From positions 1 to 64,000 of the forward strand of contig JAYRXR010000207.1 of NCBI GenBank assembly GCA_041917435.1: 64,000 bases of DNA, in the 5' to 3' direction. Source of the stretch: Actinomycetota bacterium. Its GTDB lineage: Bacteria > Acidobacteriota > Blastocatellia > Chloracidobacteriales > Chloracidobacteriaceae. A program made the position numbers and the translations under genes. This document shows, one piece after another, positions 1 to 64,000 of the stretch; within the stretch, counting starts at the first letter, position 1; each line of letters begins with the position of its first letter. The notes beneath the pieces are model-generated. The model made no database searches. It was given only the letters and a program-made list of their open reading frames with translations, and had not been told where the DNA came from.

Positions 1-105
1 ACGCGAAATTTTTTTCCCCGGTAGCCGTGCCGTAAACGACACGGCTACGTTCAAGGCGTCAGCTACGCGACGCCAATACATACTGTCCAATTCCCGTGGT
101 CTGAT

Positions 106-567
106 TTAGGCATCCTCAAAAGCTTTCTCAAGCGCCGCGACGTCGAGTTTCACCATGGTCATCATCGCTTCCATGACCGCTTGAACCTTCCTCGGGTTCC
201 GGTCGGCGATGAGTTCCATAAAACGCTTCGGCACGATTTGCCAGGTGACGCCGAACTGATCGGTAATCCACCCGCACTGCGACGGGGTTGCGCCACCGGC
301 CACGAGTTTGTCCCAGTATTCGTCAACCTCCCGCTGGTCCTCGCAGTTCAAAAAGAGCGAGAAGCCTTGAGAAAAGCTGAAGTATTCACCCCCGTTGTAC
401 CCCATGAAAAACTGACCGCCGATGACAAACTCGGCGGAAGTAACCGGGCCGTCCTCGCCGGTCCGGGCAACGGTTCTGATCTCGGAGTCCGGGAACGTCG
501 CGGTATAGAACGCGATCGCGGCCTCAAGCTGGTTATTGAACATCAGGAACGGTGTCACTTTGTTCAT
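106..567 (-). CDS. VOC-family protein (PhnB-like glyoxalase/bleomycin-resistance fold)
   Basis: ORF 106..606 with internal ATG at 565-567 (MNKVTPFLMF...). The ~150-aa sequence has the PhnB/3-demethylubiquinone methyltransferase-like VOC pattern (GGQFF..NGG, CGW..D.FG..WQ). It overlaps the stop of the upstream gene by 2 nt. Confidence 0.6.
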   Translation of the reverse strand: MNKVTPFLMFNNQLEAAIAFYTATFPDSEIRTVARTGEDGPVTSAEFVIGGQFFMGYNGGEYFSFSQGFSLFLNCEDQREVDEYWDKLVAGGATPSQCGWITDQFGVTWQIVPKRFMELIADRNPRKVQAVMEAMMTMVKLDVAALEKAFEDA

Positions 568-1160
568 CGGTTTGTCTCCTCCGTTCCGGTTGTCACCGGT
601 ACGCACGTGTAGGTATTGAAGACGATGCCGGACCGAAACGCCTGCGACTCGACCAGTTCGAATGACCGCGCCGGAGTTCCCTCCGAGAAAAGGCGTTTCC
701 CCCTGCCCAACAGAACCGGGTAAACGGCCAGCACCACTTCATCCGCCAGCCCCAGTTCGAGCAGCCTCGATGTCAGCGTGGAGCTTCCCCAGAGAATGAG
801 GTCCGGACCGCCCTGCGACTTGAGACGGTGAACACCCGCTTCGAAGTCGGGAGCGACGGCCTCGAACGGCCCCCATTCAAGGCTCTCCGGGCGATGGGTC
901 ACGACAAACTTTGTCGCCGCGTTGAGCCGGTCCGCCATCGGGCCGCCTGGCGCATTCGGCCAGTAACCCGACCAGATGTCGTAGGTTCGCCGACCGAGCA
1001 GCAGGTCGAACCGTTCGCCCTGGACGGCCAGAACGGCATCACGTCCGGCCGGGGAGCGATAGGGCGCGGTCCAGTCGCCGTGGGGAAAGTCGTCGTCATC
1101 GGCGGAGTGCTGGATCACGCCGTCCAGCGAAATGTGTTCAATGATTTTGAGTTTTCTCAT
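564..1160 (-). CDS. dihydrofolate reductase-family protein (RibD C-terminal domain-like)
   Basis: ORF 564..1205 with start chosen at ATG 1158-1160 (MRKLKIIEHISLDGV...). The N-terminus and the 'DEVVLAVYPVLLGRGKRLF' motif are typical of the YwjB/RibD_C DHFR-like family. It is translationally coupled to the VOC gene downstream. Confidence 0.6.
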   Translation of the reverse strand: MRKLKIIEHISLDGVIQHSADDDDFPHGDWTAPYRSPAGRDAVLAVQGERFDLLLGRRTYDIWSGYWPNAPGGPMADRLNAATKFVVTHRPESLEWGPFEAVAPDFEAGVHRLKSQGGPDLILWGSSTLTSRLLELGLADEVVLAVYPVLLGRGKRLFSEGTPARSFELVESQAFRSGIVFNTYTCVPVTTGTEETNR

Positions 1161-1331
1161 TTCAGTCACCTTTTTCCGTGGTTGGAAGGTGCGAGAAAGC
1201 GCCACCCTGGCCTGACCGGGTGCCGCCGCCGGGTCAGGTCAGGTGTGATTTCAGCCTCGCTCGGCGCTCACCATGCGGTTGTGCCCCCGCGTCATCCGGA
1301 ATTCCCGCGGAGGCACCCCAAAATCATTTCT

Positions 1332-1745
1332 TCACGGTTTCGCTTCAACGAATTGCGCAAAGTTGTTCAAAATGGACTGCCACCCCTGTTGCTGTTGCTC
1401 GATGGCGTGTTCGGTTTCGGCATCAAACGTAACGCGCACGGTCACGCCCTTGTCTTCGGCAATGAACCTGACCGATGCCGCGCGGTCGCCAAAGGCAAAC
1501 TCAAGCAGTTCATTCGGGACCACTTTCGTGTAGGTCCCTTCAAAGTCGAAGCCGACACTGCCGTCCCTGGCTTCCATGCGGGATGAGAACCGGCCGCCCA
1601 CACGCAGATCGACGGTGGACCTGGTGGTGTGCCAATCGTCGCTGGCCGCGTTCCAATGCATGATGTCACCAGGCGTCGTGTAGGCACTCCAGACCTTGGC
1701 GACAGGGGCGTTGACAAACGTTTCAACGGTAAGTTTCGTGGACAT
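1332..1745 (-). CDS. SRPBCC/AHSA1 (activator of Hsp90 ATPase homolog)-like protein
   Basis: 137-aa ORF whose sequence (ETFVNAPVAKVWSAYT...HW...FDFEGTYT) matches the AHSA1/SRPBCC fold family. Confidence 0.55.
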   Translation of the reverse strand: MSTKLTVETFVNAPVAKVWSAYTTPGDIMHWNAASDDWHTTRSTVDLRVGGRFSSRMEARDGSVGFDFEGTYTKVVPNELLEFAFGDRAASVRFIAEDKGVTVRVTFDAETEHAIEQQQQGWQSILNNFAQFVEAKP

Positions 1746-1825
1746 GATTTTCCTTTCGTTTCAGTACTTCGTCGTTTTTTTTCACGCTTTCCCGAGTTGA
1801 ATCGGGTGGAGCCGGTCACCGCGAT

Positions 1826-2251
1826 TCATTCCTCGCCGGACGCGCTGATCATCCAGCCGACGCCGAACCGGTCGGTCACCATTCCGAAGCAGGGCGACCA
1901 GAACGTTTTCCCAAGCGGCATCTGCACGCTTCCCCCCTCGGCCAGTGCCTTGAACACTTCATCAGCCCGAGCTTCAGTGGGAAATGCGAGGGAAACACGG
2001 AATCCGTCAAAACTCGGCTCGGCGCACAGGCCGTCGGAAGCCATCAGGATGGCCCCGTCAATCGTCAGGGTGGCGTGCATGATCTTGTTTTCGGAGCCTT
2101 CCGGCAGCGCGCCGTCCGGATGCGGCTCGGGGCTGTCTTTGAACCGCATCAGGAACTGAACCTTCGCCCCGATGGCGTGTTTGTAGTGTTCGATGGCTTC
2201 CTCGCAGCGACCGGCGAAGAACAGATAGGGATGAATCAACGTATTCGACAT
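1826..2251 (-). CDS. VOC-family protein (PhnB-like)
   Basis: ORF 1826..2314 with start at ATG 2249-2251 (MSNTLIHPYLFFAGRCEEAIEHYK...TFWSPCFGMVTDRFGVGWMI). It is a second PhnB-like paralog in the cluster. Confidence 0.6.
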   Translation of the reverse strand: MSNTLIHPYLFFAGRCEEAIEHYKHAIGAKVQFLMRFKDSPEPHPDGALPEGSENKIMHATLTIDGAILMASDGLCAEPSFDGFRVSLAFPTEARADEVFKALAEGGSVQMPLGKTFWSPCFGMVTDRFGVGWMISASGEE

Positions 2252-2285
2252 GGGTTTTTCCTTTCGTTCCTTTTGAACTTTCGTT

Positions 2286-2642
2286 TTATTGGTTGGGAAG
2301 TCCCGCGACTTCAATCACGGGACGAACTTCGACCGTGCCCACGCGGGCGCCGGGAATCCGGGAAGCGACGGCAATCGCTTCATCGAGATTTTCGGCGTCG
2401 ATGAGAAAGAAGCCGCCGAGGTGTTCGCGCGTCTCGGCGAAGGGACCGTCCGTGACCAGCCGCTTCCCTTCACGTATCCGTACGGAGGTTGAAGTGGAAA
2501 CGGGATGGAGCGGCGCGGTCGCCAGAAACTTGCCATTTTCGTGGAGCTGTTGCGCCAGTTGGGCGGATTCCTCGTAACAGTGCCGGCGTTCCGTTTCGTC
2601 GAGGGCGTTTTCCTCAAGGTAGATCAACAGGGCGTACTTCAT
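2286..2642 (-). CDS. YciI-family (DGPF domain) protein
   Basis: 118-aa ORF (MKYALLIY...[20 protein letters not shown]) with typical YciI-like features. Confidence 0.6.
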
Positions 2643-2728
2643 TTTCGAATGCCTCCTTTTCCGGTTTCATGGGTAAGTCGAACGGCAAACGCGAAAATCG
2701 ACACCTTCGAAAAATTTTTTTCACGACC

Positions 2729-4051
2729 ATGAACATTTCCGCGTTTTCGAATGTCACCAGCGCCATTGAAACGGTGTATCACATCGACTGGGGGCGGATC
2801 GTGTCGCTTCTGATTCGGGATTTCGGCGATTTCGATCTGGCGGAGGAATCCGCGCAGGAAGCGTTCGCCGCCGCCGTGACCCAGTGGGAACGCGACGGAA
2901 TTCCCGAGATTCCGGGGGCGTGGATGCTTCAGACCGCGCGGTACAAAGCCATCGACCGGATTCGGCTCAGAACCCGACAGGCTGAAAAACTTGAAGCCCT
3001 GGCTTCATCCGGATTGCTGCCGACCACCACCGAATTGCAGTCGGAAATCGGTGAAATTCCCGACGATCGCCTGCGGCTCATCTTTACCTGCTGTCACCCG
3101 GCGCTTTCCCCCGAAACACGGGTGGCGTTGACGCTGCGGATGCTGGGCGGACTCGAAACCGAGGAAATCGCCCGCGCGTTTCTGGTTCCAACGGCCACGA
3201 TGGCGCAGCGCCTGGTCCGGGCCAAGAAGAAGATTCGCGACGCGGGCATTCCCTATCGCGTCCCCGACACGGATGAACTCCCTGAACGGCTGGACGCGGT
3301 GCTGACCGTCATTTACCTGATCTTCAATGAAGGATACGCCGCGACCAGTGGCGAGAATCTGGTCCGGGCGGACTTGTGCGGGGAAGCCATCCGCCTCGCC
3401 CGCCTGACGCGGGAACTCCTCTCGCCCGCGCCGCCCGCCGAATGCACCGGCCTGCTCGCGCTCATGCTCCTGCACGACGCGCGACGCGACGCGCGGATGG
3501 ACGCTGAAGGCAATCTGATTCTGCTCGAAGACCAGGACCGTTCCCGCTGGAATCACCGCCAAATCGAGGAAGCCTTGCCGCTGGTCGAGGAAGCGGCGCT
3601 CGGCGGACCCTACGGCGTACAGGCGGCGATTGCGGCGGTTCATTGCCGGGCAGCGAGGGCGGAAGACACCGACTGGCAACGCATCGCCCTGCTTTACGGC
3701 ATCCTTGAAAGGCTTCATCCCTCGCCCATCGTCACCCTCAACCGGTCGGTGGCCGTGGCGATGGCGGACGGACCGGACCGGGGGATTGAAATCCTTGACG
3801 GGCTGGCGGATGAACTCGCCGAGTATCACCTTTTCCACGCGACGCGGGCGGATTTCCTGCGCCGGCTCGGGTTGAAGGATGAAGCGGCGCAAAGCTACGC
3901 GCGGGCGCGCGACCTCGCGACGAATGAACGCGAGCGAACCTTCCTTGAACGCCGGTTGAGGGAACTGAACGTCACAGGGAAAAGCGATGGCCGGATTCCG
4001 TCAGCTCAGAATTTCACCGTGCCGGATGCGGGCGAGACGTTCCGCGAGTGA
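2729..4051 (+). CDS. ECF sigma factor with long C-terminal extension (ECF42-like)
   Basis: ORF 2489..4051 with start set at ATG 2729 (MNISAF...), after the divergent YciI gene. Sigma-70 region 2 ([13 protein letters not shown]...W) and region 4 ([26 protein letters not shown]) are followed by a ~200-aa helical/TPR-like extension. Adjacency to DGPF/YciI genes is the known ECF42 context. Confidence 0.7.
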
Positions 4052-4771
4052 AGTCGGCGTGACGCCCATCATCCGGGTGTAATCACGCGACAGATGCGCC
4101 TGATCGGCGTAACCGGACTCGGCGGCGATGTCGGCCCAGCCGAGCGAATCCCCGACCAGCTTGATGGCGCTCCGTCGCAGGCGGCGAATCCGGGCGAATT
4201 CCTTCGGCGTCAGGCCCACCAGTTCGATGAACCGCCTCCGGAACTGACGCTCGCTCAACCCCGCCGCCGCCGCCATGGAAGAAACCGTTTCATCCGTTTC
4301 GCCGATCCGGTGAACGGCCGCCGCCAACGGATCGGGTTCGAAGCCGACCGTTTTCACAACGTTCAACAACGCTTCATCGAACAGCCCCGCCGCGCGTTCC
4401 GGGCGGTCCGCGGTTTTCAATCGTTCAAACAGCGGCCCGGCGAAATCGGGAAAAACGGCCCGGGCATCGCCGACCTGATCGCGGAGCGCGGCGAGGGAAA
4501 CGCCGAACAGTATTTTGGCGGCTCCCGGCTGAAACCGGATTCCCCAGACCGAGTCGCCGGGTCGGGTGGGCGGGTTGTGGGCTTCGGTCCGTGGCCCGAC
4601 GAAGGCAATCGTCTCGAAAAACCGGCTTCGAATATAGGCAATCGAGAGCATCCCATCCGGGATGACCCGATGGTCATAGGGCATCGGCGCGTCCTCCGGC
4701 ACCGAGAACGCCCAATAACTGTTGACCACCTCCGTCAGGTCCGACGTCGGCTCGAATTCTTCATATCGCAT
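4001..4771 (-). CDS. AraC-family transcriptional regulator
   Basis: C-terminal HTH_18 pattern ([33 protein letters not shown]...). The start at ATG 4769-4771 (MRYEEF...) is uncertain. Confidence 0.6.
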
Positions 4772-4917
4772 GATTTTTTCGTGAGAAAGGAATCCGCAAA
4801 CTGATTGTAGGGACGAATCAGGGTTTCGAAAACTCCGGGAACCATTTTCCGAAGGTCGCGTCAGTTCCTCCCGAATCGTCATTCGATCCACACAGAAGTA
4901 CATTCGCGGAGGTCACC

Positions 4918-7395
4918 ATGAAATCCCTCACTCGCGGCCTGTTGCTGCTTTTTCTCGTCGTCAGTTGCGCCGCCGCCGTCACGGTCCGGTTCAGAACCTC
5001 GGACACCAGCGTTTCGGCGGACACCAATTCAAAACAGAATCCCGGAGAACTGCTCTGCTTCACCGACAAGGGCGAGGCCAGGGGCGTCTGCCCGCTCAAG
5101 CATACCGACGTGAAGGCCGACATCACCGGCTTTCTCTCGCGCGTGACCGTCACGCAGGAATTCGAAAACCCTTTTAAAGAAGCCGTCGAAGCCGTCTATA
5201 CGTTTCCCCTTCCGCAAAACGCCGCCGTGGACGACATGACCATGACCATCGGCGACCGGACCATCCGCGGCCTCATCAAACGCCGCGAGGAAGCGAAGGA
5301 AATCTACGAAGCGGCCAAACAGGCCGGAAAAACCGCGTCGCTGCTCGATCAGGAGCGCCCGAACATCTTTACCCAGTCAGTCGCCAACCTGACGCCGGGC
5401 GCGAAGGTCACCATCACCATCAGTTATGTCGAAACCCTGAAATATGAGGCGGGGACATACGAATTCGTCTTTCCGATGGTCGTCGGACCGCGCTACATCC
5501 CCGGTCAGCCGACCGGGAAGCAGGCGGGCGGGACCGCTCCCGACACGACACAGGTTCCGGATGCCTCGCGCGTCACGCCCCCGGTCACTCCGGCGGGCAC
5601 GCGCGCGGGCCACGACATTTCGCTCACCGTCAATCTCGACGCGGGCGTTCCCATCACCAACTTCACGAGCGTCAATCATAAAACCGAAGCCGACCGCTTC
5701 ACCGCGAACCGGGCGCGCATCACGCTCCAGTCGGCGAATGAAATTCCGAATCGGGATTTCGTCCTCAAGTACGACGTGGCCGGCAAGAAAATCGAAGACG
5801 GCCTGTTCGTTCACCGGAGCAACAAGGGCGGTTACTTCACGCTCATGCTGCAACCGCCCGACCGCGTGATGCCGACCGACGTGACGCCCAAGGAACTCGT
5901 CTTCGTCATCGACACGTCCGGCTCGATGATGGGCTTCCCGCTCGACAAGGCGAAGGAATGCATGAAGCTCGCGATGGACAACCTCTATGACTACGACACG
6001 TTCAACCTGATAACCTTTTCGGGCGACACGCACCTGCTGTTCCCCGGCCCGGTTCAGGCCACGCGTGAAAACCTTGCCAAAGCGCAGGCGTTTCTCGACG
6101 GCCAGCGCGGCGGCGGCGGAACTGAGATGATGACGGCCATTCGGGCCGCGCTCGAACCTTCGGATAAGCAGGACCACGTCCGCATCGTCTGCTTCATGAC
6201 CGACGGCTATGTCGGGAACGACTTTGAAATCATCGGCGAAATTCAAAAACACCCGAACGCCCGCGTCTTCTCCTTCGGCGTCGGCAATTCCGTGAACCGT
6301 TTCCTGCTCGACGGCATGGCTCGCGAAGGACGCGGCGAAGTCGAATACCTTTCACTGAATGAAGACGGCTCGGCGGCGGCCAAGCGCCTGCACGAACGCA
6401 TCCGCAACCCGCTCCTGACCGACATTTCGCTCGATTTCGGCAATCTGCCGGTGACCGACGTCTATCCGAAACGCATCAACGACCTCTTTTCCGCCAAGCC
6501 GGTTTTCGTCACCGGCCGCTTCACCGGCCCCGGAAAGGGCGCGATCAAGCTGCGCGGAAAAATGATGGGCAAACCCTACGAACGCGAAATCCCGCTGACA
6601 TTGCCGGAGAACGAACCAAACCACGATGTTCTTTCGGGACTGTGGGCGCGCAACCGCATCGACGACCTGATGGCGCAGGATTTGCCCGGTCTCCAGCGCG
6701 GAACGATGAAGCCCGAAATTCAGGAAGTCATTACCCAGATCGGCCTTGAATACCGGCTGATGACGCAGTTCACGTCGTTCGTGGCGGTCGAGGAAACGGT
6801 CGTCAACGAAGGCGGCCAGCAGCGGCGGATTCAGGTCCCGGTTGAACTGCCCGAAGGCGTCAGCCGCGCCGGAATCGAAGGCGTGACGGATGAAGAAGCC
6901 GACGGGCTGCCGGCCAATCGTTACTACAGTGGCGGGGGAATCGCTGCGGGCCGGAAGAGTCAGCCGATGAAGCGCCGCATTGCGCCGAAGTCTCCGCCAA
7001 CGGGGGTTTACCGGGATTCCAGGACCATCAACAACATTCCGACCGCGAAACCAGCCGAGAAAGTGGCGACGCCGGATGTCGATACCAAGCCGGACCCGAA
7101 CACGGTTCGCAGTCCGAAACTTCATCCGACGCTGGCCGCCATCGTCGAACGGCTGCAAAAGAAATCCGCCGCCGTCCCGCCCGAGGAAGCCCGCGTCGTC
7201 AAGGACGGCAAGGTTGAAGTTCAGGTGATGTTGACCGACGGTTCGCCCGCGACCATTGAAAAGCTCAAGGCGCTCGGCGCGGAATTCGTCATCACCCCCA
7301 ACGGCAAGCGCATCGTGGTGATGAAGATCGCCATCGAAAAACTCGATGCCCTGTCGAAGCTGGCGGAAGTGCGCTACGTCACGCCACAGAATTGA
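4918..7395 (+). CDS. secreted VIT-domain plus von Willebrand factor A-domain protein
   Basis: GGAGGT RBS 4 nt upstream, signal peptide (LLLLFLVVSCAAA) and an N-terminal VIT region. The vWA MIDAS motif DTSGSM sits at ~5920 and a long C-terminal extension follows. Confidence 0.75.
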   Translation: MKSLTRGLLLLFLVVSCAAAVTVRFRTSDTSVSADTNSKQNPGELLCFTDKGEARGVCPLKHTDVKADITGFLSRVTVTQEFENPFKEAVEAVYTFPLPQNAAVDDMTMTIGDRTIRGLIKRREEAKEIYEAAKQAGKTASLLDQERPNIFTQSVANLTPGAKVTITISYVETLKYEAGTYEFVFPMVVGPRYIPGQPTGKQAGGTAPDTTQVPDASRVTPPVTPAGTRAGHDISLTVNLDAGVPITNFTSVNHKTEADRFTANRARITLQSANEIPNRDFVLKYDVAGKKIEDGLFVHRSNKGGYFTLMLQPPDRVMPTDVTPKELVFVIDTSGSMMGFPLDKAKECMKLAMDNLYDYDTFNLITFSGDTHLLFPGPVQATRENLAKAQAFLDGQRGGGGTEMMTAIRAALEPSDKQDHVRIVCFMTDGYVGNDFEIIGEIQKHPNARVFSFGVGNSVNRFLLDGMAREGRGEVEYLSLNEDGSAAAKRLHERIRNPLLTDISLDFGNLPVTDVYPKRINDLFSAKPVFVTGRFTGPGKGAIKLRGKMMGKPYEREIPLTLPENEPNHDVLSGLWARNRIDDLMAQDLPGLQRGTMKPEIQEVITQIGLEYRLMTQFTSFVAVEETVVNEGGQQRRIQVPVELPEGVSRAGIEGVTDEEADGLPANRYYSGGGIAAGRKSQPMKRRIAPKSPPTGVYRDSRTINNIPTAKPAEKVATPDVDTKPDPNTVRSPKLHPTLAAIVERLQKKSAAVPPEEARVVKDGKVEVQVMLTDGSPATIEKLKALGAEFVITPNGKRIVVMKIAIEKLDALSKLAEVRYVTPQN

Positions 7396-7474
7396 AGATT
7401 GAAGATTGAAGATTTTCGATTGAGGAAAGGGCGGACCGATTCTGGCCCCAATCTCAAATCGAAAATCTTCAATC
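7396..7474. repeat. STR-armed hairpin (caatcgaaaatcttc family); likely bidirectional terminator
   Basis: Arm gattgaagattgaagattttcgattgag (7396-7425) pairs with ctcaaatcgaaaatcttcaatc (7450-7474) across a ~24-nt loop. The module tcttcaatcaaaaatcaccgcattgtcgcYggc is repeated at 7466-7498 and 7568-7600. The element lies between convergent gene ends. Confidence 0.5.
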
Positions 7475-7582
7475 AAAAATCACCGCATTGTCGCTGGCCC
7501 CCTGAAGATCGAAGGCTTTTAAATTGAACTTGTGACGGTCACCCCCTTCTTCAATCGAAAATCTTCAATCTTCAATCAAAAA

Positions 7583-10500
7583 TCACCGCATTGTCGCCGG
7601 CTCCCGGACGTCTTCCACCGGGGCCGGCGTTTTTTCGTTCTCCGCCAGCGGAAGCCGAATCCGGAAACAGCTTCCCTTGCCCGGTCCGTCCGATTCGGCG
7701 CGAATCGTGCCGCCGTGGGCCTCGACATAACTCTTCGCGATGGAAAGGCCCAGCCCGGAACCGCGCGTCGCGAATTCGAATTTCCCCGACTTGTGCCTGG
7801 TCGTGTCGGCGGTGGTGTAGAACCGGTCGAAAATCCGGTCGAGTTCGCCGGATTCGATGCCGATTCCCTCATCCCGGACGGTCAGATTGATGAGCGTTCC
7901 CTCACGGATGAGTCCGATTTCGACCCTGCCGCCGTCGGGCGTGAACTTGACCGCGTTCTGAACGATATTTCCCAATACCAGCCTCAATTTTTCGCGGTCG
8001 GCGTCGATCAGGAACGGTTCGTCGCACTCGACCTCGACGGCGAGCTTGCGCCGTTCGGCATGGGGTTCGAAATCCGCCACGGTCTCGCGCACGACCTCGC
8101 CCAAATCGAACCGCGACCGGTTCAACGTCACCTCCCGCCGGTCAAAGCGCAGGATTTCGACCAGGTCGTTGAACGTTCCCGTCAGACGGTCCACCACGGA
8201 AAGGCAGGTTTCGAGCGACCGCTGCTGCGGCTCGGTCAGCGGGCCGAACAGCTTCTCCAGCATCGCTTCGCTGTGCCCGCGCAGAACCGTGAGCGGCGTC
8301 CGCATCTCATGCGATGCCACCGAGATGAAATTGGTCTTCATCCGGTCGAGTTCCTGAAGCCGGCTCGTGACCTCCTGCTCCTTGCGATACAGGGTTTCAA
8401 GTTCCTTCATCGACTCGACCACGAGCAGGTTTTTCGCTTCGAGTTCGCCGTAAAGATGGGCGTTTTCAATCGCGACCGCCGCCTGATGGGCAAGGGCTTC
8501 GAGGATTTCACGGTCGGCGTCGGTGAACTTCTCCGCCGCGGGCTTGCGCCGGACATCCAGCACACCGACCACGTCCCCGGCGCGCGACCGGATGGGTACG
8601 TCGATCATGCCGTAGGCGTAACGCGAGGCGAACGGCTCGGGAAACGCCAGAATGTCCCCGACCGCCGGATCGTTGGCGATGATGGCCAGACCGGTTTCCG
8701 CCACCGTCCCGACAATTCCCTTTCCGAGCGGAAGCGAAACGCGACATTCCTTCCAGCGGCCCTCCGACCACAAATGCCGAAAGGTAACCGCATCCCCCGC
8801 AACGATCCCGATTCCCCCCGGTTCGCCGCCGACGAGGTTCGCGCTTTCCTCCGCGATGGTTTCAAGCACCGTTTCGAGATCGAGGCCGGAATTGATGACC
8901 CGCGTACTGTGGAGGAGTCGCCGAAGATAACGGATGCGTTCCTCCTGCCGTTTTCTGACCGTCCGGTAACGCCAGGCGAACAGTCCGTAAATCCCGCCGA
9001 TAATCGCCATCGAGTATAAAAAGTAGGCCAGCGGCGTCCGCCACGGCGCGGGCCGTACCGAAAAGGCCAGCACGACCGGTCCCGTCACGTTTCCGGCGTA
9101 ATCGCGTCCCCAGACCTTGAACTGATAGTCGCCGGGGCCGAGGTTGGTGTATTCGCGTTTCCCTTCCCGGCTCCAGTCGGACGGGTCGGGTTCAAAGTTG
9201 ACGAGCTGCGTGCGGTAGCGCGTGTCGCCGCCGCGAAAAAGACTCATCAGGGTGAATTCGAAGGTCAGTGAATTGTGCCGATGGTCGAGGACCTCGCCCG
9301 TTCGCAAAACGGGCCGGTCCGGGCCGAGCGGGGCAAACGCGCTGATCTGGAGCGGCTTCGGGATCCGGTCGAGGATTTCACCAGCCAGATCGAGTTGCGC
9401 CGCGCCGGCGGAAGTACCCACCCAGAGTCGCCCCGCGCCGTCGGCCAGCCCGCTTCCCGTCAGACATTCGTTGCTCGGCAGACCGTCCTCGGTCGTGAAT
9501 ACATAGGCATCGCCCACCGGGTCCCGTTTCGGCCCGCCGCCGTAATCGGGCGTCAAACGGGCAATTCCCTTGTTTGTACAGAAATACAGCCGCTGCCTCG
9601 AATCCGCGAGGATGCGGTAAACCGTGTTGTTGGGCAGGCCCGGCGCGGTGGCTTCATTCAGCCCGTGCCAGACATCATCCGCCCGGTCGAGATTGCGCCA
9701 CGCCGCCCCGGCCCCGTTGGTGCCGACCCACAGGATCGTATCGCCGTCCGGCGACCGCGTGGAAGTCAGGCTCAACACCACGTTGTTCGGCAAACCGGTC
9801 GTCATGTCGAAAACCGACCACCGGTGACCGTCAAAGCGGGCGAGGCCCCCGCCGTAGGTTCCGGCCCAGATGTCGCGGCGTCCGTCGCGGGCCACGGTTT
9901 CAAGCAGACAGTTGACCCCGTTGTTCGGCAGATCGCCCTGCTGCTTGTTGTACGTTTTCCAGACACCGTCCTCCAGACGGCTCAATCCGTTGTAGGTCCC
10001 GAACCACATGACGGACTTCCCGGCGGCGGTCCGGGTTTCGAGAATGCTCCGGATTTCAGGATGAACCAGTCCGTCGGCGGTTTTGAAAACCTCCATTTTT
10101 TCCCGCGCGAAGCGAACTCCTCCGCCCTGCGTGCCGATCCACAGAACCGGCGTTCCGTCCGGCTCATGAGTTTCATAAAGAACGCTGATCCGGTCGTCCG
10201 GCAGTCCGTTTTTCCCATGGTAACGTCGCCATCCGCCCGGCCCCGACCGAAACAGCCCGTCCGTCGCCGTCCCGAACCAGAATTCCGATCCCCCGGCCGA
10301 GACGGAACGGATGAACGAATGAACCAGAAACCGCTCGGGGCGCATCTCCGGGGGCGGTTCGAACATGCGCCAGGACCGCAGGGGATAAAACCCCAGCCCG
10401 TTGCCGTTCGAACCGATCCAGAGCGCCTCGAAACCATCGGCGGTCGTGATTTTGAGAATTGAATTGATGTCCCCCCCGGCCAGCCCGCGCCGGTTCGCGA

Positions 10501-11452
10501 AGGAACGCCAGACCCCGCCCCGCAAATAGGCGAGTCCGCGATTGGTGGCCGCCCATAAAACTTCATTCCCGTCGCGACCGCGACAACTGGCCAGCGCCGT
10601 CACGTTGTCGCTCGGCAGGCCGTCCTTCGTCGTGACGACCTGCCAGCGGTCGTTTTCAAACCGGCACAGCCCCCCTCCGAACGTCCCCGCCCAGACTTTC
10701 CACGTACCATCCACCGCGGACACGGTCAGACTTGAAACGTAGTTGTTCGGCAATCCGCGCGCCGCGCCGAGTTCGGTCCATTCATCGTTGCGATAACGCA
10801 GCACGCCCGCGTTCCGCGTACCGACCCAGAGCGACGTCAGACCGTCCGGGTCGCGCGTTTCCAGCAGCGACAACACGATGTCGTCGGTCAGCCCGAACCC
10901 CGCCGTCGCGAAGGTGGACCATTTTCCTTCCGCGAACCGCAGCAGGCCGCCGCCGAAGGTCCCGGCGTACAGCACCGGCTTTCCATCAGTCCCGACCGTT
11001 TCCAGCAAACTGAAGATGAGAAGGTTGGTCAGCCCGGCGGACGTGTCATAGACCGTCCATTCCCCGTCGAGGTATTTCAGGACGCCGCCGCCGTTCGTGC
11101 CGAACCACATCCCCCCGTCCTTCGACGTCGCCATCGCCATCACGTCGTTGGAGACAATCCGGTTGGGCAGCCGCACTTCATGCCAGTTCCGCCCGTCGAA
11201 ATAGGCCACGCCGTCTCCGGTCCCGACCCACAGTGCGCCGCTCGAATCGACCTTTACCTGACGAACATTGTTTTGCGGAAGCCCGTTCTTGTCGTCGAAG
11301 ATCTGCGCCGGCGCGTCGTTGTTGAAAATAGAGGCCCCCTCCTCGACCGGACGCGCCTCGGCGGGACCGGCGGGCGCGGCCATTGCGGAAGCCCATGCCG
11401 CCAGACAGACCGTCAGAAATACGAGAAGCCGAAGTCGGTTCACAGGCGACAC
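7583..11452 (-). CDS. sensor histidine kinase with periplasmic two-component-regulator propeller repeats, Y_Y_Y, TM, GAF, HisKA and HATPase_c
   Basis: 1289-aa ORF with a GTG start and a signal peptide. It has ~700 aa of propeller repeats (GLPNN/WVGT motifs), a Y_Y_Y domain, one TM helix, a GAF domain, an H-box (SHEMRTPL) and N/G boxes. There is no receiver domain. Confidence 0.8.
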   Translation of the reverse strand: MSPVNRLRLLVFLTVCLAAWASAMAAPAGPAEARPVEEGASIFNNDAPAQIFDDKNGLPQNNVRQVKVDSSGALWVGTGDGVAYFDGRNWHEVRLPNRIVSNDVMAMATSKDGGMWFGTNGGGVLKYLDGEWTVYDTSAGLTNLLIFSLLETVGTDGKPVLYAGTFGGGLLRFAEGKWSTFATAGFGLTDDIVLSLLETRDPDGLTSLWVGTRNAGVLRYRNDEWTELGAARGLPNNYVSSLTVSAVDGTWKVWAGTFGGGLCRFENDRWQVVTTKDGLPSDNVTALASCRGRDGNEVLWAATNRGLAYLRGGVWRSFANRRGLAGGDINSILKITTADGFEALWIGSNGNGLGFYPLRSWRMFEPPPEMRPERFLVHSFIRSVSAGGSEFWFGTATDGLFRSGPGGWRRYHGKNGLPDDRISVLYETHEPDGTPVLWIGTQGGGVRFAREKMEVFKTADGLVHPEIRSILETRTAAGKSVMWFGTYNGLSRLEDGVWKTYNKQQGDLPNNGVNCLLETVARDGRRDIWAGTYGGGLARFDGHRWSVFDMTTGLPNNVVLSLTSTRSPDGDTILWVGTNGAGAAWRNLDRADDVWHGLNEATAPGLPNNTVYRILADSRQRLYFCTNKGIARLTPDYGGGPKRDPVGDAYVFTTEDGLPSNECLTGSGLADGAGRLWVGTSAGAAQLDLAGEILDRIPKPLQISAFAPLGPDRPVLRTGEVLDHRHNSLTFEFTLMSLFRGGDTRYRTQLVNFEPDPSDWSREGKREYTNLGPGDYQFKVWGRDYAGNVTGPVVLAFSVRPAPWRTPLAYFLYSMAIIGGIYGLFAWRYRTVRKRQEERIRYLRRLLHSTRVINSGLDLETVLETIAEESANLVGGEPGGIGIVAGDAVTFRHLWSEGRWKECRVSLPLGKGIVGTVAETGLAIIANDPAVGDILAFPEPFASRYAYGMIDVPIRSRAGDVVGVLDVRRKPAAEKFTDADREILEALAHQAAVAIENAHLYGELEAKNLLVVESMKELETLYRKEQEVTSRLQELDRMKTNFISVASHEMRTPLTVLRGHSEAMLEKLFGPLTEPQQRSLETCLSVVDRLTGTFNDLVEILRFDRREVTLNRSRFDLGEVVRETVADFEPHAERRKLAVEVECDEPFLIDADREKLRLVLGNIVQNAVKFTPDGGRVEIGLIREGTLINLTVRDEGIGIESGELDRIFDRFYTTADTTRHKSGKFEFATRGSGLGLSIAKSYVEAHGGTIRAESDGPGKGSCFRIRLPLAENEKTPAPVEDVREPATMR

Positions 11453-11682
11453 TCCGACGCGAAACTCGACGGGTCAGATCCATTCGGGCAATCGTTCGAA
11501 AACGATGGCCGGCACTTCGATGACAAACAGGAATGCGCCGATTATCCCGGTTTCCCTTCGAGTGGCAAGAAATTCGCGCTCATCCGACGTGTTTTTTCAG
11601 GAATGTCACCCGACTTGAGTCGTCGCCCAGCCATCCGGAAGTACAATGGAATCAGAATTCGGCCCGCTTCAGGAGGTCCCCG

Positions 11683-12105
11683 ATGTCATCCCCGATTTCA
11701 CTGGCACTCAAGGCGGCAATCGTCTGGGTTCTGATGATGGCGTGCGAGACGGTCCACGGCATTTTGCGCGTGTTGTACCTTCAGCCGCGCGTCGGCGACC
11801 GGCTTTCCCGTCAGATCGGGATGCTGACCGGTTCGGCCATCATCTTCGGCGTGGCCTATCTTTGTATCGGCTGGCTGCGCCCCGAAACGCCGCGCCGGAT
11901 GGTCGCGGTCGGGTTCCTGTGGGCCGCGCTGACCTTCGGTTTTGAAATCCTGATGGGACTGGCGCAGGGATTTCAGTGGGAACGGATTCTGGCGGAGTAC
12001 GACCCGTCGCGCGGCGGCCTGATGGCCTTCGGACTGGCTTTCCTGATCGCCGTCCCGGCATTGGCGGTTGGTCTTTGGGAAAAACGTCGCAAGTGGCGAA
12101 AATGA
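11683..12105 (+). CDS. small integral membrane protein (hypothetical)
   Basis: Start at ATG 11683, preceded by AGGAGG at 11671-11676. The protein has four predicted TM helices and ends in KRRKWRK. No family was recognised. Confidence 0.4.
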   Translation: MSSPISLALKAAIVWVLMMACETVHGILRVLYLQPRVGDRLSRQIGMLTGSAIIFGVAYLCIGWLRPETPRRMVAVGFLWAALTFGFEILMGLAQGFQWERILAEYDPSRGGLMAFGLAFLIAVPALAVGLWEKRRKWRK

Positions 12106-12127
12106 AGTTGAATGATGGCCGAACGAC

Positions 12128-12192
12128 GGTATGGAAACCCGACCGTCAGGGAGGGAAACGCCTGCCCTCCCTGACGGTCGGGTTTCCATACC
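12128..12192. terminator. perfect 28-bp inverted repeat with 9-nt loop between convergent genes
   Basis: ggtatggaaacccgaccgtcagggaggg-aaacgcctg-ccctccctgacggtcgggtttccatacc. No flanking T-tract is present. Confidence 0.5.
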
Positions 12193-12215
12193 GGTTGAAA
12201 CTGCCTCTCCTCCCG

Positions 12216-13067
12216 CTATTTCCTTGATTGGAGGAACATTGCCAGAACCGCCACCGCCAGCCCGGCGGCCACCGCTCCAAATACAAATTTCCGGCTGACC
12301 GTGGTTTGCGGTTCGTCGCCGTCCTTGCGGGAAAATTCAAGGCATGCGAGCGCGACGACCAGCACGCCGCCGAAGCCGCCGAGCAGGAGCGCCAGCCGGT
12401 CGCGCGGTGCGCCGCCGACCAGATTCAGCGCGTTGACCGGTAAAAGCCACGGATAGTACTTCCCGATTTTCGCGCTCGCGGCAAACAGCGCGAAAAACGT
12501 CCCGCCGACGCCCGTCCCGAGCGCGAGGGTGAAGCTCGACCAGCGCAGGCTGACCCACGTGTGAATGGCGACGATGAGCCACGCGGCAATCCAGAGTTTC
12601 AATCCGCCGAGAAAAAGCTGGCCGAATTCGGGCGGCGGTCCGGGCGGGAGTCCGGGATGGGTGCGTACGAGGACGAACCCAACCACCACCGCGTAGACGC
12701 ACAGCACGAGCGTCCCCGCCCCGGCGAGGAAATTTGCAACGATGAACTTGGCGAGAAAATAAACGTGACGCGGCAACGGCAAGGCCAGCAGGTGTTTCCA
12801 TTGCCGCTCGCCATGTTCGATTCCGGCCAGCAGCGCGGTTTCGAGCGTCACGAACAACGGGAGCATGAAAATCGCCCAGACGCTCAGGGTGTTTTGAAAA
12901 ACCGCTTCCCAGAGCTGTCCGGCGGTCGGCGCGCCTTTGCGCTGGTTCAGTCCGATGAAGAACTGAAGCAGCGCGACCAGCGCGGGCGTGACGAAAACCA
13001 TGCGGACGGCGAGCGTCCGTCGGAGTTTGAACAGTTCGGCGTGGAGCGCCCGAAACAGCGAGTTCAT
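12216..13067 (-). CDS. ABC-2 family transporter permease
   Basis: 283-aa protein with six TM segments. It overlaps the upstream ATPase gene by 4 nt. Confidence 0.65.
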   Translation of the reverse strand: MNSLFRALHAELFKLRRTLAVRMVFVTPALVALLQFFIGLNQRKGAPTAGQLWEAVFQNTLSVWAIFMLPLFVTLETALLAGIEHGERQWKHLLALPLPRHVYFLAKFIVANFLAGAGTLVLCVYAVVVGFVLVRTHPGLPPGPPPEFGQLFLGGLKLWIAAWLIVAIHTWVSLRWSSFTLALGTGVGGTFFALFAASAKIGKYYPWLLPVNALNLVGGAPRDRLALLLGGFGGVLVVALACLEFSRKDGDEPQTTVSRKFVFGAVAAGLAVAVLAMFLQSRK

Positions 13068-13987
13068 AAAGCGCGATCCTCCGCCGCGGATTCGTTCGTC
13101 ATCTCAAGAAAAATGTCTTCCAGCGAAGTCCGGGAAAGCGAGAGATGAAAGACGCCGATGCCGCGTTCCACCAGAACGGCGTTGGCCCGGACGGCGTCTT
13201 CCTCCGACGCGCCGGGCAGAACCAGCTGCCCTTCGGCACCGATTTCAACCTGAAACTTTGCCTCTTTCAGACAGTTCAGCGCGGTTTCGGGGTCGGTGAC
13301 GCCGATGGCGACGTGCCGTTTCTGGCGGGCGCCGAGTTCATCGAGCAAGCCCTGAAACAGCAACCGTCCCCGATGAACAATGGCGATGTGGCCGGCGATC
13401 TGCTCGACTTCGCTTAAAAGATGACTTGAAAGAAACACCGTGATGCCGAATTCGTTCGGCAGCCGACGGATGAGGTCGCGCATTTCATGAATGCCCGCCG
13501 GATCGAGTCCGTTGGTCGGTTCATCCAGAATCAGCAGATCGGGCTGATTCAACAGGGCCAGCGCCAGTCCGAGCCGCTGGCGCATGCCGAGGGAATATTC
13601 CCGGACGGGTCGTCCGGCGTCCTTCACCAGCCGGACAATGTCGAGCGCCCGGTCGATGAGGTTTCGTTCCGCGCCGAGCAGGCGGCGGGTGACTTCGAGA
13701 TTTTCGCGCCCGGTCAGATGCGGGTAGAGCGAAGGGCTTTCGACCAGCGCGCCGACTCGCCGCATCAGCGCCAGTCGTTGTTCAAAAAGGTTTTCGCCGA
13801 ACAATTTCACCGCGCCGCCGTCGGGCCGAATCAGCCCGAGCAGCATGCGGATGGTCGTGGTTTTTCCCGCGCCGTTCGGTCCGAGAAAGCCGAAAACCCC
13901 GGCGGACGGTACGCGCAGGTTGACGGCATCCACGGCCACGCGGTCGGCGAAGCGTTTGGTCAGATCACCGGTTTCAATGGCCAGCAT
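13064..13987 (-). CDS. ABC transporter ATP-binding protein
   Basis: Walker A (GPNGAGKTT), ABC signature (LSLGMRQRL) and Walker B (LILDEPT) motifs are present. Confidence 0.8.
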   Translation of the reverse strand: MLAIETGDLTKRFADRVAVDAVNLRVPSAGVFGFLGPNGAGKTTTIRMLLGLIRPDGGAVKLFGENLFEQRLALMRRVGALVESPSLYPHLTGRENLEVTRRLLGAERNLIDRALDIVRLVKDAGRPVREYSLGMRQRLGLALALLNQPDLLILDEPTNGLDPAGIHEMRDLIRRLPNEFGITVFLSSHLLSEVEQIAGHIAIVHRGRLLFQGLLDELGARQKRHVAIGVTDPETALNCLKEAKFQVEIGAEGQLVLPGASEEDAVRANAVLVERGIGVFHLSLSRTSLEDIFLEMTNESAAEDRAL

Positions 13988-14103
13988 TTGGTTGAATCCT
14001 CTTTTTCAAAACGAACGCGAGGGCGTTTCATTAACACCCGGCGAAAAAAATCGGGACGCCCCGCAAGGAGCATCCCGAAATGTCGTGACCGATGGCGTAC
14101 GGA

Positions 14104-15825
14104 TTACGACTGAACGGGCGCGCTGGCCCCGTTGCCCTGTTTCGCGCCGCGCAGCAGCGTCGCCGCCAGCGCGGGCAGGGTTTCCGAACCGTTTGAACCG
14201 GAAACCAGCACGTCCGGCGCGATCTTGATGTTGCCGTCGCGGACGATCTTCAGGGTTTCAATCGTCACCAGCCCTTCGCGACCGATCTGGTGGCCGAGCA
14301 GTTCGTAGGCGTCCTTGTTGGCCTCGGCGATGAGCCGAATCTTGCGGGCCTCGCCGGAAGCCTCGGCGGCGGCGGCTTCGGCGTTCGACTTCGCAATGTC
14401 CACCGCGGCGGCGGCGGCCACGATGTCGGTCTGCTTGTCGGCCAGCGCGCGGGCCTTTTCGAGTTCGCGGCGCGTTTCCTCGGCGATGGTCTGTTCGCGG
14501 AAGGTTTTTTCGCGCTCCTTCGCCAGAAAACGGTCGGTCTGGGTCTTGAGCAGTTCATCCGGAATCCCGACGTTCCCGATAAGCACGTCCACCGTCTCGA
14601 TACCGTATTCGCGCAACATTCCCGTCGTCACAACCTTGGCGTTGGCCTGCTGCTGCGAACGGTTGTTGAGAAAATCGAGCGCGTCGCAGCTTTCGGCGTT
14701 GTTGCGGAAGGTCGCGCCGATGGCCGGATGAATGACGCGGTCGATGGCGTTCTGAATCGAGCCGATTTTCGAAACGACGACCGGGGCCTGTTCCTTCGGG
14801 ACGCGAATCACGACCTTGACGTCCACCGGGAACGAAAAACCGTCGCGGCTTTTGACCGTGATGGAATCGAGCGGCGTTTCGGAATTCATCGTGTTCCAGT
14901 CGATGGTCGCGTTGAGCGTCGAAATCGGAAACACGACGTAGGCAATCGGGTTCAGGTAGTAGGTATTCGGCTCGATCACCGTCTTCAGCACGCCGCGGTA
15001 GCCTTCATCCACGAGATCGGGCGTCCGTCCGTCTTCACCGAAGGGCGGCAGCACGCCGACGTTCGAACGGATGACGCCGACTTCACCGATGTTGATGACC
15101 GTCGCGGGCTGAACCGTCACTTCAAAAAGCAGCGGGTTGATGTAGTACATCCCCGGTTTGAGAATATCGAGCTGCGGCCCGCGCTGCCCGCCGTTGTCGA
15201 GAAATGGCTGGCCGTCCTGAAAATCGCAATGCCCCTTCACCGCGTCGCCGAGAATCTGTTCCTCGCGCAGTTCAAGCCCGTCGAACGCCTCGACGATCCC
15301 GATTTCGCCGGTCGAAACCTTGACCGCTTCGGCGAGTTGAATGTTGAACAGCCGGGTGTTGATGCGGTACTGCCCCGGCGTCAGGATTTCCACCTGCGGT
15401 CCGCGCTGCCCGCCTTCGCGCAGGAACGCGACGGCGTCCTGAAAGTTGCTGTGGCCGTGAATCCGCTTGCCAAGTAATTGACCGGGCTTGAGTTCGCCGC
15501 CGTCAATCGAGGTCAGCGTCGCGACAAACCCTTGCGGAACCTGAATGAGCGGCACGCGGGTCACGCGGTAAAACGGCGCGAGGAGGATGTGCAGCCCCGG
15601 CGCGAGGGTTTTGGCCTGCATCCCCTGTTCGCCGCTGGCGGCTACGACCCGGCCGGGCGCGAGTCGCGCGCCGAGGATTTTCTTCTCCACCAGTCCGACC
15701 TGGTGTTCGGGAATCATGTGGAGCGATGAAACCACCCAGACAAACACCACGAAAGCCACGAAACCGATCAGGAACACGGCCGGACCGAAATCGAACATGA
15801 GAAGAAACAGAAAGTGAACGGTCAT
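14104..15825 (-). CDS. flotillin/SPFH (band 7) family protein
   Basis: Start at ATG 15823-15825 with an AAGGAGA RBS. The protein has an N-terminal TM, an SPFH domain and a coiled-coil Ala/Glu-rich C-terminus typical of YqiK/flotillin. Confidence 0.75.
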   Translation of the reverse strand: MTVHFLFLLMFDFGPAVFLIGFVAFVVFVWVVSSLHMIPEHQVGLVEKKILGARLAPGRVVAASGEQGMQAKTLAPGLHILLAPFYRVTRVPLIQVPQGFVATLTSIDGGELKPGQLLGKRIHGHSNFQDAVAFLREGGQRGPQVEILTPGQYRINTRLFNIQLAEAVKVSTGEIGIVEAFDGLELREEQILGDAVKGHCDFQDGQPFLDNGGQRGPQLDILKPGMYYINPLLFEVTVQPATVINIGEVGVIRSNVGVLPPFGEDGRTPDLVDEGYRGVLKTVIEPNTYYLNPIAYVVFPISTLNATIDWNTMNSETPLDSITVKSRDGFSFPVDVKVVIRVPKEQAPVVVSKIGSIQNAIDRVIHPAIGATFRNNAESCDALDFLNNRSQQQANAKVVTTGMLREYGIETVDVLIGNVGIPDELLKTQTDRFLAKEREKTFREQTIAEETRRELEKARALADKQTDIVAAAAAVDIAKSNAEAAAAEASGEARKIRLIAEANKDAYELLGHQIGREGLVTIETLKIVRDGNIKIAPDVLVSGSNGSETLPALAATLLRGAKQGNGASAPVQS

Positions 15826-16346
15826 CGAAGGTCTCCTTCGGAAGACGGCGACTCGACGACGAGCGCCGTGAAGGGCGGTCGGTAGTCCTCGCACCACCGC
15901 CCGAAAAGCCCGGCGACCCGCCGGGAAACGACGTCGATGGATTCGGCAATCGTCCGGGGCGGAACGTTCGTCTGGCTGAAATCGGTGGGCTTCGGCGTTT
16001 CATCCGAAAAATCGAGGGTGACGCGGTATCGCGCGCCGGTTCCGGTCGAATGGAGAAATTCGACCCGAAAATGCCTCAACAACCGGCAGCGATGGACGCC
16101 AGTGGGCGTCGTCTCGGTCCCGAAAATACGGACGGAACCGAGGTAAACATCGGTCGGAAGCGGACGCGGCGATTCAACGTGGAGTTCGAAGGTGGCGATT
16201 CGCGGCGATGCCGGGGCATCGAGTTCGAGGGAGAGGACGGTGAGGCGAATCGCGTCACGAGGAAACATAAAAGCAGGTGATGAGGGAAGGAAAACAATGT
16301 CGGTCTCATCGACCCGCGAGCGGCAAATTACTCCCGTGATTTTCAA
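15822..16346 (-). CDS. hypothetical protein upstream of flotillin
   Basis: 174-aa ORF with high GC3, coupled to the flotillin gene by a 4-nt overlap. It has no TM helix, unlike typical NfeD partners, and no recognisable family. The start is uncertain (alternative at 16268). Confidence 0.3.
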   Translation of the reverse strand: MKITGVICRSRVDETDIVFLPSSPAFMFPRDAIRLTVLSLELDAPASPRIATFELHVESPRPLPTDVYLGSVRIFGTETTPTGVHRCRLLRHFRVEFLHSTGTGARYRVTLDFSDETPKPTDFSQTNVPPRTIAESIDVVSRRVAGLFGRWCEDYRPPFTALVVESPSSEGDLR

Positions 16347-16400
16347 AAGAAAAGAAAATTCGTTTCGGCGGATTCACCACGTCGCCGCCGGTGGTTCGAT

Positions 16401-17624
16401 TCAGGACAAAAACATGGCCCCGACCCACAGCCCCGCCAGCACCAGCAAAAGGCCGGGAATGACGCGAACGGAGAACGTTTTTCCCCCCGCCGTCACCGCG
16501 ACAACCATCTTGGTCAGCGTGTTGGTACTCATCGCCGCGAGGATCGGAAAAACCGCCTCGCGGGCGGTGATTTTGCCCGCCGCCGCGAGCGATGCGACCG
16601 AAATCGCGGCCGAATGGGTGTCGGCAAATCCGGCCAGCCCCGCCGCCACGATGAGTCCGGCCGAGCCGAGCCACCGGTTGACCGCCGCCGACCCGAGCAT
16701 CGCCACCGAGACGGTCGCCGCGAAAACCAGCGCCCCGCCGAGATTGAAGGCGCGCCCCTTCGTTTCTCCGTCCGGCGCCCCTTCTCCACGGTTCAACCGC
16801 ATGAAAAACAATCCGTATCCGATGGCCCCCAACCCGCCAAGGACGAGGGGGATGCCGAAAGCCAGAAACGTCGGGCGATCGGTAATCCACAGGACCGCCG
16901 CCATCTGACCGACCGTGGCCACCGTCGAAAGCACCGCCCCGGCCACGGCGGCGTCCAGCACGGCCCGGCTTTTCGCGGCTTTCGCCCCCATCGAACCGAT
17001 GGTCGCCGCGCTTGAAATGAACCCCGAAACGAATCCGACGAGCGGCAGCCCGTAACGCGGCCCGAGCGCCCGCAGCGAAACGTATCCCGCCGCGCCGATG
17101 CCCATCACGATGACGACCAGTTTCCAGAGCGTCCGCGCGTTCAGAACCCCAAGCGGCCCGACCGGATGATCCGGTGTCAACGGCAGGATGACCAGCGCGG
17201 CGGCGGCGAAAAGGAGCGCATCCTGGAGTTCCTGCTCCGAAAGGTATTCCTGAACGAATTTGTGAATCCGCGTCCGGGCCGCGAGCAGAATCGCCACGAC
17301 GACCGCGACCCCGGCGGCGATTCCCGGTTCCCGCATGGCAAGCGCGCCGAGCAGCAGCGTGACGAACAGCGCGATGACCGTCGTGAGTCCCGGATCGCGA
17401 CGACTGCGGGCGCGATAGGCGAAAATTCCCAATCCGGCGATGGCGAGCGACGCAACGGACAACAGCATTTCGCCGCCGACGGTCAGACTCAATCCGCCGA
17501 CCAGTGAAACCAGGGCAAAGGTACGAATCCCGGCGGGCGCCCGTAACGGCCCGGTCCCTTTTCGGCGCTCCCGTTCGGCTCCGATGAGCAAACCGACGCC
17601 AAGCGCAACCGCCAAACGTGTCAT
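16401..17624 (-). CDS. MgtC/SapB-family plus DUF4010 membrane protein
   Basis: Start at ATG 17622-17624 (MTRLAVALGVGLLIGAERERR..., the typical MgtC N-terminus), followed by ~10 TM helices. Confidence 0.65.
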   Translation of the reverse strand: MTRLAVALGVGLLIGAERERRKGTGPLRAPAGIRTFALVSLVGGLSLTVGGEMLLSVASLAIAGLGIFAYRARSRRDPGLTTVIALFVTLLLGALAMREPGIAAGVAVVVAILLAARTRIHKFVQEYLSEQELQDALLFAAAALVILPLTPDHPVGPLGVLNARTLWKLVVIVMGIGAAGYVSLRALGPRYGLPLVGFVSGFISSAATIGSMGAKAAKSRAVLDAAVAGAVLSTVATVGQMAAVLWITDRPTFLAFGIPLVLGGLGAIGYGLFFMRLNRGEGAPDGETKGRAFNLGGALVFAATVSVAMLGSAAVNRWLGSAGLIVAAGLAGFADTHSAAISVASLAAAGKITAREAVFPILAAMSTNTLTKMVVAVTAGGKTFSVRVIPGLLLVLAGLWVGAMFLS

Positions 17625-17703
17625 GAGTTGCTCCGGCACTTGGTTCACCACTCCTTTCCCAAGGAAAATTGAAAAAACGGTTCCTTCCAATGCGATCCCG
17701 GAC

Positions 17704-18015
17704 GCTCAAATCCCGTCCCCGCGTCGTTCGAACCGGTTCCAGCACCGCTCAATCGCGTCCCAGCGTCGTTCAAACCGGTTCCAGCACCGATCAATCCCGT
17801 CCCAGCGTCGTTTGAACCGGTTCCAGCACCGATCAATCCCGTCCCAGCATCGTTCAAACCGGTTCCAGCACCGCTCAATCCCGTCCCAGCATCGTTTGAA
17901 CCGGTTCCAGCACCGCTCAATCGCGTCCCAGCGTCGTTCAAACCGGTTCCAGCACCGATCAATCCCGTCCCAGCGTCGTTTGAACCGGTTCCAGCACCGC
18001 TCAATCGCGTCCCCG
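17704..18015. repeat. 42-bp tandem repeat, ~7.5 copies, in divergent intergenic region
   Basis: The unit aaccggttccagcaccgMtcaatcScgtcccagcRtcgttYR starts at 17731, 17773, 17815, 17857, 17899, 17941 and 17983. Each unit consists of two related ~21-bp halves. Confidence 0.8.
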
Positions 18016-18105
18016 CAATGCTTCCATCAAAAAATGGGACGGCCGGATTTTGAGTGGGTCAAATTTTCCAACCTGAATGGATGCAAAGGATTTTTCACCA
18101 CGGAG

Positions 18106-18189
18106 TCACGGAGATCACACAGAGAACCACGGAGTTTTTTCTCCGTGAAACTCCGTGAACTCCTTGTGTCTTCGTGGTGAAAGAAGTTT
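18106..18189. repeat. STR-armed hairpin (cacggag units)
   Basis: caccacggagtcacggagatcacacagagaaccacggag-tttttt-ctccgtgaaactccgtgaactccttgtgtcttcgtggtg. Confidence 0.4.
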
Positions 18190-18336
18190 TTTCAGGCCCA
18201 ACCTGGCCTTTCGGCGAATCATTGCCCCACCAACTTTCCGGTAGTCTCCCCAAAATAAAAACGTTGTGATTCCCAATGAAAATTTAACTGGGGTATATTC
18301 GCCACGTCGGACAAATCCTCCACCACGGAATACGGA

Positions 18337-20892
18337 ATGTCTCTCCCGCGCGACGATGAAACGTTTCCCGACTTTGCCGAAACGCTGAATGCATCCGACG
18401 CGCATTCGGAACTCGGCCCGAATTACGTTGGAACGCTTCTTCACGAACGCTACGTCATCGAACGGGAACTCGGAAGGGGCAGTATCGGCGTCGTGTATTT
18501 CGCCCGCGACCGCCACCTCCACGAACGCCCGGTGGTCGTCAAGGTTCTCCTTGAAAAATCCGTCGTCAACGACTGGGCGCGTCGCAAATTCAAACAGGAA
18601 GCCGAAGCGCTCGCCCGCATCGACCATCCCGGCATCGTCAACGTGCTCGACGCCGGCGAAATGCCCGATGGGAATCCGTTTCTGGTCATGCAGTACATCG
18701 ACGGATACACCCTGCGCGGCGCGCTGCTTTCCGGACCGCTGCCGCCGCGAGTGGTGCTTCGCTACGTCACGCAGATTGCCAGCGCCCTCGACGCCGCGCA
18801 CCGGGTCGGCATCTTTCATCGCGACCTCAAACCCGAAAACATCATGATCAACCGCGCGGGCGGCGATCAGATAAAAATCATCGACTTCGGCATCGCGCTT
18901 GTCACCGATTCGCAGGTCGCCGCCGAAACCGGCTCGTCATTCGTGGCCGGGACCGTCCTTTACATGTCCCCGGAACAGCTTCGGTCGCTGCCGATTACCG
19001 GCGCGAGCGACCAGTTCGCCCTCGGCGTCATCACGTTTGAAATGCTGACCGGGAAACGGCCGTTTTTGCCGAAGACGATGTTCGAGATGCTCGATCTGCA
19101 CCGGGCCGGACCGGCGCGGAAGCCGACCGAGATGAATTCCGGGCTGCCGGCGCTGGTGGACGTCGTCGTCGGGCGCGCGCTGGCCTACGAAGCCGACAGC
19201 CGCTTTTCAAACGTGGTGGCGTTTGCCGAAGCCCTCGGAAACGCGCTCGGGGAAGCCGAATTTCTACCGACTGAAATTCCCCAAGGCAGTACCCGCCACG
19301 CGAGCGGCGAAAACACCGACCCGCCCGCCGGAAAAACCGTTCAAGGGGACCGGGAAACGGTTCGTGTCGCCACGCCAAACCGACTCCGGACGGCGGCGCT
19401 GGCGGGAATCCTGGTTCTCGGGGCCGGCGGCGGATATTACGGCTGGCGGCAGCTTGAGTTGAAAAAACAGACCGAAAAAATCGGTTCGCGGCTCCCCGGG
19501 GTCAGAACGCTTGCCATTCTCCCCTTCCGGAACCTCAGACCTGATCCGCAGTCGGACTACCTCGGAGCCTCGCTGGCCGACGGCGTGGTCACCAAGCTCG
19601 GGTATGTCCGGAACCTGGTGGTCCGTCCCACGGTTTCGAACGAAAAGTACCGCGACCAGGATTTCGACCCGCGCGCCGTGGCCGCCGAACTGAAGGTGGA
19701 CACCCTTCTGACCGGGACCTATCTCAAGGAAGGCAAAACCATCCGGATCACTCTCCGGCTCATCGATACGGCGTCGAATACCTACCTCTGGCAGGAATCG
19801 CTCGACGTCAGCGATGAAAAACTGCTGACGGTGCAGGACCGCGTGGCGGGCCAGGTGCTGGCCGGCCTGCATGTCTCCCTCAGTCAGGGCGAGCAGGACA
19901 TGATCGCCAGGGAGAAGCCGAAAAGCCCCGAGGCCTACGAATTCTACCTGCGCGGCGTGGACTGCTATCTGCGGAGCGAATACCGCGCCGCCGTGGAATT
20001 GCTGGAACAATCGGTCGAACGCGACGGGGGCTACGCGCCGGCGTGGGCGCACCTCGGACGCGCCCACACAGCCTGCGCATCGTTCAAGTTCGGCGGCAAG
20101 GATGATTACGAAAAGGCCGCCGCGGCCTACCGCCTGGCGCTCGCCATCAATCCGCAGCAAATCGAGGCCAACGTTTTTCTCGCCAATTTTCTGACCGACA
20201 CCAATCGGGTCGAGGAGGCGGTCCCGCTGCTTCAGGCCGCGCTGAAATCCAACCCGAACCATGCCGAAGCGCATTGGGAAATGGGCTACGCCTTTCGCTA
20301 TGCCGGGATGCTCGATGAGTCCATCCGGGAATGTGAAACCGCGCGCCGGATCGACCCGGAAGTCAAACTCCGCAGTTCGGCGATGAATGCCTACTTCTAT
20401 CGGGGACGCTACGCCGATTTCGTCAAAAGCCTTCCGGAAGGCGACGAATCGGCCTTCCTCGTCTTCTATCGCGGGTTCGGCAAATACTACGCCGGGGACC
20501 TCAAAGGGGCCAAAGCCGATCTTGAAAAAGCCCATTCGATCGACCCCACGCTTTTGTTCACCCAGGTCGGTTTTTCACTGGCTCGCGCCGGCGAAGGCGA
20601 CCGGCAGACCGGCATTCGCCTGATGCGCGGCCTTGAAGCCAAAATCGACGCCAATGAAATCGGCGACGCCGAGGGAATCTACAAGGTCGCCCAGGCCTAT
20701 GCCGTATGCGGGGAACGGGCCGCCGCCCTGCGCGTTCTCAGACACAGCGTCGGCAACGGATTTTTCTGTTACCCCTACATTGCCGAGGATCCGCTGCTGG
20801 CCGGGATCCACGGCGAAAAAGCCTTCTCGGACATTCTTCAAACCGCAAAAATCCGCCACGAAGCCTTCATAAAACGGTTCGGCATGCGCTGA
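18337..20892 (+). CDS. serine/threonine protein kinase with TM, periplasmic sensor domain and C-terminal TPR repeats
   Basis: Hanks kinase motifs are present (VAVK-like VVVKVL, HRDLKPEN, DFG, SPE). A TM segment is followed by the LAILPF...ITLRLID sensor module common in Acidobacteria/Deltaproteobacteria kinases, then TPR repeats. Confidence 0.8.
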   Translation: MSLPRDDETFPDFAETLNASDAHSELGPNYVGTLLHERYVIERELGRGSIGVVYFARDRHLHERPVVVKVLLEKSVVNDWARRKFKQEAEALARIDHPGIVNVLDAGEMPDGNPFLVMQYIDGYTLRGALLSGPLPPRVVLRYVTQIASALDAAHRVGIFHRDLKPENIMINRAGGDQIKIIDFGIALVTDSQVAAETGSSFVAGTVLYMSPEQLRSLPITGASDQFALGVITFEMLTGKRPFLPKTMFEMLDLHRAGPARKPTEMNSGLPALVDVVVGRALAYEADSRFSNVVAFAEALGNALGEAEFLPTEIPQGSTRHASGENTDPPAGKTVQGDRETVRVATPNRLRTAALAGILVLGAGGGYYGWRQLELKKQTEKIGSRLPGVRTLAILPFRNLRPDPQSDYLGASLADGVVTKLGYVRNLVVRPTVSNEKYRDQDFDPRAVAAELKVDTLLTGTYLKEGKTIRITLRLIDTASNTYLWQESLDVSDEKLLTVQDRVAGQVLAGLHVSLSQGEQDMIAREKPKSPEAYEFYLRGVDCYLRSEYRAAVELLEQSVERDGGYAPAWAHLGRAHTACASFKFGGKDDYEKAAAAYRLALAINPQQIEANVFLANFLTDTNRVEEAVPLLQAALKSNPNHAEAHWEMGYAFRYAGMLDESIRECETARRIDPEVKLRSSAMNAYFYRGRYADFVKSLPEGDESAFLVFYRGFGKYYAGDLKGAKADLEKAHSIDPTLLFTQVGFSLARAGEGDRQTGIRLMRGLEAKIDANEIGDAEGIYKVAQAYAVCGERAAALRVLRHSVGNGFFCYPYIAEDPLLAGIHGEKAFSDILQTAKIRHEAFIKRFGMR

Positions 20893-21042
20893 CGCTTCTT
20901 TCATTGCGAACCATTCGAACCCGATGTTAGATTCATCACGTTTCAAACGAAGCTGAACGACCAACCAATCCGAAAGCGCGACCCGCCCCGTACGCCAGCG
21001 AGGATTCACAACTCCTTGTAAAAGCGTGCCTTGGGGAAACTT

Positions 21043-22458
21043 ATGGCTGATGCCTACGATTTGATCGTCATCGGAGCCGGTTCCGGCGGCCTGACCGCCG
21101 CAGGCTTCGCCGCGCAACTTGGCGCGAAGGTGGCGCTCGTCGAAAAACACCGCGTCGGCGGCGACTGCACCTGGACCGGCTGCGTGCCGAGCAAGGCGCT
21201 TTTAAAAGCCGGAAAAATCGCTCACGAAGTTCGCAACGCGGCCCATTACGGCATCGTCGCCGAGCCGCCGCGCGTGGATATGGCGAAGGTGCGCGATTAC
21301 GTCCGGAGCATCGTCGAGGAAGTCTACAGCCACGAAACGCCGGACAAACTTCGCCACGAAGGCATCGAGGTCTTCATCGCGCCGGCGAAGTTCATCGACG
21401 CCCACACGATTTCGGCGGGCGATCAGACGCTGACCGCGAAGTACTTCCTCATCTGCACCGGCGCGCATCCGTCCGATCCCGGCATTCCGGGAATCGCCGA
21501 CGTGCCCTACATCACCTACGAGCAGATTTTCGACAACGACGTGCTTCCCGACCGCCTGCTCGTCGTCGGGGCCGGTCCAATCGGGATGGAAATGGCGCAG
21601 GCGTACCAGCGGCTCGGTTCAAAGGTGACGATGATCGCCCGGCGGCTGCTCCCGAAGGAAGAACCCGAGGTTTCCGAAGTCATCGAGCGCGTCTGCGGAC
21701 GCGAAGGCATGCGGTTTTTAAAAGGTCGCGCCACGTCGGCCCGGATGGACGGCGCGGAAATCGTGGTCGAAACCGACGCGGGCGAGGCGCGCGGCGACAT
21801 GCTGCTCGTCGCCTCCGGACGCAAACCGACGGTCCACGGTCTCGATCTCGAAAAGGCGGGCGTGAACTTTTCCGAAAAGGGCATTCCGGTCGATTCCACC
21901 CTGCGAACCAACGTCAAACACATCTTCGCGGCGGGCGACGTGGTCGGAAGCCACCAGTTCACCCATTTCGCGGGCTGGCAGGCGTTTCAGGCGGTCCGAA
22001 ACGCGCTGCTGGTCGGCAGTACTTCAGGTTTTACCGATGTCGTGCCGTGGGTCACTTTCACCGACCCCGAAGTCGCCCACGTCGGGCTGACCGAAGCCGA
22101 GGCCCGCGCGCGATTCGAAAAAATCGGGACCGAAATCAGGGTGACGCGCTGGGAAATGGCCCGGACCGACCGCGCCCTGTGCGACAACGACGGCGACGGG
22201 TTCATCAAGGTCATTACCAAGGCCGACGGCACGCTGCTCGGCGCGACGATGGTCGCCGGACGCGCGGGCGAGGCGATTACCGAGTTCATTCTCGCCCTGA
22301 AAAACGGCCTGAAAGTGGCCGATCTGGCGAATGCGATTCATGCGTACCCGACCTACTCGACCGCCGTTCAACAACTGGCGGCGGGGGTCGCGGTCGAGAA
22401 CTTCCTCACCGGGACGGCGGGCAAAATCGTCCGAAGTCTTTCGAAAATCATCCGTTAA
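21043..22458 (+). CDS. class I pyridine nucleotide-disulfide oxidoreductase (dihydrolipoamide dehydrogenase/mercuric reductase-like)
   Basis: FAD motif GAGSGG, redox-active CTWTGC (CxxxxC), an NAD GxGxxG motif and a C-terminal dimerisation domain. An ATG at 21043 is preferred over the TTG at 21031. Confidence 0.75.
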   Translation: MADAYDLIVIGAGSGGLTAAGFAAQLGAKVALVEKHRVGGDCTWTGCVPSKALLKAGKIAHEVRNAAHYGIVAEPPRVDMAKVRDYVRSIVEEVYSHETPDKLRHEGIEVFIAPAKFIDAHTISAGDQTLTAKYFLICTGAHPSDPGIPGIADVPYITYEQIFDNDVLPDRLLVVGAGPIGMEMAQAYQRLGSKVTMIARRLLPKEEPEVSEVIERVCGREGMRFLKGRATSARMDGAEIVVETDAGEARGDMLLVASGRKPTVHGLDLEKAGVNFSEKGIPVDSTLRTNVKHIFAAGDVVGSHQFTHFAGWQAFQAVRNALLVGSTSGFTDVVPWVTFTDPEVAHVGLTEAEARARFEKIGTEIRVTRWEMARTDRALCDNDGDGFIKVITKADGTLLGATMVAGRAGEAITEFILALKNGLKVADLANAIHAYPTYSTAVQQLAAGVAVENFLTGTAGKIVRSLSKIIR

Positions 22459-22459
22459 A

Positions 22460-22585
22460 CAGTGGCCAGCAGTCAGCAGCCAGTGGTCAGTATTTGAATC
22501 AACCTTGTCAAACTTCAACGTCACCTTTTGAAATAATGGCAACTGGCGACTGACCACTGACGACCGGCAACTGACTACTGACCCA
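22460..22585. repeat. STR-armed hairpin (cagtggt family)
   Basis: Left arm cagtggccagcagtcagcagccagtggtcagt, a ~47-nt loop and right arm gcaactggcgactgaccactgacgaccggcaactgactactgaccc. Confidence 0.5.
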
Positions 22586-22601
22586 CAAGGAGCCGTTTTC
22601 A

Positions 22602-24134
22602 ATGAGTGAACCGACCGCTGTCGTCGAACCGACTGTCGCGCCGCCGCCTCCGAAAAAGAAGGATGCCGACTATGTTTTTCTCGAACTGACCCGCAGTATC
22701 TGTTCGGAATGCAAAAAGGTGCTGGACGCCCACGTCATCGTCCGGAACAACAAGGTCTACATGCGGAAACGCTGCGACTGCGAGGCGACCGGGGGCAAGA
22801 CGATCGAATCGCTGATCTATTCCGACGCGAACGCCTACATTCACAACGTCCGCTACAACAAGCCGGGCACGATTCCGCTGCATTACAACAGTGAAGTCGT
22901 CGAAGGCTGCCCGCATGACTGCGGCCTCTGCCCCGACCACCAGCAGCACACCTGCCTCGGCATCATCGAAGTCAACAGCTACTGCAACATGGATTGCCCG
23001 CTGTGCTTCGCCGAAGCCGGTCCGGGCTTCCAGCTCACGATGGAAGAAGTCGTGGACATTCTCGACAACTTCGTGAAGGCCGAGGGCCGGGCGGAAGTGG
23101 TGCAGTTTTCGGGCGGCGAGCCGAGTATCCACCCGCAGATTCTCGACTTCATGCGCGAGGCCAAGAAGCGTCCGATCAACCTCGTGATGCTCAACACCAA
23201 CGGCAAGCGCATTGCCAAGGACGACCAGTTTCTCGAAGAACTCGCCGAAATCCGGCCCGCCATCTACTTCCAGTTCGACGGCTTCGACAAGGAGACGTAC
23301 CGCGTCATCCGCGGCGAGGAAAACATCCTCGAAGAAAAGCTCAGGGCGCTCGACCGGCTGGCTGAAAAAGGCATGTCCGTGGTGCTCGTGCCGGCCATCG
23401 AACGCGGCGTCAACGACCATGAAGTCGGCAGGATCGTGAAGTTCGCGATGGAGCACCCGGCGGTGCGCGGGGTCAACTTCCAGCCCGCGTTCCACGCCGG
23501 ACGCCACATGGACCACGACCCGATGCAGCGCATGACGATTCCCGACATCGTCGGCATGATCGAGACGCAGACCGAGGAAATGTTCAAGAAGAGCGACTTC
23601 ATCCCCGTTCCCTGCTGCTTCCCGACCTGCAATTCGGTGACCTACGCCTTCATTGAAAACGGCAACGTAACGCCGCTGCCGCGCGTGGTGAACGTCTACG
23701 ATTACCTCGACTACATCACGAACAAGGTCCTGCCGGACTACAGTTCGGAGATCAAGATCGCGCTGGAAGGGCTGTGGTCGTCCTCGACCGCGCCGGGCAC
23801 GCAGAAAAACGCCGAGGACTTCCAGGTTTCCTGCCAGGCGTGCGGTTTCGAGTCGTTCAGCATCGGCGACATCGCCAAGAACGTGAAGATGATCATGATG
23901 CAGGACTTCATGGACCCGCACACCTTCAATCAGAAGAACCTGATGAAGTGCTGCAAGGAATTCCTGCTGCCGGGCGGCAAGCAGGTGCCGTTCTGTTCCT
24001 ACAACACGATCGGCTACCGCGAACAGGCCCGCGAACAGCTCGACGAGATGGAATGGGAGCGCAAACTGGCGAAGAAAGAAGGCAAGCCTTTCGAGGTTCG
24101 CCCGGTGACATTCTCGTTCAAGGACAAGAAATAA
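22602..24134 (+). CDS. radical SAM enzyme with N-terminal Cys4 ribbon and two auxiliary Cys clusters (tetraether/membrane-spanning lipid synthase-like)
   Basis: AAGGAG RBS. CSEC...CDC forms a rubredoxin/Zn-ribbon-like site. An auxiliary CPHDCGLCPDHQQHTC motif precedes the radical SAM CNMDCPLC (CX3CX2C) and GGEP motifs. C-terminal Cys motifs (CCFPTC, CQAC, CC...C) follow. Length 510 aa. Confidence 0.7.
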   Translation: MSEPTAVVEPTVAPPPPKKKDADYVFLELTRSICSECKKVLDAHVIVRNNKVYMRKRCDCEATGGKTIESLIYSDANAYIHNVRYNKPGTIPLHYNSEVVEGCPHDCGLCPDHQQHTCLGIIEVNSYCNMDCPLCFAEAGPGFQLTMEEVVDILDNFVKAEGRAEVVQFSGGEPSIHPQILDFMREAKKRPINLVMLNTNGKRIAKDDQFLEELAEIRPAIYFQFDGFDKETYRVIRGEENILEEKLRALDRLAEKGMSVVLVPAIERGVNDHEVGRIVKFAMEHPAVRGVNFQPAFHAGRHMDHDPMQRMTIPDIVGMIETQTEEMFKKSDFIPVPCCFPTCNSVTYAFIENGNVTPLPRVVNVYDYLDYITNKVLPDYSSEIKIALEGLWSSSTAPGTQKNAEDFQVSCQACGFESFSIGDIAKNVKMIMMQDFMDPHTFNQKNLMKCCKEFLLPGGKQVPFCSYNTIGYREQAREQLDEMEWERKLAKKEGKPFEVRPVTFSFKDKK

Positions 24135-24213
24135 ACACAGAGACACAAAGTCACGAAGACACAAAGATTCCTTTCTTTTCTTCGTGCCTTCGTGACTTTG
24201 TGCCTTCGTGTTG
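24135..24213. repeat. STR-armed hairpin (cacaaag/cacgaag family) between rSAM and methyltransferase genes
   Basis: aacacagagacacaaagtcacgaagacacaaag-attcctttcttttc-ttcgtgccttcgtgactttgtgccttcgtgtt. Confidence 0.5.
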
Positions 24214-24230
24214 AAACAAAGGAGTTTCCG

Positions 24231-25037
24231 ATGAGCACTTCAGCGGTCGAGCAACAGTCGCCCGAAAACGTCAAATCCTGCTGCGCCAACTTTTATGAAA
24301 GCGAAGCCGTCCGGTTTCTGTTCGGTGATTCGTTCCATCCGGGCGGACTCGCCCTCACCGAACGCCTCGGCGTGGTGGTCGGCCTGACCGCCGACTCGAA
24401 AGTCCTCGACGTCGCCTCCGGCAAGGGGACGAGCGCCTTTCATCTCGCCCAAAAGTTCGGCTGCTCGGTCATCGGCGTCGATTTCGGCAAGGAAAACGTC
24501 CGTGAATCCAACGAACGCGCCGCGCAAGTCGGCCTCGCCGACAAGGTGTCGTTCATTCAGGGCGACGCCGAAAATCTGCCGTTCGGGGACGCCGAGTTCG
24601 ACGCCATCGTCTGCGAATGCGCCTACTGCACGTTTCCCGACAAACCGAAAGCCGCGACCGAGTTCTTCCGGGTCCTGAAAACCGGCGGTCGGGTCGGCCT
24701 GAGCGATCTCACCCGTAACGGGAAACTCAACGAAGACCTTGAAACGCTGCTGGCGTGGGTCGCCTGCATCGCCGATGCGCAACCCATCGAAGAATACGCC
24801 GCGCTGCTGAAAGGCGGCGGATTCAATGTGGACATTCTTGAACCGCACAACGATGCGCTCGGCGAGATGGTCAACGGCGTCAGAATGAAGCTGATGGGCG
24901 CGGAACTGATGGTCGGATTGAAGAAACTCGATCTTCCGGGCGTCGATTTCCCGAAGGCCAAGCGCGTGACGCAGAGTTCGGTCGAGGCCATCAACAACGG
25001 TACGCTCGGGTACGCCATCGTCTGCGGCGTGAAATAG
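24231..25037 (+). CDS. arsM: ArsM-type (arsenite) SAM-dependent methyltransferase
   Basis: AAGGAG RBS at 24218. The N-terminal SCC, the class I MTase GxGxG region (LDVASGKG), and Cys in VCECAYC and WVACIAD align with the As-binding cysteines of characterised ArsM. Confidence 0.6.
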   Translation: MSTSAVEQQSPENVKSCCANFYESEAVRFLFGDSFHPGGLALTERLGVVVGLTADSKVLDVASGKGTSAFHLAQKFGCSVIGVDFGKENVRESNERAAQVGLADKVSFIQGDAENLPFGDAEFDAIVCECAYCTFPDKPKAATEFFRVLKTGGRVGLSDLTRNGKLNEDLETLLAWVACIADAQPIEEYAALLKGGGFNVDILEPHNDALGEMVNGVRMKLMGAELMVGLKKLDLPGVDFPKAKRVTQSSVEAINNGTLGYAIVCGVK

Positions 25038-25055
25038 TCCGCCACGGTTTGAACT

Positions 25056-25103
25056 TTCGTGAAGTCCGGTCGTCCGGCGGGACTTCACGCTTTCCCTTTT
25101 TCA
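25056..25103 (+). terminator. intrinsic terminator after methyltransferase gene
   Basis: cgtgaagtcc-ggtcgtccggcg-ggacttcacg followed by ctttccctttttc. Confidence 0.5.
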
Positions 25104-25148
25104 AAACAACAAGGAGTTTTTCACCCCCAATAAGAAAGGACAGAAACG

Positions 25149-25835
25149 ATGGACGCACCAAAGCGCGTTTTTTCGAAAATGCTCCTCCTGGTCGCCGCGA
25201 TTTTCTGTTGTACATCTGGAATCGTCGCCCAAAGCTCCCAAAAAACCGATAATCAGGTCTGGCCCGAAATCGACCTCGACATCGGCATCACCAAGCGCGT
25301 CACCTTCAACATGTTCACCTATCTCCGGGAAGGTCATGATTTTTCCTATCCGGTCAACGATGAACTCGGGGTCGGATTCACCTACAAATTCAACGACCAT
25401 TTTTCGCTGACCCCGCTCTATCGGGGCTTCATCAACCAGACGCCCGGTCAGAAAAGAGTCACCGAGCATTTCTTCACGCTCGATGGAATGGTCCGCGCCT
25501 CGGCCAAAACATTGAACTTCGCCGACCGCAACCGCCTCGAACTGGGTTCCTCGAACGACCGTTTCGCCTCGTTTTACCGGAACCGGCTTGAAATCAACCG
25601 TCCGGTCAAGGTCAGTGACCATGGCGTCACGCCCTACGTTCAGCAGGAGTTTTTCTACAACCTGCGCGAAAACCGCATCGTGCGGGACGAGTTCACCGCC
25701 GGTCTGCGCGTGCCGGTTCACCAGAACGTGACCGTCAGCGGGTACTACCTGCGGCAATTCAATTTCAGTCGCGGGGCAACCGACGCCAATGTCATCGGCG
25801 CGGCGCTCAGTTTCAGTTTCAACATGAAGAAATAG
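25149..25835 (+). CDS. putative outer-membrane beta-barrel protein (DUF2490-like)
   Basis: Signal peptide (MLLLVAAIFCCTSGIVAQS) followed by an alternating hydrophobic beta-strand pattern with aromatic-rich Y/F residues. Confidence 0.4.
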   Translation: MDAPKRVFSKMLLLVAAIFCCTSGIVAQSSQKTDNQVWPEIDLDIGITKRVTFNMFTYLREGHDFSYPVNDELGVGFTYKFNDHFSLTPLYRGFINQTPGQKRVTEHFFTLDGMVRASAKTLNFADRNRLELGSSNDRFASFYRNRLEINRPVKVSDHGVTPYVQQEFFYNLRENRIVRDEFTAGLRVPVHQNVTVSGYYLRQFNFSRGATDANVIGAALSFSFNMKK

Positions 25836-25847
25836 GGGAAACCAGCC

Positions 25848-28349
25848 ATGTCCCGAAAGAAACAGGAATCCGGTTCCCGCCGGGAATTTCTCAAAGGCGC
25901 GTCGGTGGCGGTCGGCGCGCTCGGGCTGTCGTTCGACGTCCGAACCGACGCCGCCGCCCCGAATGTCGCTCCGACGCCGGGTTCGGACGATTTCTCGAAA
26001 GCCTCCGCCGCGCTCCAGCCCGACGCCACCGTCAAAACGGCGTGTCAGTTCTGCAATTCCAACTGCGGATTGAACATCGAGAAGAAAGCCGGGCGGGTGA
26101 TCCGCGTTCATGGCTTTGCGGACGACCCGGTGCAGGCGGGCGAAATCTGCGTGAAGGCCGAGATGATGCCGCAACTGGTTTACAACCGGTTCCGGCTCAC
26201 GCATCCGCTCAAGCGGGTTGCGGGCGCGAAGGGTTCGCCCGATTCGAAGTTTGAAAAAATCTCGTGGGACGAGGCCCTCGGCCTCATCGCCGACAAATTT
26301 CTCGCGCTGCGCGACGCGGGCGAGGCGCACACCATCGTCAACCGGACGACCGGTCGGATGCTTCGGGGCACGGGTTCCGTCATCAACCGGTTCTTTTCCC
26401 TGCTCGGCAGCCCGAACGACACCGACGTGGGTCCGGTGTGCAACGACGCGGGCGGCAACGCGCTGGCGGCGACGTTCGGAATGGGAAATTTCACGAACGG
26501 CTACGGCGTGGACCAGATTACCGGCAAGGAAGACCTCGGGAGTTCGAAGTTTTATCTTTTCCTCGGCACGAATCAGGGCGAAACGCACCCGGTCACCTTT
26601 TCCCATCTTTTAAGAAGCCGTGAAAAGACGAAGGCGAAACTGGTGGTGGTCGATCCGCGCCTGACGCCCACCGGCGAAAAGGCCGACGAATGGCTCGCCA
26701 TCCGGCCCCATTCGGACATGGCGCTCGGGCTGGCGATGCTCCATCACGTCATTGAAAAAGGTCTTTACGACCGGGAATTCGTCGCGAAATGGACGGTGGG
26801 CTTTGATGAACTGAAAAAACATCTGCTTGAAAAGAAGTACACCCCGGAGTGGGCGGCGGGCGCGACCGACATTCCGGCGGCCAAAATCGTGGAACTGGCG
26901 GAGGGCTACGCGAAGGCGAAACCGGCGGCGATTTTCTGCAACGCCGGCATCTCCCATCAGATGAACGCCTTCCAGACTTATCGGGTGTTCGCGATGCTTG
27001 CGGCAGTCACCGGAAACGTCGGCAAACCGGGCGGCGGATGCAATTTCATGCACAACACCTGGCCCGGCGGACTGAACCTGCCCGCCACCACCGGTGAGAC
27101 ACCAAAACCGGCGCATCCCGCGCTGCCGGTCGGGCCGGACAATCTCGCCGAGGCGATTCTGACCGGAAAACCGTACCCCGTGCGGGCCTACGTGTCGTCG
27201 GGAAACCCGCTGATCGGCTCGGCGAACACCAACAAGGTCGCCGCCGCGCTCAAAAAGCTCGAATTTTACGTCTATACCGGCCTCGTGATGGAGGAAGCGG
27301 CCTTTTACGCCGACGTCATCCTTCCGGTCGCGAGCGGGCTGGAATTCGAAGGCGTCTACATGCGGCGCGACGACCGGGCGATCCGCTGGCAGAATCAGGC
27401 GGTCCCGCGGGTCGGCGAATCGAAGACCGACCCCGAAATCTGGATCGACCTCGCGCACGCGATGGCGAAAAAGGATCAAAAGCGGAAACCGTCCGACTGG
27501 ACCGACAACTTTCCACTCGCCTGGAAGGACTACAAACAGCTCTGGGACATCTTCGCCTCGCTCACGCCGGGCGTCGGCGGGATGACCCGCCAACGGCTGG
27601 CCGCGAGCGCGACGCCGCTGCGGTTTCCCTGTCCGGATGAAAAACATCCGGGCACGAGCACGATGTACCTCGATCATCCCGAATGGTACCGCGCGCTTGA
27701 ATCGTTGAATCCGGCCAACCGGGGCAAGCGGTTTCCGACGGCGAGCGGCAAGGTGGAACTGTTCACCCCGGCGCTCGACGCGAAACTGGCCGTCGCCGGA
27801 CATTCCGCGCTGCCGGTGTTCTATACCCATCCGGAGATCGCGGGCGACCAGCCGAGCGTCGTTTTTACGAATGAACTCGTCGCCAACCCGGTGAATCCGC
27901 AGGCATTTACGTCAAAGGTCAATATCGGTGTGAAATCCGGTTTCAAGGAACGGGCGGCGTTTCCGCTGACCGGCATCGTCGGGCGGGCGAGCGTCGTGCA
28001 TTTCGCGGGCGTGACCCAGTGGACCTACCTCGGGAAGCAGTTGAACGGGGTCCGGCTGGTTCAGATTCACCCGAAAACGGCGGCGGCGGCGGGCATTTCC
28101 GACGGCGAAACGGTCGTGGTGGAGAGTCCGCGCGGGGCGATTACCGGCACGGCGCTGCTCTGGAAGGGTATTCGCGAGGATTCGGTGTTCGTCCAGAATT
28201 CGTTCGGCCCGGCGCAGGCGGCGGGGGATGAATTCGGCGTTCCGCGCTACGCGGCGGCGAACGTCCTGCTCGACGACGCCAATTACGACAATCTTTCGGG
28301 GCAGCAGGCGTACAAGTGCTTCGCCTGCCGGGTCAAACCGGCAAAGTAG
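25848..28349 (+). CDS. TAT-exported molybdopterin (bis-MGD) oxidoreductase catalytic subunit
   Basis: Twin-arginine motif SRREFLKG and an N-terminal 4Fe-4S motif CQFCNSNCG. The protein has the MopB superfamily length and a C-terminal MGD-binding barrel. Confidence 0.75.
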   Translation: MSRKKQESGSRREFLKGASVAVGALGLSFDVRTDAAAPNVAPTPGSDDFSKASAALQPDATVKTACQFCNSNCGLNIEKKAGRVIRVHGFADDPVQAGEICVKAEMMPQLVYNRFRLTHPLKRVAGAKGSPDSKFEKISWDEALGLIADKFLALRDAGEAHTIVNRTTGRMLRGTGSVINRFFSLLGSPNDTDVGPVCNDAGGNALAATFGMGNFTNGYGVDQITGKEDLGSSKFYLFLGTNQGETHPVTFSHLLRSREKTKAKLVVVDPRLTPTGEKADEWLAIRPHSDMALGLAMLHHVIEKGLYDREFVAKWTVGFDELKKHLLEKKYTPEWAAGATDIPAAKIVELAEGYAKAKPAAIFCNAGISHQMNAFQTYRVFAMLAAVTGNVGKPGGGCNFMHNTWPGGLNLPATTGETPKPAHPALPVGPDNLAEAILTGKPYPVRAYVSSGNPLIGSANTNKVAAALKKLEFYVYTGLVMEEAAFYADVILPVASGLEFEGVYMRRDDRAIRWQNQAVPRVGESKTDPEIWIDLAHAMAKKDQKRKPSDWTDNFPLAWKDYKQLWDIFASLTPGVGGMTRQRLAASATPLRFPCPDEKHPGTSTMYLDHPEWYRALESLNPANRGKRFPTASGKVELFTPALDAKLAVAGHSALPVFYTHPEIAGDQPSVVFTNELVANPVNPQAFTSKVNIGVKSGFKERAAFPLTGIVGRASVVHFAGVTQWTYLGKQLNGVRLVQIHPKTAAAAGISDGETVVVESPRGAITGTALLWKGIREDSVFVQNSFGPAQAAGDEFGVPRYAAANVLLDDANYDNLSGQQAYKCFACRVKPAK

Positions 28350-28373
28350 GAAAAGCGAAAAGGAAGAACACGG

Positions 28374-28811
28374 ATGAGTGAACGGATTTTTCCCGCCGAC
28401 CTGACGGCGGAGTTTCTGAATTCCTTCAGCAAGGGGCTGACCCGCCATCTCGGCATCGAGTATCTCGAAGTCGGCCCCGATTTTCTGACCGCGCGGATGC
28501 CGGTGGACGATCGCACCCGTCAGCCCTACGGCATTTTGCACGGCGGCGCGTCGGTGGTTCTGGCGGAATCGCTCGGCAGCGTGGCGGCTCATATTGTTGC
28601 CGGAGGAAACAAGGCCACGGTCGGACTTGAAATCAATGCCAACCACGTTCGCGCCGTACGCGAAGGATATGTCATCGGAACGGTGACGCCGCTTCACATC
28701 GGCGGGCGGACGCACGTCTGGGAGATCAAAATCAGGTCGGAGGATGGGAAACTCGTGTGCGTGAGCCGGCTGACCGTGGCAGTGCTGGACTCAGCGCCGG
28801 GGAAGTCGTAA
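28374..28811 (+). CDS. PaaI-family hotdog thioesterase
   Basis: Contains the motif ILHGGASVVLAESLGS. Confidence 0.7.
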   Translation: MSERIFPADLTAEFLNSFSKGLTRHLGIEYLEVGPDFLTARMPVDDRTRQPYGILHGGASVVLAESLGSVAAHIVAGGNKATVGLEINANHVRAVREGYVIGTVTPLHIGGRTHVWEIKIRSEDGKLVCVSRLTVAVLDSAPGKS

Positions 28812-29000
28812 CACGTTTCTCCGGAAGGCGTTGGCTTCGCTCGCACCGGTCGTGAAAAACAGGGCGCTCAGGCTGGAAAAAAATTTTCCGACTCCGGAAT
28901 TTCGCTCGGGTAAATTGCCAAACCCGACTCTTTTTGCAATACTCGACGGCAAGTAAATTTCATTACTGGAATGCCATCAGCCTTTTTTCGAGGTGAAGGA

Positions 29001-29330
29001 ATGAGTGTTGCCCCCGAACAAGGGTCTAATTTGAAGCCGCTTCCCCCGGACGCGCCCCTGTCCCGGATTGATCAGGTCGTGGTGCGCGACATCGCCGGAG
29101 AAACGCTGCTCATTCCCATCCGCAGCAACGTGGCCCAACTCGAATCGGTTTTCGTCCTGAACGATACCGGCAAATTCATCTGGGAAAATATCGACGGGAC
29201 CAATTCGGTTCACGGAATCGTAACCCTGATGTGCGACACATTCGAGGTCGCTGACGAGGAAGCGGAAGCCGACGTCGCCGAGTTCGTCGGATTGCTGGCC
29301 TCCGCCGGGCTGGTCACCGCAACAGTCTGA
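29001..29330 (+). CDS. PqqD-family peptide chaperone (RRE)
   Basis: AGGTGAAGGA RBS before ATG 29001. The ~110-aa protein has the PqqD pattern (LNDTGKFIWENIDG...VADEEAE..DVAEFV). Confidence 0.55.
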   Translation: MSVAPEQGSNLKPLPPDAPLSRIDQVVVRDIAGETLLIPIRSNVAQLESVFVLNDTGKFIWENIDGTNSVHGIVTLMCDTFEVADEEAEADVAEFVGLLASAGLVTATV

Positions 29331-29352
29331 TTCCGAAATAGTTTACGCTCCT

Positions 29353-30642
29353 ATGATTCCTCAGATCGGATACAACGAGTTCAGTCAGCGTTTGCATGGG
29401 TCGGTCTTCACCCATCGCGCGCCCCTCGACGTCACGTTCGAGATGACGCGCCGCTGCCCGTTGACCTGTCTGCACTGCTACAACAACCTGCCGATGAACG
29501 ACCCGGCGCGCCGAAACGAACTGACGCTCAACGAATACAAGCGGCTGTTCGATGAATTCGCCGAACTCGGGACCCTGTGGCTCTTGTTCACCGGCGGCGA
29601 GATTTTCGCCCGGCCGGATTTCCTCGACATCTACACCGAAGCCAAAAAACGCGGCTTCCTGATCACCCTGTTCACCAACGGAACGCTGATCAACGAGAAA
29701 ATCGCCGACCATCTGGCCGAATACAAACCGTTCGCGATTGAAATCACACTCTACGGGCACACGCGCGAGACGTACGAAAAGCTGACCCGGATTCCCGGTT
29801 CCTTCGACCGCTGCCATCGGGGCATTCAACTGTTGCTTGAGCGGGGGCTTCCCCTCACGCTGAAGACCGTCGGGACGACCATCACGAAGGACGAAATTTA
29901 TGAAATGCGGGCCTTCGCGGAAAATCTCGGTCTCGATTTCAAGTTCGACAGCATGATGAATCCCCGGATCGACTGCTCGCAGAGTCCGCTCGACGTGCGG
30001 CTGACGCCCGAGGAGGTCGTCGAACTCGATCTGAAGGACGCCCGGCGGATGCCCGAATGGGATCAGCTTTTCAGCCGCTACCGGGCGGCGCTGTCGAACC
30101 CGCTGGTCAGCGAAACAGTGTATTCCTGCGGGGGCGGCATTGCCTCGTGCGCGGTCAGTCCGTACGGCGAGATGACCATCTGCGTCTTGTCGCAGGTTGA
30201 CCGGTTCGACCTGCGAAACGGTCCGGCCCGCGAAGGCTGGGAGCATTTTCTCAGGGAAGTCCGGATGCTCCAGCGGACCCAGCCGGTCAAGTGCAACAGT
30301 TGTGAAATCCGTTCGATGTGTTCGGGATGCGCCGCGATGAGCGAGCTTGAATACGGCGACAAGGAGGTTCCGGTCGATTTTTTCTGCCGAACGAACCACC
30401 TGCGCGCCTATCTGCTCGGTCTGGACTTGAAACCGAACCCCTTGTGCGAATACCGTCCGGGGAGCGAACGTTACGAAGAAATACAAACTTCGGTGGCGGA
30501 ATTGCGTCGTAAGGCTGAAGAATACGGCCACTGGACGCCCCCGACGACGAACGGACGTAGTTTACCGGTTTTTCAAACCCCGCCGTCACCATCCGATGAT
30601 TTCTGCAACGGTTTCAATCGTTATGCCGTTGCCGAAGGATAA
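29353..30642 (+). CDS. radical SAM/SPASM-domain peptide maturase
   Basis: CPLTCLHC (CX3CX2C) and a C-terminal SPASM 7-Cys region (CGGGIASC...C...CNSCEIRSMCSGC) are present. A ~90-aa tail follows the SPASM region. Confidence 0.8.
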   Translation: MIPQIGYNEFSQRLHGSVFTHRAPLDVTFEMTRRCPLTCLHCYNNLPMNDPARRNELTLNEYKRLFDEFAELGTLWLLFTGGEIFARPDFLDIYTEAKKRGFLITLFTNGTLINEKIADHLAEYKPFAIEITLYGHTRETYEKLTRIPGSFDRCHRGIQLLLERGLPLTLKTVGTTITKDEIYEMRAFAENLGLDFKFDSMMNPRIDCSQSPLDVRLTPEEVVELDLKDARRMPEWDQLFSRYRAALSNPLVSETVYSCGGGIASCAVSPYGEMTICVLSQVDRFDLRNGPAREGWEHFLREVRMLQRTQPVKCNSCEIRSMCSGCAAMSELEYGDKEVPVDFFCRTNHLRAYLLGLDLKPNPLCEYRPGSERYEEIQTSVAELRRKAEEYGHWTPPTTNGRSLPVFQTPPSPSDDFCNGFNRYAVAEG

Positions 30643-30704
30643 TCATTCAATTTCGTTTTAGTACCTCTGACGAAATTCACTATCGAATCGAAAGAGAGTT
30701 TGCC

Positions 30705-30902
30705 GTGAACAACCAGAAGAACCACAGCAGCGCCAATTCCGAAACCTCCCAGTCGGTGAAGCGGACCTACCGCAAGCCCCGGATTGAATCGGTTGAAATG
30801 CGTCCGAATGAGGCGTTGCTCGGCGCCTGCAAGACTTCGAGTTCCGCCGGCCCGGCGTCGCCGTCGTGCAGTACCTTGAGCTGCTCCTCGCTCGGCTCGT
30901 AA
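30705..30902 (+). CDS. putative RiPP precursor peptide (Cys/Ser/Thr-rich core)
   Basis: GTG start with an AAAGAGAG RBS 6 nt upstream. The 65-aa protein has a charged leader (KRTYRKPRIESVEMRPNEALLG) and a core ACKTSSSAGPASPSCSTLSCSSLGS. It lies between the maturase and kinase genes. Confidence 0.45.
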   Translation: MNNQKNHSSANSETSQSVKRTYRKPRIESVEMRPNEALLGACKTSSSAGPASPSCSTLSCSSLGS

Positions 30903-30918
30903 CCGCTTGCCGGAAGTG

Positions 30919-31857
30919 ATGCTCATGAACGCAGCGTCGGCGACCGCCGAATCTGAAAACCCTTCGTCCCCGACCCGAACGCTTTCACTCGGCGGTTTGA
31001 CCATTCGCCTGATCGGGTCGGGCGCGTCCGCTCCCCTGATTGAGCCGGTTTCCCGGCGTTTTCTGGTGGATTCGGACGAAAAACCGGCTATCGCGCTCGA
31101 AATCGGCGAGGGCGATCCGGCGGAATTCGAGAGTCTGGCTCGTCAAAAGCCTTTTTTCGATTCCGGCGGGACGTGGAAGCTCTATCGGAAAGACGGAAAG
31201 CTCGTCTACGCCGTCACGGTTCCGATTTTCGGTGATATTCCCTACCGTTTTCTCGAAGTCGCCGACGATTTCTCATCGGGTCGGCTGCTGATCAATCCGA
31301 AGGCCGGAGTTCCCGACCACTGCCTTTTCCCGCTCGCCTTCCCCCTCGACGAACTTCTCATCGCGAATCTGCTGACCCTCCCCGGAAACGAAGGGGTACT
31401 GCTCCATGCCTGCGCGGTGACCGACCCGGACGGAAACGCTTTCGTCTTCGTCGGACAATCCGGGGATGGAAAATCCACCACCGCCCGGCTCTGGGCCGCG
31501 CGCGCGGGGATGACCATTCTGACGGACGAACGGGTCATCATCCGTCGTCACGACGACGGGTTTTATGTGTACGGCACGCCCTGGCACGGCGACCAGCTCG
31601 CCGCCGTGGCCGACCGGGCCAAAATTTCCGGTCTGTTCATTCTCCGCAAGGGTCAGGCCAACGCCGTCACTGAAACCCGGCCCAGCCTTGCGTCCGCGCT
31701 CCTGTTCGCGCGGTGTTTCCCGCCGCTTCACTCTCCGGAAAGTCTTTCCGCGACGGCGGCTCTTCTTGAATCCCTCGTCACCAACGTTTCCTGTCGGGAA
31801 CTTCATTTCCTTCCGGACAACTCCGCCGTGGATTTCGTCCGCGGGCTTTTCGCCTGA
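30919..31857 (+). CDS. HPr kinase C-terminal-domain-like P-loop protein (HprK-related kinase)
   Basis: P-loop GQSGDGKST in an HprK_C-like context (LLHACAV...G.AFVFVG.SG.GKST). Confidence 0.6.
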   Translation: MLMNAASATAESENPSSPTRTLSLGGLTIRLIGSGASAPLIEPVSRRFLVDSDEKPAIALEIGEGDPAEFESLARQKPFFDSGGTWKLYRKDGKLVYAVTVPIFGDIPYRFLEVADDFSSGRLLINPKAGVPDHCLFPLAFPLDELLIANLLTLPGNEGVLLHACAVTDPDGNAFVFVGQSGDGKSTTARLWAARAGMTILTDERVIIRRHDDGFYVYGTPWHGDQLAAVADRAKISGLFILRKGQANAVTETRPSLASALLFARCFPPLHSPESLSATAALLESLVTNVSCRELHFLPDNSAVDFVRGLFA

Positions 31858-31863
31858 CGCGCC

Positions 31864-32283
31864 ATGAAATCGGCGTTCGGCAGTTTCGGGGAAAATCTCG
31901 GCGGTGTTTTTCCGAGGGTCGCCATGGAACTGCTCCGGGAAGGCCGGGCAATCCGTTTTCGGGCGGTTGGATGGAGCATGCACCCGGCCATCGAGGATGG
32001 TGAAACCATTTCGGTTCATCCAATCTCCCCGATGGACCTGAATGTCGGGGATGTCGCCCTTTTCCACATTGAAGACCGGTTGATCGCCCACCGGGTTCTC
32101 CGGTGTCCCTCCCCCGAAAACCCGAATTTTTTGTTGCGGGGGGACGCAATGGCGGAAGGCGAATCCGTAACCGGGGATCAAATTCTCGGAATTGTCCCGG
32201 ACCGGTCACTCGCGCCCCGTCAGGCTGCGGCCAAACGGCTGGTTCATCGGCTCAAACGACGGCTTTTCCCCAAAAAACCGTAA
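31864..32283 (+). CDS. S24/S26 (LexA/signal-peptidase fold) peptidase
   Basis: GWSMHPAIEDGETISV matches the G-SM-P-DGD-V Ser nucleophile region. The ORF is 139 aa. Confidence 0.5.
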   Translation: MKSAFGSFGENLGGVFPRVAMELLREGRAIRFRAVGWSMHPAIEDGETISVHPISPMDLNVGDVALFHIEDRLIAHRVLRCPSPENPNFLLRGDAMAEGESVTGDQILGIVPDRSLAPRQAAAKRLVHRLKRRLFPKKP

Positions 32284-32309
32284 AAATCGGCCCTGCCCGA
32301 TCCGGCGAA

Positions 32310-33500
32310 TTACTTCCGGACAATCGCGCACCCAAGCGCCGGGCGGCAGCCATCCGTGATGGTTTGGCCAGCCAGTACGGCGTCGAGCGCAAGCTGGAGC
32401 GACCGGTGCGTCACCCGATCCGCGTGGTACGTGTTGTCGTCAATCCTTCCGTGATAACGAAGAAATCCTTTTGAATCAATAAGGTATGACTCCGTCATAC
32501 ACATCGAGTTGAGTGTGTCGGCAACCGCGTGCCCGGTATCCACCGCAATCGGGAAATTGAAGGGCCGCGCCTGCTGTCGATTCCGGATTTCCTGGGGGGG
32601 TTCGTTGGCGTTCGGATTGAAACCGATGAAAACGACGCCCTTTTCACCATAGATTTTGGCCAGATCGTTTAACCGCGCCCGGTACGCCTCGACGCAGGGA
32701 CAACGCGTGCCGACCGTCACCAGAACGACCGGTTTCCCTTTGTAATCCGAGAGTTTATGAACTTTCCCGTCCAGGTCGGTCAGGGAAAGGGCCGGCGCGG
32801 GTTCGTTCAACCCGACCGCCGCTTCGTCGGCGGATTGCGCGTGGCCGGCGTGTTCGAAATCGTCGCCGACCGTTCTCCCGCTGAGCAGATCGAAACCGAA
32901 CGCCCCCGCGCCGAAAATCGAGCTGACGAACAATCCGAGAATACAACCGGCCACGGCGGCGGTCCGGACGGTTTTCGGACCGAAAACGGCCGGGAACGCC
33001 TGCTGGGCGGTCAGAATCGGCAGCCCGCCGAAGCCGAAACAGGCCATGGCAATCGCGCCCTGCTTCACTTCCCACGTCGTGAACGCCAGAACGAAAACCG
33101 CCAGAACCAGAATATTCGGGTGAAGTATCGAAAACGCCCCGCGCAGGAACAAACCGCCGGCACTCTCGGCGTTCAGCAGGATTCCCGTCAGTTTCTTCGA
33201 CCATTCAGGCTCGAACGTATCGGCCTTGGAACGAAAAAGCCTGACCGGGAGCGCAATCGCGGCAAACGCCACGACCACGCAGGGGATAAAGAAAACGTAC
33301 CTTCCCCAGCCGATGAGATAGGCGGCTTCGATAAACCAGAGACCGAGTTGACCGGCAAACGCGCCGAGCGCGGCCAGTCCGGCGACGCGTCCGAGACCGA
33401 ACGTCATCAGTTTGGAGGGATCGAACCGGTCCAGCCGGGCCGTCCGCATGCGTAACCGTTCGATGATGCCGAGCAGAAAGGCGGCAATCAGAAAAACCAT
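32310..33500 (-). CDS. MauE/DoxX-type membrane domain fused to thioredoxin-like (TlpA/redoxin) domain
   Basis: The N-terminal ~200 aa is polytopic membrane. The C-terminus has a thioredoxin fold with the motif TRCPCV. Confidence 0.6.
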   Translation of the reverse strand: MVFLIAAFLLGIIERLRMRTARLDRFDPSKLMTFGLGRVAGLAALGAFAGQLGLWFIEAAYLIGWGRYVFFIPCVVVAFAAIALPVRLFRSKADTFEPEWSKKLTGILLNAESAGGLFLRGAFSILHPNILVLAVFVLAFTTWEVKQGAIAMACFGFGGLPILTAQQAFPAVFGPKTVRTAAVAGCILGLFVSSIFGAGAFGFDLLSGRTVGDDFEHAGHAQSADEAAVGLNEPAPALSLTDLDGKVHKLSDYKGKPVVLVTVGTRCPCVEAYRARLNDLAKIYGEKGVVFIGFNPNANEPPQEIRNRQQARPFNFPIAVDTGHAVADTLNSMCMTESYLIDSKGFLRYHGRIDDNTYHADRVTHRSLQLALDAVLAGQTITDGCRPALGCAIVRK

Positions 33501-33586
33501 GCAAAACTCCTTTTTTCAGTAGCCAGTCGCCAGTGGTCAGCCGCCAGTGAATGAAGCCGGACGGAAGACCACGAGTTTGAACTGAT

Positions 33587-34030
33587 TCAGGAGACGGATG
33601 GCGGCGCGCGCGGGCAAATTGAAGTCGGCCAGAGGGAAAGAGACGCCGGGAGCCTCCGGAAACACCCCACCGTGGCGGTAAATTCCCCTTGATTCGTAAA
33701 ATCCGAGGGCGTTATCAGACCATCGTTTCTAAAAACGAAGGCCGAGGCCGGGGCAGGACAACCGCAGGCGGCTTCAATCTCGAATCCGACGACCCGGCGG
33801 ACACCCGGTGGGACGTCGTGACGCGCCTCGGCTGGTGGATGGTCGCAAAGCTCCCCCCGCGCCCGGTTCACACAACAGGACGTCCCCATCGAACAGGTTT
33901 TCGAGAAACGATCCGCCCGGTCCGCGCCCACGCCGAGCGCCAGAAAAAGTCCGACGAGTGAAAAAATGCCCGTCAGGACGACCAGCCTCACGGCGGCTCG
34001 ATGGGAATGTTTGTGACCGGGAAAATTCAT
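33587..34030 (-). CDS. hypothetical Cys/His-rich membrane-anchored protein
   Basis: Start at ATG 34028-34030. It has HKHSH, one TM helix and CSMGTSCC...C. The 3' third has weak coding character. Confidence 0.25.
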   Translation of the reverse strand: MNFPGHKHSHRAAVRLVVLTGIFSLVGLFLALGVGADRADRFSKTCSMGTSCCVNRARGELCDHPPAEARHDVPPGVRRVVGFEIEAACGCPAPASAFVFRNDGLITPSDFTNQGEFTATVGCFRRLPASLSLWPTSICPRAPPSVS

Positions 34031-34115
34031 GGGAACGATCGGCGAGCGTGCGAAATCGGACCAACGCGACACCATACACCCGTCGGCGGGAGCCGTCGAT
34101 GCGGAGCGGCGCGTT

Positions 34116-34763
34116 TTAATCGCCGCTTCTCAAATCGAGGTGAATCAGTCCGCGCTGAAGGCCGAGGAGTACGGCCTGGGTCCGGTCGGCGGCGTGGAGT
34201 TTGTCGAGAATGGTGCTGACGTACCCCTTGACCGTTCCCTCGGTGAGCGAAAGTTCGTCGCCGATTTCACGATTGCTTCGGCCCCGGCTCATCAGCCGCA
34301 GTACGTCGAGTTCGCGCGGCGTGAGGTCGGTCATGAACGACCGTTGGGCCAGCCGTTCCGCCACCTCCGGCGCGAGCGGACGCCCGCCCGCGAGCACCGC
34401 CCGCATCGTGTCGGTCAGCGTTTTCGCCAGCGTATCCTTTAATAAATAGGTGCGCGCGCCGGCCTGAAGGGCCTGAAAAATATCTTCATCGCCGGCCATC
34501 GCGCTTAAAACGATGATTTTCGCGTCCGGAAATTCGGCCCGGATGACCTGTGTCGCCCGGACGCCGTCCATCACGGGCATGTTGATGTCGAGCACGACGA
34601 TGTCGGGCCGGTGGCGTCGAAATTCATCCACCGCCTGCTGGCCGTTGACGGCCTCGGCCACCACCAGAAAGTCTTTCTGGCGGGCAATGATGGCGATCAG
34701 CCCCTCGCGGACGATTTCGTGATCGTCGGCAACCAGTACCCTGACGCGGCCTTCGTCGCTCAT
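34116..34763 (-). CDS. NarL/FixJ-family response regulator (REC plus LuxR HTH)
   Basis: Acid pocket DD...D (VLVADDHEIVREG...VLDINMP) and C-terminal LuxR HTH (LTPRELDVLRLMSRGRSNREIGDELSLTEGTVKGYV). Confidence 0.8.
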   Translation of the reverse strand: MSDEGRVRVLVADDHEIVREGLIAIIARQKDFLVVAEAVNGQQAVDEFRRHRPDIVVLDINMPVMDGVRATQVIRAEFPDAKIIVLSAMAGDEDIFQALQAGARTYLLKDTLAKTLTDTMRAVLAGGRPLAPEVAERLAQRSFMTDLTPRELDVLRLMSRGRSNREIGDELSLTEGTVKGYVSTILDKLHAADRTQAVLLGLQRGLIHLDLRSGD

Positions 34764-35569
34764 GGACGCTCTCCCGAAGTGCGGTACGGCGAGTTGAAAT
34801 GCTGGAACACGAGCAGAATCAGAAGGATGACCAGAAACGCGCTCGCCCAGCCCATGGTTATTTCGCCGATTCGGAAGGTCATCGTCAAGTTGAAACCTAG
34901 AATTCCGAAATACAAACCGATGGGCGCGATGGATTTGAAGGGAAATTCAAAGCCGCCGACCGGCCATTTCGCGAGAAAAAACCGTTCCACCAGCAGAAAT
35001 GCCCGCGAAATGAACACGCTCAGCGAAAACCAGCCGATGTAGTTGGTGATGGTGACGCCGAAGTGCTGGCCGCCGTTCGGGTAGTAGTAAATTTTCCCCA
35101 GAAACCAGCGGTCGCCCTGAAGCGTGAGCGGGTCGATGACGATGTCGAGAAACGTCATGAGGATTCCCGCGTAAATCGTCGTCACCCAGGAACTTCGAAT
35201 CGCGGACGTTTCATCCACCGCGACGAAACCGGGCACGCCGTACCGGACCGGCGACCGCAAAATCACGGCCAGTTCGTAGCTCACATAAGCCAGAAACGCG
35301 AAGGAAAGCGAATCGAAAAACGGCACGCCCGCCACCCAGAGTTCAAGGTGACTGGTCTTGTCGATGTAGTAGTACAACCCGAATGGAAAGCCGTTATGCA
35401 CCGAACTCCACTCGCAGGCCCACGCGATGAGGTAGGCCATCACCGTGTAGACGAGCGTCCGCCGCCAGCCGATTTTCGAAAACGCCAGAAAGAGGTAGAC
35501 CACCAGAAACGCGAAAACGTAGGGCCGGTTGGTCAGCGTGCCGAGGAGCAGGCGGGGAATGTCGGTCAT
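34760..35569 (-). CDS. carotenoid-biosynthesis-type membrane protein (PF04240-like)
   Basis: Start at ATG 35567-35569. It is a polytopic membrane protein with a family resemblance to PF04240. It sits adjacent to the squalene-hopene cyclase gene. Confidence 0.45.
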   Translation of the reverse strand: MTDIPRLLLGTLTNRPYVFAFLVVYLFLAFSKIGWRRTLVYTVMAYLIAWACEWSSVHNGFPFGLYYYIDKTSHLELWVAGVPFFDSLSFAFLAYVSYELAVILRSPVRYGVPGFVAVDETSAIRSSWVTTIYAGILMTFLDIVIDPLTLQGDRWFLGKIYYYPNGGQHFGVTITNYIGWFSLSVFISRAFLLVERFFLAKWPVGGFEFPFKSIAPIGLYFGILGFNLTMTFRIGEITMGWASAFLVILLILLVFQHFNSPYRTSGERP

Positions 35570-35580
35570 GAGTTCTCTTT

Positions 35581-35657
35581 GAACACAAAGGCACAAAGGC
35601 ACGAAGACACGAAGTTTTTCTTTCTTTGTGTCTTTGTGCCTTCGTGTCTTTGTGTTC
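35581..35657. repeat. STR-armed hairpin (cacaaag/cacgaag family)
   Basis: gaacacaaaggcacaaaggcacgaagacacgaag-tttttctttc-tttgtgtctttgtgccttcgtgtctttgtgttc. Confidence 0.5.
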
Positions 35658-35663
35658 CCTTCT

Positions 35664-37640
35664 TTACTTTGCAAACTCCCGGAAACGCCCTAAAGCCATC
35701 AGCGGGAAGTAGTTCCGGTAAAAGTGGTAGTTCATGTAGAAGTGGTTCGGGAAGCCCGTGCCGGTGTATTCCGGCTCGGTCCAGCTTCCGTCGTCGTTCT
35801 GCGTGGTCACGAGGTATTCGATGCCGCGCCGCACGCATTCCGACTTCCCTTCGCCGCCCGCAATCAGGCCGAGAATCGCCCACGCGGTCTGTGACGCGGT
35901 GCTTTTGCCCTGTCCCATCAGGTTCCGGTTGCCGTAGCTCAGGCAGGTTTCGCCCCAGCCGCCGTCTTCGTTCTGGCAGGAATTGAGCCACTGGGTCGCG
36001 TGCATGATGTACGCCTCGCGCGGGTCGAGGCCGAGCGCGACGAGGCCGCAGATGACCATGTGCGTGCCGTAGATGTAATTGACGCCCCAGCGTCCCCACC
36101 AGCAGCCCTCGTGTTCCTGCTTCTGGCGGATGAACGCCACCGCCCGGTCGATTTTCTCCTTCGGCGCGGGGTAATCCGTCACCCCGAGCATTTCAAGAAC
36201 ATGCCCGGTCAGGTCGGCGGTCGGCGGGTCGATCATCGCCTTCAAATCGCCGTACGGAATCTCATTGAGGATTTCCATGTCGTTATCGACATCGAACGCG
36301 CCCCAGCCGCCGCCCTTGCACTGCATCGACAGCACCCACTCGGTCGCGGCCTTCAACCGGCGCTGCTTGTCTTCCTCGTTTTTCAACTTTAGCCGATGGA
36401 GCGCCATGATGACGACGCTCGTGTCGTCGGTGTCGGGGAAGAAATCGTTCCAGAATTCGAACGCCCAGCCGCCCTGCGGTCCGGTCTTGTTTTTGAACTT
36501 CCAGTCGCCGTCGCGGAAAATCTGCTTTTCAATCAGCCATTCGCCCGCCCGGACGAGCGCCGGGTGGTCGGGGGCCATCCCCGAATCGAGCATGGCGAGA
36601 ATCATCAGGCCGGTGTCCCACACGGGCGAGACGCAGGGCTGGGTGTGAAAATCCTCGTCGGTCTCGATGCAGAACTTGTCCACCGCGTCGAGGCCCTTTT
36701 TCATGATCGGATGGTCCGGCTGGTAGCCCCGGCAGTGCAGCCCGAGCAGCGAATTGAGCATGGCCGGGATGATGCCGCCCCAGTCGCCGCTTTCGTCCTG
36801 ATGCTCGATGGTCCACTTTTCGGCGAGCGCGAGGGCTTCTTCCCGGCGCGGCGAAAAGTTGTATTTCTCCATCAGTTTCAATGTTTTATCGACACCGATG
36901 AAGGCCCCGCCGAGGGAAAACGTCCCCGCCGGATTGGGGATCGCGAGCTTGGCGTTGTCGCGCCCTTCGACGTAAAGCTCGTCAACGTGGCCGTTCGGGA
37001 CCTTCGTCACGGGCTTTTTGTCGCAGACGATGAGCAGCGGCACCGTCGAACTCCGCGCCCAGCTCGCCAGTTCGTAAATCGTGAACGGAAACCAGTCCGG
37101 CAGCAGCATGATCCACGGCGGCATGGTCGGGCAGCCTTCCCACGGGAACGCGCCGAACAGGGCGAGGTGGATCTTCGTGAAAATGCGCGACTTGGTGACG
37201 CCGCCTTTCGCCAGAATGAATTCCCGCGCCTTCTTCATGTGCGGGTCGTCGGGCGAATCGCCGAGAATTTTCAACGCGAAATAGGCTTCGATGCTGGTCG
37301 AAAGCTCGCCGCCGTCGCCGAAAAACAGTTCCCATCCGCCGTGTTCGCGCTGTTCCTTCCGCAAATAGGTCCGGATTTTCGCCATCTGCGTGACGCGCGA
37401 GCCGTCGGTGCCGAGAATCTTGTGCAAAAAGACGTACTCGGCGGTCAGCGTGACGTTGGCTTCGAGTTCGGCCCACCAGTAGCCCTCGGGATACTGCTTG
37501 CCGAGCAGGTAATTCTGGGAACGTTCGATGGTCGCTTCGACGGATTCCTTCGAATAGGGGGCCGGGCGAACGGAACGAACGCCGAGCGGAACACGCGATT
37601 CCACGGCCGGCATCGGGTACACATCTTTAAAACTGGTCAT
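35664..37640 (-). CDS. shc: squalene-hopene cyclase
   Basis: GAGGAAG RBS with start at ATG 37638-37640. Multiple QW motifs (QxxxGxW), the catalytic DTDDTSVV (DxDDTA) motif and a ~660-aa length support the call. Confidence 0.85.
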   Translation of the reverse strand: MTSFKDVYPMPAVESRVPLGVRSVRPAPYSKESVEATIERSQNYLLGKQYPEGYWWAELEANVTLTAEYVFLHKILGTDGSRVTQMAKIRTYLRKEQREHGGWELFFGDGGELSTSIEAYFALKILGDSPDDPHMKKAREFILAKGGVTKSRIFTKIHLALFGAFPWEGCPTMPPWIMLLPDWFPFTIYELASWARSSTVPLLIVCDKKPVTKVPNGHVDELYVEGRDNAKLAIPNPAGTFSLGGAFIGVDKTLKLMEKYNFSPRREEALALAEKWTIEHQDESGDWGGIIPAMLNSLLGLHCRGYQPDHPIMKKGLDAVDKFCIETDEDFHTQPCVSPVWDTGLMILAMLDSGMAPDHPALVRAGEWLIEKQIFRDGDWKFKNKTGPQGGWAFEFWNDFFPDTDDTSVVIMALHRLKLKNEEDKQRRLKAATEWVLSMQCKGGGWGAFDVDNDMEILNEIPYGDLKAMIDPPTADLTGHVLEMLGVTDYPAPKEKIDRAVAFIRQKQEHEGCWWGRWGVNYIYGTHMVICGLVALGLDPREAYIMHATQWLNSCQNEDGGWGETCLSYGNRNLMGQGKSTASQTAWAILGLIAGGEGKSECVRRGIEYLVTTQNDDGSWTEPEYTGTGFPNHFYMNYHFYRNYFPLMALGRFREFAK

Positions 37641-37723
37641 CCGAGAAAAACTTCCTCTGTAAAACTCTTCCGAAGTGGACGAATCCGCCAAAATAGCGAA
37701 TCGCCATCCAAAGCGACAATGCC

Positions 37724-37872
37724 AAAGGATGAAGGATGAGGGATGAAGGATGAAAAATCGTTTTGAATGTTGAGTTTGGGCGAAATAAGGAATTTTTCCG
37801 AATTCCGAAAAACTCATAATTCATCACTCAAAACTTTCCTTCATCCTTCATCCTTCCGCCTTCATCCTTTCA
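37724..37872. repeat. STR-armed hairpin (ggatgaa family) with nested palindrome
   Basis: aaaggatgaaggatgagggatgaaggatgaaaaa ... ccttcatccttcatccttccgccttcatcctttc. The loop contains tttttccgaattccgaaaaa. Confidence 0.5.
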
Positions 37873-38895
37873 ACGTCGGTGGTTGTCGATTTTCGCCAGG
37901 GAGCCGCCGAAGGCGAATTTAAGGACGTTTTCGGCGTTCAGAAAACGGTTTGGGAAGCCCGGTTCAATGGCGCTGATGTCGTCGAGACGGGCGATCTGCT
38001 CGGCGGTGAGGGTGAATTCGAGGCTGGCGAGGTTGTCCTTCAACTGGTCGAGTTTCGTCGCACCGATGATCGGAATCACCGTCTGGGGACGCTGCCTCAG
38101 CCAGTTGATCGCCACCTGCGCCGGTGAGCGTCCGATTTCGGTGGCGATTTCAACCACCACGGCGGCGATGTTGCGGTCGCGTTCCTGCGTGTTTTTCAGG
38201 CGGCCCGGCGCGGGCGCGCCTTCGGTAACGTTGTTGTACTTCCCGGTCAGTACGCCGCCGCCGAGCGGACTCCACGCCGTCACGCCGATGTCGAAGTGCT
38301 TCGCCATCGGAATCAGGTCGCGCTCGACGGTGCGTTCACGCAGCGAGTATTCGATTTGAAGTCCGACGAAGGGCGTCCAGCCGCGCAGTTCGGCGACCGT
38401 GTTGGCGTGGGCGACGATCCACGCGGGGGTGTCGGAAATTCCGGCGTAAAGAATTTTTCCCTGCCGGACGAGGTCATCGAACGCCCGCATGAGTTCGTCC
38501 ACCGGCGTGGTGAAATCCCAGATGTGCAGCCAGAGCAGGTCGATGTAATCGGTTCCGAGCCGTTTCAGGCTGGCTTCCACCGCCTGGACCATGTTTTTGC
38601 GGTGGTTGCCGCTCAGGTTCGGGTCGCCGTTGCCCATATCGAGCGAATACTTGGTGGCGACCACCCACCGGTCGCGGTCATCGGCGATGAATTCCCCGAC
38701 GAATTTCTCGCTCGTGCCCTTCGTGTAGAAGTTGGCGGTGTCGATGAAATTCCCGCCCGCCTCGGCGTAGGCGTCGAAAATCTTCCGGCTTTCCTTCTTC
38801 GAAGCGCCCCATTCCCAGTCCTTGCCGAAGCCCATCGCGCCGAAACAGATTTCCGAGACGCGAAGGCCCGATTTTCCGAGCAGTTTGTAACGCAT
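37870..38895 (-). CDS. aldo/keto reductase
   Basis: Start at ATG 38893-38895 (MRYKLLGKSGLRVSEICFGAMGFG...), with the AKR catalytic tetrad context. Confidence 0.75.
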   Translation of the reverse strand: MRYKLLGKSGLRVSEICFGAMGFGKDWEWGASKKESRKIFDAYAEAGGNFIDTANFYTKGTSEKFVGEFIADDRDRWVVATKYSLDMGNGDPNLSGNHRKNMVQAVEASLKRLGTDYIDLLWLHIWDFTTPVDELMRAFDDLVRQGKILYAGISDTPAWIVAHANTVAELRGWTPFVGLQIEYSLRERTVERDLIPMAKHFDIGVTAWSPLGGGVLTGKYNNVTEGAPAPGRLKNTQERDRNIAAVVVEIATEIGRSPAQVAINWLRQRPQTVIPIIGATKLDQLKDNLASLEFTLTAEQIARLDDISAIEPGFPNRFLNAENVLKFAFGGSLAKIDNHRR

Positions 38896-39052
38896 GCGTG
38901 GTTGTCCTTGGTGAAGGTTGCGCCCCCGCGGGCGAAGCCGGGTTTTACTCGAAAGCGAAATCGCCGGAAACGAAAATTCCCTGCTTTTTTCCCGGTTCCG
39001 CGATGTACATTGGTGACAGGAAGCATCACTCCCCCGAAGGAGGTCACCCACC

Positions 39053-39979
39053 ATGCTTACCGACGCCAAAATCGCCAAAGTTCTCATCGCCACGGACGGA
39101 TCTCACGCCAGTTTCGGAGCGGTCGCCGACCTCGTTTACGCCGGTCTTCCCGACAAGGTCGAATGCGTCGTCATTGCCGTTGCCGACCAGCCGATTCCGA
39201 TTCCCCGGAGCTTCGGCATGGTCGATACCAACTTCACGGAAGTGACCGACAATCACCTGCAATCGCCCCGTTTCTGGGCGAGGAGCGCCGGCGACATCGT
39301 GCGCCATCATTTCCCTGACTGGACGGTGACGGAGGAAATCCGCATCGGCTCGGTCGCCAGGGAAATCATCAAGTACGCCGACGATTGGAAGCCGGACCTG
39401 ATCGTCATCGGGTCGCATGGCCGTTCCGCGCTCGGAAGACTTTTCTTTGGAAGTATTTCCCAGAAGATCGTGACCGAGGCGCATGGCTCGGTCCGTGTCG
39501 GACGCCGTCGCGTCCACATCCCGACCCAGCCCATCCGGATCATCGTCGCGGTGGATGACACGCCGCAGTCGAAATCCGGGCTGGCAACGGTGATGAACCG
39601 CAATTTCCCGGCGGGCACGGAAGTGAAACTGGTGACGGCCACGGGGGTGTTCGATTACTACGCCACCGACATGTTCGGCGGCGTGAACGCCGTGCCGTAC
39701 GAAACGGTCGCCGAACTCCGCAAGACGGCGGTCGGCGAGGCGCAGAAGATTCAGGCGGAAGCTCTCGAACCGTTTGCCGACTCGAAATTGAACGTGTCGT
39801 GCGAGGTGTTTGAAGGCGACCCCAAGACGGTCCTCTTGACCGAGGCCGAGCGTTGGCAGGCTGACGCCATCGTGCTCGGCTCGCGGGGGCTGAGCGGCAT
39901 GGACCGATTCCTCCTCGGCAGTGTGTCGGCGGCGGTGGTCGCCCGCGCGCACTGTTCGGTCGAAATCATCCGCTCATAG
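39053..39979 (+). CDS. tandem universal stress protein (UspA) domain protein
   Basis: GAAGGAGG RBS. Two Usp domains are present, each ending in a G-x-G-x(9)-GS motif. Confidence 0.7.
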   Translation: MLTDAKIAKVLIATDGSHASFGAVADLVYAGLPDKVECVVIAVADQPIPIPRSFGMVDTNFTEVTDNHLQSPRFWARSAGDIVRHHFPDWTVTEEIRIGSVAREIIKYADDWKPDLIVIGSHGRSALGRLFFGSISQKIVTEAHGSVRVGRRRVHIPTQPIRIIVAVDDTPQSKSGLATVMNRNFPAGTEVKLVTATGVFDYYATDMFGGVNAVPYETVAELRKTAVGEAQKIQAEALEPFADSKLNVSCEVFEGDPKTVLLTEAERWQADAIVLGSRGLSGMDRFLLGSVSAAVVARAHCSVEIIRS

Positions 39980-40049
39980 GTCACTCACGGCCCGCGCGGG
40001 GCCGACCTGCTGAAACGAACCGGGCGCGGAGTCTCAGACCTCGCGCCCG

Positions 40050-40390
40050 GTTTTCGTTTTGAACCCTGATGTCTGGACACTTTTCAAGAACTGCGTGTTT
40101 CGTACGTCTTCATCGGTTTTCGTCCCGTAGGGACGGTTGAAAATAGCCCGCCGTTTTAACGGCGGGAACGCGCAGGGCCACGCCCCAAAGTCCCAAAGGG
40201 ACGACAGATGGAGGCGGATTCTGATTCTCGGCCGTCCCTCCGGGACTCTCAATCTCTTGCCACGCTTGTCCCACCGTTAAAACGGTGGGCTATTTTCGAC
40301 CGTCCCTTCGGGACGAAGACAATTTCGACCTTTATTTGCGGGATATTTTTGAAAAGTGTCCCGACTTCAGTTTTGAACCTTAAAAAGCCG
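40050..40390. repeat. composite inverted-repeat element (MITE-like or structured RNA) with four GTCCC-N3-GGGAC palindromes
   Basis: A ~50-bp module (40108-40160) recurs inverted at 40263-40318. Palindromes sit at ~40119, 40190, 40233 and 40301. gttttgaacc ends occur at 40057 and 40370. Confidence 0.45.
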
Positions 40391-40392
40391 TT

Positions 40393-41094
40393 TTACCCCC
40401 CTTCCCCGGAACATGCCCTGCGAAGTGCCGCGCGGGCGAGCAGCCGGGTGGAATCGAGGGTCGGAATCGGCGAGTTGGAATCGTCCAGGATGAGCGGAAT
40501 TTCGGTACAGCCGAGAATGACCGCGTCGCAGCCCGCAACCTTCATTTTTTCAATGACTTCGCGGAAGTATTCGACGCTTTCCGGCTTGAATACGCCCTCG
40601 ACCAGTTCGGTCATGATGATTCGATTGATTTCATCGCGTTCGGCGGGGGCGGGCCGGAGCCATTCAATGCCCCGGCTGTTCAGCTTTTCCGGATACACAT
40701 CGCTTTCAACCAGCCATTTCGTACCGGTCAGCCCGAGTTTTCGAAACCCGCGCCGGGCAGCCTCGTCCGTGACGACTTCCGCGATATGAAGAAACGGGAG
40801 CGGCGACCGGGAGGCAACCGGTTCAAACGCCTGATGGATGGTGTTGTCGGGACAAATCAGGAAATCGGCCCCGGCGCGCGCCAGTTTTTCCGCCGAGGAC
40901 AACATCAGCCCGGCGACGCCGTCCAGATCGCCACGTTCAAGAAAGGCTTCGTATTCGGCGAGCGAATGGGAATGGAGGGAAATTTCCGGGTGTCCGTGCG
41001 GGCCGAAATGTTCGGCCCCCTCGGCGCAGATGGTCCGGTAGCAGAGCGCCGCGCCTTCCGCGGAGCAGGCGATGATGCCGATGTGAAGCGCCAT
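40393..41094 (-). CDS. aspartate/glutamate racemase-family protein
   Basis: Asp/Glu racemase two-Cys pattern (IGIIAC..., AGCDAVILGCTEIP). The start could be ATG 41094 or 41100. Confidence 0.65.
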   Translation of the reverse strand: MALHIGIIACSAEGAALCYRTICAEGAEHFGPHGHPEISLHSHSLAEYEAFLERGDLDGVAGLMLSSAEKLARAGADFLICPDNTIHQAFEPVASRSPLPFLHIAEVVTDEAARRGFRKLGLTGTKWLVESDVYPEKLNSRGIEWLRPAPAERDEINRIIMTELVEGVFKPESVEYFREVIEKMKVAGCDAVILGCTEIPLILDDSNSPIPTLDSTRLLARAALRRACSGEGG

Positions 41095-41096
41095 AG

Positions 41097-42557
41097 TCAT
41101 TCAATCGAGCTGAATTTCAGGTTCGGGTCCTCGATGACGCCCTTTCGAAGCACCTTGACGTCGGCGAAGTAGTTCCACCCCATCGTCCAGGGGTAGGCGT
41201 CGCCCTGTCGCGGCAGGGTTGAAATCGACCGCTGGACATACCCCGCGCTGAAATCCAGAAACGGACGGGTCGGCATGGCCGGATCCGCTTGCGGCACGCA
41301 GATATCGACCTTTTTGGCGTCCATGTAGTCGAGCAGGCGGCAGAAATGCTCGCACAGCAGCCCGACCTTGAGCGTCCAGGACGACGCGGTGTAGCCGATG
41401 GCCAGCGCGTAGTTCGGCACGCCGCTCAACATCATTCCCCGGAAGGATACCCGCTCGTGAATCCGGACCGGTTCGCCGTCCACTTCAAGGCCGATTCCGC
41501 CCAACGGAAGCAGGTTCAACCCCGTCGCGGTAACAATGATGTCGGCGTCGAGTGTCGTGCCCGATTCCAGTTCGATGCCGGTTTCGGTGAAGGTCCGGAT
41601 GCGATCCGTCACCACGGACGCCGTTCCCCGCTTGATGGCGTTGAACAGATCGCCGCCGGGCACGGCGCACAGCCGCTGGTCCCACGGGCCGTAGGTCGGA
41701 TTGAAATGCACGTCCACCGGATACCCCGGCGGCAGCATTCTGGCGTTGACGTAGCGGATGAACGCGCGGGCCAGTCCGGGAAATTTCTGGCAGAACTGGT
41801 ACACCAGCCGCTGGCGCAGGATGTTTTTGTTCCGGGTAAAACCGTGCGCCAGCTTGCCGCCGAGCAACCGGCGCAATCGGGACGCCCACGGGTCATGTTC
41901 GGGGACCGGCAGCACGTAGGTCGGCGTTCGCTGCAACATCACGACGTGCGCGGCCTTTTCGGCCATCGCCGGAACGAGCGTGACGGCGGTCGCCCCGCTG
42001 CCGATGACGACGACGCGCTTGCCCGCGTAGTCGAGGTCTTCCGGCCAGAGCTGCGGATGGATGACGGGACCGGTGAACCGTTCGCGGCCCTTGAATTCGG
42101 GCGTAAAACCCTTGTCGTAGCGATAGTAACCCGTCGCCGAGAAAATCCACTTCGCCTCGAACTCGACGGTTTCGCCCGTGTCGCTCCGCTCCGCCGTCAC
42201 GCGCCAGCGGGCGGTTTTCGAGGACCATTTCGCGCTCGATACCCGGTGGCGGTAGCGGATATGGCGGTCGATGCCGTTTTCACCGGCGGTTTCAACGAGA
42301 TACGCCTTGATGGACGGCCCGTCGGCAATCGAGACGGTGCTGTCCCACGGCTTGAAGTCGTAGCCGAAGGTGAACAGGTCGGAATCCGACCGGATGCCTG
42401 GGTAACGAAACAGGTCCCACGTCCCGCCGAGGTCATCGCGCGATTCGAGGATGACGAACCGCGTTCCCTTCCGGCTTCGCGTCAGGTGACAGGCCGCGCC
42501 GATTCCCGAAATACCGGCGCCGATAATCAGAACGTCCACCGAATTTTCCGGCTGCAT
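41097..42557 (-). CDS. flavin-containing/Baeyer-Villiger-type monooxygenase
   Basis: FAD GxGxxG (IIGAGISG), the FMO motif FRYPGIRSD, and an NADP GxGxxA/G (VVVIGSGATA). Confidence 0.7.
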   Translation of the reverse strand: MQPENSVDVLIIGAGISGIGAACHLTRSRKGTRFVILESRDDLGGTWDLFRYPGIRSDSDLFTFGYDFKPWDSTVSIADGPSIKAYLVETAGENGIDRHIRYRHRVSSAKWSSKTARWRVTAERSDTGETVEFEAKWIFSATGYYRYDKGFTPEFKGRERFTGPVIHPQLWPEDLDYAGKRVVVIGSGATAVTLVPAMAEKAAHVVMLQRTPTYVLPVPEHDPWASRLRRLLGGKLAHGFTRNKNILRQRLVYQFCQKFPGLARAFIRYVNARMLPPGYPVDVHFNPTYGPWDQRLCAVPGGDLFNAIKRGTASVVTDRIRTFTETGIELESGTTLDADIIVTATGLNLLPLGGIGLEVDGEPVRIHERVSFRGMMLSGVPNYALAIGYTASSWTLKVGLLCEHFCRLLDYMDAKKVDICVPQADPAMPTRPFLDFSAGYVQRSISTLPRQGDAYPWTMGWNYFADVKVLRKGVIEDPNLKFSSIE

Positions 42558-42679
42558 GGGCTGTGGATCTCCAATGAAAGTTCAAAAAGGCATTTTGAAC
42601 CGCCACCGGACTTCGCGCCAAATGAAAAGTCGGCGGGACATTTCATGATTTCGCCTTCATCAGACTTCGAAACGGCAAC

Positions 42680-42900
42680 CGAAACGTTTTCCGCGACGCG
42701 AAATACCTTTTCTTCGTCAAAAGTACCTCTGGAACGACAGAAAATACCTTTCCGGCGTGAAGGAAAAGGTTTTCTTCGACGGAAAAAACGTTTTCCGCGT
42801 GGAGAAATACCTTTTCCTCATTGAAAAAACCCTGGGAACGCCGGGAAATACCTTTTCCCCGTCGTTCCGAAACAATTTCCCGCCGGAAAAACGAAAAGGG
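42680..42900. repeat. degenerate ~20-21-bp tandem array (~11 copies) in promoter region of monooxygenase gene
   Basis: Units of the form gaaaWWNSYTTTYC(N6-8). The core gaaataccttttc lies at ~42704, 42754, 42809 and 42849. Confidence 0.5.
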
Positions 42901-42957
42901 ACGCGACCGGAACACTCCGGTTTCATCCCTCATCCTTCCGCCTTCATCCTTTTCCGC

Positions 42958-43701
42958 CTAGGTCACCGTTCCGCCGTCCACGATGATCATTTCGCCGTTC
43001 ATGTAGCTGTTTCGCTCGGAAACCAGAAACGCGGCGAGTTCGGCGAGTTCCTCGGGCCGTCCGAGGCGACCGACGGAGCAGACCATCTCGTACATTTCAC
43101 GGAATTTGTCGGGCAGCGTATGACCGAGATCGGTGTCGAAGATGCCCGCCGCGATGCCGTTCACCAGCACGCCGAAGGGCGCGCCCTCGCGCGACAGCAT
43201 TTTCGTGAATCCGACCACCGCCGACTTGGTCGTGGCGTAGTGAACGCTCGTCGGGACGGTCCGGATGCCGCCGATGGAGCTGATGTTGAGAATCCGACCG
43301 TACCGATGGCGGACCATGTTCTTGAAAATCGGCTTGGTGACGTTGAAGAGGCCGTTGAGGTTGGTGTTGACGACTTCGTCCCACGCCCGGTCGGTCATGG
43401 TCAGAAACACGTCGCCCCGGTTGATGGCGGCGTTGTTGACGAGAATGTCGATCCGGCCGTACTTCTTGGTAATCTCGGCGACAATCTTTTTCAGACCGGG
43501 CCGGTCGGTGACCGAAACCTGATAGCCGTCAGCCCGACGCCCGTGCGCCCGGATGGCCTGAATCACTTCCTCGGCGGCGGCGGCGTTGCTGTTGTAATTG
43601 AAGACGACATCCGCGCCCTCGCGCGCGAAAACCTCGCAGATGCCGCGTCCGATGCCGCGTGAACCGCCGGTCACGAAGGCGACTTTACCGTCCAGAAGCA
43701 T
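42958..43701 (-). CDS. SDR-family oxidoreductase (FabG-like)
   Basis: TGGSRGIG, NNAA and the YxxxK motif are present. Confidence 0.8.
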   Translation of the reverse strand: MLLDGKVAFVTGGSRGIGRGICEVFAREGADVVFNYNSNAAAAEEVIQAIRAHGRRADGYQVSVTDRPGLKKIVAEITKKYGRIDILVNNAAINRGDVFLTMTDRAWDEVVNTNLNGLFNVTKPIFKNMVRHRYGRILNISSIGGIRTVPTSVHYATTKSAVVGFTKMLSREGAPFGVLVNGIAAGIFDTDLGHTLPDKFREMYEMVCSVGRLGRPEELAELAAFLVSERNSYMNGEMIIVDGGTVT

Positions 43702-43788
43702 TGTTGGTTGAACTCCAGCGAATTTCCGAACCCGCGCGATTTCCGAGGTTCTGGAGAAAGAACTTCAAAAAGAAAGGGCGACTTCGGT

Positions 43789-44937
43789 TTAGCTTTGCGC
43801 GGGGACCAGCGCGGAAATCTCATTGACGATGCGCTGCGTCGCGTCGGGAACGCCGAGATCGGCGGCGGCGGCGCGCATGTCGCTGACCATCGCGGGCGAT
43901 TCGAGCATCCGGCGGACGAGCGGAACGATGTCGTCCACCCGGCGCAGCATCACGCCGGCGTTGTGTTCCTCGATGAGGGCGGCGGTGCCGGCTTCCTGCG
44001 GCATCGGCGGCGTGACGGCGTCGCCGATGATCGGCAGTTTCGTCGCGAGGGCCTCGAAGGTGGTCAGTCCGCCGAGTTTCGACACCATCACGTCGGAAGC
44101 GCGCATCAGGCGTTCCATCTGATTCGAGTACCCGATGACGGTGACGGGGAAACTGGCGCGCGAGGCGATCCAGCGGGCCTGCTCTTCCAGTTTTTTGTTG
44201 CGTCCGGCGAGAAAGACGAGCTGAAGGTCGAGGTCCGCCTGGGCGAGCGTGTGGTAGATCTTCGGAATGTTGCCGCCGCCGACCCAGCCGGCGTTGACGA
44301 ACAGGGTGAACTTTTCGGGGTCGAGGCCGAAGTCGCGCCGGATGATGAGCGGATCCTCGTTGTTTACTTCCTGAAACTTCGGATGGATCGGCATTCCGAT
44401 GATGCGGATCCGGTCTTCCGGCACGCCGTAGGAGAGCATTTCCTCCTTCGAGCGTTCGTGGGCCACGATGTAGAGGTCCACCTGTTCGTCGCTCCAGGCG
44501 TTCCACGAATTTCCGCACGGGTCGGTGACGACCGTCACGAGCGGGATTTTTCCCGTCAGATTCAGGTCCCGCAGCAGCCGCGAGAGGTAAAACTGAAGCA
44601 TCGGATGGACCGACACGACGACGTTCGGGCAATGCTTGTCGAAAAGCTGCTCGAAATAGGGCTTGGCGTACCGCTGGACGACGGCCCACTGCTCCGGGTG
44701 ATAGCGGTTGATGAAGTTGTGGTAGTGGCGAACGTACTTCTGACGCGAGCGGAGCAGAAAATTGTAGAGGTTCCCGGCGGCGCGGGTGACAGTCCCCGCT
44801 TCTTCCATCGCATGGGCCGTGTGGACGAGGAAATTGACCCCTTCCGCGACGCGCCCCAGCCCGGCTTCCAACGCACGGGCCGCGCTGGTGTGACCGCCGC
44901 CAGTGTCCGAAGTGAGAATGAGAATTTTTTTCTGCAC
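43789..44937 (-). CDS. MGDG-synthase-like GT28 glycosyltransferase
   Basis: The N-terminal ILILTSDTGGGHTSAARAL matches the MGDG_synth domain, followed by a C-terminal GT28 domain. Confidence 0.65.
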   Translation of the reverse strand: MQKKILILTSDTGGGHTSAARALEAGLGRVAEGVNFLVHTAHAMEEAGTVTRAAGNLYNFLLRSRQKYVRHYHNFINRYHPEQWAVVQRYAKPYFEQLFDKHCPNVVVSVHPMLQFYLSRLLRDLNLTGKIPLVTVVTDPCGNSWNAWSDEQVDLYIVAHERSKEEMLSYGVPEDRIRIIGMPIHPKFQEVNNEDPLIIRRDFGLDPEKFTLFVNAGWVGGGNIPKIYHTLAQADLDLQLVFLAGRNKKLEEQARWIASRASFPVTVIGYSNQMERLMRASDVMVSKLGGLTTFEALATKLPIIGDAVTPPMPQEAGTAALIEEHNAGVMLRRVDDIVPLVRRMLESPAMVSDMRAAAADLGVPDATQRIVNEISALVPAQS

Positions 44938-45065
44938 GATGCGCCGCCCGAGAACCCGATTTCAAAAAAACAGGAAAACCGAAGAATCTCGGCAACATAG
45001 CAGCCGACGCGGAGCGCCGACAAGCCGAAATGGTGTTTCCTTCAGCGTTTTTCCATTTGAACAGT

Positions 45066-45458
45066 CTACTTTGCGTCGCCGCAAACCGCCACGCATTCGA
45101 TTTCGACCCGGACGTCTTTCGGAAGTCTGGCAACTTCGACGGTCGAGCGGGCGGGCGGGTTTTCCTTGAAGAACGTGCCGTAGACCTCGTTCATCGCCTG
45201 GAACTCGTTCATATCCTTGAGGAAAACGGTGGTTTTGACGACCGAGGCGAGCGACGCGCCCGCCGCTTCCAGCACGGCGGAAAGGTTTTTCAGGACGCGG
45301 TCGGTCTGGACGGCCACGTCGCCCTCGACGAGCGTCATCGTCGCCGGGTCGAGCGGAATCTGGCCCGACGTGTAGACGATGTTGCCGAGCTTGATGGCCT
45401 GCGAGTACGGCCCGATGGCCGCCGGGGCGTGTTCGGTATGAATGACGGTGCGAGACAT
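45066..45458 (-). CDS. RidA/YjgF-family protein
   Basis: Start at ATG 45456-45458. Contains AIGPYSQA...VKTTVFL and C-terminal E.E..A. Confidence 0.7.
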
Positions 45459-45480
45459 GAGGGGGAAACTCCAAATTTTA

Positions 45481-47455
<1,975 letters not shown>

Positions 47456-47508
47456 TCACATCCGGGCAGTTTCAGGAGCCCAAGGAAGGGCTGTCTTCAA
47501 TCTCAGGT

Positions 47509-48309
47509 TTACTTCGCCGATACCGCTTTCTCGGCAAGCAGGTTCAACACGCGCTCGACATCCTCGGGGGTATCCACCCCGGGCGAGGAATGCCGGGTTT
47601 CCACAACGCGAATCGGAAAACCGTGATGCAGCGCCCGAAGCTGTTCCAGCGCCTCGACGGTTTCGAGCGGCGCGGGCGGCAACCCGGCGAAACGCAATAA
47701 AAAGGAGCGACGATACACGTAGAGGCCGGTGTGTTTCCACCATCTTCCGCTTTCAACCGTCGTTCCGGGGACGAGCGGGTCGGCCCGGTCATAGGGAATC
47801 GGCGCGCGCGAAAAATAGAGCGCGTCGCCCCGATCATTCCGTATCACCTTGACGATATTGGGGTTGAGGATGTCATCCGCCGCGGTGAGTGGTTCGCAGG
47901 TGGTGGCCATCGGCAATTCCGGATCGACCAGCAGGGGGCGGATGGCGGCGTCGATGGTTTCGGGCGAAATGAGCGGTTCGTCGCCCTGTACGTTGACGAC
48001 GATGTCGCAATCGAGCGCGGCGGCGACTTCGGCGAGGCGGTCCGTGCCGGTGGCGTGATCGGGGCTAGTCAGCACCGCTTCCACGCCGTATTTGCGGGCG
48101 ACGCCGAGAATCCGCTCGTCGTCGGTCGCGATGATGACGCGCGAAACAAGCCGGGCCTGGCGCGCGCGTTCGCACACGCGGATGACCATCGGCGTTCCGG
48201 CCAGTTCGATGAGCGGTTTGCCGGGCAGACGGGTCGAGGCGTAGCGAGCGGGAATGATCGCGACGGCGGAGGGATTGGAGGAAGTCAGTTTGAAGGCCGT
48301 GGGTGTCAC
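47509..48309 (-). CDS. kdsB: 3-deoxy-manno-octulosonate cytidylyltransferase
   Basis: VAIIPARYASTRLPGKPL and the GTDR and QGDEP motifs are present. Confidence 0.8.
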   Translation of the reverse strand: MTPTAFKLTSSNPSAVAIIPARYASTRLPGKPLIELAGTPMVIRVCERARQARLVSRVIIATDDERILGVARKYGVEAVLTSPDHATGTDRLAEVAAALDCDIVVNVQGDEPLISPETIDAAIRPLLVDPELPMATTCEPLTAADDILNPNIVKVIRNDRGDALYFSRAPIPYDRADPLVPGTTVESGRWWKHTGLYVYRRSFLLRFAGLPPAPLETVEALEQLRALHHGFPIRVVETRHSSPGVDTPEDVERVLNLLAEKAVSAK

Positions 48310-48457
48310 GGGCCGTCACGATAGCCCAAGCCGCGAAGACCGCGCAAACCGGAACCCGAAATTCCGGAAAAAAACGGCTCGGGAGAATTTTTTCCAGTCA
48401 CGCCGCGTGATAGGGTGGCGTCGCCTCCGAAACGTCCGTCCCGAAGGGACCCCGGCC

Positions 48458-49402
48458 ATGGAAATTCTTTTTTTCGGAACGAGTTCCGCCGTACCGACCC
48501 GCAGTCGCAACGTTTCGGGCCTCGGATTCAAACCGACGCCCCGGCGCGAATGGTGGCTCTTCGATTGCGGAGAAGGCACCCAGCACCGGGTTCAGCAATC
48601 GAACTACTCGCTGGCCGATCTGACGAAGATTTTCATCACCCATATGCACGGGGACCACGTGCTTGGCCTGCCGGGCCTGCTGGCGAGCGCCGGGATGGGC
48701 GGACGCCGCGACCGGCTGGATCTGTTCGGCCCGCCGGAACTCCCCGAATTCGTCGAACATTCCCTGAGACTGACCCAGACCTATCTGCCCTACCCGACCA
48801 ACTTCCATGACATTTCGGAAGGATTCATCTGGGAGGACGACCGTCTGACGGTTACGTCCGAGGCCTTGAAACACCGGGTACCGGCCTATGGCTACCGGGT
48901 CGCGGAAAAACATTCGACCGGGCGCTTTCTGGTCGAAAAGGCGCGTGAACTCGGAATTCCCGTCGGCCCGGTCTACACCCGGCTGAAACGCGGGGAAACC
49001 GTAACGCTCGACGATGGCCGGACCATCGACGGACGCGACCTGTGCGAAGACCTGCGCCCTGGCCGGGTGTTCGCCTACTGTACCGACACGACCTACTGCG
49101 AAGCGTCGATCCGGCTGGCGCGGCACGCGGACGTACTCGTCCACGAATGCACATACCTCAACGCGGATGAAAAACGCGCCGTTGAATCCACCCATTCGAC
49201 CGCCGGGATGGCCGGCCGGGTGGCCCGGGAGGCCGAAGCCCTGCGACTGATCGTCACGCATTTCAGCGCCCGGTACAGCGAAGAGGGCGACCCCGCCTTC
49301 CTGACCCTGCTCGACGAGGCGCGGGCGGAATTTCCGCGAACCGAAGCGGCCCGCGAACTCACCCCCTACGCCATTACCGGAAGGATGAAGGATGAAGGAT
49401 GA
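48458..49402 (+). CDS. rnz: ribonuclease Z (MBL-fold tRNA 3'-processing endonuclease)
   Basis: Start at ATG 48458 (MEILFFGTSSAVPT). Contains the HxHxDH motif (HMHGDH). The 3' end runs into the ggatgaa repeat. Confidence 0.7.
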   Translation: MEILFFGTSSAVPTRSRNVSGLGFKPTPRREWWLFDCGEGTQHRVQQSNYSLADLTKIFITHMHGDHVLGLPGLLASAGMGGRRDRLDLFGPPELPEFVEHSLRLTQTYLPYPTNFHDISEGFIWEDDRLTVTSEALKHRVPAYGYRVAEKHSTGRFLVEKARELGIPVGPVYTRLKRGETVTLDDGRTIDGRDLCEDLRPGRVFAYCTDTTYCEASIRLARHADVLVHECTYLNADEKRAVESTHSTAGMAGRVAREAEALRLIVTHFSARYSEEGDPAFLTLLDEARAEFPRTEAARELTPYAITGRMKDEG

Positions 49403-49525
49403 AGGATGAAGGATGAAGGATGAAGGATGAAGGATGAAGGACCGTCAGGTTTCGACTCCGGCTTGTCAAGAATTTTTCAACCCGAATCAGACTTTTCTTC
49501 ACTTCATCGTTCATCATTCATCGTT
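49381..49525. repeat. STR-armed hairpin: 8 x ggatgaa then complementary ttcatc arm
   Basis: (ggatgaa)x8 at 49381-49438 overlaps the last codons of rnz. cttcacttcatcgttcatcattcatcg lies at 49496-49522. Confidence 0.6.
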
Positions 49526-49545
49526 TTCTTGACTCCAGACTTTTT

Positions 49546-50391
49546 TCAGTTCGTTCGCGAATACGACTTCACGCGGCTGAGAAACTGGTTGATGTCAGCC
49601 AGAACCTCGCCGTGTGAATCGAGGGCGAAAAGGTTGAGCTTCAAGGCCTGTTCGAGATGCTGTTCCGGCTTCAGCTCGACGCCGAGCGACCCCTTCGGGA
49701 AAAACTCGGACCGTAGAACCGACAGGTGGTAGGCGTTTTTTCCGCCATTGTCGGTGTTTTCATCCCGCCAGCCGAAAAAAACGTAACAGGCTTTGTCGCC
49801 CCTGATCAAAAGGAACATTTCAACGGCGTCGAAGGTCCCGATGAACCGCGATTCGTCCGAGGCGAGGATGTCCCGCGGGCTTTCCGGCGCGGGCGTCGGG
49901 GTTGTCCTGAAGGAGTTGGCAATCCGGCTGTTCAGGCGCTTGTCGGCGGAAACAACCGCCACATTGCGGAGTTTTTCGGGCGGCGAGATGGTCCCGAACA
50001 GCGCCGAAACCTCGTCGTAGTCCTTCTTTACCTCAAGGTACAGGGCGACCATCGGCTTGTAGTTGGGAGAATTCGGGTTTGTCCGGTAGACGCGGCTGAT
50101 CTGGTCGTAGCAACCGGTGAGCTTCCGGTACAAATCGTCAATCCGGCCACGATACCCGGCGAAGGCGGTCTGATACCCGTTGAAATCCACTGACTGTGGA
50201 TTCGGTCGGGTCAACATCCCGGTTTTCAAATCGATTTCGGTTTTGAGCTTTGCGAGTTGCTCGCGAATGCCCTGAAGGTTTCCCAGAACCTGTGACTCGG
50301 CAACGACCTCCCCGTTTTGGGCGGGCGTTGACGGCGCACCTGAAAAAATCCACGCGACAACCAGAAAGAACACGAGAAAGCGATGCCTCAT
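49546..50391 (-). CDS. secreted hypothetical protein
   Basis: Signal peptide (MRHRFLVFFLVVAWIFSGAPSTPAQ). No family was recognised. Confidence 0.4.
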   Translation of the reverse strand: MRHRFLVFFLVVAWIFSGAPSTPAQNGEVVAESQVLGNLQGIREQLAKLKTEIDLKTGMLTRPNPQSVDFNGYQTAFAGYRGRIDDLYRKLTGCYDQISRVYRTNPNSPNYKPMVALYLEVKKDYDEVSALFGTISPPEKLRNVAVVSADKRLNSRIANSFRTTPTPAPESPRDILASDESRFIGTFDAVEMFLLIRGDKACYVFFGWRDENTDNGGKNAYHLSVLRSEFFPKGSLGVELKPEQHLEQALKLNLFALDSHGEVLADINQFLSRVKSYSRTN

Positions 50392-50530
50392 GTGACCCTC
50401 CAACCGAAAATATCAGGGGCTGAACGGATTTTTCTTGGGTAACGTTACGATGGAGTAAAATGGTCATCGTTCACATGTTAAAAAACAGTCATTTTTCCGG
50501 AAAAAACTCTTTTTTCCAGAAGATACTTTT

Positions 50531-50570
50531 AAAAAAACAGAAACCCCGTTCGCGGCGAGCACGAACGGGG
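50531..50570 (-). terminator. intrinsic terminator of TonB-receptor gene
   Basis: On the minus strand: ccccgttcgtgctcgccgcgaacgggg followed by tttctgttttttt. Confidence 0.55.
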
Positions 50571-50605
50571 CCTGGCTTTCCGGCAAAGGCCGGGCAATCG
50601 GCGGA

Positions 50606-53137
50606 TTAGAAATTGATGCCGAAGTCGATCCGGAAAAACCGGCGGTAATTCGCGAAGAACGTGCCGAACTGGGGCGCGGCGTTGTTGGCGAACACGTTGC
50701 GCGGGTTGAAGTGGTTCGTCACGTTGAAGATCGACACCGTGAACTGCGCCGACTTGATGTCCGCCTTCTTTCCGAAAAGGTTCGGCTTGAGCCATTCGGG
50801 AATCTTGACGGTCTTGGTCACGGCGACGTCGAGCGAGAAGAAGTTCGGATACCGGACGTTGTCGGCGTTCCGGTTGCCGATGAAGTTCTGCTGCTGGTCG
50901 CGCAGCGAATAGGGGAAACCGTCGCGCCACTCGATGATCGGCGCGAACGTCAGCCCGAAGGGAGCTTCAAACCGTCCTCGCGCGAAAAAGCGGTTCGGCG
51001 TGTCCACGTTCGCGTTGGCGAACTGGTCGGGCCGAATCACCGGGTCGGGAAAATCGCCGAAGTAGGAAATGAAATCGTTCAACTGGCCGCGCGCCTTGCT
51101 CCGCGTATAGGAGACGGTCAGCTCATGTTCCCGCGTGAACTTGATGTCGGCGGTCGCGTCAAACGCCTTGTACGTTGCCTTCCCGGTATTGAACAGGCGG
51201 ACAAACCCGGCGTTTCCGTTGTTGAACGGCGAGATGAAAAGGTCGTCAAAGGTACGACTGTCCGTGTAACCAAGCCGGAGCAGCACCCGGTCGGTGAATT
51301 TCTGGGCAAACTCGAAGCGGAGCGAGCTGTTGTAGGGCACTCGGAAATCCGCGCCACTGCGTACGTTGGTGGGATTGCGGGCAATCTGATTCACAAACGT
51401 CCGGGGACCGTCCACGACCGTCACGCCATCCGCCCCAAAGGTGGTGACAATCTGGTTCGGCAGGCTCCGGAACGCCAGCGCATTGAGGAGAATCTTGTCG
51501 TAAAACAGCCCGTAACCGACACGGAACACTGAATTTCCGCTCTTCCCTGGCGAGTAGGAAAGCCCGACGCGCGGGGCGAGATTGACCGTCGTCGCCGCCT
51601 GCTGCGTTTCAATCCGCAAACCGTAATCGAGTTGAAGATTGGGAAGAATCTGCCACTGGTCCTGCGCGTAGCCCGAAACCTCGATGTTGTCGGCGCTCAG
51701 GTCGCCGACCCGACCGTACTCGATGCGCTGCGCGAGCGTCCCGTCCTGCCGCCGGATTTCAACCGGACGGTTGGTGACGGTGCCGCGATTGCGCATGGCG
51801 TTCACGTCGAACCCGAACTTGACCCGGTGACGGCCGAACGCCTGGATTTCCTGCATCGTGTAGGAACTTTGAACCTGATACCGCTCGGTCACGCGGTCGG
51901 TTGTGCTGAAGAAGTTGCCCGTTCGCCCGACCGGCGTGATGACCATCGTTGCCGGACCGTTTCCGAACACGTCGTTGTCGATCCGCTTGTAGCTGAAAAT
52001 GGTTTCCACAGCGGCCCCGTTTTCACGGAAATAGCGGTGTGTTCCCGAAAACCCGATATCGTCGCCACGCATGTTCGGCGCCACCGGCTGCGGATTGAAG
52101 AAGTCGAGTCCAAGAAATCGCGTGTTCCGGCGGGCGAAGTTCACCGTCGCGGTGATGGACTGCTTCGGCGAAACGATGAAGTCGAACTGTGAAAAGCTGC
52201 GGAAGGCGCGCTTGCGGATTTCATTGTTCGGATTGGGCAGCCCGCGCACCGGCGACTTGTCCACGATGAATTCGAGTCCCTGCGAGAAGAACACCTTGTC
52301 CTTGACGAGCGGGCCGGAAAAGTTCACGCGGGGCGACACATTGGCGAAGCCGAACAGCTTCCCGCCACGAAAACGCGGCTCCGGAAAAAGATCATTGAAT
52401 CCGAATTCCCACTTGGGGCTGCCGCCGCGGGTCTCGATTTTGACGACGCCGGACGTGAACCGGCCATATTCGGGCAAAAACGGATTGGTGAAAATCTGGG
52501 TGCTTTCGACGGCTTCGAGCGGAATGTTCACCACTGGCGCGCCAGTCGCGGGATCACCGAAAATCTGGCCGTTGACGATGGTGGAGGACTGGTCTTCGCG
52601 GCCGCCCTTGATGCTCGTCCCGATGCCCGTCCGGACCACGCCCGGCGTCGGAGGAAATGAGGTCAGAATGTCGCGTCCTTCCACGGGGAGCGTCCGGATT
52701 TCCTTCGGCGTGAACTTCCCGGCGGGGGCTGACGAGCCTTCTTCAATGAGGGGCTTGTCTTTCGGAATGGCGTTCACGTCAATCACTTCCTCTTTTATCA
52801 ACCCGATCGGGAACTCGGCTTCCAGCCCCGCCTCGACGACATATTCAGGGTCTTCCTGAGCCTGAAAATCCTTGGCCGAGATTTTCATGGTGTATTTGCC
52901 TGGAACCAACTCGGAAAACGTCGCTTTCCCGTCCTTGTCGACTTTTTTGACCACCGGCGGACTCGGCGGATTGCCGTTTTTGGTCAAGGTCACCGTGGCA
53001 TCGGCAATCGGCTTGCCGTCGGCGCCGTTGGTGACGATGAAAATGACGGTGCCGGTCTTCACCTGCTGGGCGAAGGCGACGAGCGGGGCCGACGGCAGGA
53101 AGGAAATGGCGAGCAAAAGAGCAAGCGCGATACGCAT
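50606..53137 (-). CDS. TonB-dependent receptor-like outer-membrane protein with N-terminal carboxypeptidase-regulatory domain
   Basis: Signal peptide, a CarbopepD_reg-like N-terminal domain, a plug domain, a ~22-strand barrel and a C-terminal aromatic residue (INF). Confidence 0.65.
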   Translation of the reverse strand: MRIALALLLAISFLPSAPLVAFAQQVKTGTVIFIVTNGADGKPIADATVTLTKNGNPPSPPVVKKVDKDGKATFSELVPGKYTMKISAKDFQAQEDPEYVVEAGLEAEFPIGLIKEEVIDVNAIPKDKPLIEEGSSAPAGKFTPKEIRTLPVEGRDILTSFPPTPGVVRTGIGTSIKGGREDQSSTIVNGQIFGDPATGAPVVNIPLEAVESTQIFTNPFLPEYGRFTSGVVKIETRGGSPKWEFGFNDLFPEPRFRGGKLFGFANVSPRVNFSGPLVKDKVFFSQGLEFIVDKSPVRGLPNPNNEIRKRAFRSFSQFDFIVSPKQSITATVNFARRNTRFLGLDFFNPQPVAPNMRGDDIGFSGTHRYFRENGAAVETIFSYKRIDNDVFGNGPATMVITPVGRTGNFFSTTDRVTERYQVQSSYTMQEIQAFGRHRVKFGFDVNAMRNRGTVTNRPVEIRRQDGTLAQRIEYGRVGDLSADNIEVSGYAQDQWQILPNLQLDYGLRIETQQAATTVNLAPRVGLSYSPGKSGNSVFRVGYGLFYDKILLNALAFRSLPNQIVTTFGADGVTVVDGPRTFVNQIARNPTNVRSGADFRVPYNSSLRFEFAQKFTDRVLLRLGYTDSRTFDDLFISPFNNGNAGFVRLFNTGKATYKAFDATADIKFTREHELTVSYTRSKARGQLNDFISYFGDFPDPVIRPDQFANANVDTPNRFFARGRFEAPFGLTFAPIIEWRDGFPYSLRDQQQNFIGNRNADNVRYPNFFSLDVAVTKTVKIPEWLKPNLFGKKADIKSAQFTVSIFNVTNHFNPRNVFANNAAPQFGTFFANYRRFFRIDFGINF

Positions 53138-53151
53138 ATGAACGAATATCC

Positions 53152-54039
53152 TCATTTTTGAACCTTTTCCGCCCCGAGCGCGACCCGGAAGGCTTTTCCG
53201 AGGGCCTGCCCGGCCGGGCGGAGGTTCTTTAAAAACCTGGCCGAATCAATCGGACTCGAAACCAGCGCGGCGATCATTTTCAAATAGCGGACGTTGAAAT
53301 CCGCGTCGAACGCCGCGTTCATCTCCGGGAGATCGTGGCGGGCATCGTCGCTGACGACCCGCACCACGCCGACCCGAAGGCCGAACTCATGTGCGGTGGA
53401 AAGAATCGAGTGGCTTTCCATATCCACCGTCAATCCGCCGTACGTTTCAAACAGCCGACGTTTTTCCGCCGTACTGCAAATCACGCGGTTGGTCGTGACG
53501 CCCCGACCGCGGTGAAAGGTTGTTTTCGACCCGGCGAAATGTTTCTCCAGCCGGGCGGTCAGGTCGGCATCACAGGTCATGGAATCACCCGTTTCGGCCA
53601 CAATTTCAGGACAAATGACGGTTCCCCCAAAGGAAATTTCAGGAGAAAGCGCCCCACTGATACCGACTATCAAAACGTCGTTTTCGGTATTCCGTTCAAA
53701 AACCTGCCGTGCGACGCGGGCGGCGTTGGTCGGTCCCATGTCGGTTTGAAAGAGCTGAAACGTCATCTTGCCGACCCTGCCCCGACCGGATTTCCGCGAT
53801 TCGGGGTCCCCGCGCCATTCGTCGGACGCCTCCGCGACGGCCTTGAATTCTCCGTCGGTCGCCACGAATACGGTCAGTGGAAGGGGCGCGGATTCGGTGG
53901 CGAGACTGGACACGATGCTTGTTTCGGACCTTCCGGCGAAATATAAAGCGAACATCATACGAGTTCCGGCGACCGTCAGGCAATCAAAGCCGCTCTTTTC
54001 GGGTTCAAACGGCCGCTTCCAACTCGCGAAAGCAATCAC
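53152..54039 (-). CDS. PNP/MTA-nucleosidase-family protein (HpnG-like hopanoid-associated phosphorylase)
   Basis: Shows the PNP_UDP_1 family pattern (GPTNAARVARQ...VLIVGISGAL, DMESHS). It is divergent from hpnI. The start is uncertain (alternative MMFALY...). Confidence 0.5.
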   Translation of the reverse strand: MIAFASWKRPFEPEKSGFDCLTVAGTRMMFALYFAGRSETSIVSSLATESAPLPLTVFVATDGEFKAVAEASDEWRGDPESRKSGRGRVGKMTFQLFQTDMGPTNAARVARQVFERNTENDVLIVGISGALSPEISFGGTVICPEIVAETGDSMTCDADLTARLEKHFAGSKTTFHRGRGVTTNRVICSTAEKRRLFETYGGLTVDMESHSILSTAHEFGLRVGVVRVVSDDARHDLPEMNAAFDADFNVRYLKMIAALVSSPIDSARFLKNLRPAGQALGKAFRVALGAEKVQK

Positions 54040-55209
54040 ATGTTTTACTGGATTTCGCTCGCCTTCCTCGTCGCGTTGGGCATCCCGACGCTGGGCGGCA
54101 TGGCCTATTTCGGCCTCGCCATTTTTTCAACCCTCACGTATCACCTGAGGCACGCCGCGACGCCTCCGAGCGTCCCGTTGCCGCCCATGACGCTGCTCAA
54201 ACCCCTGCGCGGGGCGGAAGCGGGCCTCGAAACCTGCCTGAAAAGCTTTTTCGAACAGACTTATCCGGAATTCGAACTTCTGTTCGCCGTCCGGACAGCC
54301 GACGACCCGGCGGTCGAGGTCGTCAACCGCCTTATTGAACAATTCCCCGATGTCCCGGCCCGCCTGCTCCTGACCGGGCAGCCGCCCTACGCAAACGCCA
54401 AGGTCTTCAGCATGCGGACGATGACGGAAGCGGCGAAGCACGACATTTTCATCATCACCGACAGCGACACGCTGGTCGGGTCGAACTACCTTATGGCAAT
54501 GGCCCGCGCCTTTGCCGATAAAAAGGTCGGCGCGGTCACGAACCTCTATCGCGGCGCGGAAGGGACGGATTTCTGGGCGAAACTCGAAGCGCTCGGGATG
54601 TCCACCGAATTCATGGCCGGCGTGGTGGTCGCGGAACGGCTTGAAGGAATGAAATTCGCGCTCGGCCCATCGATGGCGATTCGCCGTCAGTGCCTCGCCG
54701 ACATCGGCGGCTTCGAGGCGATGAAGGATTATCTGGCGGACGATTTCGTTCTCGGCCACTGGGCCGACCGCGCCGGGTGGAAAGTGAAACTGTCGCCGTA
54801 CGTCGTGGACCACCTCGCGACGACCGCCGGATTCGGCCCGACCTTCGCCCACCGCCTGCGCTGGAACCGAAGCAGCCGTTTTTCACGTCCCGACGGCTAC
54901 ATCGGGCAGGGTTTTACTTACGGCTTGGTCTGGGCGATGTTTTTCGCCCTGGCCGCGCCGCCGATCATCGGCCTTCCGGCTCTCGCCGCTTCCCTGACCC
55001 TCCGGATCATTCTCGCGCTCGCGCTCGGCCTCGTCCTGCTCGAAGACCGGACGGTCCCCTTCCGGCTCTGGATGCTTCCACTTCAGGACCTGACGAGCTG
55101 GACGACCTGGGTCGGCGGGTTTCTCGGGAAAACCGTCCTCTGGCGCGGCGAACGCTACCAACTGCTTGCGGAAGGCCGATTTGCGCCGCTTTCCCGGAAC
55201 GCGGAATGA
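54040..55209 (+). CDS. hpnI: hopanoid-associated GT2 glycosyltransferase
   Basis: Has a ceramide-glucosyltransferase-like GT2 fold with the DSD motif (ITDSDT). An N-terminal TM is followed by C-terminal TM helices. The length is ~390 aa. Confidence 0.6.
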   Translation: MFYWISLAFLVALGIPTLGGMAYFGLAIFSTLTYHLRHAATPPSVPLPPMTLLKPLRGAEAGLETCLKSFFEQTYPEFELLFAVRTADDPAVEVVNRLIEQFPDVPARLLLTGQPPYANAKVFSMRTMTEAAKHDIFIITDSDTLVGSNYLMAMARAFADKKVGAVTNLYRGAEGTDFWAKLEALGMSTEFMAGVVVAERLEGMKFALGPSMAIRRQCLADIGGFEAMKDYLADDFVLGHWADRAGWKVKLSPYVVDHLATTAGFGPTFAHRLRWNRSSRFSRPDGYIGQGFTYGLVWAMFFALAAPPIIGLPALAASLTLRIILALALGLVLLEDRTVPFRLWMLPLQDLTSWTTWVGGFLGKTVLWRGERYQLLAEGRFAPLSRNAE

Positions 55210-55212
55210 AGA

Positions 55213-55340
55213 GGAAATGCGGAATGCGGAATATCGAATGCGGAATAGCAATTTTTAGAGTAAAAAGCCGGGTTTCGAACTTCCTGACTTGAAAAATGGT
55301 TCGAAAATTCCGCATTCGATATTCCGCATTCCGCATTTTT
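55213..55340. repeat. STR-armed hairpin (gcggaat family)
   Basis: gaaatgcggaatgcggaatatcgaatgcggaat ... gaaaattccgcattcgatattccgcattccgcattttt. Confidence 0.5.
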
Positions 55341-55342
55341 CA

Positions 55343-57172
55343 ATGACCGCCCCTGCCCCGAACCCCCGCGCTTTTCCCGTTCGCTTCGACGTCGCCATCC
55401 TGCTGGTGGCGTCCATCGTTTTTCTTTCCGCCTGTTTTTCACCGCCGAATCTGATGGACGACGTGGATTCCGCGCAGGTGGCGATTGCCCGGACGATGCT
55501 CGAAACCGGCGACTGGGTGACGATGCGGCTCAACGGCATCGCCTATCTTGAAAAAGCACCGTTGAAATACTGGCTGATCGCCGTTTTCTTCAGGATTTTC
55601 GGCGTCAGCGACTGGGCCGGACGACTTCCCATCGGCCTCGCGACCGTCGGCCTGTGCTGGGTGACCGGACGGTTCACGGCGTGGGCGTTCGGCGCGCGCG
55701 CCGGACTGTACGCCGGGCTGACGCTCGCGGGCGGCCTCGGCCTGTTTCTGTTCACCCGTATTCTGATTCCCGACTCGACGCTCACGCTGACCATCGCCCT
55801 CGCGATGTGGGGATTTCTCCGGTCGCTCGATCCGGATGAAAAAAATCCGCGCCGGTGGTCGTTCATCGCCGCGCTGTGCATTGCCGCCGGGCTGCTCCTG
55901 AAGGGCCTCATCGCCGCCGTGTTCCCGGTCGCGGCGATTTTCCTGTATCTGGCGATTTCGGGGCGACTGCTCGACCGGGAAGTCTGGAAAAAGCTCCATC
56001 CCGTTCAAAACATTGTGGTCATCCTGCTCGTCGCGGCCCCGTGGTTCGTGCTGGCGACGCTCCAGAACCCGCCCTACTTCGTGTTTTCGATGGAGAGCGC
56101 GCCCGGTCAGTACAAGGGCTTTTTCTGGTTCTATTTTTTTAACGAACACATCCTGCGCTTCCTCGGCCGGCGCTATCCGCGCGACTACAACACGGTCCCG
56201 CGGCTGTGGTTCTGGACCTCGCACCTCGTCTGGTTCTTTCCGTGGAGCGCATTCCTTCCCGGCGTGTTCAAACTGGGGTTCACCCGTCGCCCCGAAGATC
56301 GCGAAGGCGCGGCGAAACTGCTCGCGCTGTGCTGGATCGGGTTCGTCATGGTGTTTTTCACGCTTTCGACGACCCAGGAGTACTACTCGCTGCCGATTTA
56401 CCCGGCCGTCGCGATGCTGCTCGGCGCGGCGATGGCGCAGGGCGGGAAAGCGGTCACGTTCGGACGCTGGGCGACGAGCGTCATCGCCGGACTGGCGGCG
56501 CTGGCGTCCGGGTGGATTCTGTTCACCGTTCGGAACATTCCGACGCCCGGCGACATCGCGCAGGCGCTCCAGAAAAGCACGGACGTCTATTCGACCTACA
56601 CGCTGTCGCTCGGCCACATGGGCGATTTGACGTTGAAATCCTTTGCCTACTTGCGGTTACCGCTCGCGCTCGCGGCGGCGGCGTTTCTCGTCGGCGCGGT
56701 CGGCGTCCACATCGGCGCGAAACGGAAGGAGGGCCACCAGCCGTTCGCGGCGCTGGCGGTGATGATGTTGCTCTTTCTGGTGGCGGCGCGGATTGCGATG
56801 GTGGCGTTCGACCCGTATCTCGGCTCGCGCCCGCTCGCGGAAAGCCTCAAAACATCGCTCGCGAGCCAGCCCGGCAAGGTTGTCGTGGACAACCAGTACT
56901 ACGCCTTCTCGTCGGTTTTCTTTTACGCCGACCTGAAATCCGCCCTGCTGCTCAACGGACGCACCACCAACCTCGAATACGGCTCGAACGCCCCCGGCGC
57001 GCCCGACGTGTTTCTCGACGACCCGAAATTCCGCGAACTGTGGATGAAGCCCGAACGGGTCTACCTGCTGGTGGAGGACGTCAATCTGCCCCGAATCGAA
57101 AAACTCGTCGGGAAGGAAAACCTGAAGAAGGTGGCGTTCAGCGGCGGGAAATATCTGTTCACGAATCAGTAG
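55343..57172 (+). CDS. ArnT/PMT-like (GT39/GT83) membrane glycosyltransferase
   Basis: Start at ATG 55343. It is a ~12-TM protein with an N-terminal DD/DE loop (MDDVDSAQ) and a C-terminal soluble domain. Confidence 0.65.
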   Translation: MTAPAPNPRAFPVRFDVAILLVASIVFLSACFSPPNLMDDVDSAQVAIARTMLETGDWVTMRLNGIAYLEKAPLKYWLIAVFFRIFGVSDWAGRLPIGLATVGLCWVTGRFTAWAFGARAGLYAGLTLAGGLGLFLFTRILIPDSTLTLTIALAMWGFLRSLDPDEKNPRRWSFIAALCIAAGLLLKGLIAAVFPVAAIFLYLAISGRLLDREVWKKLHPVQNIVVILLVAAPWFVLATLQNPPYFVFSMESAPGQYKGFFWFYFFNEHILRFLGRRYPRDYNTVPRLWFWTSHLVWFFPWSAFLPGVFKLGFTRRPEDREGAAKLLALCWIGFVMVFFTLSTTQEYYSLPIYPAVAMLLGAAMAQGGKAVTFGRWATSVIAGLAALASGWILFTVRNIPTPGDIAQALQKSTDVYSTYTLSLGHMGDLTLKSFAYLRLPLALAAAAFLVGAVGVHIGAKRKEGHQPFAALAVMMLLFLVAARIAMVAFDPYLGSRPLAESLKTSLASQPGKVVVDNQYYAFSSVFFYADLKSALLLNGRTTNLEYGSNAPGAPDVFLDDPKFRELWMKPERVYLLVEDVNLPRIEKLVGKENLKKVAFSGGKYLFTNQ

Positions 57173-57280
57173 CCAGTGGTCAGCAGTCAGTGGTCAGTGG
57201 TCAGTAAAAACAGTTTGCTGATCACTGGCCACTGACAACTGGCGACTGGCCACTGGCCACTGGCCACTCCTCACGCCAGC
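57168..57280. repeat. STR-armed hairpin (cagtggt family) between convergent genes
   Basis: cagtagccagtggtcagcagtcagtggtcagtggtcagt ... tcactggccactgacaactggcgactggccactggccactggccactcc. Confidence 0.5.
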
Positions 57281-58350
57281 CCGTCGCAGATGTCCTCCCA
57301 GAACTTCGGCGGGGTCCCCGAATCACCGCGTTTGGCGTGGAGGATGGTCACGTTTTCGCCGGCCTTGTCGAAAAACTCCACCCCGGTCACGATGCCCCGC
57401 GCCGTCGGCTTTCGCACCACCCAGGCCTGCGCCAGACCCGGTTCCGAAACATGCAGGTTGAATCCGTTGTCGAGGACGTTCAGCCAGTCGCCGATGATGC
57501 GGATGTTTTCAACCCGTCCGCTGTGAATCTGGATGCAGCCGGGATTTCCGACAAAAACCATGATTTTCTCGCTACTCGCGGCGGAGGCTTCCAGCGCGGC
57601 GCGGTAGGCACCGACGCTGACCCGGCGGGCGAATTCGGGATCGGCGAGCCGGAGCGCCTGCGTCCGGCTGACACCGAAACGGCGCGTCAGCCCCAGAAAA
57701 TCATGGGTGTCCTGAAGCGTCCGCCAGCCGGCGCGAAATCCCGCCACGTCGATGTCCTCGTCGGGCTTTTCAGGGGCCGGAACGGGGTGTCCCTCGACCG
57801 TCTGGGTCGTTCCCTGATCGGAATCCGAAAACCGCGCGACCAGTTCATCGAAAGCCGGGCGGACGTTTTCCTCGCGGAAGTACGATTTGTGAACCGCGTC
57901 GCCGTGAGCGTCGAAAAACTGGAGGCTCACCCGGTCACCACGCGGGGTTTCGTCAATCACGGCGAAAGCCGACTTCCATTTCCCCAGAAAAAGCCGAAGG
58001 TCGATTCCCTCGTCGAGCACCTGCCCCATGAGGGTGTGGGCGCGAAAAATCTCGACGTTGCGATAGCGTCCGACCCGTTCACTGACGGCGACCGCGTTGC
58101 GCGTCAGGGCCATGGCCTCGCCGAGCGGTTCAAGACTTTTCAGCAGGTCGGTCCAGTCGGAGGCGAGGCGGGTGACCCCGTTTCCGCAGCGGGTGGCCAG
58201 CAGTTGCGCTTCGGCGACGCCCAGCCGGTCGGCGGCGTCCCGGATACGAAGTTTCGGCTCCTCGCGCTGGAGGGCCGACCATCGTTCGGCAATGTCTTCG
58301 GCGGTATACCCCGCGTCGGTGACCAGGGGTTCTGGCACGGCTTGATTCAT
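57271..58350 (-). CDS. HemS/ChuX-family hemin-degrading/heme-binding protein
   Basis: The ~350-aa protein has a duplicated HemS/ChuX domain architecture. Confidence 0.55.
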   Translation of the reverse strand: MNQAVPEPLVTDAGYTAEDIAERWSALQREEPKLRIRDAADRLGVAEAQLLATRCGNGVTRLASDWTDLLKSLEPLGEAMALTRNAVAVSERVGRYRNVEIFRAHTLMGQVLDEGIDLRLFLGKWKSAFAVIDETPRGDRVSLQFFDAHGDAVHKSYFREENVRPAFDELVARFSDSDQGTTQTVEGHPVPAPEKPDEDIDVAGFRAGWRTLQDTHDFLGLTRRFGVSRTQALRLADPEFARRVSVGAYRAALEASAASSEKIMVFVGNPGCIQIHSGRVENIRIIGDWLNVLDNGFNLHVSEPGLAQAWVVRKPTARGIVTGVEFFDKAGENVTILHAKRGDSGTPPKFWEDICDGLA

Positions 58351-58641
58351 AACGTCTCCTTGTAAGGCGATTGCCTGATGAAAGCGGACGGCCCGATGAC
58401 CAAGGCCCGAAAAGCCGGGGTGGGCGTCGCCAATCCTGGCCGATGTCCCGACGTCGGGATTTCATTTGTCGGATAAATTTTTCGAACCGGTTTTTTGTCA
58501 CTCCCGCAATTCCGAAGCAAACCGATTTTGCCGAAGGTGTCCATTTCGGGTGAACCGGGAAACGTCGCCGCGGAAAATCAGAAGCCCGGAAGGCATTGAC
58601 CCTCCGGGCTTTGAGGCATTTTTGGGAATCCACGCGGGACT

Positions 58642-59400
58642 TCAGATGAAGATGCCGCCGGAAACCTCGATGCGCTGGGCGTTGATCCACCGGCTGTCGT
58701 CCGACAGCAGACCCGCGATGACGCCGCCGATGTCGTCGGGGAGGCCGACCCGTCCCAGCGCCGTCTGCGCGGCGATGAACCGGTTGACATCCTGATTGTC
58801 GCGGACCGTCCCCCCACCGAAATCCGTCTCGATGGCCCCCGGCGCGACGACGTTCACCGCGATTCCACGCCCCCCGAGTTCACGCGCGAGATAGCGCGAC
58901 AGGACTTCCACCGCGCCCTTCATCGCCGCGTAGGCGGCGTAGCCCGGAAGCGAAAACCGCGCCAGGCCGCTGGAAAGATTGACGATCCGTCCGCCGTCGG
59001 CCATCAGCGGCATGAGCGTCTGGGTCAGAAAAAACACGCCCTTGAAGTGTGTGTTCATCAGCGCGTCGAACTGCTCCTCGGTCGTTTCGGCGAACGCCGC
59101 GTGGACGCCCTGTCCCGCGTTGTTGACCAGAAAATCGAACGTTTCCCACCCCCATTTCGCGGCGAGGAGCGTTTTCAGTTCGGCGGCAAAGGCGGAAAAT
59201 TCCTTCGTGTTTCCGACGTCCAGCCGCAGCGCCGCGGCTTTACCGCCAAGCGATTCGATTTCCGCGGCCACCGCTTCCGCCGCTTCCCGCTGCGAGTGGT
59301 AGGTAATGATGACATCCGTTCCCTTGCGGGCGAGGGCAAGGGCCGTGTTCTTTCCGAGGCCGCGGCTTCCGCCCGTGACCAGTGCAATCCGGCTGCTCAT
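58642..59400 (-). CDS. SDR-family oxidoreductase
   Basis: Contains TGGSRGLG. Confidence 0.8.
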   Translation of the reverse strand: MSSRIALVTGGSRGLGKNTALALARKGTDVIITYHSQREAAEAVAAEIESLGGKAAALRLDVGNTKEFSAFAAELKTLLAAKWGWETFDFLVNNAGQGVHAAFAETTEEQFDALMNTHFKGVFFLTQTLMPLMADGGRIVNLSSGLARFSLPGYAAYAAMKGAVEVLSRYLARELGGRGIAVNVVAPGAIETDFGGGTVRDNQDVNRFIAAQTALGRVGLPDDIGGVIAGLLSDDSRWINAQRIEVSGGIFI

Positions 59401-59451
59401 GGTGACTCCTTGTGAATTCGTTGAAGATTGAAAACCGTTGAAATCGGCGGC

Positions 59452-60186
59452 TCAGTAGGGACTGGCGGTGGGCCGGACGATCATTTCGCTGACATCCACG
59501 TCCGCCGGCTGTTCGATGGCGAAAGCCACCGCCCGCGCGATGGCGTCGGGGGTCAGGGCGATCTTCCGGAATTCGTCCATTCCGGCCTTCGCGGCCGGAT
59601 CGGTAATCGTGTCGGCCAGTTCCGACTCCACCACGCCGGGGCTGATGGTCGTCACTCGAATCTTGCTCGTCTCCTGCCGCAGACCGTCGCTGATGGCGCG
59701 GACGGCGAATTTCGTCGCGCAGTAGACCGCCGCCGTCGGGTACACGGCGTGCGCCCCGATGCTGGCCACGTTGATGATCTGCCCCGCGCCCCGCGCTTCC
59801 ATCACGGGAAGCACCGCGCCGATGCCGTTCAGGACGCCGTTGATGTTGACGCTGATCATCCGGTCCCATTCGTCGAATTTCAGGGCCGACAGCGGCGACA
59901 GCGGCATCACCCCGGCGTTGTTGATCAGGACGTCAACCTGTCCGAACTCGGCCTTTGCAAAATCCACGAACGCCTGCACGTCCTCGCGATTCGTCACATC
60001 GAGCGCGCGAAACCGCGCCTCCCCGCCCGCGGCGGCGATTTCGGCGACCAGCGTTTCGAGCCGGTCGGTCCGGCGAGCGCCGACGATCACCCGCGCGCCG
60101 CGTCCGGCGAGCAGTCTGGCGATGGCCTCTCCGATTCCGCTGCTGGCGCCGGTGACGAGGACGACTTTTCCTTTGATTTCCGACAT
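59452..60186 (-). CDS. SDR-family oxidoreductase
   Basis: Start at ATG 60184-60186 with an AAGGAGA RBS. Contains TGASSGIG and YCATK. Confidence 0.8.
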   Translation of the reverse strand: MSEIKGKVVLVTGASSGIGEAIARLLAGRGARVIVGARRTDRLETLVAEIAAAGGEARFRALDVTNREDVQAFVDFAKAEFGQVDVLINNAGVMPLSPLSALKFDEWDRMISVNINGVLNGIGAVLPVMEARGAGQIINVASIGAHAVYPTAAVYCATKFAVRAISDGLRQETSKIRVTTISPGVVESELADTITDPAAKAGMDEFRKIALTPDAIARAVAFAIEQPADVDVSEMIVRPTASPY

Positions 60187-60415
60187 TGTCTTTTCTCCTT
60201 CGGGTTGCGGCCGGGTCCGTTCCCGGCGACGTCCCGAAGGTAGGGCAAGCACGCGCTTCTTCTGTAGAACGATCCTTTTGAATTCTTGCCTGATTCTCCG
60301 AACCCGATTTCTTTTTACCGATTCGGCTTGTCGCTTGCGGAATCGCCGTTTAGGGTTGGCTCGAAGTTTTCACTGGAAATTCAATGGAAACCGACACCTC
60401 TTCAGGAGAGAAGCC

Positions 60416-61306
60416 ATGAACGGCATCCGCGAACTTGCGACCCTGATTGAACGATTCACCGGGACCGACGGATTCCATACCACTCCGATTTCCCGGCTCA
60501 CGCTGATCCGGGCGTCCCATCCGAGCGAGCCTTTTCATGGCGTGCATGAGCCGTCGGTCTGCTTCGTGGTTCAGGGGAGCAAGGAAGTCGCCGTCGGGGG
60601 TCGGACATTTTTCTACGACCCGACCCGCTACCTCGTCGTCTCGGTGGACGTCCCCTTCGTCGGACAGGTCATCGAAGCCAGCCGCGAAACGCCCTACCTG
60701 TGCGCCAAACTCGAACTCGACCGGGCGACCATCGCCGGAATGCTCGAAACGACTTCCGCCCCAAAAACCGAGCCGAACGCCCCCTGCCCGGCGTTCAGCC
60801 TCAGTCCGGCCACGCCCGCGCTCATCGACGCACTGACCCGTTTCGTCGGTCTGCTCGATACCCCCACCGACATTCCGGTTCTCGGGCCGCTCGTCGAACG
60901 TGAAATCATTTACCGGCTGCTGACCGGCGACCAAACCGCTCGCCTGCGCGACATCGCCGTCGCCGACGGACGTCATCAGCGCATCAACCGGGCCATCCAC
61001 CGGATCAAAACCGATTTTCGGGAAGCGCTCCGGATCGACAATCTCGCCGCCGAATCCAACATGAGCACGTCGGTTTTCCATGAACAGTTCAAGGCGGTGA
61101 CCTCGCTCACCCCGCTCCAGTACCAGAAACAGTTGCGGTTACAGGAAGCCCGGCGGCTCATGGCTTTCGAGGGGGCCGACGCGGCGTCGGCGGGATTCGC
61201 CGTCGGCTATGAAAGCCCCTCGCAATTCAGCCGGGAATACCGACGCCTGTTCGGTCTTCCACCCGCCCGCGACGTCGGACGCCGGCGCGCCGCGGCGGCC
61301 TTTTGA
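60416..61306 (+). CDS. AraC-family transcriptional regulator (AraC_N plus HTH)
   Basis: AGGAGAG RBS and a C-terminal HTH_18 domain. Confidence 0.7.
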   Translation: MNGIRELATLIERFTGTDGFHTTPISRLTLIRASHPSEPFHGVHEPSVCFVVQGSKEVAVGGRTFFYDPTRYLVVSVDVPFVGQVIEASRETPYLCAKLELDRATIAGMLETTSAPKTEPNAPCPAFSLSPATPALIDALTRFVGLLDTPTDIPVLGPLVEREIIYRLLTGDQTARLRDIAVADGRHQRINRAIHRIKTDFREALRIDNLAAESNMSTSVFHEQFKAVTSLTPLQYQKQLRLQEARRLMAFEGADAASAGFAVGYESPSQFSREYRRLFGLPPARDVGRRRAAAAF

Positions 61307-61452
61307 GCGCGAAAATTCATCCTGAACGACAAAACGCCGCGACGGTTTCATCGCGGCGTTCTTCATGTTTCGGGACAGGCTTCGGCAATTCCGACACAAC
61401 CGCCAGACGCAAGACTCCCGACTCCAGACTCGGGACTCCCGACTTCCTCCCA

Positions 61453-61947
61453 TCACCAGCCCCACGATCCCGGCTCGCCCTTGAACGGCCCGACCACATC
61501 GGCGGTAACCCATCCGCCGTAGAAATTCCCCGGCTGGGGCGTCACTTTTTCCTCATCGACATAGCAGGCGTCCATCGGCGCGGCGTAAAACGCGATGTAA
61601 TCCTCGATGGGTTCGAAGCCGTTCAACGGCCGGTGATAGGCCCACGCCACATCCGGTTCCTCGCGGTCACCGACGCGCAGCGTGTAGTACATCGACTTGC
61701 CCTTCCATTCGCAGACCGATCCGCGCCCGGAGGAAATCAGGTACTGCATCTGAATGTCGGCGGGCGGAATGTAGTACACGGGCGGATGGCTCGTTTCGAG
61801 CACGCGCAGGGCGCGCGTGGTGTCGGCGATGGTCACGCCGTTGTAAATGATCCGAATGCGCCTGGTGGTCGTTTCCACTCTCGGCGGACGCGGGTAATCC
61901 CAGACGGATTCCTGACCGGGACCGGGGTCGATTCTGTGCGGCTTCAT
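61453..61947 (-). CDS. DUF427-domain protein
   Basis: 164-aa ORF starting at ATG 61945-61947. Confidence 0.55.
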   Translation of the reverse strand: MKPHRIDPGPGQESVWDYPRPPRVETTTRRIRIIYNGVTIADTTRALRVLETSHPPVYYIPPADIQMQYLISSGRGSVCEWKGKSMYYTLRVGDREEPDVAWAYHRPLNGFEPIEDYIAFYAAPMDACYVDEEKVTPQPGNFYGGWVTADVVGPFKGEPGSWGW

Positions 61948-62097
61948 CGAAATTCCCTCAATCAAATATCGGTTTTCGATTCCGGCCCGGGAGGAAGCGG
62001 GGGAGCGGGCCGAAAATCATTGACCGTGGCGATGACTTTGTGGTGAGTTGCGCGTCCGAACTGAAACTTCACACATCCGGGATCACGCGGAGCTGAA

Positions 62098-63570
62098 ATG
62101 CTGCTCAATACCCAATCGCTGGCGTTGCTGACCGATTTATACCAACTGACGATGGCGCAAGCCTACTGGAAATCGGGCGTTTCCGAAAAGGAAGCCGTAT
62201 TCCACATGTTCTTTCGGAAACATCCGTTCAACAGTGGCTTCACCGTCGCCTGCGGGCTGCATTCCGTCATCGAGGTATTGAAGAATTTTCGGTTCGAAGA
62301 GAGCGACACCGAGTACCTGGCGACCCTGCAAGGCAACGACGGCAAGCCGCTCTTCGAACACGAGTTTCTGAATACCCTCAAAATGTTGCGGCTGGATTGC
62401 GACATCGACGCGGTCCCCGAGGGCACGGTGGTTTTTCCGTTCGAGCCGCTGCTGCGGATCAAGGGGAATCTCGTTCAGGGCCAGTTGCTTGAAACGCTGC
62501 TGCTCAACATCATCAATTTTCAGACGCTCATCGCGACCAAGGCGGCGCGGATGGGCGTCGCCGCGCAGGGCGAGCCGATTCTGGAATTCGGGTTGCGTCG
62601 CGCGCAGGGCGTGGACGGCGGCCTGTCGGCGAGTCGCGCGGCCTACGTCGGGGGCTGCGCGGCGACCTCGAACGTCCTGGCGGGCAAGATGTACGGCATT
62701 CCCGTTCGCGGCACGCACGCCCATAGCTGGGTGATGTCGTTCGACGACGAACTCGAAGCCTTTCTGGCCTACGCGAAGGCGATGCCGAACAACTGCATTT
62801 TCCTCGTGGACACCTACGACACGCTCGAAGGCGTCCACAAAGCCGTCGAGGCCGGAAAATACCTGCGCGAAATGGGCCACGACATGATCGGCATCCGGCT
62901 CGATTCGGGCGACCTCGCCTATCTGAGCATCGAGGCGCGGCGGATTCTCGACGAGGCCGGGTTCGAAAAGGCGCTTATCGTCGCCAGTAACGACCTCGAC
63001 GAAACGATCATCAACAGTCTCAAGCAGCAGGGCGCGCGCATCAACGTCTGGGGCGTCGGGACGAAACTCGTCACCGGCTACGACCAGCCCGCGCTCGGGG
63101 GCGTCTACAAACTGACGGCCATCCGCGAAAAAGGAATGACCGACTGGCACTACCGCATCAAGCTGTCGGAACAGGCGATTAAAATTTCAAATCCCGGCAT
63201 CCATCAGGTCCGGCGCTATTTCGGACACGGCGAAAACATCGCCGACGTGATCTACGACCACGACACGGACCTTTCCACCGGCTGTACGATCATCGACCCG
63301 CTCGACCCGACCCGACGCAAGAAAATCGCCGCGGAAACCGAGTTTGAAGACCTGCTCAGGCCGATCTGGCGCGGTGGAGAATGCGTCTACACGCCGCCGT
63401 CGCTGGAGGACGTCCGGGCCAACGCGCAGGCGAACCTCGCGCGCTTCCATTCGAGCATCAAGCGATTCGTCAACCCGCACACCTTCCCGGTCGGGCTTGA
63501 AAAATCGTTGTATGAACTCAAGATGGACCTCATCCTCAAGGCGCGCGGCGGGGAAAAAGCCGGGGCGTGA
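62098..63570 (+). CDS. pncB: nicotinate phosphoribosyltransferase
   Basis: Begins with the motif LLTDLYQLTMAQAYW. Confidence 0.8.
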   Translation: MLLNTQSLALLTDLYQLTMAQAYWKSGVSEKEAVFHMFFRKHPFNSGFTVACGLHSVIEVLKNFRFEESDTEYLATLQGNDGKPLFEHEFLNTLKMLRLDCDIDAVPEGTVVFPFEPLLRIKGNLVQGQLLETLLLNIINFQTLIATKAARMGVAAQGEPILEFGLRRAQGVDGGLSASRAAYVGGCAATSNVLAGKMYGIPVRGTHAHSWVMSFDDELEAFLAYAKAMPNNCIFLVDTYDTLEGVHKAVEAGKYLREMGHDMIGIRLDSGDLAYLSIEARRILDEAGFEKALIVASNDLDETIINSLKQQGARINVWGVGTKLVTGYDQPALGGVYKLTAIREKGMTDWHYRIKLSEQAIKISNPGIHQVRRYFGHGENIADVIYDHDTDLSTGCTIIDPLDPTRRKKIAAETEFEDLLRPIWRGGECVYTPPSLEDVRANAQANLARFHSSIKRFVNPHTFPVGLEKSLYELKMDLILKARGGEKAGA

Positions 63571-63585
63571 AAAGGAGTTGAAAAA

Positions 63586-64000
63586 ATGGGACTTCCACAA
63601 CCGAAACTCTTCCTGACCGTTGAAGAATATCTCCAGGGCGAACGTGATGTCGCCACCAGGCATGAATATGTTCAGGGCCAGATTTTCGCGATGGCTGGCG
63701 GAAGCGGACGGCACAACCGCATTTCGCTGGCAATTGCCTCAAAGCTCGACGCACATCTTGCAGGCAAGTCCTGTGAAACCTTCATGGCCGATGTGAAAAT
63801 TCGCGTCGATCCGGATACGTTTTACTATCCGGACGTGGTCGTTGCCTGTGACGAATCAGTCAAAGACGATTACTACCGCGAAAAGCCAGTTCTGGTGGTT
63901 GAGGTTCTTTCTCCATCAACTGAACGAATTGATCAAAAGGAAAAACTCGCGGCGTATAAAACCATTCCCAGCCTCCGCGAATACGCCATCGTCTGGCAGG
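63586..64000 (+). CDS. Uma2-family (DUF820) endonuclease, 3'-truncated by window end
   Basis: AAAGGAG RBS 8 nt upstream of ATG 63586. Contains the PD-(D/E)xK-like Uma2 pattern (EY..GE...VIEVLSPST). Confidence 0.55.
   Translation, partial: MGLPQPKLFLTVEEYLQGERDVATRHEYVQGQIFAMAGGSGRHNRISLAIASKLDAHLAGKSCETFMADVKIRVDPDTFYYPDVVVACDESVKDDYYREKPVLVVEVLSPSTERIDQKEKLAAYKTIPSLREYAIVWQ

Follow-up and report, generated by a model that had tools for sequence, protein, structure and literature searches.

The leaders of lasso peptides carry a YxxPxL motif, the role of which has been described, and homologues of the HPr kinase phosphorylate lasso precursors before the leader is removed (PMC10368454). This phosphorylation is stimulated by the RiPP recognition element (RRE), and in all cases reported before the study of the lasso-peptide kinase BsfK it took place at the C-terminal Ser (PMC10368454). 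Mutagenesis of BsfK showed that an H-G-G-G-K-S-D-D motif matters in this enzyme (PMC10368454).

A second related system, the SynChlorMet (SCM) cassette with ScmC, ScmD, ScmE and ScmF, has been defined bioinformatically, by the TIGRFAMs/NCBIfam models TIGR04248-04251 and the Pfam family PF27840 'ScmC'. To our knowledge, the product of the SCM cassette is also uncharacterised.

Here, we describe a cassette of five co-oriented genes in a stretch of 64,000 nt (the window), the parts list of which is closest to the SCM cassette and to the RRE/kinase half of the phosphorylated lasso clusters. In order, the genes encode a PqqD/RRE protein, a radical SAM/SPASM enzyme, a small peptide, an HprK/ScmC-like P-loop kinase and a Ser/His signal-peptidase-like protease. 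The features are:

28915-28943, plus strand: weak sigma-70-like promoter match, TTGCCA-17-AATACT, upstream of the first cassette gene
28971-29330, plus strand: PqqD-family protein, a discrete RRE (peptide chaperone), 119 aa; PF05402 PqqD, E 2.3e-16
29353-30642, plus strand: radical SAM/SPASM enzyme ('maturase'), 429 aa; PF04055, E 1.8e-22
30705-30902, plus strand: predicted precursor peptide gene, 65 codons and a stop; syntenic in 80/80 loci, dN/dS about 0.1
30922-31857, plus strand: HprK/ScmC-like P-loop kinase-like protein, 311 aa from the ATG; alternative TTG start at 30907 (316 aa)
31864-32283, plus strand: signal-peptidase-like serine peptidase (S24/S26 clan, Ser/His type), 139 aa; PF00717, E 3.2e-5

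The promoter scan yielded this one match, versus a mean of 1.0 in shuffled sequence; the match would agree with an operon start but does not count as evidence of it. No terminator was found between the cassette genes, and an Rfam scan of 28000-33000 returned nothing near the gathering score.

Comparison with described systems

The cassette and the SCM system have in common a PqqD-like chaperone, a SPASM radical SAM enzyme and an HprK-like P-loop protein, and the window proteins match ScmD, ScmE and ScmC. All scores are far below the equivalog cutoffs (ScmD, 30.6 vs 100; ScmC, 19.6 vs 125; ScmE, 80.4 vs 400; ScmF, 61.5 vs 400). In contrast to SCM, which has two radical SAM genes, the window cassette has only one, it includes the signal-peptidase-like protease in addition, and its precursor family is without a model.

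With the phosphorylated lasso clusters (paeninodin type, bsf of Bradymonas), the cassette shares a discrete PqqD/RRE protein, a leader motif of the YxxPxL type, a precursor that ends with Ser, and an HPr-kinase-like enzyme with the same H...GxxGxGKS...DD catalytic motif. The bsf cluster also contains a nucleotidyltransferase gene, bsfN, and 17 of the related loci contain an NTP_transf_5 gene. In contrast, genes for the asparagine-synthetase-like C lasso cyclase and the transglutaminase-like B2 protease were found neither in the window cassette nor among its conserved neighbours, and a SPASM radical SAM enzyme and a Ser/His peptidase are present in their place. The lasso core pattern of Gly/Ala at position 1 together with an Asp/Glu ring acceptor at positions 7-9 was not found either, and the leader does not have Thr/Ile at -2.

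Sactipeptide and ranthipeptide systems (subtilosin/AlbA, SCIFF/CteB, freyrasin/PapB) resemble the cassette in having a SPASM radical SAM maturase, an RRE and a Cys-bearing core, and the CX3CX2C motif and the cysteines for the SPASM auxiliary clusters are invariant in 81 radical SAM sequences. The scores against the curated thioether families (AlbA, StsB, PapB, WgkB, SCIFF maturase) are 48-85 bits vs cutoffs of 340-850. The differences are that the RRE is a separate protein instead of an N-terminal enzyme domain, that the three-Cys scaffold is devoid of conserved acceptors, that the cassette includes a kinase and a signal-peptidase-like protease among its core parts, and that thioether chemistry is only predicted here. 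Rules of the antiSMASH type would probably label such loci 'ranthipeptide' or 'RRE-containing'.

The mycofactocin system (MftA, MftB, MftC, MftE) also combines a small precursor that has an invariant C-terminus with a discrete PqqD-like chaperone, a SPASM enzyme and a dedicated peptidase. However, the window precursor ends with G-S and not with V-Y, it has a long conserved Cys scaffold, the peptidase belongs to another family, and the window cassette is not accompanied by MftD- or MftF-like genes. The match of the radical SAM protein to MftC covers residues 22-329 and is the best full-length match among the peptide maturases; the score of 107.7 bits compares with an equivalog cutoff of 265.

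Judged from these sequence comparisons, the cassette would work like an RRE-dependent radical SAM RiPP system, outside of every named family compared. As is general for RRE-dependent RiPP precursors, the small gene is adjacent to and co-oriented with the genes for a PqqD/RRE protein and a modifying enzyme, and its product has a conserved leader motif and a core in which fixed modifiable residues are separated by variable positions.

The small ORF between the radical SAM and kinase genes

A 65-aa ORF with a GTG start that fills the gap between the maturase and kinase genes had been proposed for positions 30705-30902, and it is present as described. GTG 30705 is the first in-frame ATG/GTG/TTG downstream of the preceding stop, and it follows a potential ribosome-binding site:

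30691-30698, plus strand: purine-rich Shine-Dalgarno-like AAAGAGAG, kept in the related loci L001 and L002

The 6-nt spacing between AAAGAGAG and the GTG, which had also been predicted, was confirmed; the spacer is TTTGCC. An SD-like tetramer at -17 to -4 of the chosen start was found in 45 of 80 loci, compared with 11% of random positions, and 71 of 80 homologues have an ATG about 20-30 codons upstream of the conserved LRP block. Based on its position and on conservation, GTG 30705 is the probable start codon in the window. The 65-aa product is VNNQKNHSSANSETSQSVKRTYRKPRIESVEMRPNEALLGACKTSSSAGPASPSCSTLSCSSLGS, followed by the stop, with CSSLGS as the C-terminal end. The radical SAM gene ends at 30642, and the kinase-like gene starts with TTG 30907 or, which is more likely, ATG 30922, so that the ORF indeed fills the intergenic gap.

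For the analysis of conservation, one genome per species was scanned with the radical SAM protein, which revealed 554 stretches that encode a relative, and the best 80 loci were kept. Almost all of these are metagenome-assembled genomes (MAGs) of Acidobacteriota (Blastocatellia, Pyrinomonadaceae, Vicinamibacterales, Terriglobia/Acidiferrales, Thermoanaerobaculia, Chloracidobacterium), and a few are labelled Binatia, Nitrospirae, Myxococcales or Entotheonella. The statements on conservation rest on these best 80 of 554 loci and on the best 120 of 4,854 protein clusters described below, i.e., on the closest relatives.

A tblastn search with the peptide detected the ORF at the syntenic position of all 80 orthologous cassettes, intact and in the same frame; it was absent or frameshifted in none of them. 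It is always located directly 3' of the radical SAM gene, and it precedes the kinase-like gene wherever the sequence reaches that far. The dN/dS values of the peptide gene are 0.10, 0.11 and 0.33 in comparison with loci L001, L002 and L003, respectively. The entropies of codon positions 1, 2 and 3 are 1.09, 0.92 and 1.59, the third position thus being the most variable one. The peptide gene is under purifying selection, and together with the synteny this supports the original prediction of a genuine RiPP-type precursor gene between maturase and kinase.

Open frames of this size are common in DNA with 60% G+C, and the ORF might therefore be a chance open frame in a G+C-rich spacer, or the antisense ORF 30621-31004 might be the true gene, given that the antisense frame is stop-free across the peptide gene in 52 of the 80 loci. 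However, conservation of the sense frame at the amino acid level in 80/80 loci, dN/dS values of about 0.1 and the third-position bias argue against both, and in the other 28 loci the antisense frame is interrupted. Antisense frames without stops occur often in G+C-rich loci such as these (the same 52/80) and are thus uninformative about the sense gene. The antisense ORF, for which no family match was found, was rejected as the true gene based on dN/dS and the codon-position evidence. A chance ORF is extremely improbable and, for practical purposes, refuted by the 80/80 synteny and the dN/dS values. The small ORF is almost certainly a real gene.

A profile built from 60 family members matched 4,854 protein clusters among 5.8 billion proteins (E <= 0.001). 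In the best 120 of these clusters, the homologues had been called as genes and, where the source gave a name, it was 'hypothetical protein'; a functional name or a Pfam domain did not occur among these 120. A 57-aa homologue in the 5.9-Mb contig L081 had been called by an independent gene caller. Searches of Pfam, NCBIfam and PADLOC with the peptide gave no match, and a six-frame profile search of the window revealed no second copy.

The peptide family

The conservation was tabulated for 197 unique family peptides; for residues beyond Gly40, the numbering and the percentages refer to the commonest form, which has a core of 26 residues. The family signature is [KR][KR]P-Y-x-x-P-x-[VIL]-x-x-V-x-L-R-P-E-E-A-V-L-G, followed by x-C-K-x5-G-P-x4-C-x5-C-x4-S at the stop. 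For the window peptide, the predicted parts are:

30705-30824, plus strand: predicted leader, residues 1-40, with a variable N-terminus and then KR-x-Y22-x-x-P25-x-I27-x-x-V30-x-M32-R-P-N-E36-A-L-L39-G40
30768-30785, plus strand: Y22-R-K-P25-R-I27, a YxxPx[VIL] motif that resembles the RRE-binding motif of lasso peptide leaders
30825-30899, plus strand: predicted core, residues 41-65, A-C42-K43-TSSSA-G49-P50-ASPS-C55-STLS-C60-SSLG-S65

In the leader, the region ahead of [KR][KR]-P-Y is variable and hydrophilic, and it is followed by highly conserved positions (Y 99%, P 100%, [VIL] 96%, V 90%, LRP 97-98%, [ED], E-A 100%, L 100%, G 97%). The departures of the window peptide from the family are conservative (Met32 for Leu, Asn35 for Glu, Leu38 for Val). 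The boundary between leader and core most probably follows Gly40. The core comprises 25-27 residues in the family. Exactly three core Cys are present in 197/197 peptides, C-K is conserved in 100% and G-P in 99-100%, and the residues between the fixed ones are variable. In the best 120 of the 4,854 clusters the spacing is C-x12(13)-C-x5(4)-C-x4-S. Of the 197 peptides, 194 end with Ser and 3 with Thr, and the four residues before this position are mostly x-[ST]-x-G.

The original prediction had emphasised a 'GA-like' end of the leader and a core with 3 Cys and 11 Ser/Thr in 26 residues. The three Cys were counted correctly, whereas 25 residues follow Gly40 in the window peptide and 12 of them are Ser/Thr. 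The Ala did not hold as part of a motif; the conservation of Gly40 is 97-100%, whereas the position after it is occupied by His, Ser, Ala or Asn. Nor is the richness in Ser/Thr a feature of the family: outside of the terminal Ser and core position 23, the Ser/Thr positions are not conserved, and what is conserved instead are the three Cys at fixed spacing, Lys43, Gly49-Pro50 and the C-terminal Ser/Thr.

Three invariant Cys could also bind a metal or form a disulfide, and a real small Cys protein of this kind might be co-transcribed with the enzymes without being their substrate. A DsbD/redoxin fusion gene that adjoins the cassette on the other strand (32310-33500) would be in line with such a bystander; however, it is conserved only in the closest relative, L001, and was rejected as a dedicated partner. 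In addition, the peptide is always encoded between the RRE/radical SAM pair and the kinase, and it carries a leader motif of the RRE type. We know of no role for a discrete PqqD protein beyond peptide presentation, which also speaks against a bystander. We regard this explanation as very unlikely, and it is highly probable that the small peptide is the substrate of the cassette.

The PqqD and radical SAM proteins

The PqqD gene is located directly upstream of the radical SAM gene in 76 of the 80 loci. The best NCBIfam match of the PqqD protein is lasso_PqqD_Bac, with 36 bits and thus below the cutoff of 80. As the first step of the proposed pathway, the discrete PqqD protein would bind the YxxPx[VIL] motif of the leader and present the peptide to the enzymes. 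Binding to this motif is proposed because RREs recognise lasso leaders via the same motif and because the best NCBIfam match, below its cutoff, is of the lasso type.

In the 81 radical SAM sequences, the invariant residues are C35-x3-C39-x2-C42 and the seven SPASM Cys C259, C277, C314, C317, C323, C326 and C345. The window protein does not reach the curated cutoff of any NCBIfam family; the top matches are AhbD (123 bits), MftC (108 bits), NirJ2, WgkB, StsB, ScmE and PqqE. The best sequence matches in the PDB are PqqE (7e-13) and SkfB (5e-8). The protein is about equally distant from the thioether-forming StsB, WgkB, PapB and AlbA and from MftC, PqqE and AhbD. Generic viperin models on the radical SAM protein were the sole PADLOC matches in the cassette.

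In the second step, the SPASM enzyme would cross-link the core via the three invariant Cys. The cross-links would most plausibly be thioether bridges of the sactionine or ranthionine type; thioether bridges are the commonest outcome when a SPASM enzyme is combined with a Cys-containing substrate. A point against this step is that the core is devoid of a conserved acceptor, for which the Asp in the substrates of PapB is an example, and no conserved acidic residue was found in the core of the 197 peptides.

The similarities to MftC, the best full-length one among the peptide maturases, and to PqqE, the best sequence match in the PDB, raise the question of whether the peptide might be the precursor of a small cofactor or metabolite, like PqqA and MftA. 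A few invariant residues (e.g., the C-terminal G-S, or C-K) would then be modified and the fragment would be excised and phosphorylated. The invariant C-terminus, as in MftA, would agree with this. The same holds for the distribution of the cassette, which occurs in many orders within a single phylum, and for its gene content, which includes neither an exporter nor an immunity gene and, in the one cassette of the window, a single copy of the precursor gene. However, the MftC and PqqE scores are far under the cutoffs, and dependent oxidoreductase genes are not conserved beside the cassette. A fixed core of 25-27 residues with three spaced Cys and a G-P turn is better suited to a folded or cross-linked scaffold than to a two-residue precursor. 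A cofactor precursor is very unlikely, and a cross-linked core is the preferred reading.

The kinase-like protein

The kinase-like protein has weak NCBIfam matches to the HprK-related kinases A and B and to ScmC. Sequence comparison with the PDB yielded only P-loop matches to ABC ATPases, and the fold search yielded an HprK/PEPCK-like fold. PF27840 (ScmC) has a precomputed match on most of the kinase homologues, marked 'weak' in L081; the window protein was unmatched in a Pfam copy that may lack PF27840. In the alignment, H162, G178, S180, G183, K184 and D202 do not vary, and G181 hardly does. Together with S185 and E203, which were read from the window sequence, the aligned residues correspond to the H-G-G-G-K-S-D-D motif.

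As the third step, the HprK-like kinase would phosphorylate the invariant C-terminal Ser/Thr with the leader still attached, as lasso-peptide kinases do. This is proposed because in lasso systems such kinases work on the precursor ahead of leader removal, with stimulation by the RRE, and because the sole substitution of the terminal residue in this family is Ser to Thr.

The kinase might instead activate Ser/Thr residues of the core for elimination, with subsequent addition of the Cys to form lanthionine-like rings; the radical SAM enzyme would then perform another chemistry (epimerisation, methylation-free C-H). Class III and IV lanthipeptides are formed via this route, with phosphorylation preceding elimination. 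Of the 25 residues of the window core 12 are Ser/Thr, and 89% of the sequences have Ser/Thr at position 23 of the 26-residue core, which would fit. Nevertheless, the cassette does not include a lyase or cyclase domain, Ser/Thr are not conserved apart from the terminal Ser and position 23, and the kinase has an HprK/PEPCK-like fold and not the protein-kinase fold of LanKC/LanL. Lanthionine-like rings are therefore highly improbable, and phosphorylation of the C-terminal residue remains the preferred role of the kinase.

The peptidase

The peptidase resembles the archaeal-type signal peptidase I model TIGR02228 (E 5.7e-7); the score of 29.5 bits is below the cutoff of 51.85 and thus indicates resemblance and not equivalog membership. 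G36-x-S38-M39-x-P41, H76-R77 and R92-G93-D94 are kept in 66 sequences (S38 100%, H76 98%, D94 98%). This comprises the GxSMxP serine box, the His general base and the conserved Asp box of type I signal peptidases (SipW/archaeal/Sec11), and the pattern is Ser/His(/Asp) as in these enzymes, in contrast to the Ser/Lys pair of LexA. The window protein is without an obvious membrane segment.

The 139-aa peptidase is the putative leader peptidase, and its substrate is likewise predicted from sequence. In the fourth step, it would cut the leader after V38-L39-G40, with the invariant Gly40 as the last leader residue. Type I signal peptidases follow a -3/-1 rule of small residues, and this site fits the rule.

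Proposed function

The product of the four steps would be a cross-linked peptide of about 25 residues that is probably phosphorylated. The steps have been numbered in order of decreasing confidence: RRE binding, cross-linking, phosphorylation and cleavage. Each of the three specific chemical steps, i.e., the cross-link, the phosphorylation and the leader cleavage, is close to an even call, if not slightly below. It is likely that the ORF encodes the precursor of a five-gene RiPP-type peptide-modification cassette that is widespread in Acidobacteriota and operates by these steps. A more far-reaching interpretation, which we put forward only tentatively and which is rather doubtful, is that the locus is the first representative of a RiPP class with new chemistry that is conserved across Acidobacteriota. 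Recombination would then have brought a lasso-type RRE/kinase module together with a SPASM radical SAM enzyme and a leader protease that is cytoplasmic and signal-peptidase-like, and the product of about 25 residues, with the invariant C-K...G-P...C...C...S scaffold, would be cross-linked and phosphorylated at the C-terminal Ser.

The open-access full-text literature and bioRxiv were searched for the cassette, its motif and the peptide family, and nothing was found; nor was a curated family for the cassette or the peptide. What makes the locus interesting is how large and taxonomically widespread this unnamed peptide family is, together with the unusual combination of enzymes. Acidobacteriota are among the most abundant soil bacteria, and very little of their peptide chemistry has been characterised. 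The cassette occurs in hundreds of species-level genomes and in thousands of sequences from metagenomes, and the small gene provides a precise candidate substrate for it. The predicted pair of modifications, radical SAM cross-linking and phosphorylation of the HprK type, is unusual, and the RRE/kinase module known from lasso peptides would be reused with a different core enzyme. A profile made from the peptide family would enable annotators to recognise these genes, which are currently unnamed and without a model.

Genomic neighbourhood

The cassette genes are conserved to different degrees in the 80 loci. The radical SAM gene is present in 80, the kinase gene in 77, the PqqD gene in 76 and the peptidase gene in most of them. 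The conserved cassette of the 80 loci does not contain an exporter or immunity gene, and the peptide gene is not accompanied by a C39-peptidase/ABC exporter. A giant CLIPPER/DUF11 surface protein either forms a fusion with the peptidase or comes after it in about 44% of the loci (for background on DUF11/CLIPPER, see PMC12617251). Under the more far-reaching interpretation given above, the missing exporter and the fact that the peptidase is often fused to giant CLIPPER/DUF11 adhesins suggest a physiological role, for example in signalling or at the cell envelope, rather than that of an antibiotic. The giant CLIPPER/DUF11 protein itself could be the real substrate of the peptidase.

Fusion of the cassette peptidase with adhesin-like stalks

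In 35 of the 80 related loci, the signal-peptidase-like domain of the cassette forms the cytoplasmic N-terminus of a protein exceeding 1,200 aa. In these proteins, the peptidase domain is followed by one membrane helix and then by tandem DUF11/CLIPPER repeats, which are isopeptide-bonded stalk domains of adhesins (PMC12617251). One such fusion lies at L008:7273-11205, and further cases occur in L003, L010-L013, and others. In L081, a contig of 5.9 Mb, the peptidase has a gene of its own, and next to it comes a CLIPPER/Peptidase_C25 protein that exceeds 3,680 aa (L081:6852-12855). The peptidase of the window is a stand-alone protein, and a DUF11 match was absent from the window.

Variation among the related loci

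A nucleotidyltransferase gene of the NTP_transf_5 family (PF14907) was located near the cassette in 17 of the 80 related loci, e.g., at L005:3052-4311 (minus strand), and no homologue of it was found in the window. The bsf cluster for a phosphorylated lasso peptide similarly contains a predicted nucleotidyltransferase gene, bsfN (PMC10368454).

The Pfam-A copy that was used yielded no match for the kinase-like protein of the window (30922-31857), while PF27840 (ScmC) is assigned to its homologues in their precomputed annotations. Therefore, the Pfam-A copy seems to be older than the PF27840 model.

Typical cassettes were also present in L002, which is labelled "Actinomycetota", yet has the scaffold name WN_Acidobacteria, and in L028, a MAG labelled "Bordetella parapertussis". 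Both labels probably reflect mislabelled bins rather than a true spread beyond Acidobacteriota.

In L052, a second, divergent cassette (L052:1-3850) is situated just upstream of the main cassette:
9-638, S24-like gene
635-1432, HprK-like gene
PqqD-like stretch, between the HprK-like and the radical SAM/SPASM genes
1716-2864, radical SAM/SPASM gene (31% identity with the window enzyme)
2869-3153, PqqD-like gene
3355-3819, minus strand, another S24-like gene
No recognisable precursor homologue was found within this second cassette.

Further open reading frames in the window

Four additional open reading frames were noted:
22602-24134, plus strand, 510 aa, containing the CX3CX2C motif CNMDCPLC, about 5 kb upstream of the cassette
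24192-25037, plus strand, 281 aa, next after the 510-aa frame
30621-31004, minus strand, 127 aa, antisense to and spanning the entire peptide gene
32310-33500, minus strand, fusion of a DsbD-like membrane domain with a redoxin/AhpC-TSA domain, convergent with the cassette

The fusion gene codes for a thiol-disulfide oxidoreductase, and its position adjoining a cassette for a cysteine-containing peptide is suggestive. Among the related loci, it is kept beside the cassette only in L001, the closest relative. The 510-aa frame apparently encodes a second radical SAM enzyme; this frame and the following one lie outside the conserved cassette. The antisense frame had no match in Pfam or NCBIfam. Comparable antisense open frames were present in 52 of the 80 related loci, and they seem to arise as a side effect of G+C-rich coding sequence.

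Follow-up and report, generated by a model that had tools for sequence, protein, structure and literature searches.

What are the three repeat-armed hairpins that interrupt the intergenic regions of this window (the whole stretch of bacterial DNA analysed here, 64 kb), and what keeps them there? The first-pass annotation, made from the sequence, grouped them as one family of several (family D), and proposed that such structures could be terminators, RNA-stability elements or protein-binding sites that are prone to slippage. All three were found (Table 1). Their description as near-perfect 33-bp stems is accurate for the copy at 35581 and roughly so for the copy at 24134; it is overstated for the copy at 18093, in which the two arms are considerably more degenerate. 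The reported context also stood: the copy at 24134 lies inside a co-directional radical-SAM/methyltransferase gene pair, and the copy at 35581 adjoins shc.

Table 1. Family-D elements of the window, with arms, loops and neighbouring genes
Feature	Position	Strand	Type	Left arm	Right arm	Arm length	Arm complementarity	Loop	Location
Family-D element 1	35581..35657	.	Solo (gene-less) octamer-repeat palindrome, arms and loop from repeat finder	35581-35614	35624-35657	34 nt	88% (Watson-Crick)	35615-35623, 9 nt, TTTTTCTTT	Between shc stop (35664-35666) and Caroten_synth ATG (35569), both genes - strand; 6 nt past shc stop codon, 11 nt ahead of Caroten_synth ATG
Family-D element 2	24134..24212	.	Solo palindrome	24134-24167	24179-24212	34 nt	85%	24168-24178, 11 nt, T/C-rich	Starts at final stop-codon base of radical-SAM (tetraether-synthase/Tes-like) gene (22602-24134, + strand; distance 0 nt); ends 18 nt upstream of methyltransferase ATG (24231, + strand)
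Family-D element 3	18093..18182	.	More degenerate solo palindrome	18093-18134	18141-18182	42 nt	71%	18135-18140, 6 nt, TTTTTT	In 646-nt divergent spacer between MgtC/DUF4010 gene (- strand) and Ser/Thr-kinase-TPR gene (+ strand, ATG 18337)

The arms of the window copies are built from three to four tandem units of approximately 8 nt, CAC-R-R-A-G-N, that face complementary units across the loop. TRF returned a period of 8 rather than 7 (units CACAAAGG and TCTTTGTG), indicating that the family-D unit is the heptamer CAC-R-R-A-G followed by one spacer base. Thus the left arm of element 1 reads GAA-CACAAAGG-CACAAAGG-CACGAAGA-CACGAAG and that of element 2 carries CACAGAGA-CACAAAGT-CACGAAGA-CACAAAG, while in element 3 the units are spaced irregularly (8, 9 and 12 nt). 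Every unit in the window is of the CAC type, in the variants CACAAAG, CACGAAG, CACAGAG and CACGGAG. In the window the pattern CACRRAGNCACRRAG, which spans two units, is present 13 times where 0.02 occurrences are expected. The arms of element 1 differ at four positions, all of them G-T on the + strand. In 3/3 copies the purine-rich (CRC...AG) arm comes first, and the palindromes end in GAACAC/GTGTTC, AACAC/GTGTT and TTTCACCAC/GTGGTGAAA; the termini of element 3, TTTCACCACGGAG...CTTCGTGGTGAAA, are exactly the ends found in many phyla. A 42-bp tandem repeat (7.4 copies) adjoins element 3. The shc product was taken as its 658-aa form, for which the best matches are Acidobacteriota/Blastocatellia MAGs. 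The G+C content of the window is 60%, and it also holds two Acido-Lenti-1 RNA motifs.

Family D is not alone in the window. About a dozen further intergenic regions contain inverted arms of 7-nt units, belonging to the families ATTGAAG, AAGGATG/GAAGGAT, AATGCGG, CAGTGGC-like and GACTCCC, so that the hairpin with short-tandem-repeat (STR) arms is a property of this genome. The design that the first-pass annotation recognised, an STR arm, a loop and a complementary STR arm, does recur across the window and far outside it. Its statement that such elements had not been described as a class is true in part, since inverted heptamer pairs have been reported in Xanthomonas (PMC4692102). Some bacteria have an excess of tandemly repeated heptamers, and 70-75 inverted GGGAATC pairs have been catalogued in Xanthomonas (PMC4692102); cyanobacteria and Beggiatoaceae also contain tandem heptamers (STRR; PMC4692102, PMC4679880), and TAACTGA repeats, for which there is no known mechanism, are common to Beggiatoaceae, cyanobacteria and Bacteroidetes (PMC4679880). 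These repeats are intergenic, often form convergent inverted pairs capable of folding into stem-loops, and are patchily distributed across phyla. The window families AAGGATG, ATTGAAG, AATGCGG and CAGTGGC look like repeats of this kind. No gene partner was found for the heptamer families of the window: where their arms are far apart, the genes between them are ordinary host genes. Family D is set apart from the published heptamers: theirs is a 7-nt unit in arrays of variable length with no gene association reported, whereas family D has an 8-nt period, a small fixed number of units and a defined gene partner.

The family-D unit extends far beyond this genome, a feature missed in the first-pass annotation. 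A scan of 596 Gb of genome sequence (one genome per species) with the pattern CACRRAGNCACRRAGNCACRRAG, which represents three CACRRAG units, returned at least 120 loci against a chance estimate of approximately 17; nearly all of these loci come from different species, in more than 15 phyla. Among the matches listed are Planctomycetota, Acidobacteriota, Verrucomicrobiota, Gemmatimonadota, Nitrospirota, Bacteroidota, Spirochaetota, Chloroflexota, Actinomycetota, Cyanobacteria, Alpha-, Beta-, Gamma- and Deltaproteobacteria, Firmicutes MAGs and one archaeal MAG; the source genome of the window is absent among the matches listed of this three-unit scan. At least 120 further loci with the arms were found on IMG/VR viral contigs, and a Bacteroides plasmid carries one unannotated arm-type element 3 nt past the miaB stop codon.

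Across phyla the inverted-pair arms conform to the consensus unit C-R-C-N-R-A-G plus one or two spacer bases. An outer palindromic extension (often TTCAC-CAC... or TTAAC-CAC...) is followed by the arm, a centre of 6-690 nt and the complementary arm, and each arm usually has exactly three units with purine spacers and the conserved ends ACAC/CCAC...GTGG/GTGT. Among the matches listed, the CAC (purine-rich) arm comes first at 60 loci or more and the reverse order alone was found at 3. Because a palindrome reads alike on both strands, this arm order is a genuine polarity. Copies within one genome have common loops and flanks (for example L061/L071 in Longimicrobium, and the loci L112 and L051), as would be usual for a REP or MITE family. 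Among the loci listed, and using a crude gene caller, solo elements occupy 28 co-directional, 8 convergent and 5 divergent spacers, at a median distance of 16-25 nt past the upstream stop codon.

The gene partner emerged from the same loci. At four of the 120 genome loci listed (in Desulfobacterales, Chitinophagaceae, Opitutus and Melioribacter) the arms flank or abut an open reading frame of approximately 130 codons that encodes a GxxExxY protein (TIGR04256, E = 1e-39 to 1e-45; PF13366 PDDEXK_3, E = 1e-37 to 1e-45), and no other gene family recurs beside the arms at the 120 genome loci listed. We therefore turn to the association as seen from the gene. A metagenome scan with a four-sequence alignment yielded 591 relatives. 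The sample consists of the best 80 of these (46-85% identity to the query) and is broad yet non-random, being composed of the best-scoring matches to one query alignment. Within it, 71 GxxExxY genes whose upstream and downstream flanks each reach at least 100 nt were compared with 74 controls shifted by 1 kb. Flanking inverted repeats with a score of at least 24 accompany 66/71 genes and 7/74 controls, and those with a score of at least 30 accompany 55/71 genes and 0/74 controls. Arms with C[A/G]C triplets at a period of 7-9 nt surround 64/71 genes (90%) and 2/74 controls. In the 64 periodic cases the forward arm comes first 55 times and the reverse arm 9 times.

The units around these genes (CACGAAG 55, CACCAAG 49, CACAAAG 43, CGCAAAG 39, CGCAGAG 24, CGCCAAG 23, CACAGAG 17) lead to the consensus C-R-C-N-R-A-G. 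The window variants are among the commonest of them and fall squarely within this set, identifying the window hairpins as gene-less copies of the envelope that encloses GxxExxY genes. No GxxExxY gene was found in the 64-kb window by tblastn and its loops are merely 6-11 nt long, so the window copies are solo forms. Solo forms are in the majority elsewhere too, as GxxExxY was present at only the four genome loci mentioned and at 0/120 of the viral loci listed. No GxxExxY gene was found in 1.1 Mb of arm-bearing viral contigs, and no remnant of one within solo elements that have centres of 90-1000 nt.

The PD-(D/E)XK superfamily provides a framework for interpreting the protein. Four residues (E34, D74, E84 and K86) are invariant in the four-sequence GxxExxY alignment, the pattern that would be expected, from general features of the superfamily and from PMC3424549, of an active PD-(D/E)XK site. 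The family is very large (at least 7991 relatives in our search), and PF13366 has been listed with function unknown and multiple horizontal transfers (PMC3424549). No sequence relative of GxxExxY was found in the PDB, PADLOC gave only a faint Cas4b match, and an AlphaFold model built with 40 close homologues was unusable (pLDDT 39). Neither the arms nor their association with the gene was found described in the literature on GxxExxY, PF13366/TIGR04256 and the literal repeats, in a search that covered a part of the journals.

The units within an element are strikingly uniform. Among gene-carrying elements, 44/54 are purely CAC or purely CGC (7% expected), and the CAC fractions of the left and right arms are tightly correlated (r = 0.97). 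The GxxExxY gene and the arms travel together: nearest neighbours in the protein tend to have the same CAC/CGC class (48/64, 54% expected) and the same middle 4-mer (31/64, 19% expected). In solo elements the variable positions are paired in 78.5% of cases, compared with 58.5 ± 2.7% when partners are shuffled, and none of 2000 shuffles reached the observed value. This uniformity is a property of the individual element: among elements of one genome, 11 cluster pairs are concordant and 10 discordant in unit class, which rules out genome-wide homogeneity as a general rule.

Comparison with relatives indicates that the two operonic hairpins are insertions relative to the outgroups and have undergone turnover. 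At the shc site, two relatives with 76% identity in the shc protein (L005 and L006) have overlapping genes and lack the hairpin. At the radical-SAM site, one relative (L212, 82% identity) lacks the hairpin and its genes overlap by 4 nt, and another (L213, 81% identity) has an 86-nt non-repeat spacer that folds as a weak hairpin, perhaps a relic. In these distant relatives no family-D repeat was found within about 10-15 kb around the genes. A sister species (about 88% nucleotide identity; 87-92% across the contigs compared) has a hairpin at both orthologous sites (L001 for shc; L208-L211, including GCA_039793685.1, for radical-SAM). At these two sites, where outgroups provide empty alleles for comparison, no clear target-site duplication and no excision footprint was identified.

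In the sister species the units of both arms at both sites are all CGC-type (CGCAAAG, CGCCAAG, CGCAAGG and CGCGAAG), as against CAC-type in the window. Parallel point mutation of eight units is implausible, so whole elements must have been replaced or converted. That the switch from CAC to CGC is species-wide is suggestive, resting on two of two sites, and could be coincidence.

Taken together, these results make it probable in our judgement, although well short of certain, that the three sites are solo copies of a palindromic DNA element, similar to REPINs and MITEs, with a GxxExxY nuclease as its partner. We propose that maintenance and spread of the element take place at the DNA level and probably depend on a nuclease of the GxxExxY type that would act on the repeated units; the enzyme would recognise these units and mobilise or convert copies in trans. 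Copies would land in short intergenic spacers directly past stop codons, and replacement or conversion of copies as wholes would make the units of one element alike while leaving its two arms complementary. The host transcript would thereby gain a very stable stem right past the stop codon of the upstream gene, a stem that might slow 3'-5' decay, attract RNase III or interfere with termination-reinitiation. We regard any such effect on host mRNA as secondary, a side effect of the element.

The position directly past stop codons is also expected of an RNA element selected by the host, and this is the alternative with most to recommend it, although we consider it unlikely. It holds that a stem at the 3' end shields the upstream mRNA from exonucleases, is a processing site for RNase III, or dampens read-through and thereby determines the ratio of products within the operon, much as REP/BIME elements act in E. 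coli. The stems are indeed very stable: folding z-scores at the three sites range from -6.7 to -11.5 for RNA and from -5.5 to -10.6 for DNA, and 0/200 shuffles were equally stable in either case. Moreover, solo copies lie mostly past the 3' ends of genes, as do the two at 0 and 6 nt in the window, and the hairpin has been kept at both orthologous sites of the sister species. The details of pairing point in another direction. For both operonic copies, folding is weaker in the sense than in the antisense RNA (-44.9 versus -53.2 and -39.2 versus -50.2 kcal/mol), because the mismatches are A-C on the transcribed strand and G-U on the opposite strand. The sense strands of gene-carrying elements contain 56 G-U, 50 A-C and 133 other mismatches beside 1858 Watson-Crick pairs, and this comparison of G-U with A-C revealed no wobble preference of the kind that selection on RNA would leave. 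The absence of a G-U bias, together with the strand asymmetry in the window, argues that complementarity is maintained at the DNA level, or symmetrically, rather than for a particular transcript. Further against a host RNA element, one window copy occupies a divergent promoter region, the closest outgroups have overlapping genes without the hairpin, the stems have no downstream U-tract, and a purely structural role would leave unexplained why one unit sequence is conserved in more than 15 phyla, why the arm polarity is fixed and why the arms envelop GxxExxY genes.

The suggestion that the hairpins are terminators was not supported. They resemble Rho-independent terminators in being stem-loops just past a stop codon, and differ in having a 34-bp stem of approximately 43% G+C with no U-tract and in the placement of 2/3 copies inside co-directional gene pairs. 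On the transcribed strand the bases past the stem are AAAGAGAACTCATG (35581, - strand) and GAAACAAAGGAG (24134, + strand), neither of which is a T/U run, and neither site was called in a scan for the terminator consensus; they are thus not canonical terminators. A search of Rfam 15 gave no match at the three sites at the gathering threshold, and at a permissive E-value the matches were to generic long hairpins (miRNA precursors) alone, with at most 38 bits against thresholds of 47-200. Protein binding by the hairpins, another of the roles first suggested, is a live idea.

A second alternative reverses the relationship between gene and arms: the hairpin would pre-exist as a landing pad, and homing-type GxxExxY genes would insert at its centre, so that solo copies are unoccupied targets that are not themselves mobilised. 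Dimeric PD-(D/E)XK enzymes, such as restriction enzymes, typically read palindromic DNA, a preference that would suit this scheme, as would the location of the gene in the middle of a palindrome in approximately 90% of cases and the excess of solo over occupied copies. It leaves unexplained why the palindromes exist, why they are multi-copy, how they arrived de novo between genes that overlap in the outgroups, and how whole elements came to be replaced at the same site by others with a different unit class. A clade with a true reverse order (reverse arm - gene - forward arm) also exists among the GxxExxY loci. We judge a landing pad to be quite unlikely.

Very unlikely, in our view, is an array of sites at which a nucleoid factor, a topology factor or another DNA-binding protein of the host would bind, with the link to GxxExxY being incidental. 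Gyrase and IHF binding has been proposed for BIMEs, and the units of family D are repeated, spaced and sequence-specific, with complementarity that is symmetric between strands. Yet we know of no universally conserved host factor with specificity for C-R-C-N-R-A-G units, the elements are patchily distributed even among close relatives, and the presence of the arms around 90% of the sampled members of a single small gene family can hardly be incidental. Finally, the first-pass proposal that the arms are slippage-born inverted repeats acting as hypervariable contingency loci is already largely refuted and scarcely credible for family D, for while the arms are tandem repeats and the heptamer arrays of the window do vary in copy number between sister species (e.g. 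22459-22601 versus L208), the radical-SAM-site hairpin is identical across four independent sister-species assemblies, has four units per arm there and in the window alike, and belongs to a family with three units almost everywhere and with unit sequence and arm polarity conserved across phyla.

If the solo-copy reading is correct, the closest precedent is the REPIN-RAYT system, in which REPs enclose the gene for the REP-associated tyrosine transposase (RAYT) and many gene-less hairpins accompany it (PMC3116915, PMC3337134). In both cases short extragenic palindromic hairpins lie past gene ends with many gene-less copies for each associated gene, this gene is flanked by inverted repeats, and the copies of one genome are similar in sequence. 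Among the features that define REPINs, hairpin form and extragenic location were found here, with three copies in 64 kb. The differences are substantial: the partner is a PD-(D/E)XK-type protein of approximately 125 aa instead of a Y1/HUH transposase; the arms are tandem octamers, whereas a REP is a unique repeat of approximately 20 nt with GTAG; and GxxExxY is a multi-copy family in which nearly every copy has its own envelope, built from a unit common to more than 15 phyla.

MITEs offer a second comparison. Like them, the elements described here have a short, variable, non-coding centre between terminal inverted repeats, are intergenic and have a larger gene-carrying form with the same ends. 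As for differences, no clear target-site duplication was seen, no transposase (DDE) parent was found for them, and the only larger form carries GxxExxY; their 'TIRs' are internally repetitive and may be the entire element, the loop being in some cases no longer than 6-10 nt. Intervening sequences of 23S rRNA, which RNase III removes from rRNA helices, provide a third parallel, as some carry a small selfish ORF within long inverted repeats, which base-pair with each other once transcribed. The classic ORF of these sequences encodes a four-helix-bundle protein, STR arms are to our knowledge not a described feature of them, and family D has no rRNA context. We conclude that the elements are of the REP/REPIN/MITE-like palindromic kind, with a substantial chance that they represent a new class of nuclease-linked mobile DNA.

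A stronger formulation is that the palindrome and the GxxExxY PD-(D/E)XK protein constitute a class of mobile or self-maintaining DNA element that spans phyla and has so far gone unrecognised, in which a very small nuclease would recognise the tandem C-R-C-N-R-A-G units of both arms and drive copying or conversion of hairpins with and without the gene. We put this forward tentatively, as a possibility that is rather less than probable. If true, it would explain the abundance, patchiness and multi-copy state of PF13366, as well as the switch of unit class in whole elements at fixed sites between sister species.

Looking forward, the enclosure of nearly all sampled GxxExxY genes in one kind of palindrome, together with the scatter of gene-less palindromes in intergenic DNA of many phyla and in viral contigs, provides PF13366 with a concrete, testable candidate substrate, and points to a REPIN-like system that is based on a different enzyme. 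It may also provide a lead, ahead of supporting data, on the intergenic short-tandem-repeat hairpins of Xanthomonas and cyanobacteria. A practical problem is that short-read contigs end within the hairpins. In this genome the elements split gene pairs that overlap in relatives, and they may thereby alter the expression of the operons concerned.

Besides the family-D hairpins, whose arms are tandem C-R-C-N-R-A-G units, the intergenic regions of the window carry at least four further families, present as hairpins or lone arms and built from 7-nt units (ATTGAAG, CAGTGGC-like, AAGGATG/GAAGGAT, AATGCGG and GACTCCC; table). In these heptamer families the purine-richer arm usually comes first, and the loci examined yielded no gene partner. 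One site includes a perfect (GAAGGAT) array of 8.9 copies (100% matches), which overlaps a predicted gene (48254-49402) at its 3' end and faces a TTCATCG arm.

Features of the window and of related loci
Feature	Sequence	Positions
Heptamer hairpin or arm	window	7391-7577
Heptamer hairpin or arm	window	22460-22580
Heptamer hairpin or arm	window	33517-33548
Heptamer hairpin or arm	window	37724-37870
Heptamer hairpin or arm	window	42922-42951
Heptamer hairpin or arm	window	45475-45701
Heptamer hairpin or arm	window	49380-49525
(GAAGGAT) array	window	49380-49441
TTCATCG arm	window	49503-49525
Heptamer hairpin or arm	window	55215-55338
Heptamer hairpin or arm	window	57166-57268
Heptamer hairpin or arm	window	61413-61444
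Acido-Lenti-1 pair (RF01687)	window	40116-40320
42-bp tandem repeat	window	17703-18013
42-nt-period repeat	window	42735-42831
42-nt-period repeat	window	45576-45702
Non-repetitive palindrome	window	12127-12193
FAD-oxidoreductase/radical-SAM hairpin	window	22459-22601
FAD-oxidoreductase/radical-SAM hairpin	L208	3936-4093
Radical-SAM/methyltransferase junction	L213	8593-8650
Nested or tandem family-D elements	L019	1800-1890
Nested or tandem family-D elements	L054	6032-6661
Nested or tandem family-D elements	L113	1330-2090
Nested or tandem family-D elements	L149	
Nested or tandem family-D elements	L194	

Other palindromes and tandem repeats also occupy the spacers. Two Acido-Lenti-1 RNA motifs lie on opposite strands inside a 413-nt spacer, with scores of 50.3 and 46 bits (threshold 37), and together they make a 52-nt inverted repeat with 90% complementarity and a separation of 101 nt. 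A 42-bp tandem repeat (7.4 copies, 91% matches) adjoins element 3, a family-D hairpin, in a divergent spacer; ORFs cross it on both strands, the one on the + strand being without a Pfam match. Further repeats of 42-nt period occur in long spacers, the second of those tabulated being built from 14-nt ATCTTCAATCGAAA units. Between a convergent gene pair lies a perfect 29-bp palindrome, CGGTATGGAAACCCGACCGTCAGGGAGGG, with a 9-nt loop and a folding energy of -0.63 kcal/mol per nt.

Elsewhere, nested or tandem arrangements of family-D elements are common, and in L019 CAC-type and CGC-type arms stand adjacent within one genome. At some loci a GxxExxY gene (encoding a small PD-(D/E)XK-type protein) lies between two solo hairpins. 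One GxxExxY subgroup, from metagenome loci L173, L185, L205 and L206, has the true reverse order, reverse arm - gene - forward arm; its CGC-type arms have GCGAGAGAT...ATCTCGC as their inner ends and lack outer partners.

The heptamer hairpin of the FAD-oxidoreductase/radical-SAM spacer is retained in the sister species (L208), where its units have changed from CAGTGG to TTAGTAG/CTACTAA and its copy number differs (right arm, 6 in the window versus 8); it is missing from relatives L212 and L213. At the radical-SAM/methyltransferase junction of L213, an 81%-identity relative, the 86-nt spacer is not repeat-built, yet it still forms a stem of ~25 bp (DNA z = -3.7) and may be a decayed element.

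Upstream of shc, sister-species synteny stops ~20 nt from the AAGGATG hairpin (window ~37703, L001 3331); in this place L001 instead encodes HSP90 and a protein of 382 aa. L208 carries two additional genes (13166-15496) that the syntenic window position (~32283-32310) lacks; their products are a response-regulator protein of 600 aa and a second protein of 166 aa. L207, a short-read contig from a different sample, is 100% identical to window 35628-37751 and ends at one side within element 1, the family-D hairpin between shc and Caroten_synth, and at the other within the AAGGATG hairpin; these hairpins break assemblies.

Follow-up and report, generated by a model that had tools for sequence, protein, structure and literature searches.

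The window analysed here is a 64,000 nt stretch of DNA from an acidobacterium of the class Blastocatellia, near Chloracidobacterium. The heptamer GGATGAA is dispersed as tandem arrays over three intergenic loci in the window, located at the ends of an aldo/keto reductase gene (B1), an RNase Z gene (B2) and a short-chain dehydrogenase gene (B3). At all three of these Family B copies the array starts 0–2 nt from the stop codon or has the stop codon inside it. Since (GGATGAA)n adjoins the stop when the loci are taken gene by gene, B1, B2 and B3 are all sense-oriented at a stop codon. Tandem Repeats Finder reported period-7 arrays of 4.3, 4.7, 4.3, 8.9 and 3.3 copies, and perfect arrays of at least three copies numbered four at period 7 and zero at periods 5, 6 and 8. 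Allowing up to 2 mismatches, GGATGAAGGATGAA has 18 matches in the window compared to 0.45 expected, and 0 of 100 shuffles reached 18. Family B arms start with AAAGGATG, and the 23-nt string AAAGGATGAAGGCGGAAGGATGA is found directly 3′ of two different stop codons that are 5 kb apart. The repeat units are contiguous and without spacers, which bears on any comparison with CRISPR, and by sequence each unit of (GGAUGAA)n carries AGGA, AUG and UGA. An Rfam scan of the window gave no match at the hairpins described below, its sole matches being two Acido-Lenti-1 RNA motifs.

An earlier sequence-only reading had noted GGATGAA hairpins at B1 (37724–37872) and B2 (49381–49525) with arms that pair, and both were present, as inverted arrays at 37724–37870 (B1) and at 49380–49441 and 49503–49525 (B2). 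At B1, the aldo/keto reductase gene (37870..38895, minus strand) ends in a TGA at 37870–37872, and the 5′ arm, which reads AAAGGATGAAGGCGGAAGGATGAAGGATGAAGG, begins at this stop codon and covers 37818..37870 on the minus strand. The (TTCATCC)-type 3′ arm (37724..37776, minus strand) sits ~83 nt upstream of the start of a squalene-hopene cyclase gene at 37640, a start that is backed by an exact protein look-up. The arms are 53 nt each and 81% complementary with a loop of 41 nt, and include (AAGGATG)x4.3 at 37725–37754 and (TCCTTCA)x4.7 at 37837–37869 as called by Tandem Repeats Finder. The RNA fold of B1 is −72.9 kcal/mol with z = −9.9, where z-scores are for RNA against 200 dinucleotide shuffles. 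No U-tract follows B1.

B3 begins 2 nt past the stop TAG (42958–42960) of the short-chain dehydrogenase gene (42958..43701, minus strand). Its array (42921..42955, minus strand) is made of the units GGATGAA, GGCGGAA, GGATGAG and GGATGAA, with a core of (TTCATCC)x4.3 called at 42922–42951. The locus had been labelled a half-copy, and while the array is there the label does not hold, as a degenerate partner arm is found at 42882–42905. This partner (CGTCCCTTTTCGTTTTTCC) and an inner hairpin (ACCGGAGTGTTCCGGT) take up 42882..42920 on the minus strand, and the partner pairs with the array mainly through G·U pairs, only on the minus strand. The resulting fold is −37.2 kcal/mol (z = −3.5) on the minus strand versus −24.6 on the plus strand, and the same strand asymmetry (−36.2 versus −19.4) is seen in the counterpart of B3 in the related lineage L127.

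B2 lies between two convergent genes. The RNase Z gene (48458..49402, plus strand) encodes 314 aa from its true start at MEILFFG, as opposed to the 382-aa ORF, and facing it is a hypothetical gene of 281 aa (49546..50391, minus strand) that has no Pfam match and is syntenic in L127 and a further related lineage, L126. The 5′ arm of B2 is a perfect (GGATGAA)x8.9 array at 49380..49441 on the plus strand that supplies the RNase Z stop TGA at 49400–49402. The 3′ arm (49503..49525, plus strand) has 3.3 units reading TTCATCG, TTCATCA and TTCATCG, rather than the TTCATCC that had been noted, and is the complement of CGATGAA/TGATGAA. On the minus strand this arm is a (CGATGAA)-type 5′ arm positioned 20 nt past the stop of the convergent gene (49546–49548). 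The two arms have one mismatch per unit, 8.9 versus 3.3 units and a loop of 61 nt; they still pair, with a fold of −54.6 kcal/mol (z = −2.76) that is weaker because the arms are very unequal. A U-tract (TTTTCTT) is located 3′ of B2 on the plus strand.

The overlap of the B2 array with RNase Z had led to the proposal that the repeats encode the C-terminus of the protein, and that slippage would alter this tail and shift the stop codon. The array does encode the last residues (G-R-M-K-D-E-G), but the coding part is only 21 nt, or 3 of the 8.9 units, leaving the remaining ~6 units as 3′ UTR. With closer examination, a TGA is met in all three frames of (GGATGAA)n within 21 nt of entry into the array, since the unit has a TGA in it and its length, 7, shares no factor with 3, and therefore any copy number of at least 3 gives the same RNase Z protein. 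Read in antisense, (TTCATCC)n has no stop in any frame. A comparison of repeat number among strains had been suggested, and it appears variable, with 8.9 units in the window, 10.9 in L127 and 3.9 in L126, where an assembly collapse is possible. The L126 and L127 contigs are otherwise 100% identical over 20.9 kb and may share one population, and both give the identical RNase Z orthologue (P0001, 87% identical, tail GRMKDEG), so neither the altered tail nor the shifted stop was borne out. The residues affected by the array lie past the conserved domain, and orthologues vary freely at these positions.

The array itself is not an assembly artefact, a concern raised when it was first described: the same RNase Z/array junction is found in three independent Logan assemblies, and an array occupies the same RNase Z site in a sister lineage. 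In a metagenome scan the exact ORF/array junction had 0 matches, and a protein-based metagenome scan returned relatives of at most 50% identity, none with matching context.

Family B is not alone in the window. Approximately 12 hairpins have short-tandem-repeat (STR) arms, and nearly all of them start 0–8 nt from a stop codon or overlap one. Other units include ATTGAAG/ATTTTCG, CACAAAGG/CACGAAG, AATGCGG, TCAGTGG and GACTCCC, and the folds of these other hairpins range from −39 to −99 kcal/mol on one strand or the other. Two of the hairpins are found between convergent stops, an ATTGAAG/ATTTTCG hairpin at 7391..7577 (stops 7395, plus strand, and 7583, minus strand) and a TCAGTGG/CCACTGG hairpin at 57166..57268 (stops 57172, plus strand, and 57271, minus strand). 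A CAGTGG/CAGCAG hairpin (22460..22580) starts 1 nt past the stop at 22458 (plus strand), a CACAAAG/CACGAAG hairpin (24134..24212) begins at the stop of a radical-SAM gene (24134, plus strand), and a CACAAAGG/CACGAAG hairpin with an 8-nt unit (35581..35657) is 6 nt past the squalene-hopene cyclase stop (35664, minus strand). A second ATTGAAG/ATTTTCG hairpin, which has a 42-bp higher-order repeat, covers 45475..45702 and begins at the CTP synthase stop (45701, minus strand), and an AATGCGG hairpin with perfectly complementary 32-nt arms (55215..55338) takes up the space from the GT21 stop (55209) to the PMT_2 start (55342).

In all, 14 gene ends have a 5′ arm that overlaps the stop or is no more than 8 nt from it (7395, 7583, 22458, 24134, 35664, 37870, 42958, 45701, 49402, 49546, 55209, 57172, 57271 and 61453), with the exception of 49546, where the gap is 20 nt. 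These gene ends come from an ORF-based and GC-frame-based gene map, and the genes concerned have Pfam support, except the one that ends at 49546; the Pfam scan took in 16 of the ~45 genes in the window. The window PyrG is 79–80% identical to that of Chloracidobacterium species. Every convergent gap inspected, a set without 31857–32310, has either a repeat array or a large hairpin in it, and just one STR hairpin, at 18093–18182, is in a divergent gap. The strand asymmetry that an RNA-level structure would show (G·U rather than A·C pairs) is seen for B1, B3 and the 45475–45702 hairpin, and is reversed at 22460, 24134 and 35581, so that it gives no uniform direction. Loops of the class are 9–130 nt, stems reach 50 nt, and a U-tract follows only some of the hairpins. 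A consensus terminator scan of the window left B1, B2, B3 and the other STR hairpins uncalled, and terminator-like sites in the window were not enriched (23 versus 23.2 in shuffles). Classical terminators are also present, for example at 50541–50573.

To see how such a site changes between relatives, we compared RNase Z orthologues of 80–100% protein identity, looking at the DNA that follows the conserved ...TPYAITG. The window, L127 and L126 have a GGATGAA array at the RNase Z stop and the tail GRMKDEG, and L132 has a GGATGAA array with a 1-nt change at the junction, giving the tail GKDEG. In L131 two CGATGAA units are followed by a GGAGTCT-family hairpin and the tail is GTMNDER. L133 and L134 both end in LGRDE with the stop followed by (GATGGGG)n and (GATGAAC)n, respectively, and L130 ends in GRTD with the stop followed by GATTTTCGATTG. 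Array types found at this one stop in related strains include GGATGAA, CGATGAA, GATGGGG, ATTTTCG-type and GGAGTCT-type, and L133 and L134 have different repeat units while sharing the same protein and 97.1% DNA identity. The tails RMKDEG, TMNDER, KDEG, RDE and RTD result from changes in unit sequence or 1-nt changes at the junction, not from copy number. Since the 3′ arm of B2 in the window is still of the CGATGAA type, the comparison suggests that the perfect GGATGAA 5′ arm may be a recent expansion of a variant unit.

The B2 loop is 59% identical between the window and L127, with both arms kept. L127 also keeps every hairpin that follows the dehydrogenase, CTP synthase, GT21 or PMT_2 gene, with differences in units, copies and loops. 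At 57166–57268 a TCAGTGG-to-TTAGTGG change in one arm relative to L127 is matched by a complementary change in the other arm. Judged from these alignments, the place of the hairpin and its predicted pairing are kept between related lineages; the unit sequence, copy number and loop are not.

We then scanned one genome per species for (GGATGAA)3 and obtained at least 119 loci, with the matches listed coming from Planctomycetota, Acidobacteriota, Chloroflexota, Cyanobacteria, Verrucomicrobiota, Armatimonadota and others. Among the matches listed, 77 of 108 arrays (71%) had a sense-strand ORF end at the array compared to 10% of random positions, using a sense ORF of at least 100 aa that ends −40 to +21 nt from the array start, and the TGA of the array was itself the stop codon in 43 of those 77. 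Solo arrays, having no partner arm, made up 49 of the 108 matches listed, and of these 34 adjoined a sense and 3 an antisense ORF end. Of 132 arrays, again among the matches listed, 63 had a partner arm downstream and 0 had one upstream. Of the perfect arrays of at least three copies among the matches listed, 187 had period 7, compared to 3 with period 6 and 12 with period 8, though the query itself had picked out ~132 of the 187. The polarity extends to other units: in 29 hairpins built from other heptamers among the matches listed, the 5′ arm had G>C in 26 versus 2 (p = 3e-6), and A and T had no arm bias. Among the matches listed, the G-bearing, stop-containing arm is always 5′, on either strand. 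With the same arrangement at dozens of unrelated genes, the overlap with RNase Z is a rule and not a curiosity.

Long, stable stem-loops mark gene 3′ ends, and the stop codon and final 1–6 residues of the upstream protein often come from the array. We lean, with modest confidence, towards reading these as REP-like 3′-end stem-loops that act as terminators or exonuclease barriers and whose arms are built by slippage. That the class as a whole consists of genome-wide extragenic palindromes, with arms made mostly of 7-nt tandem repeats on or just past stop codons, is likewise somewhat probable. We infer a 3′-end role from the position, stability and polarity of the hairpins and from the conservation of their place. 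The transcript would fold into a stem-loop at the 3′ end of the mRNA, functioning as a REP/BIME-like element or a non-canonical bidirectional terminator that could stop or pause RNA polymerase and block 3′-to-5′ exonucleases. Between convergent genes such a hairpin would set the transcript ends, and within operons it may set the stability of individual segments. Replication slippage of the 7-nt unit would build and resize the arms, with perfect arrays (for example the one at 49380, with its 8.9 units) being putative recent expansions, and selection, intra-palindrome template switching or the two together may maintain the complementarity of the arms. As the array stops translation in every frame, its copy number is free to drift without changing the protein.

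Several observations sit poorly with this 3′-end stem-loop reading. The 55215–55338 hairpin fills the gap between two genes that are probably co-transcribed, an odd place for a strong terminator, another hairpin (18093–18182) is in a divergent gap, and the arms of B2 are poorly matched. With their long loops, their inconsistent U-tract and the lack of a call in the consensus scan, the hairpins are not canonical intrinsic terminators, of which the genome has classical examples, and the strand asymmetry is reversed at three of them. The reading also leaves the period of 7 and the placement of G on the 5′ arm without an account. Seeding of arrays on stop codons, which are free of C, accounts for the 5′ G-arm only in units that contain a stop.

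The arrays could instead be a mutational by-product without function, in which heptamer-biased slippage or template switching generates them and selection only clears coding and promoter DNA. We consider this unlikely, even though it covers some of the data, including the period-7 bias across unrelated phyla among the matches listed (187 versus 3 and 12) and the fast turnover of unit identity between the 97% identical L133 and L134. The copy numbers of 3.9 and 10.9 with all else identical and the way a perfect array outgrows its partner arm (8.9 versus 3.3 units at B2) would also be expected, and polymerase slippage as the source of a 7-nt bias is a published speculation (PMC4692102). Tolerance alone, however, does not predict that arrays start 0–8 nt from a stop while ~83 nt are left before the next start at B1. 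Nor does it predict the 34:3 sense bias of solo arrays or the 63:0 and 26:2 arm polarities among the matches listed, or that both arms are kept at orthologous sites with matched changes.

Protein- or ribosome-binding arrays are a second alternative, one that we find quite improbable. Here the single-stranded G-bearing arm would be a periodic landing site with access regulated by the complementary arm, and possible partners, proposed with the same reserve, are a CsrA-like protein, a cold-shock or S1-type OB-fold protein with one unit per monomer, or the anti-Shine-Dalgarno of a terminating ribosome. The SELEX consensus core for CsrA is ARGGAUG, which is repeated by a GGATGAA array, and each (GGAUGAA)n unit has an AGGA, an AUG and a UGA to offer. 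Partnerless solo arrays are common (49 of 108) and still sense-oriented at stops among the matches listed, the G-rich arm always comes first in the transcript among the matches listed, and the excess unpaired units of B2 would be accessible. OB-fold cold-shock proteins are also described as binding heptamer repeats with one protein per heptamer (PMC4679880). On the other hand, most arrays are base-paired in very stable stems. A sequence-specific binder is further disfavoured because units at the same site differ widely, ranging over GGATGAA, GATGGGG, ATTTTCG, GGAGTCT, CACAAAGG and AATGCGG.

It is very doubtful that the arrays are mobile elements, such as MITE- or REP-like copies spread by a transposase (e.g., of the RAYT type) that targets gene ends. 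Such copies would explain why the same unit families occur at several loci of one genome, why AAAGGATGAAGGCGGAAGGATGA follows two stop codons 5 kb apart, and why the GGATGAA unit is seen in many phyla among the matches listed. Against this, the loops and internal sequence of B1 and B2 are unrelated, the sequence has neither target-site duplications nor a GTAG/CGTC head, arm lengths and registers vary continuously, and unit changes occur in place at one site. A MITE was rejected specifically, given the lack of a conserved core and of a target-site duplication and the 59% identity of the orthologous B2 loop. The by-product, binding and mobile-element explanations each cover some of the features, and none of them joins stop abutment, polarity and conservation of place.

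We give similarly little credence to the idea that a dedicated process, specific for heptamers and common to different phyla, "writes" the arrays at the 3′ ends of genes in place of ordinary replication slippage. Transcription termination, or collisions at pause sites close to the stop, might be coupled to slippage or to reiterative synthesis; alternatively, the addition might be templated, resembling that of a reverse transcriptase or telomerase. If true, such a process would jointly explain the 7-nt period, the G-arm-first polarity, the seeding on stop codons and the replacement of units, which takes place wholesale at one site between 97% identical strains. Lastly, a phase-variable contingency locus, in which 7-nt slippage changes the RNase Z C-terminus or stop codon, is barely credible: the array overlaps the ORF end, has a unit that is not a multiple of 3 and appears to vary in copy number, but the TGA in all three frames within 21 nt, the identical P0001 from 3.9 and 10.9 units, the freely differing residues beyond the conserved domain and the same arrangement at dozens of unrelated genes speak against it, and a phase-variable RNase Z tail is refuted for copy numbers of at least 3.

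The 3′-end stem-loop reading can also be set beside known systems. Heptameric G-rich simple sequence repeat (SSR) arrays have been described by Rehm et al. (2015; PMC4692102) for GGGAATC in Xanthomonas and GGGGAYT in Nostoc, and by a citation in that paper the question of period 7 dates from a 2007 survey of prokaryotic SSRs. The Xanthomonas GGGAATC arrays prefer ~4 units, with 70–75 convergent inverted pairs per genome, and show a bias towards sense-strand positions no more than 50 bp from the stop, overlaps included, with lengths that differ between species (PMC4692102). RNA-seq in Xanthomonas found transcript starts and stops to be commoner at G-quadruplex-capable arrays than at control arrays, and Rehm et al. 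favoured G-quadruplexes (PMC4692102). The arrays described here share with these systems the dispersed, intergenic 7-nt units (typically ~4 per array), the convergent inverted pairs that could fold into stem-loops, the G-bearing sense strand that overlaps the stop or lies 0–50 bp from it, and the rarity between divergent genes. Array length varies between close relatives in the published systems and may do so here, as judged from L126 and L127, with an assembly collapse in L126 being possible. The differences are that the host is an acidobacterium, that the TGA of a GGATGAA array is often itself the stop codon, and that GGATGAA has GG runs only, with the co-resident ATTGAAG and CACAAAGG having even fewer G. 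Because of these short runs the G-quadruplex explanation does not apply to GGATGAA, and a G-quadruplex was rejected for this unit, which does not provide four tracts of at least 3 G.

Likenesses are also seen with the cyanobacterial STRR arrays and the TAACTGA arrays of Beggiatoaceae, cyanobacteria and Bacteroidetes (PMC4679880), in which heptamers are tandemly repeated and one genome has several families of unit. These arrays are mostly intergenic, break assemblies, and have one unit present in distant phyla without a known transfer mechanism (PMC4679880). TAACTGA arrays, however, are mostly found just upstream of start codons, with 1 indirect repeat in 170 sets (PMC4679880), whereas the window arrays are at stop codons and mostly in inverted pairs. 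The REP/BIME elements of enterobacteria and pseudomonads are similar in being imperfect extragenic palindromes at gene 3′ ends and between convergent genes, and the role proposed for them in stabilising mRNA 3′ ends or in termination is the model we propose for the window hairpins. REPs differ as 20–40 bp single palindromes with a conserved GTAG/CGTC head that are mobilised by RAYTs (PMC3733652). The window hairpins have tandem-repeat arms, a variable register and unit, and no GTAG/CGTC head. Like Rho-independent terminators and DUS/USS pairs, they form a stem-loop directly past the stop that is symmetric and can serve both convergent genes. Inverted pairs of DUS/USS act as terminators in Neisseria and Haemophilus, and there too a word over-represented genome-wide is reused as a stem. 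The loops of 9–130 nt, stems of up to 50 nt, inconsistent U-tract and absence from the consensus scan set the window hairpins apart from Rho-independent terminators, whose canonical form is a short G+C-rich stem with a loop of 3–8 nt and a U-tract immediately behind it.

We found no Chloracidobacterium-specific description of such repeats in the literature. The window element is an acidobacterial addition, not capable of forming G-quadruplexes, to the known heptameric SSR arrays at gene ends, and is not a new kind of system. The regularities measured in this study are stop abutment, stop donation, a G-bearing arm that always comes first, and a place that is conserved while the sequence is not, and earlier reports of them, in the literature surveyed, mostly concern a single G-rich unit in Xanthomonas and Nostoc. 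Their occurrence across phyla argues for a general 3′-end role of heptamer arrays that is independent of G-quadruplexes.

There are practical consequences for annotation. The array donates the stop and last 1–6 residues of many proteins, both here and in many other genomes, and since the tail comes from the array, C-terminal differences between strains at such genes are repeat noise and not adaptation. Assemblies also break at heptamer-array sites, and the Logan unitigs recovered by exact-protein look-ups end inside the array or inside the hairpins.

L133 and L134, two unitigs from related strains, share 97.1% identity and encode the same RNase Z, but right after the shared TGA (last 30 nt) L133 carries (GATGGGG)n whereas L134 carries (GATGAAC)n. 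The units found at the RNase Z stop site have in common GATG followed by three variable bases. In the window, short GACTCCGG/GACTCCAGACT remnants are seen at 49455-49470 and 49530-49542, on both sides of the loop of B2, the GGATGAA-repeat hairpin overlapping the RNase Z stop codon. These remnants match the GGAGTCT-family hairpin occupying the same site in another related strain (L131, 2005-2040 and 2150-2185), suggesting that several repeat families were layered here in succession.

A 23-nt variant string, AAAGGATGAAGGCGGAAGGATGA, is identical at 37848-37870 and 42933-42955 (both minus strand) and lies immediately 3′ of two different stop codons that are 5 kb from each other. Its recurrence hints at copying between the loci rather than slippage arising independently at each.

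A 42-bp tandem repeat at 17703-18013 (7.4 copies, 91% match) adjoins the 5′ end of the minus-strand gene 16401-17705, and this higher-order period, equal to 6 × 7, is shared with 42735-42831 and 45576-45702. The latter is an ATTGAAG/ATTTTCG hairpin 3′ of the CTP synthase gene and contains three 42-bp higher-order repeats; its counterpart in the syntenic block of the sister lineage (L127, 7084-7243) holds a single copy. Judging from this comparison, the hairpin at the CTP synthase end is expanded in the window relative to the sister lineage. A spacing of roughly 42 nt is also seen for the motif GAAAAGGTATTTC, which occurs about four times within 42600-42860, upstream of an FMO-like monooxygenase gene (41097-42557, minus strand). 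The entire 400-nt intergenic region holding these copies is 100% identical across three independent samples, and the repeats may be an operator array.

An AATGCGG hairpin with perfect 32-nt arms (55215-55338; 16757-16886 in the sister lineage) spans the entire intergenic space from the GT21 stop to the PMT_2 start, with just 5 and 3 nt to spare at the two ends. Including its loop, it is 93% identical between the two lineages, compared with 89-90% for the flanking coding DNA. The hairpin is likely within an operon, which would be an odd place for a terminator. A second hairpin, with 42-nt arms of CACGGAG-type units (18093-18182), is found between two genes that seem to diverge, on their promoter side, and is an exception to the rule that repeat hairpins sit at gene ends.

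A textbook intrinsic terminator (50541-50573, minus strand; 14-bp G+C-rich stem, 5-nt loop and T-run) sits 3′ of an 849-aa gene whose orthologue contains CarboxypepD_reg/OMP beta-barrel domains, indicating that the organism uses classical terminators besides repeat hairpins. Two copies of the Acido-Lenti-1 RNA motif (Rfam RF01687) were found between convergent genes at 40121-40166 (minus strand) and 40270-40315 (plus strand), scoring 46 and 50 bits. They are mutually inverted, forming an inverted repeat with 52-nt arms that are 90% complementary, and each has a terminator-like core of CCCGCCGTTAAAACGGCGGG then CTATTTTC.

One heptamer array occurs inside a coding sequence: compared with the window's gene, the squalene-hopene cyclase homologue of the cyanobacterium Stenomitos frigidus ULC029 (CP170648.1; locus L078, 6586-6664) carries an additional stretch of about 48 nt. 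This insertion holds (TTCATCC)4 in the coding sense, the orientation of (TTCATCC)n that is open in all three frames.
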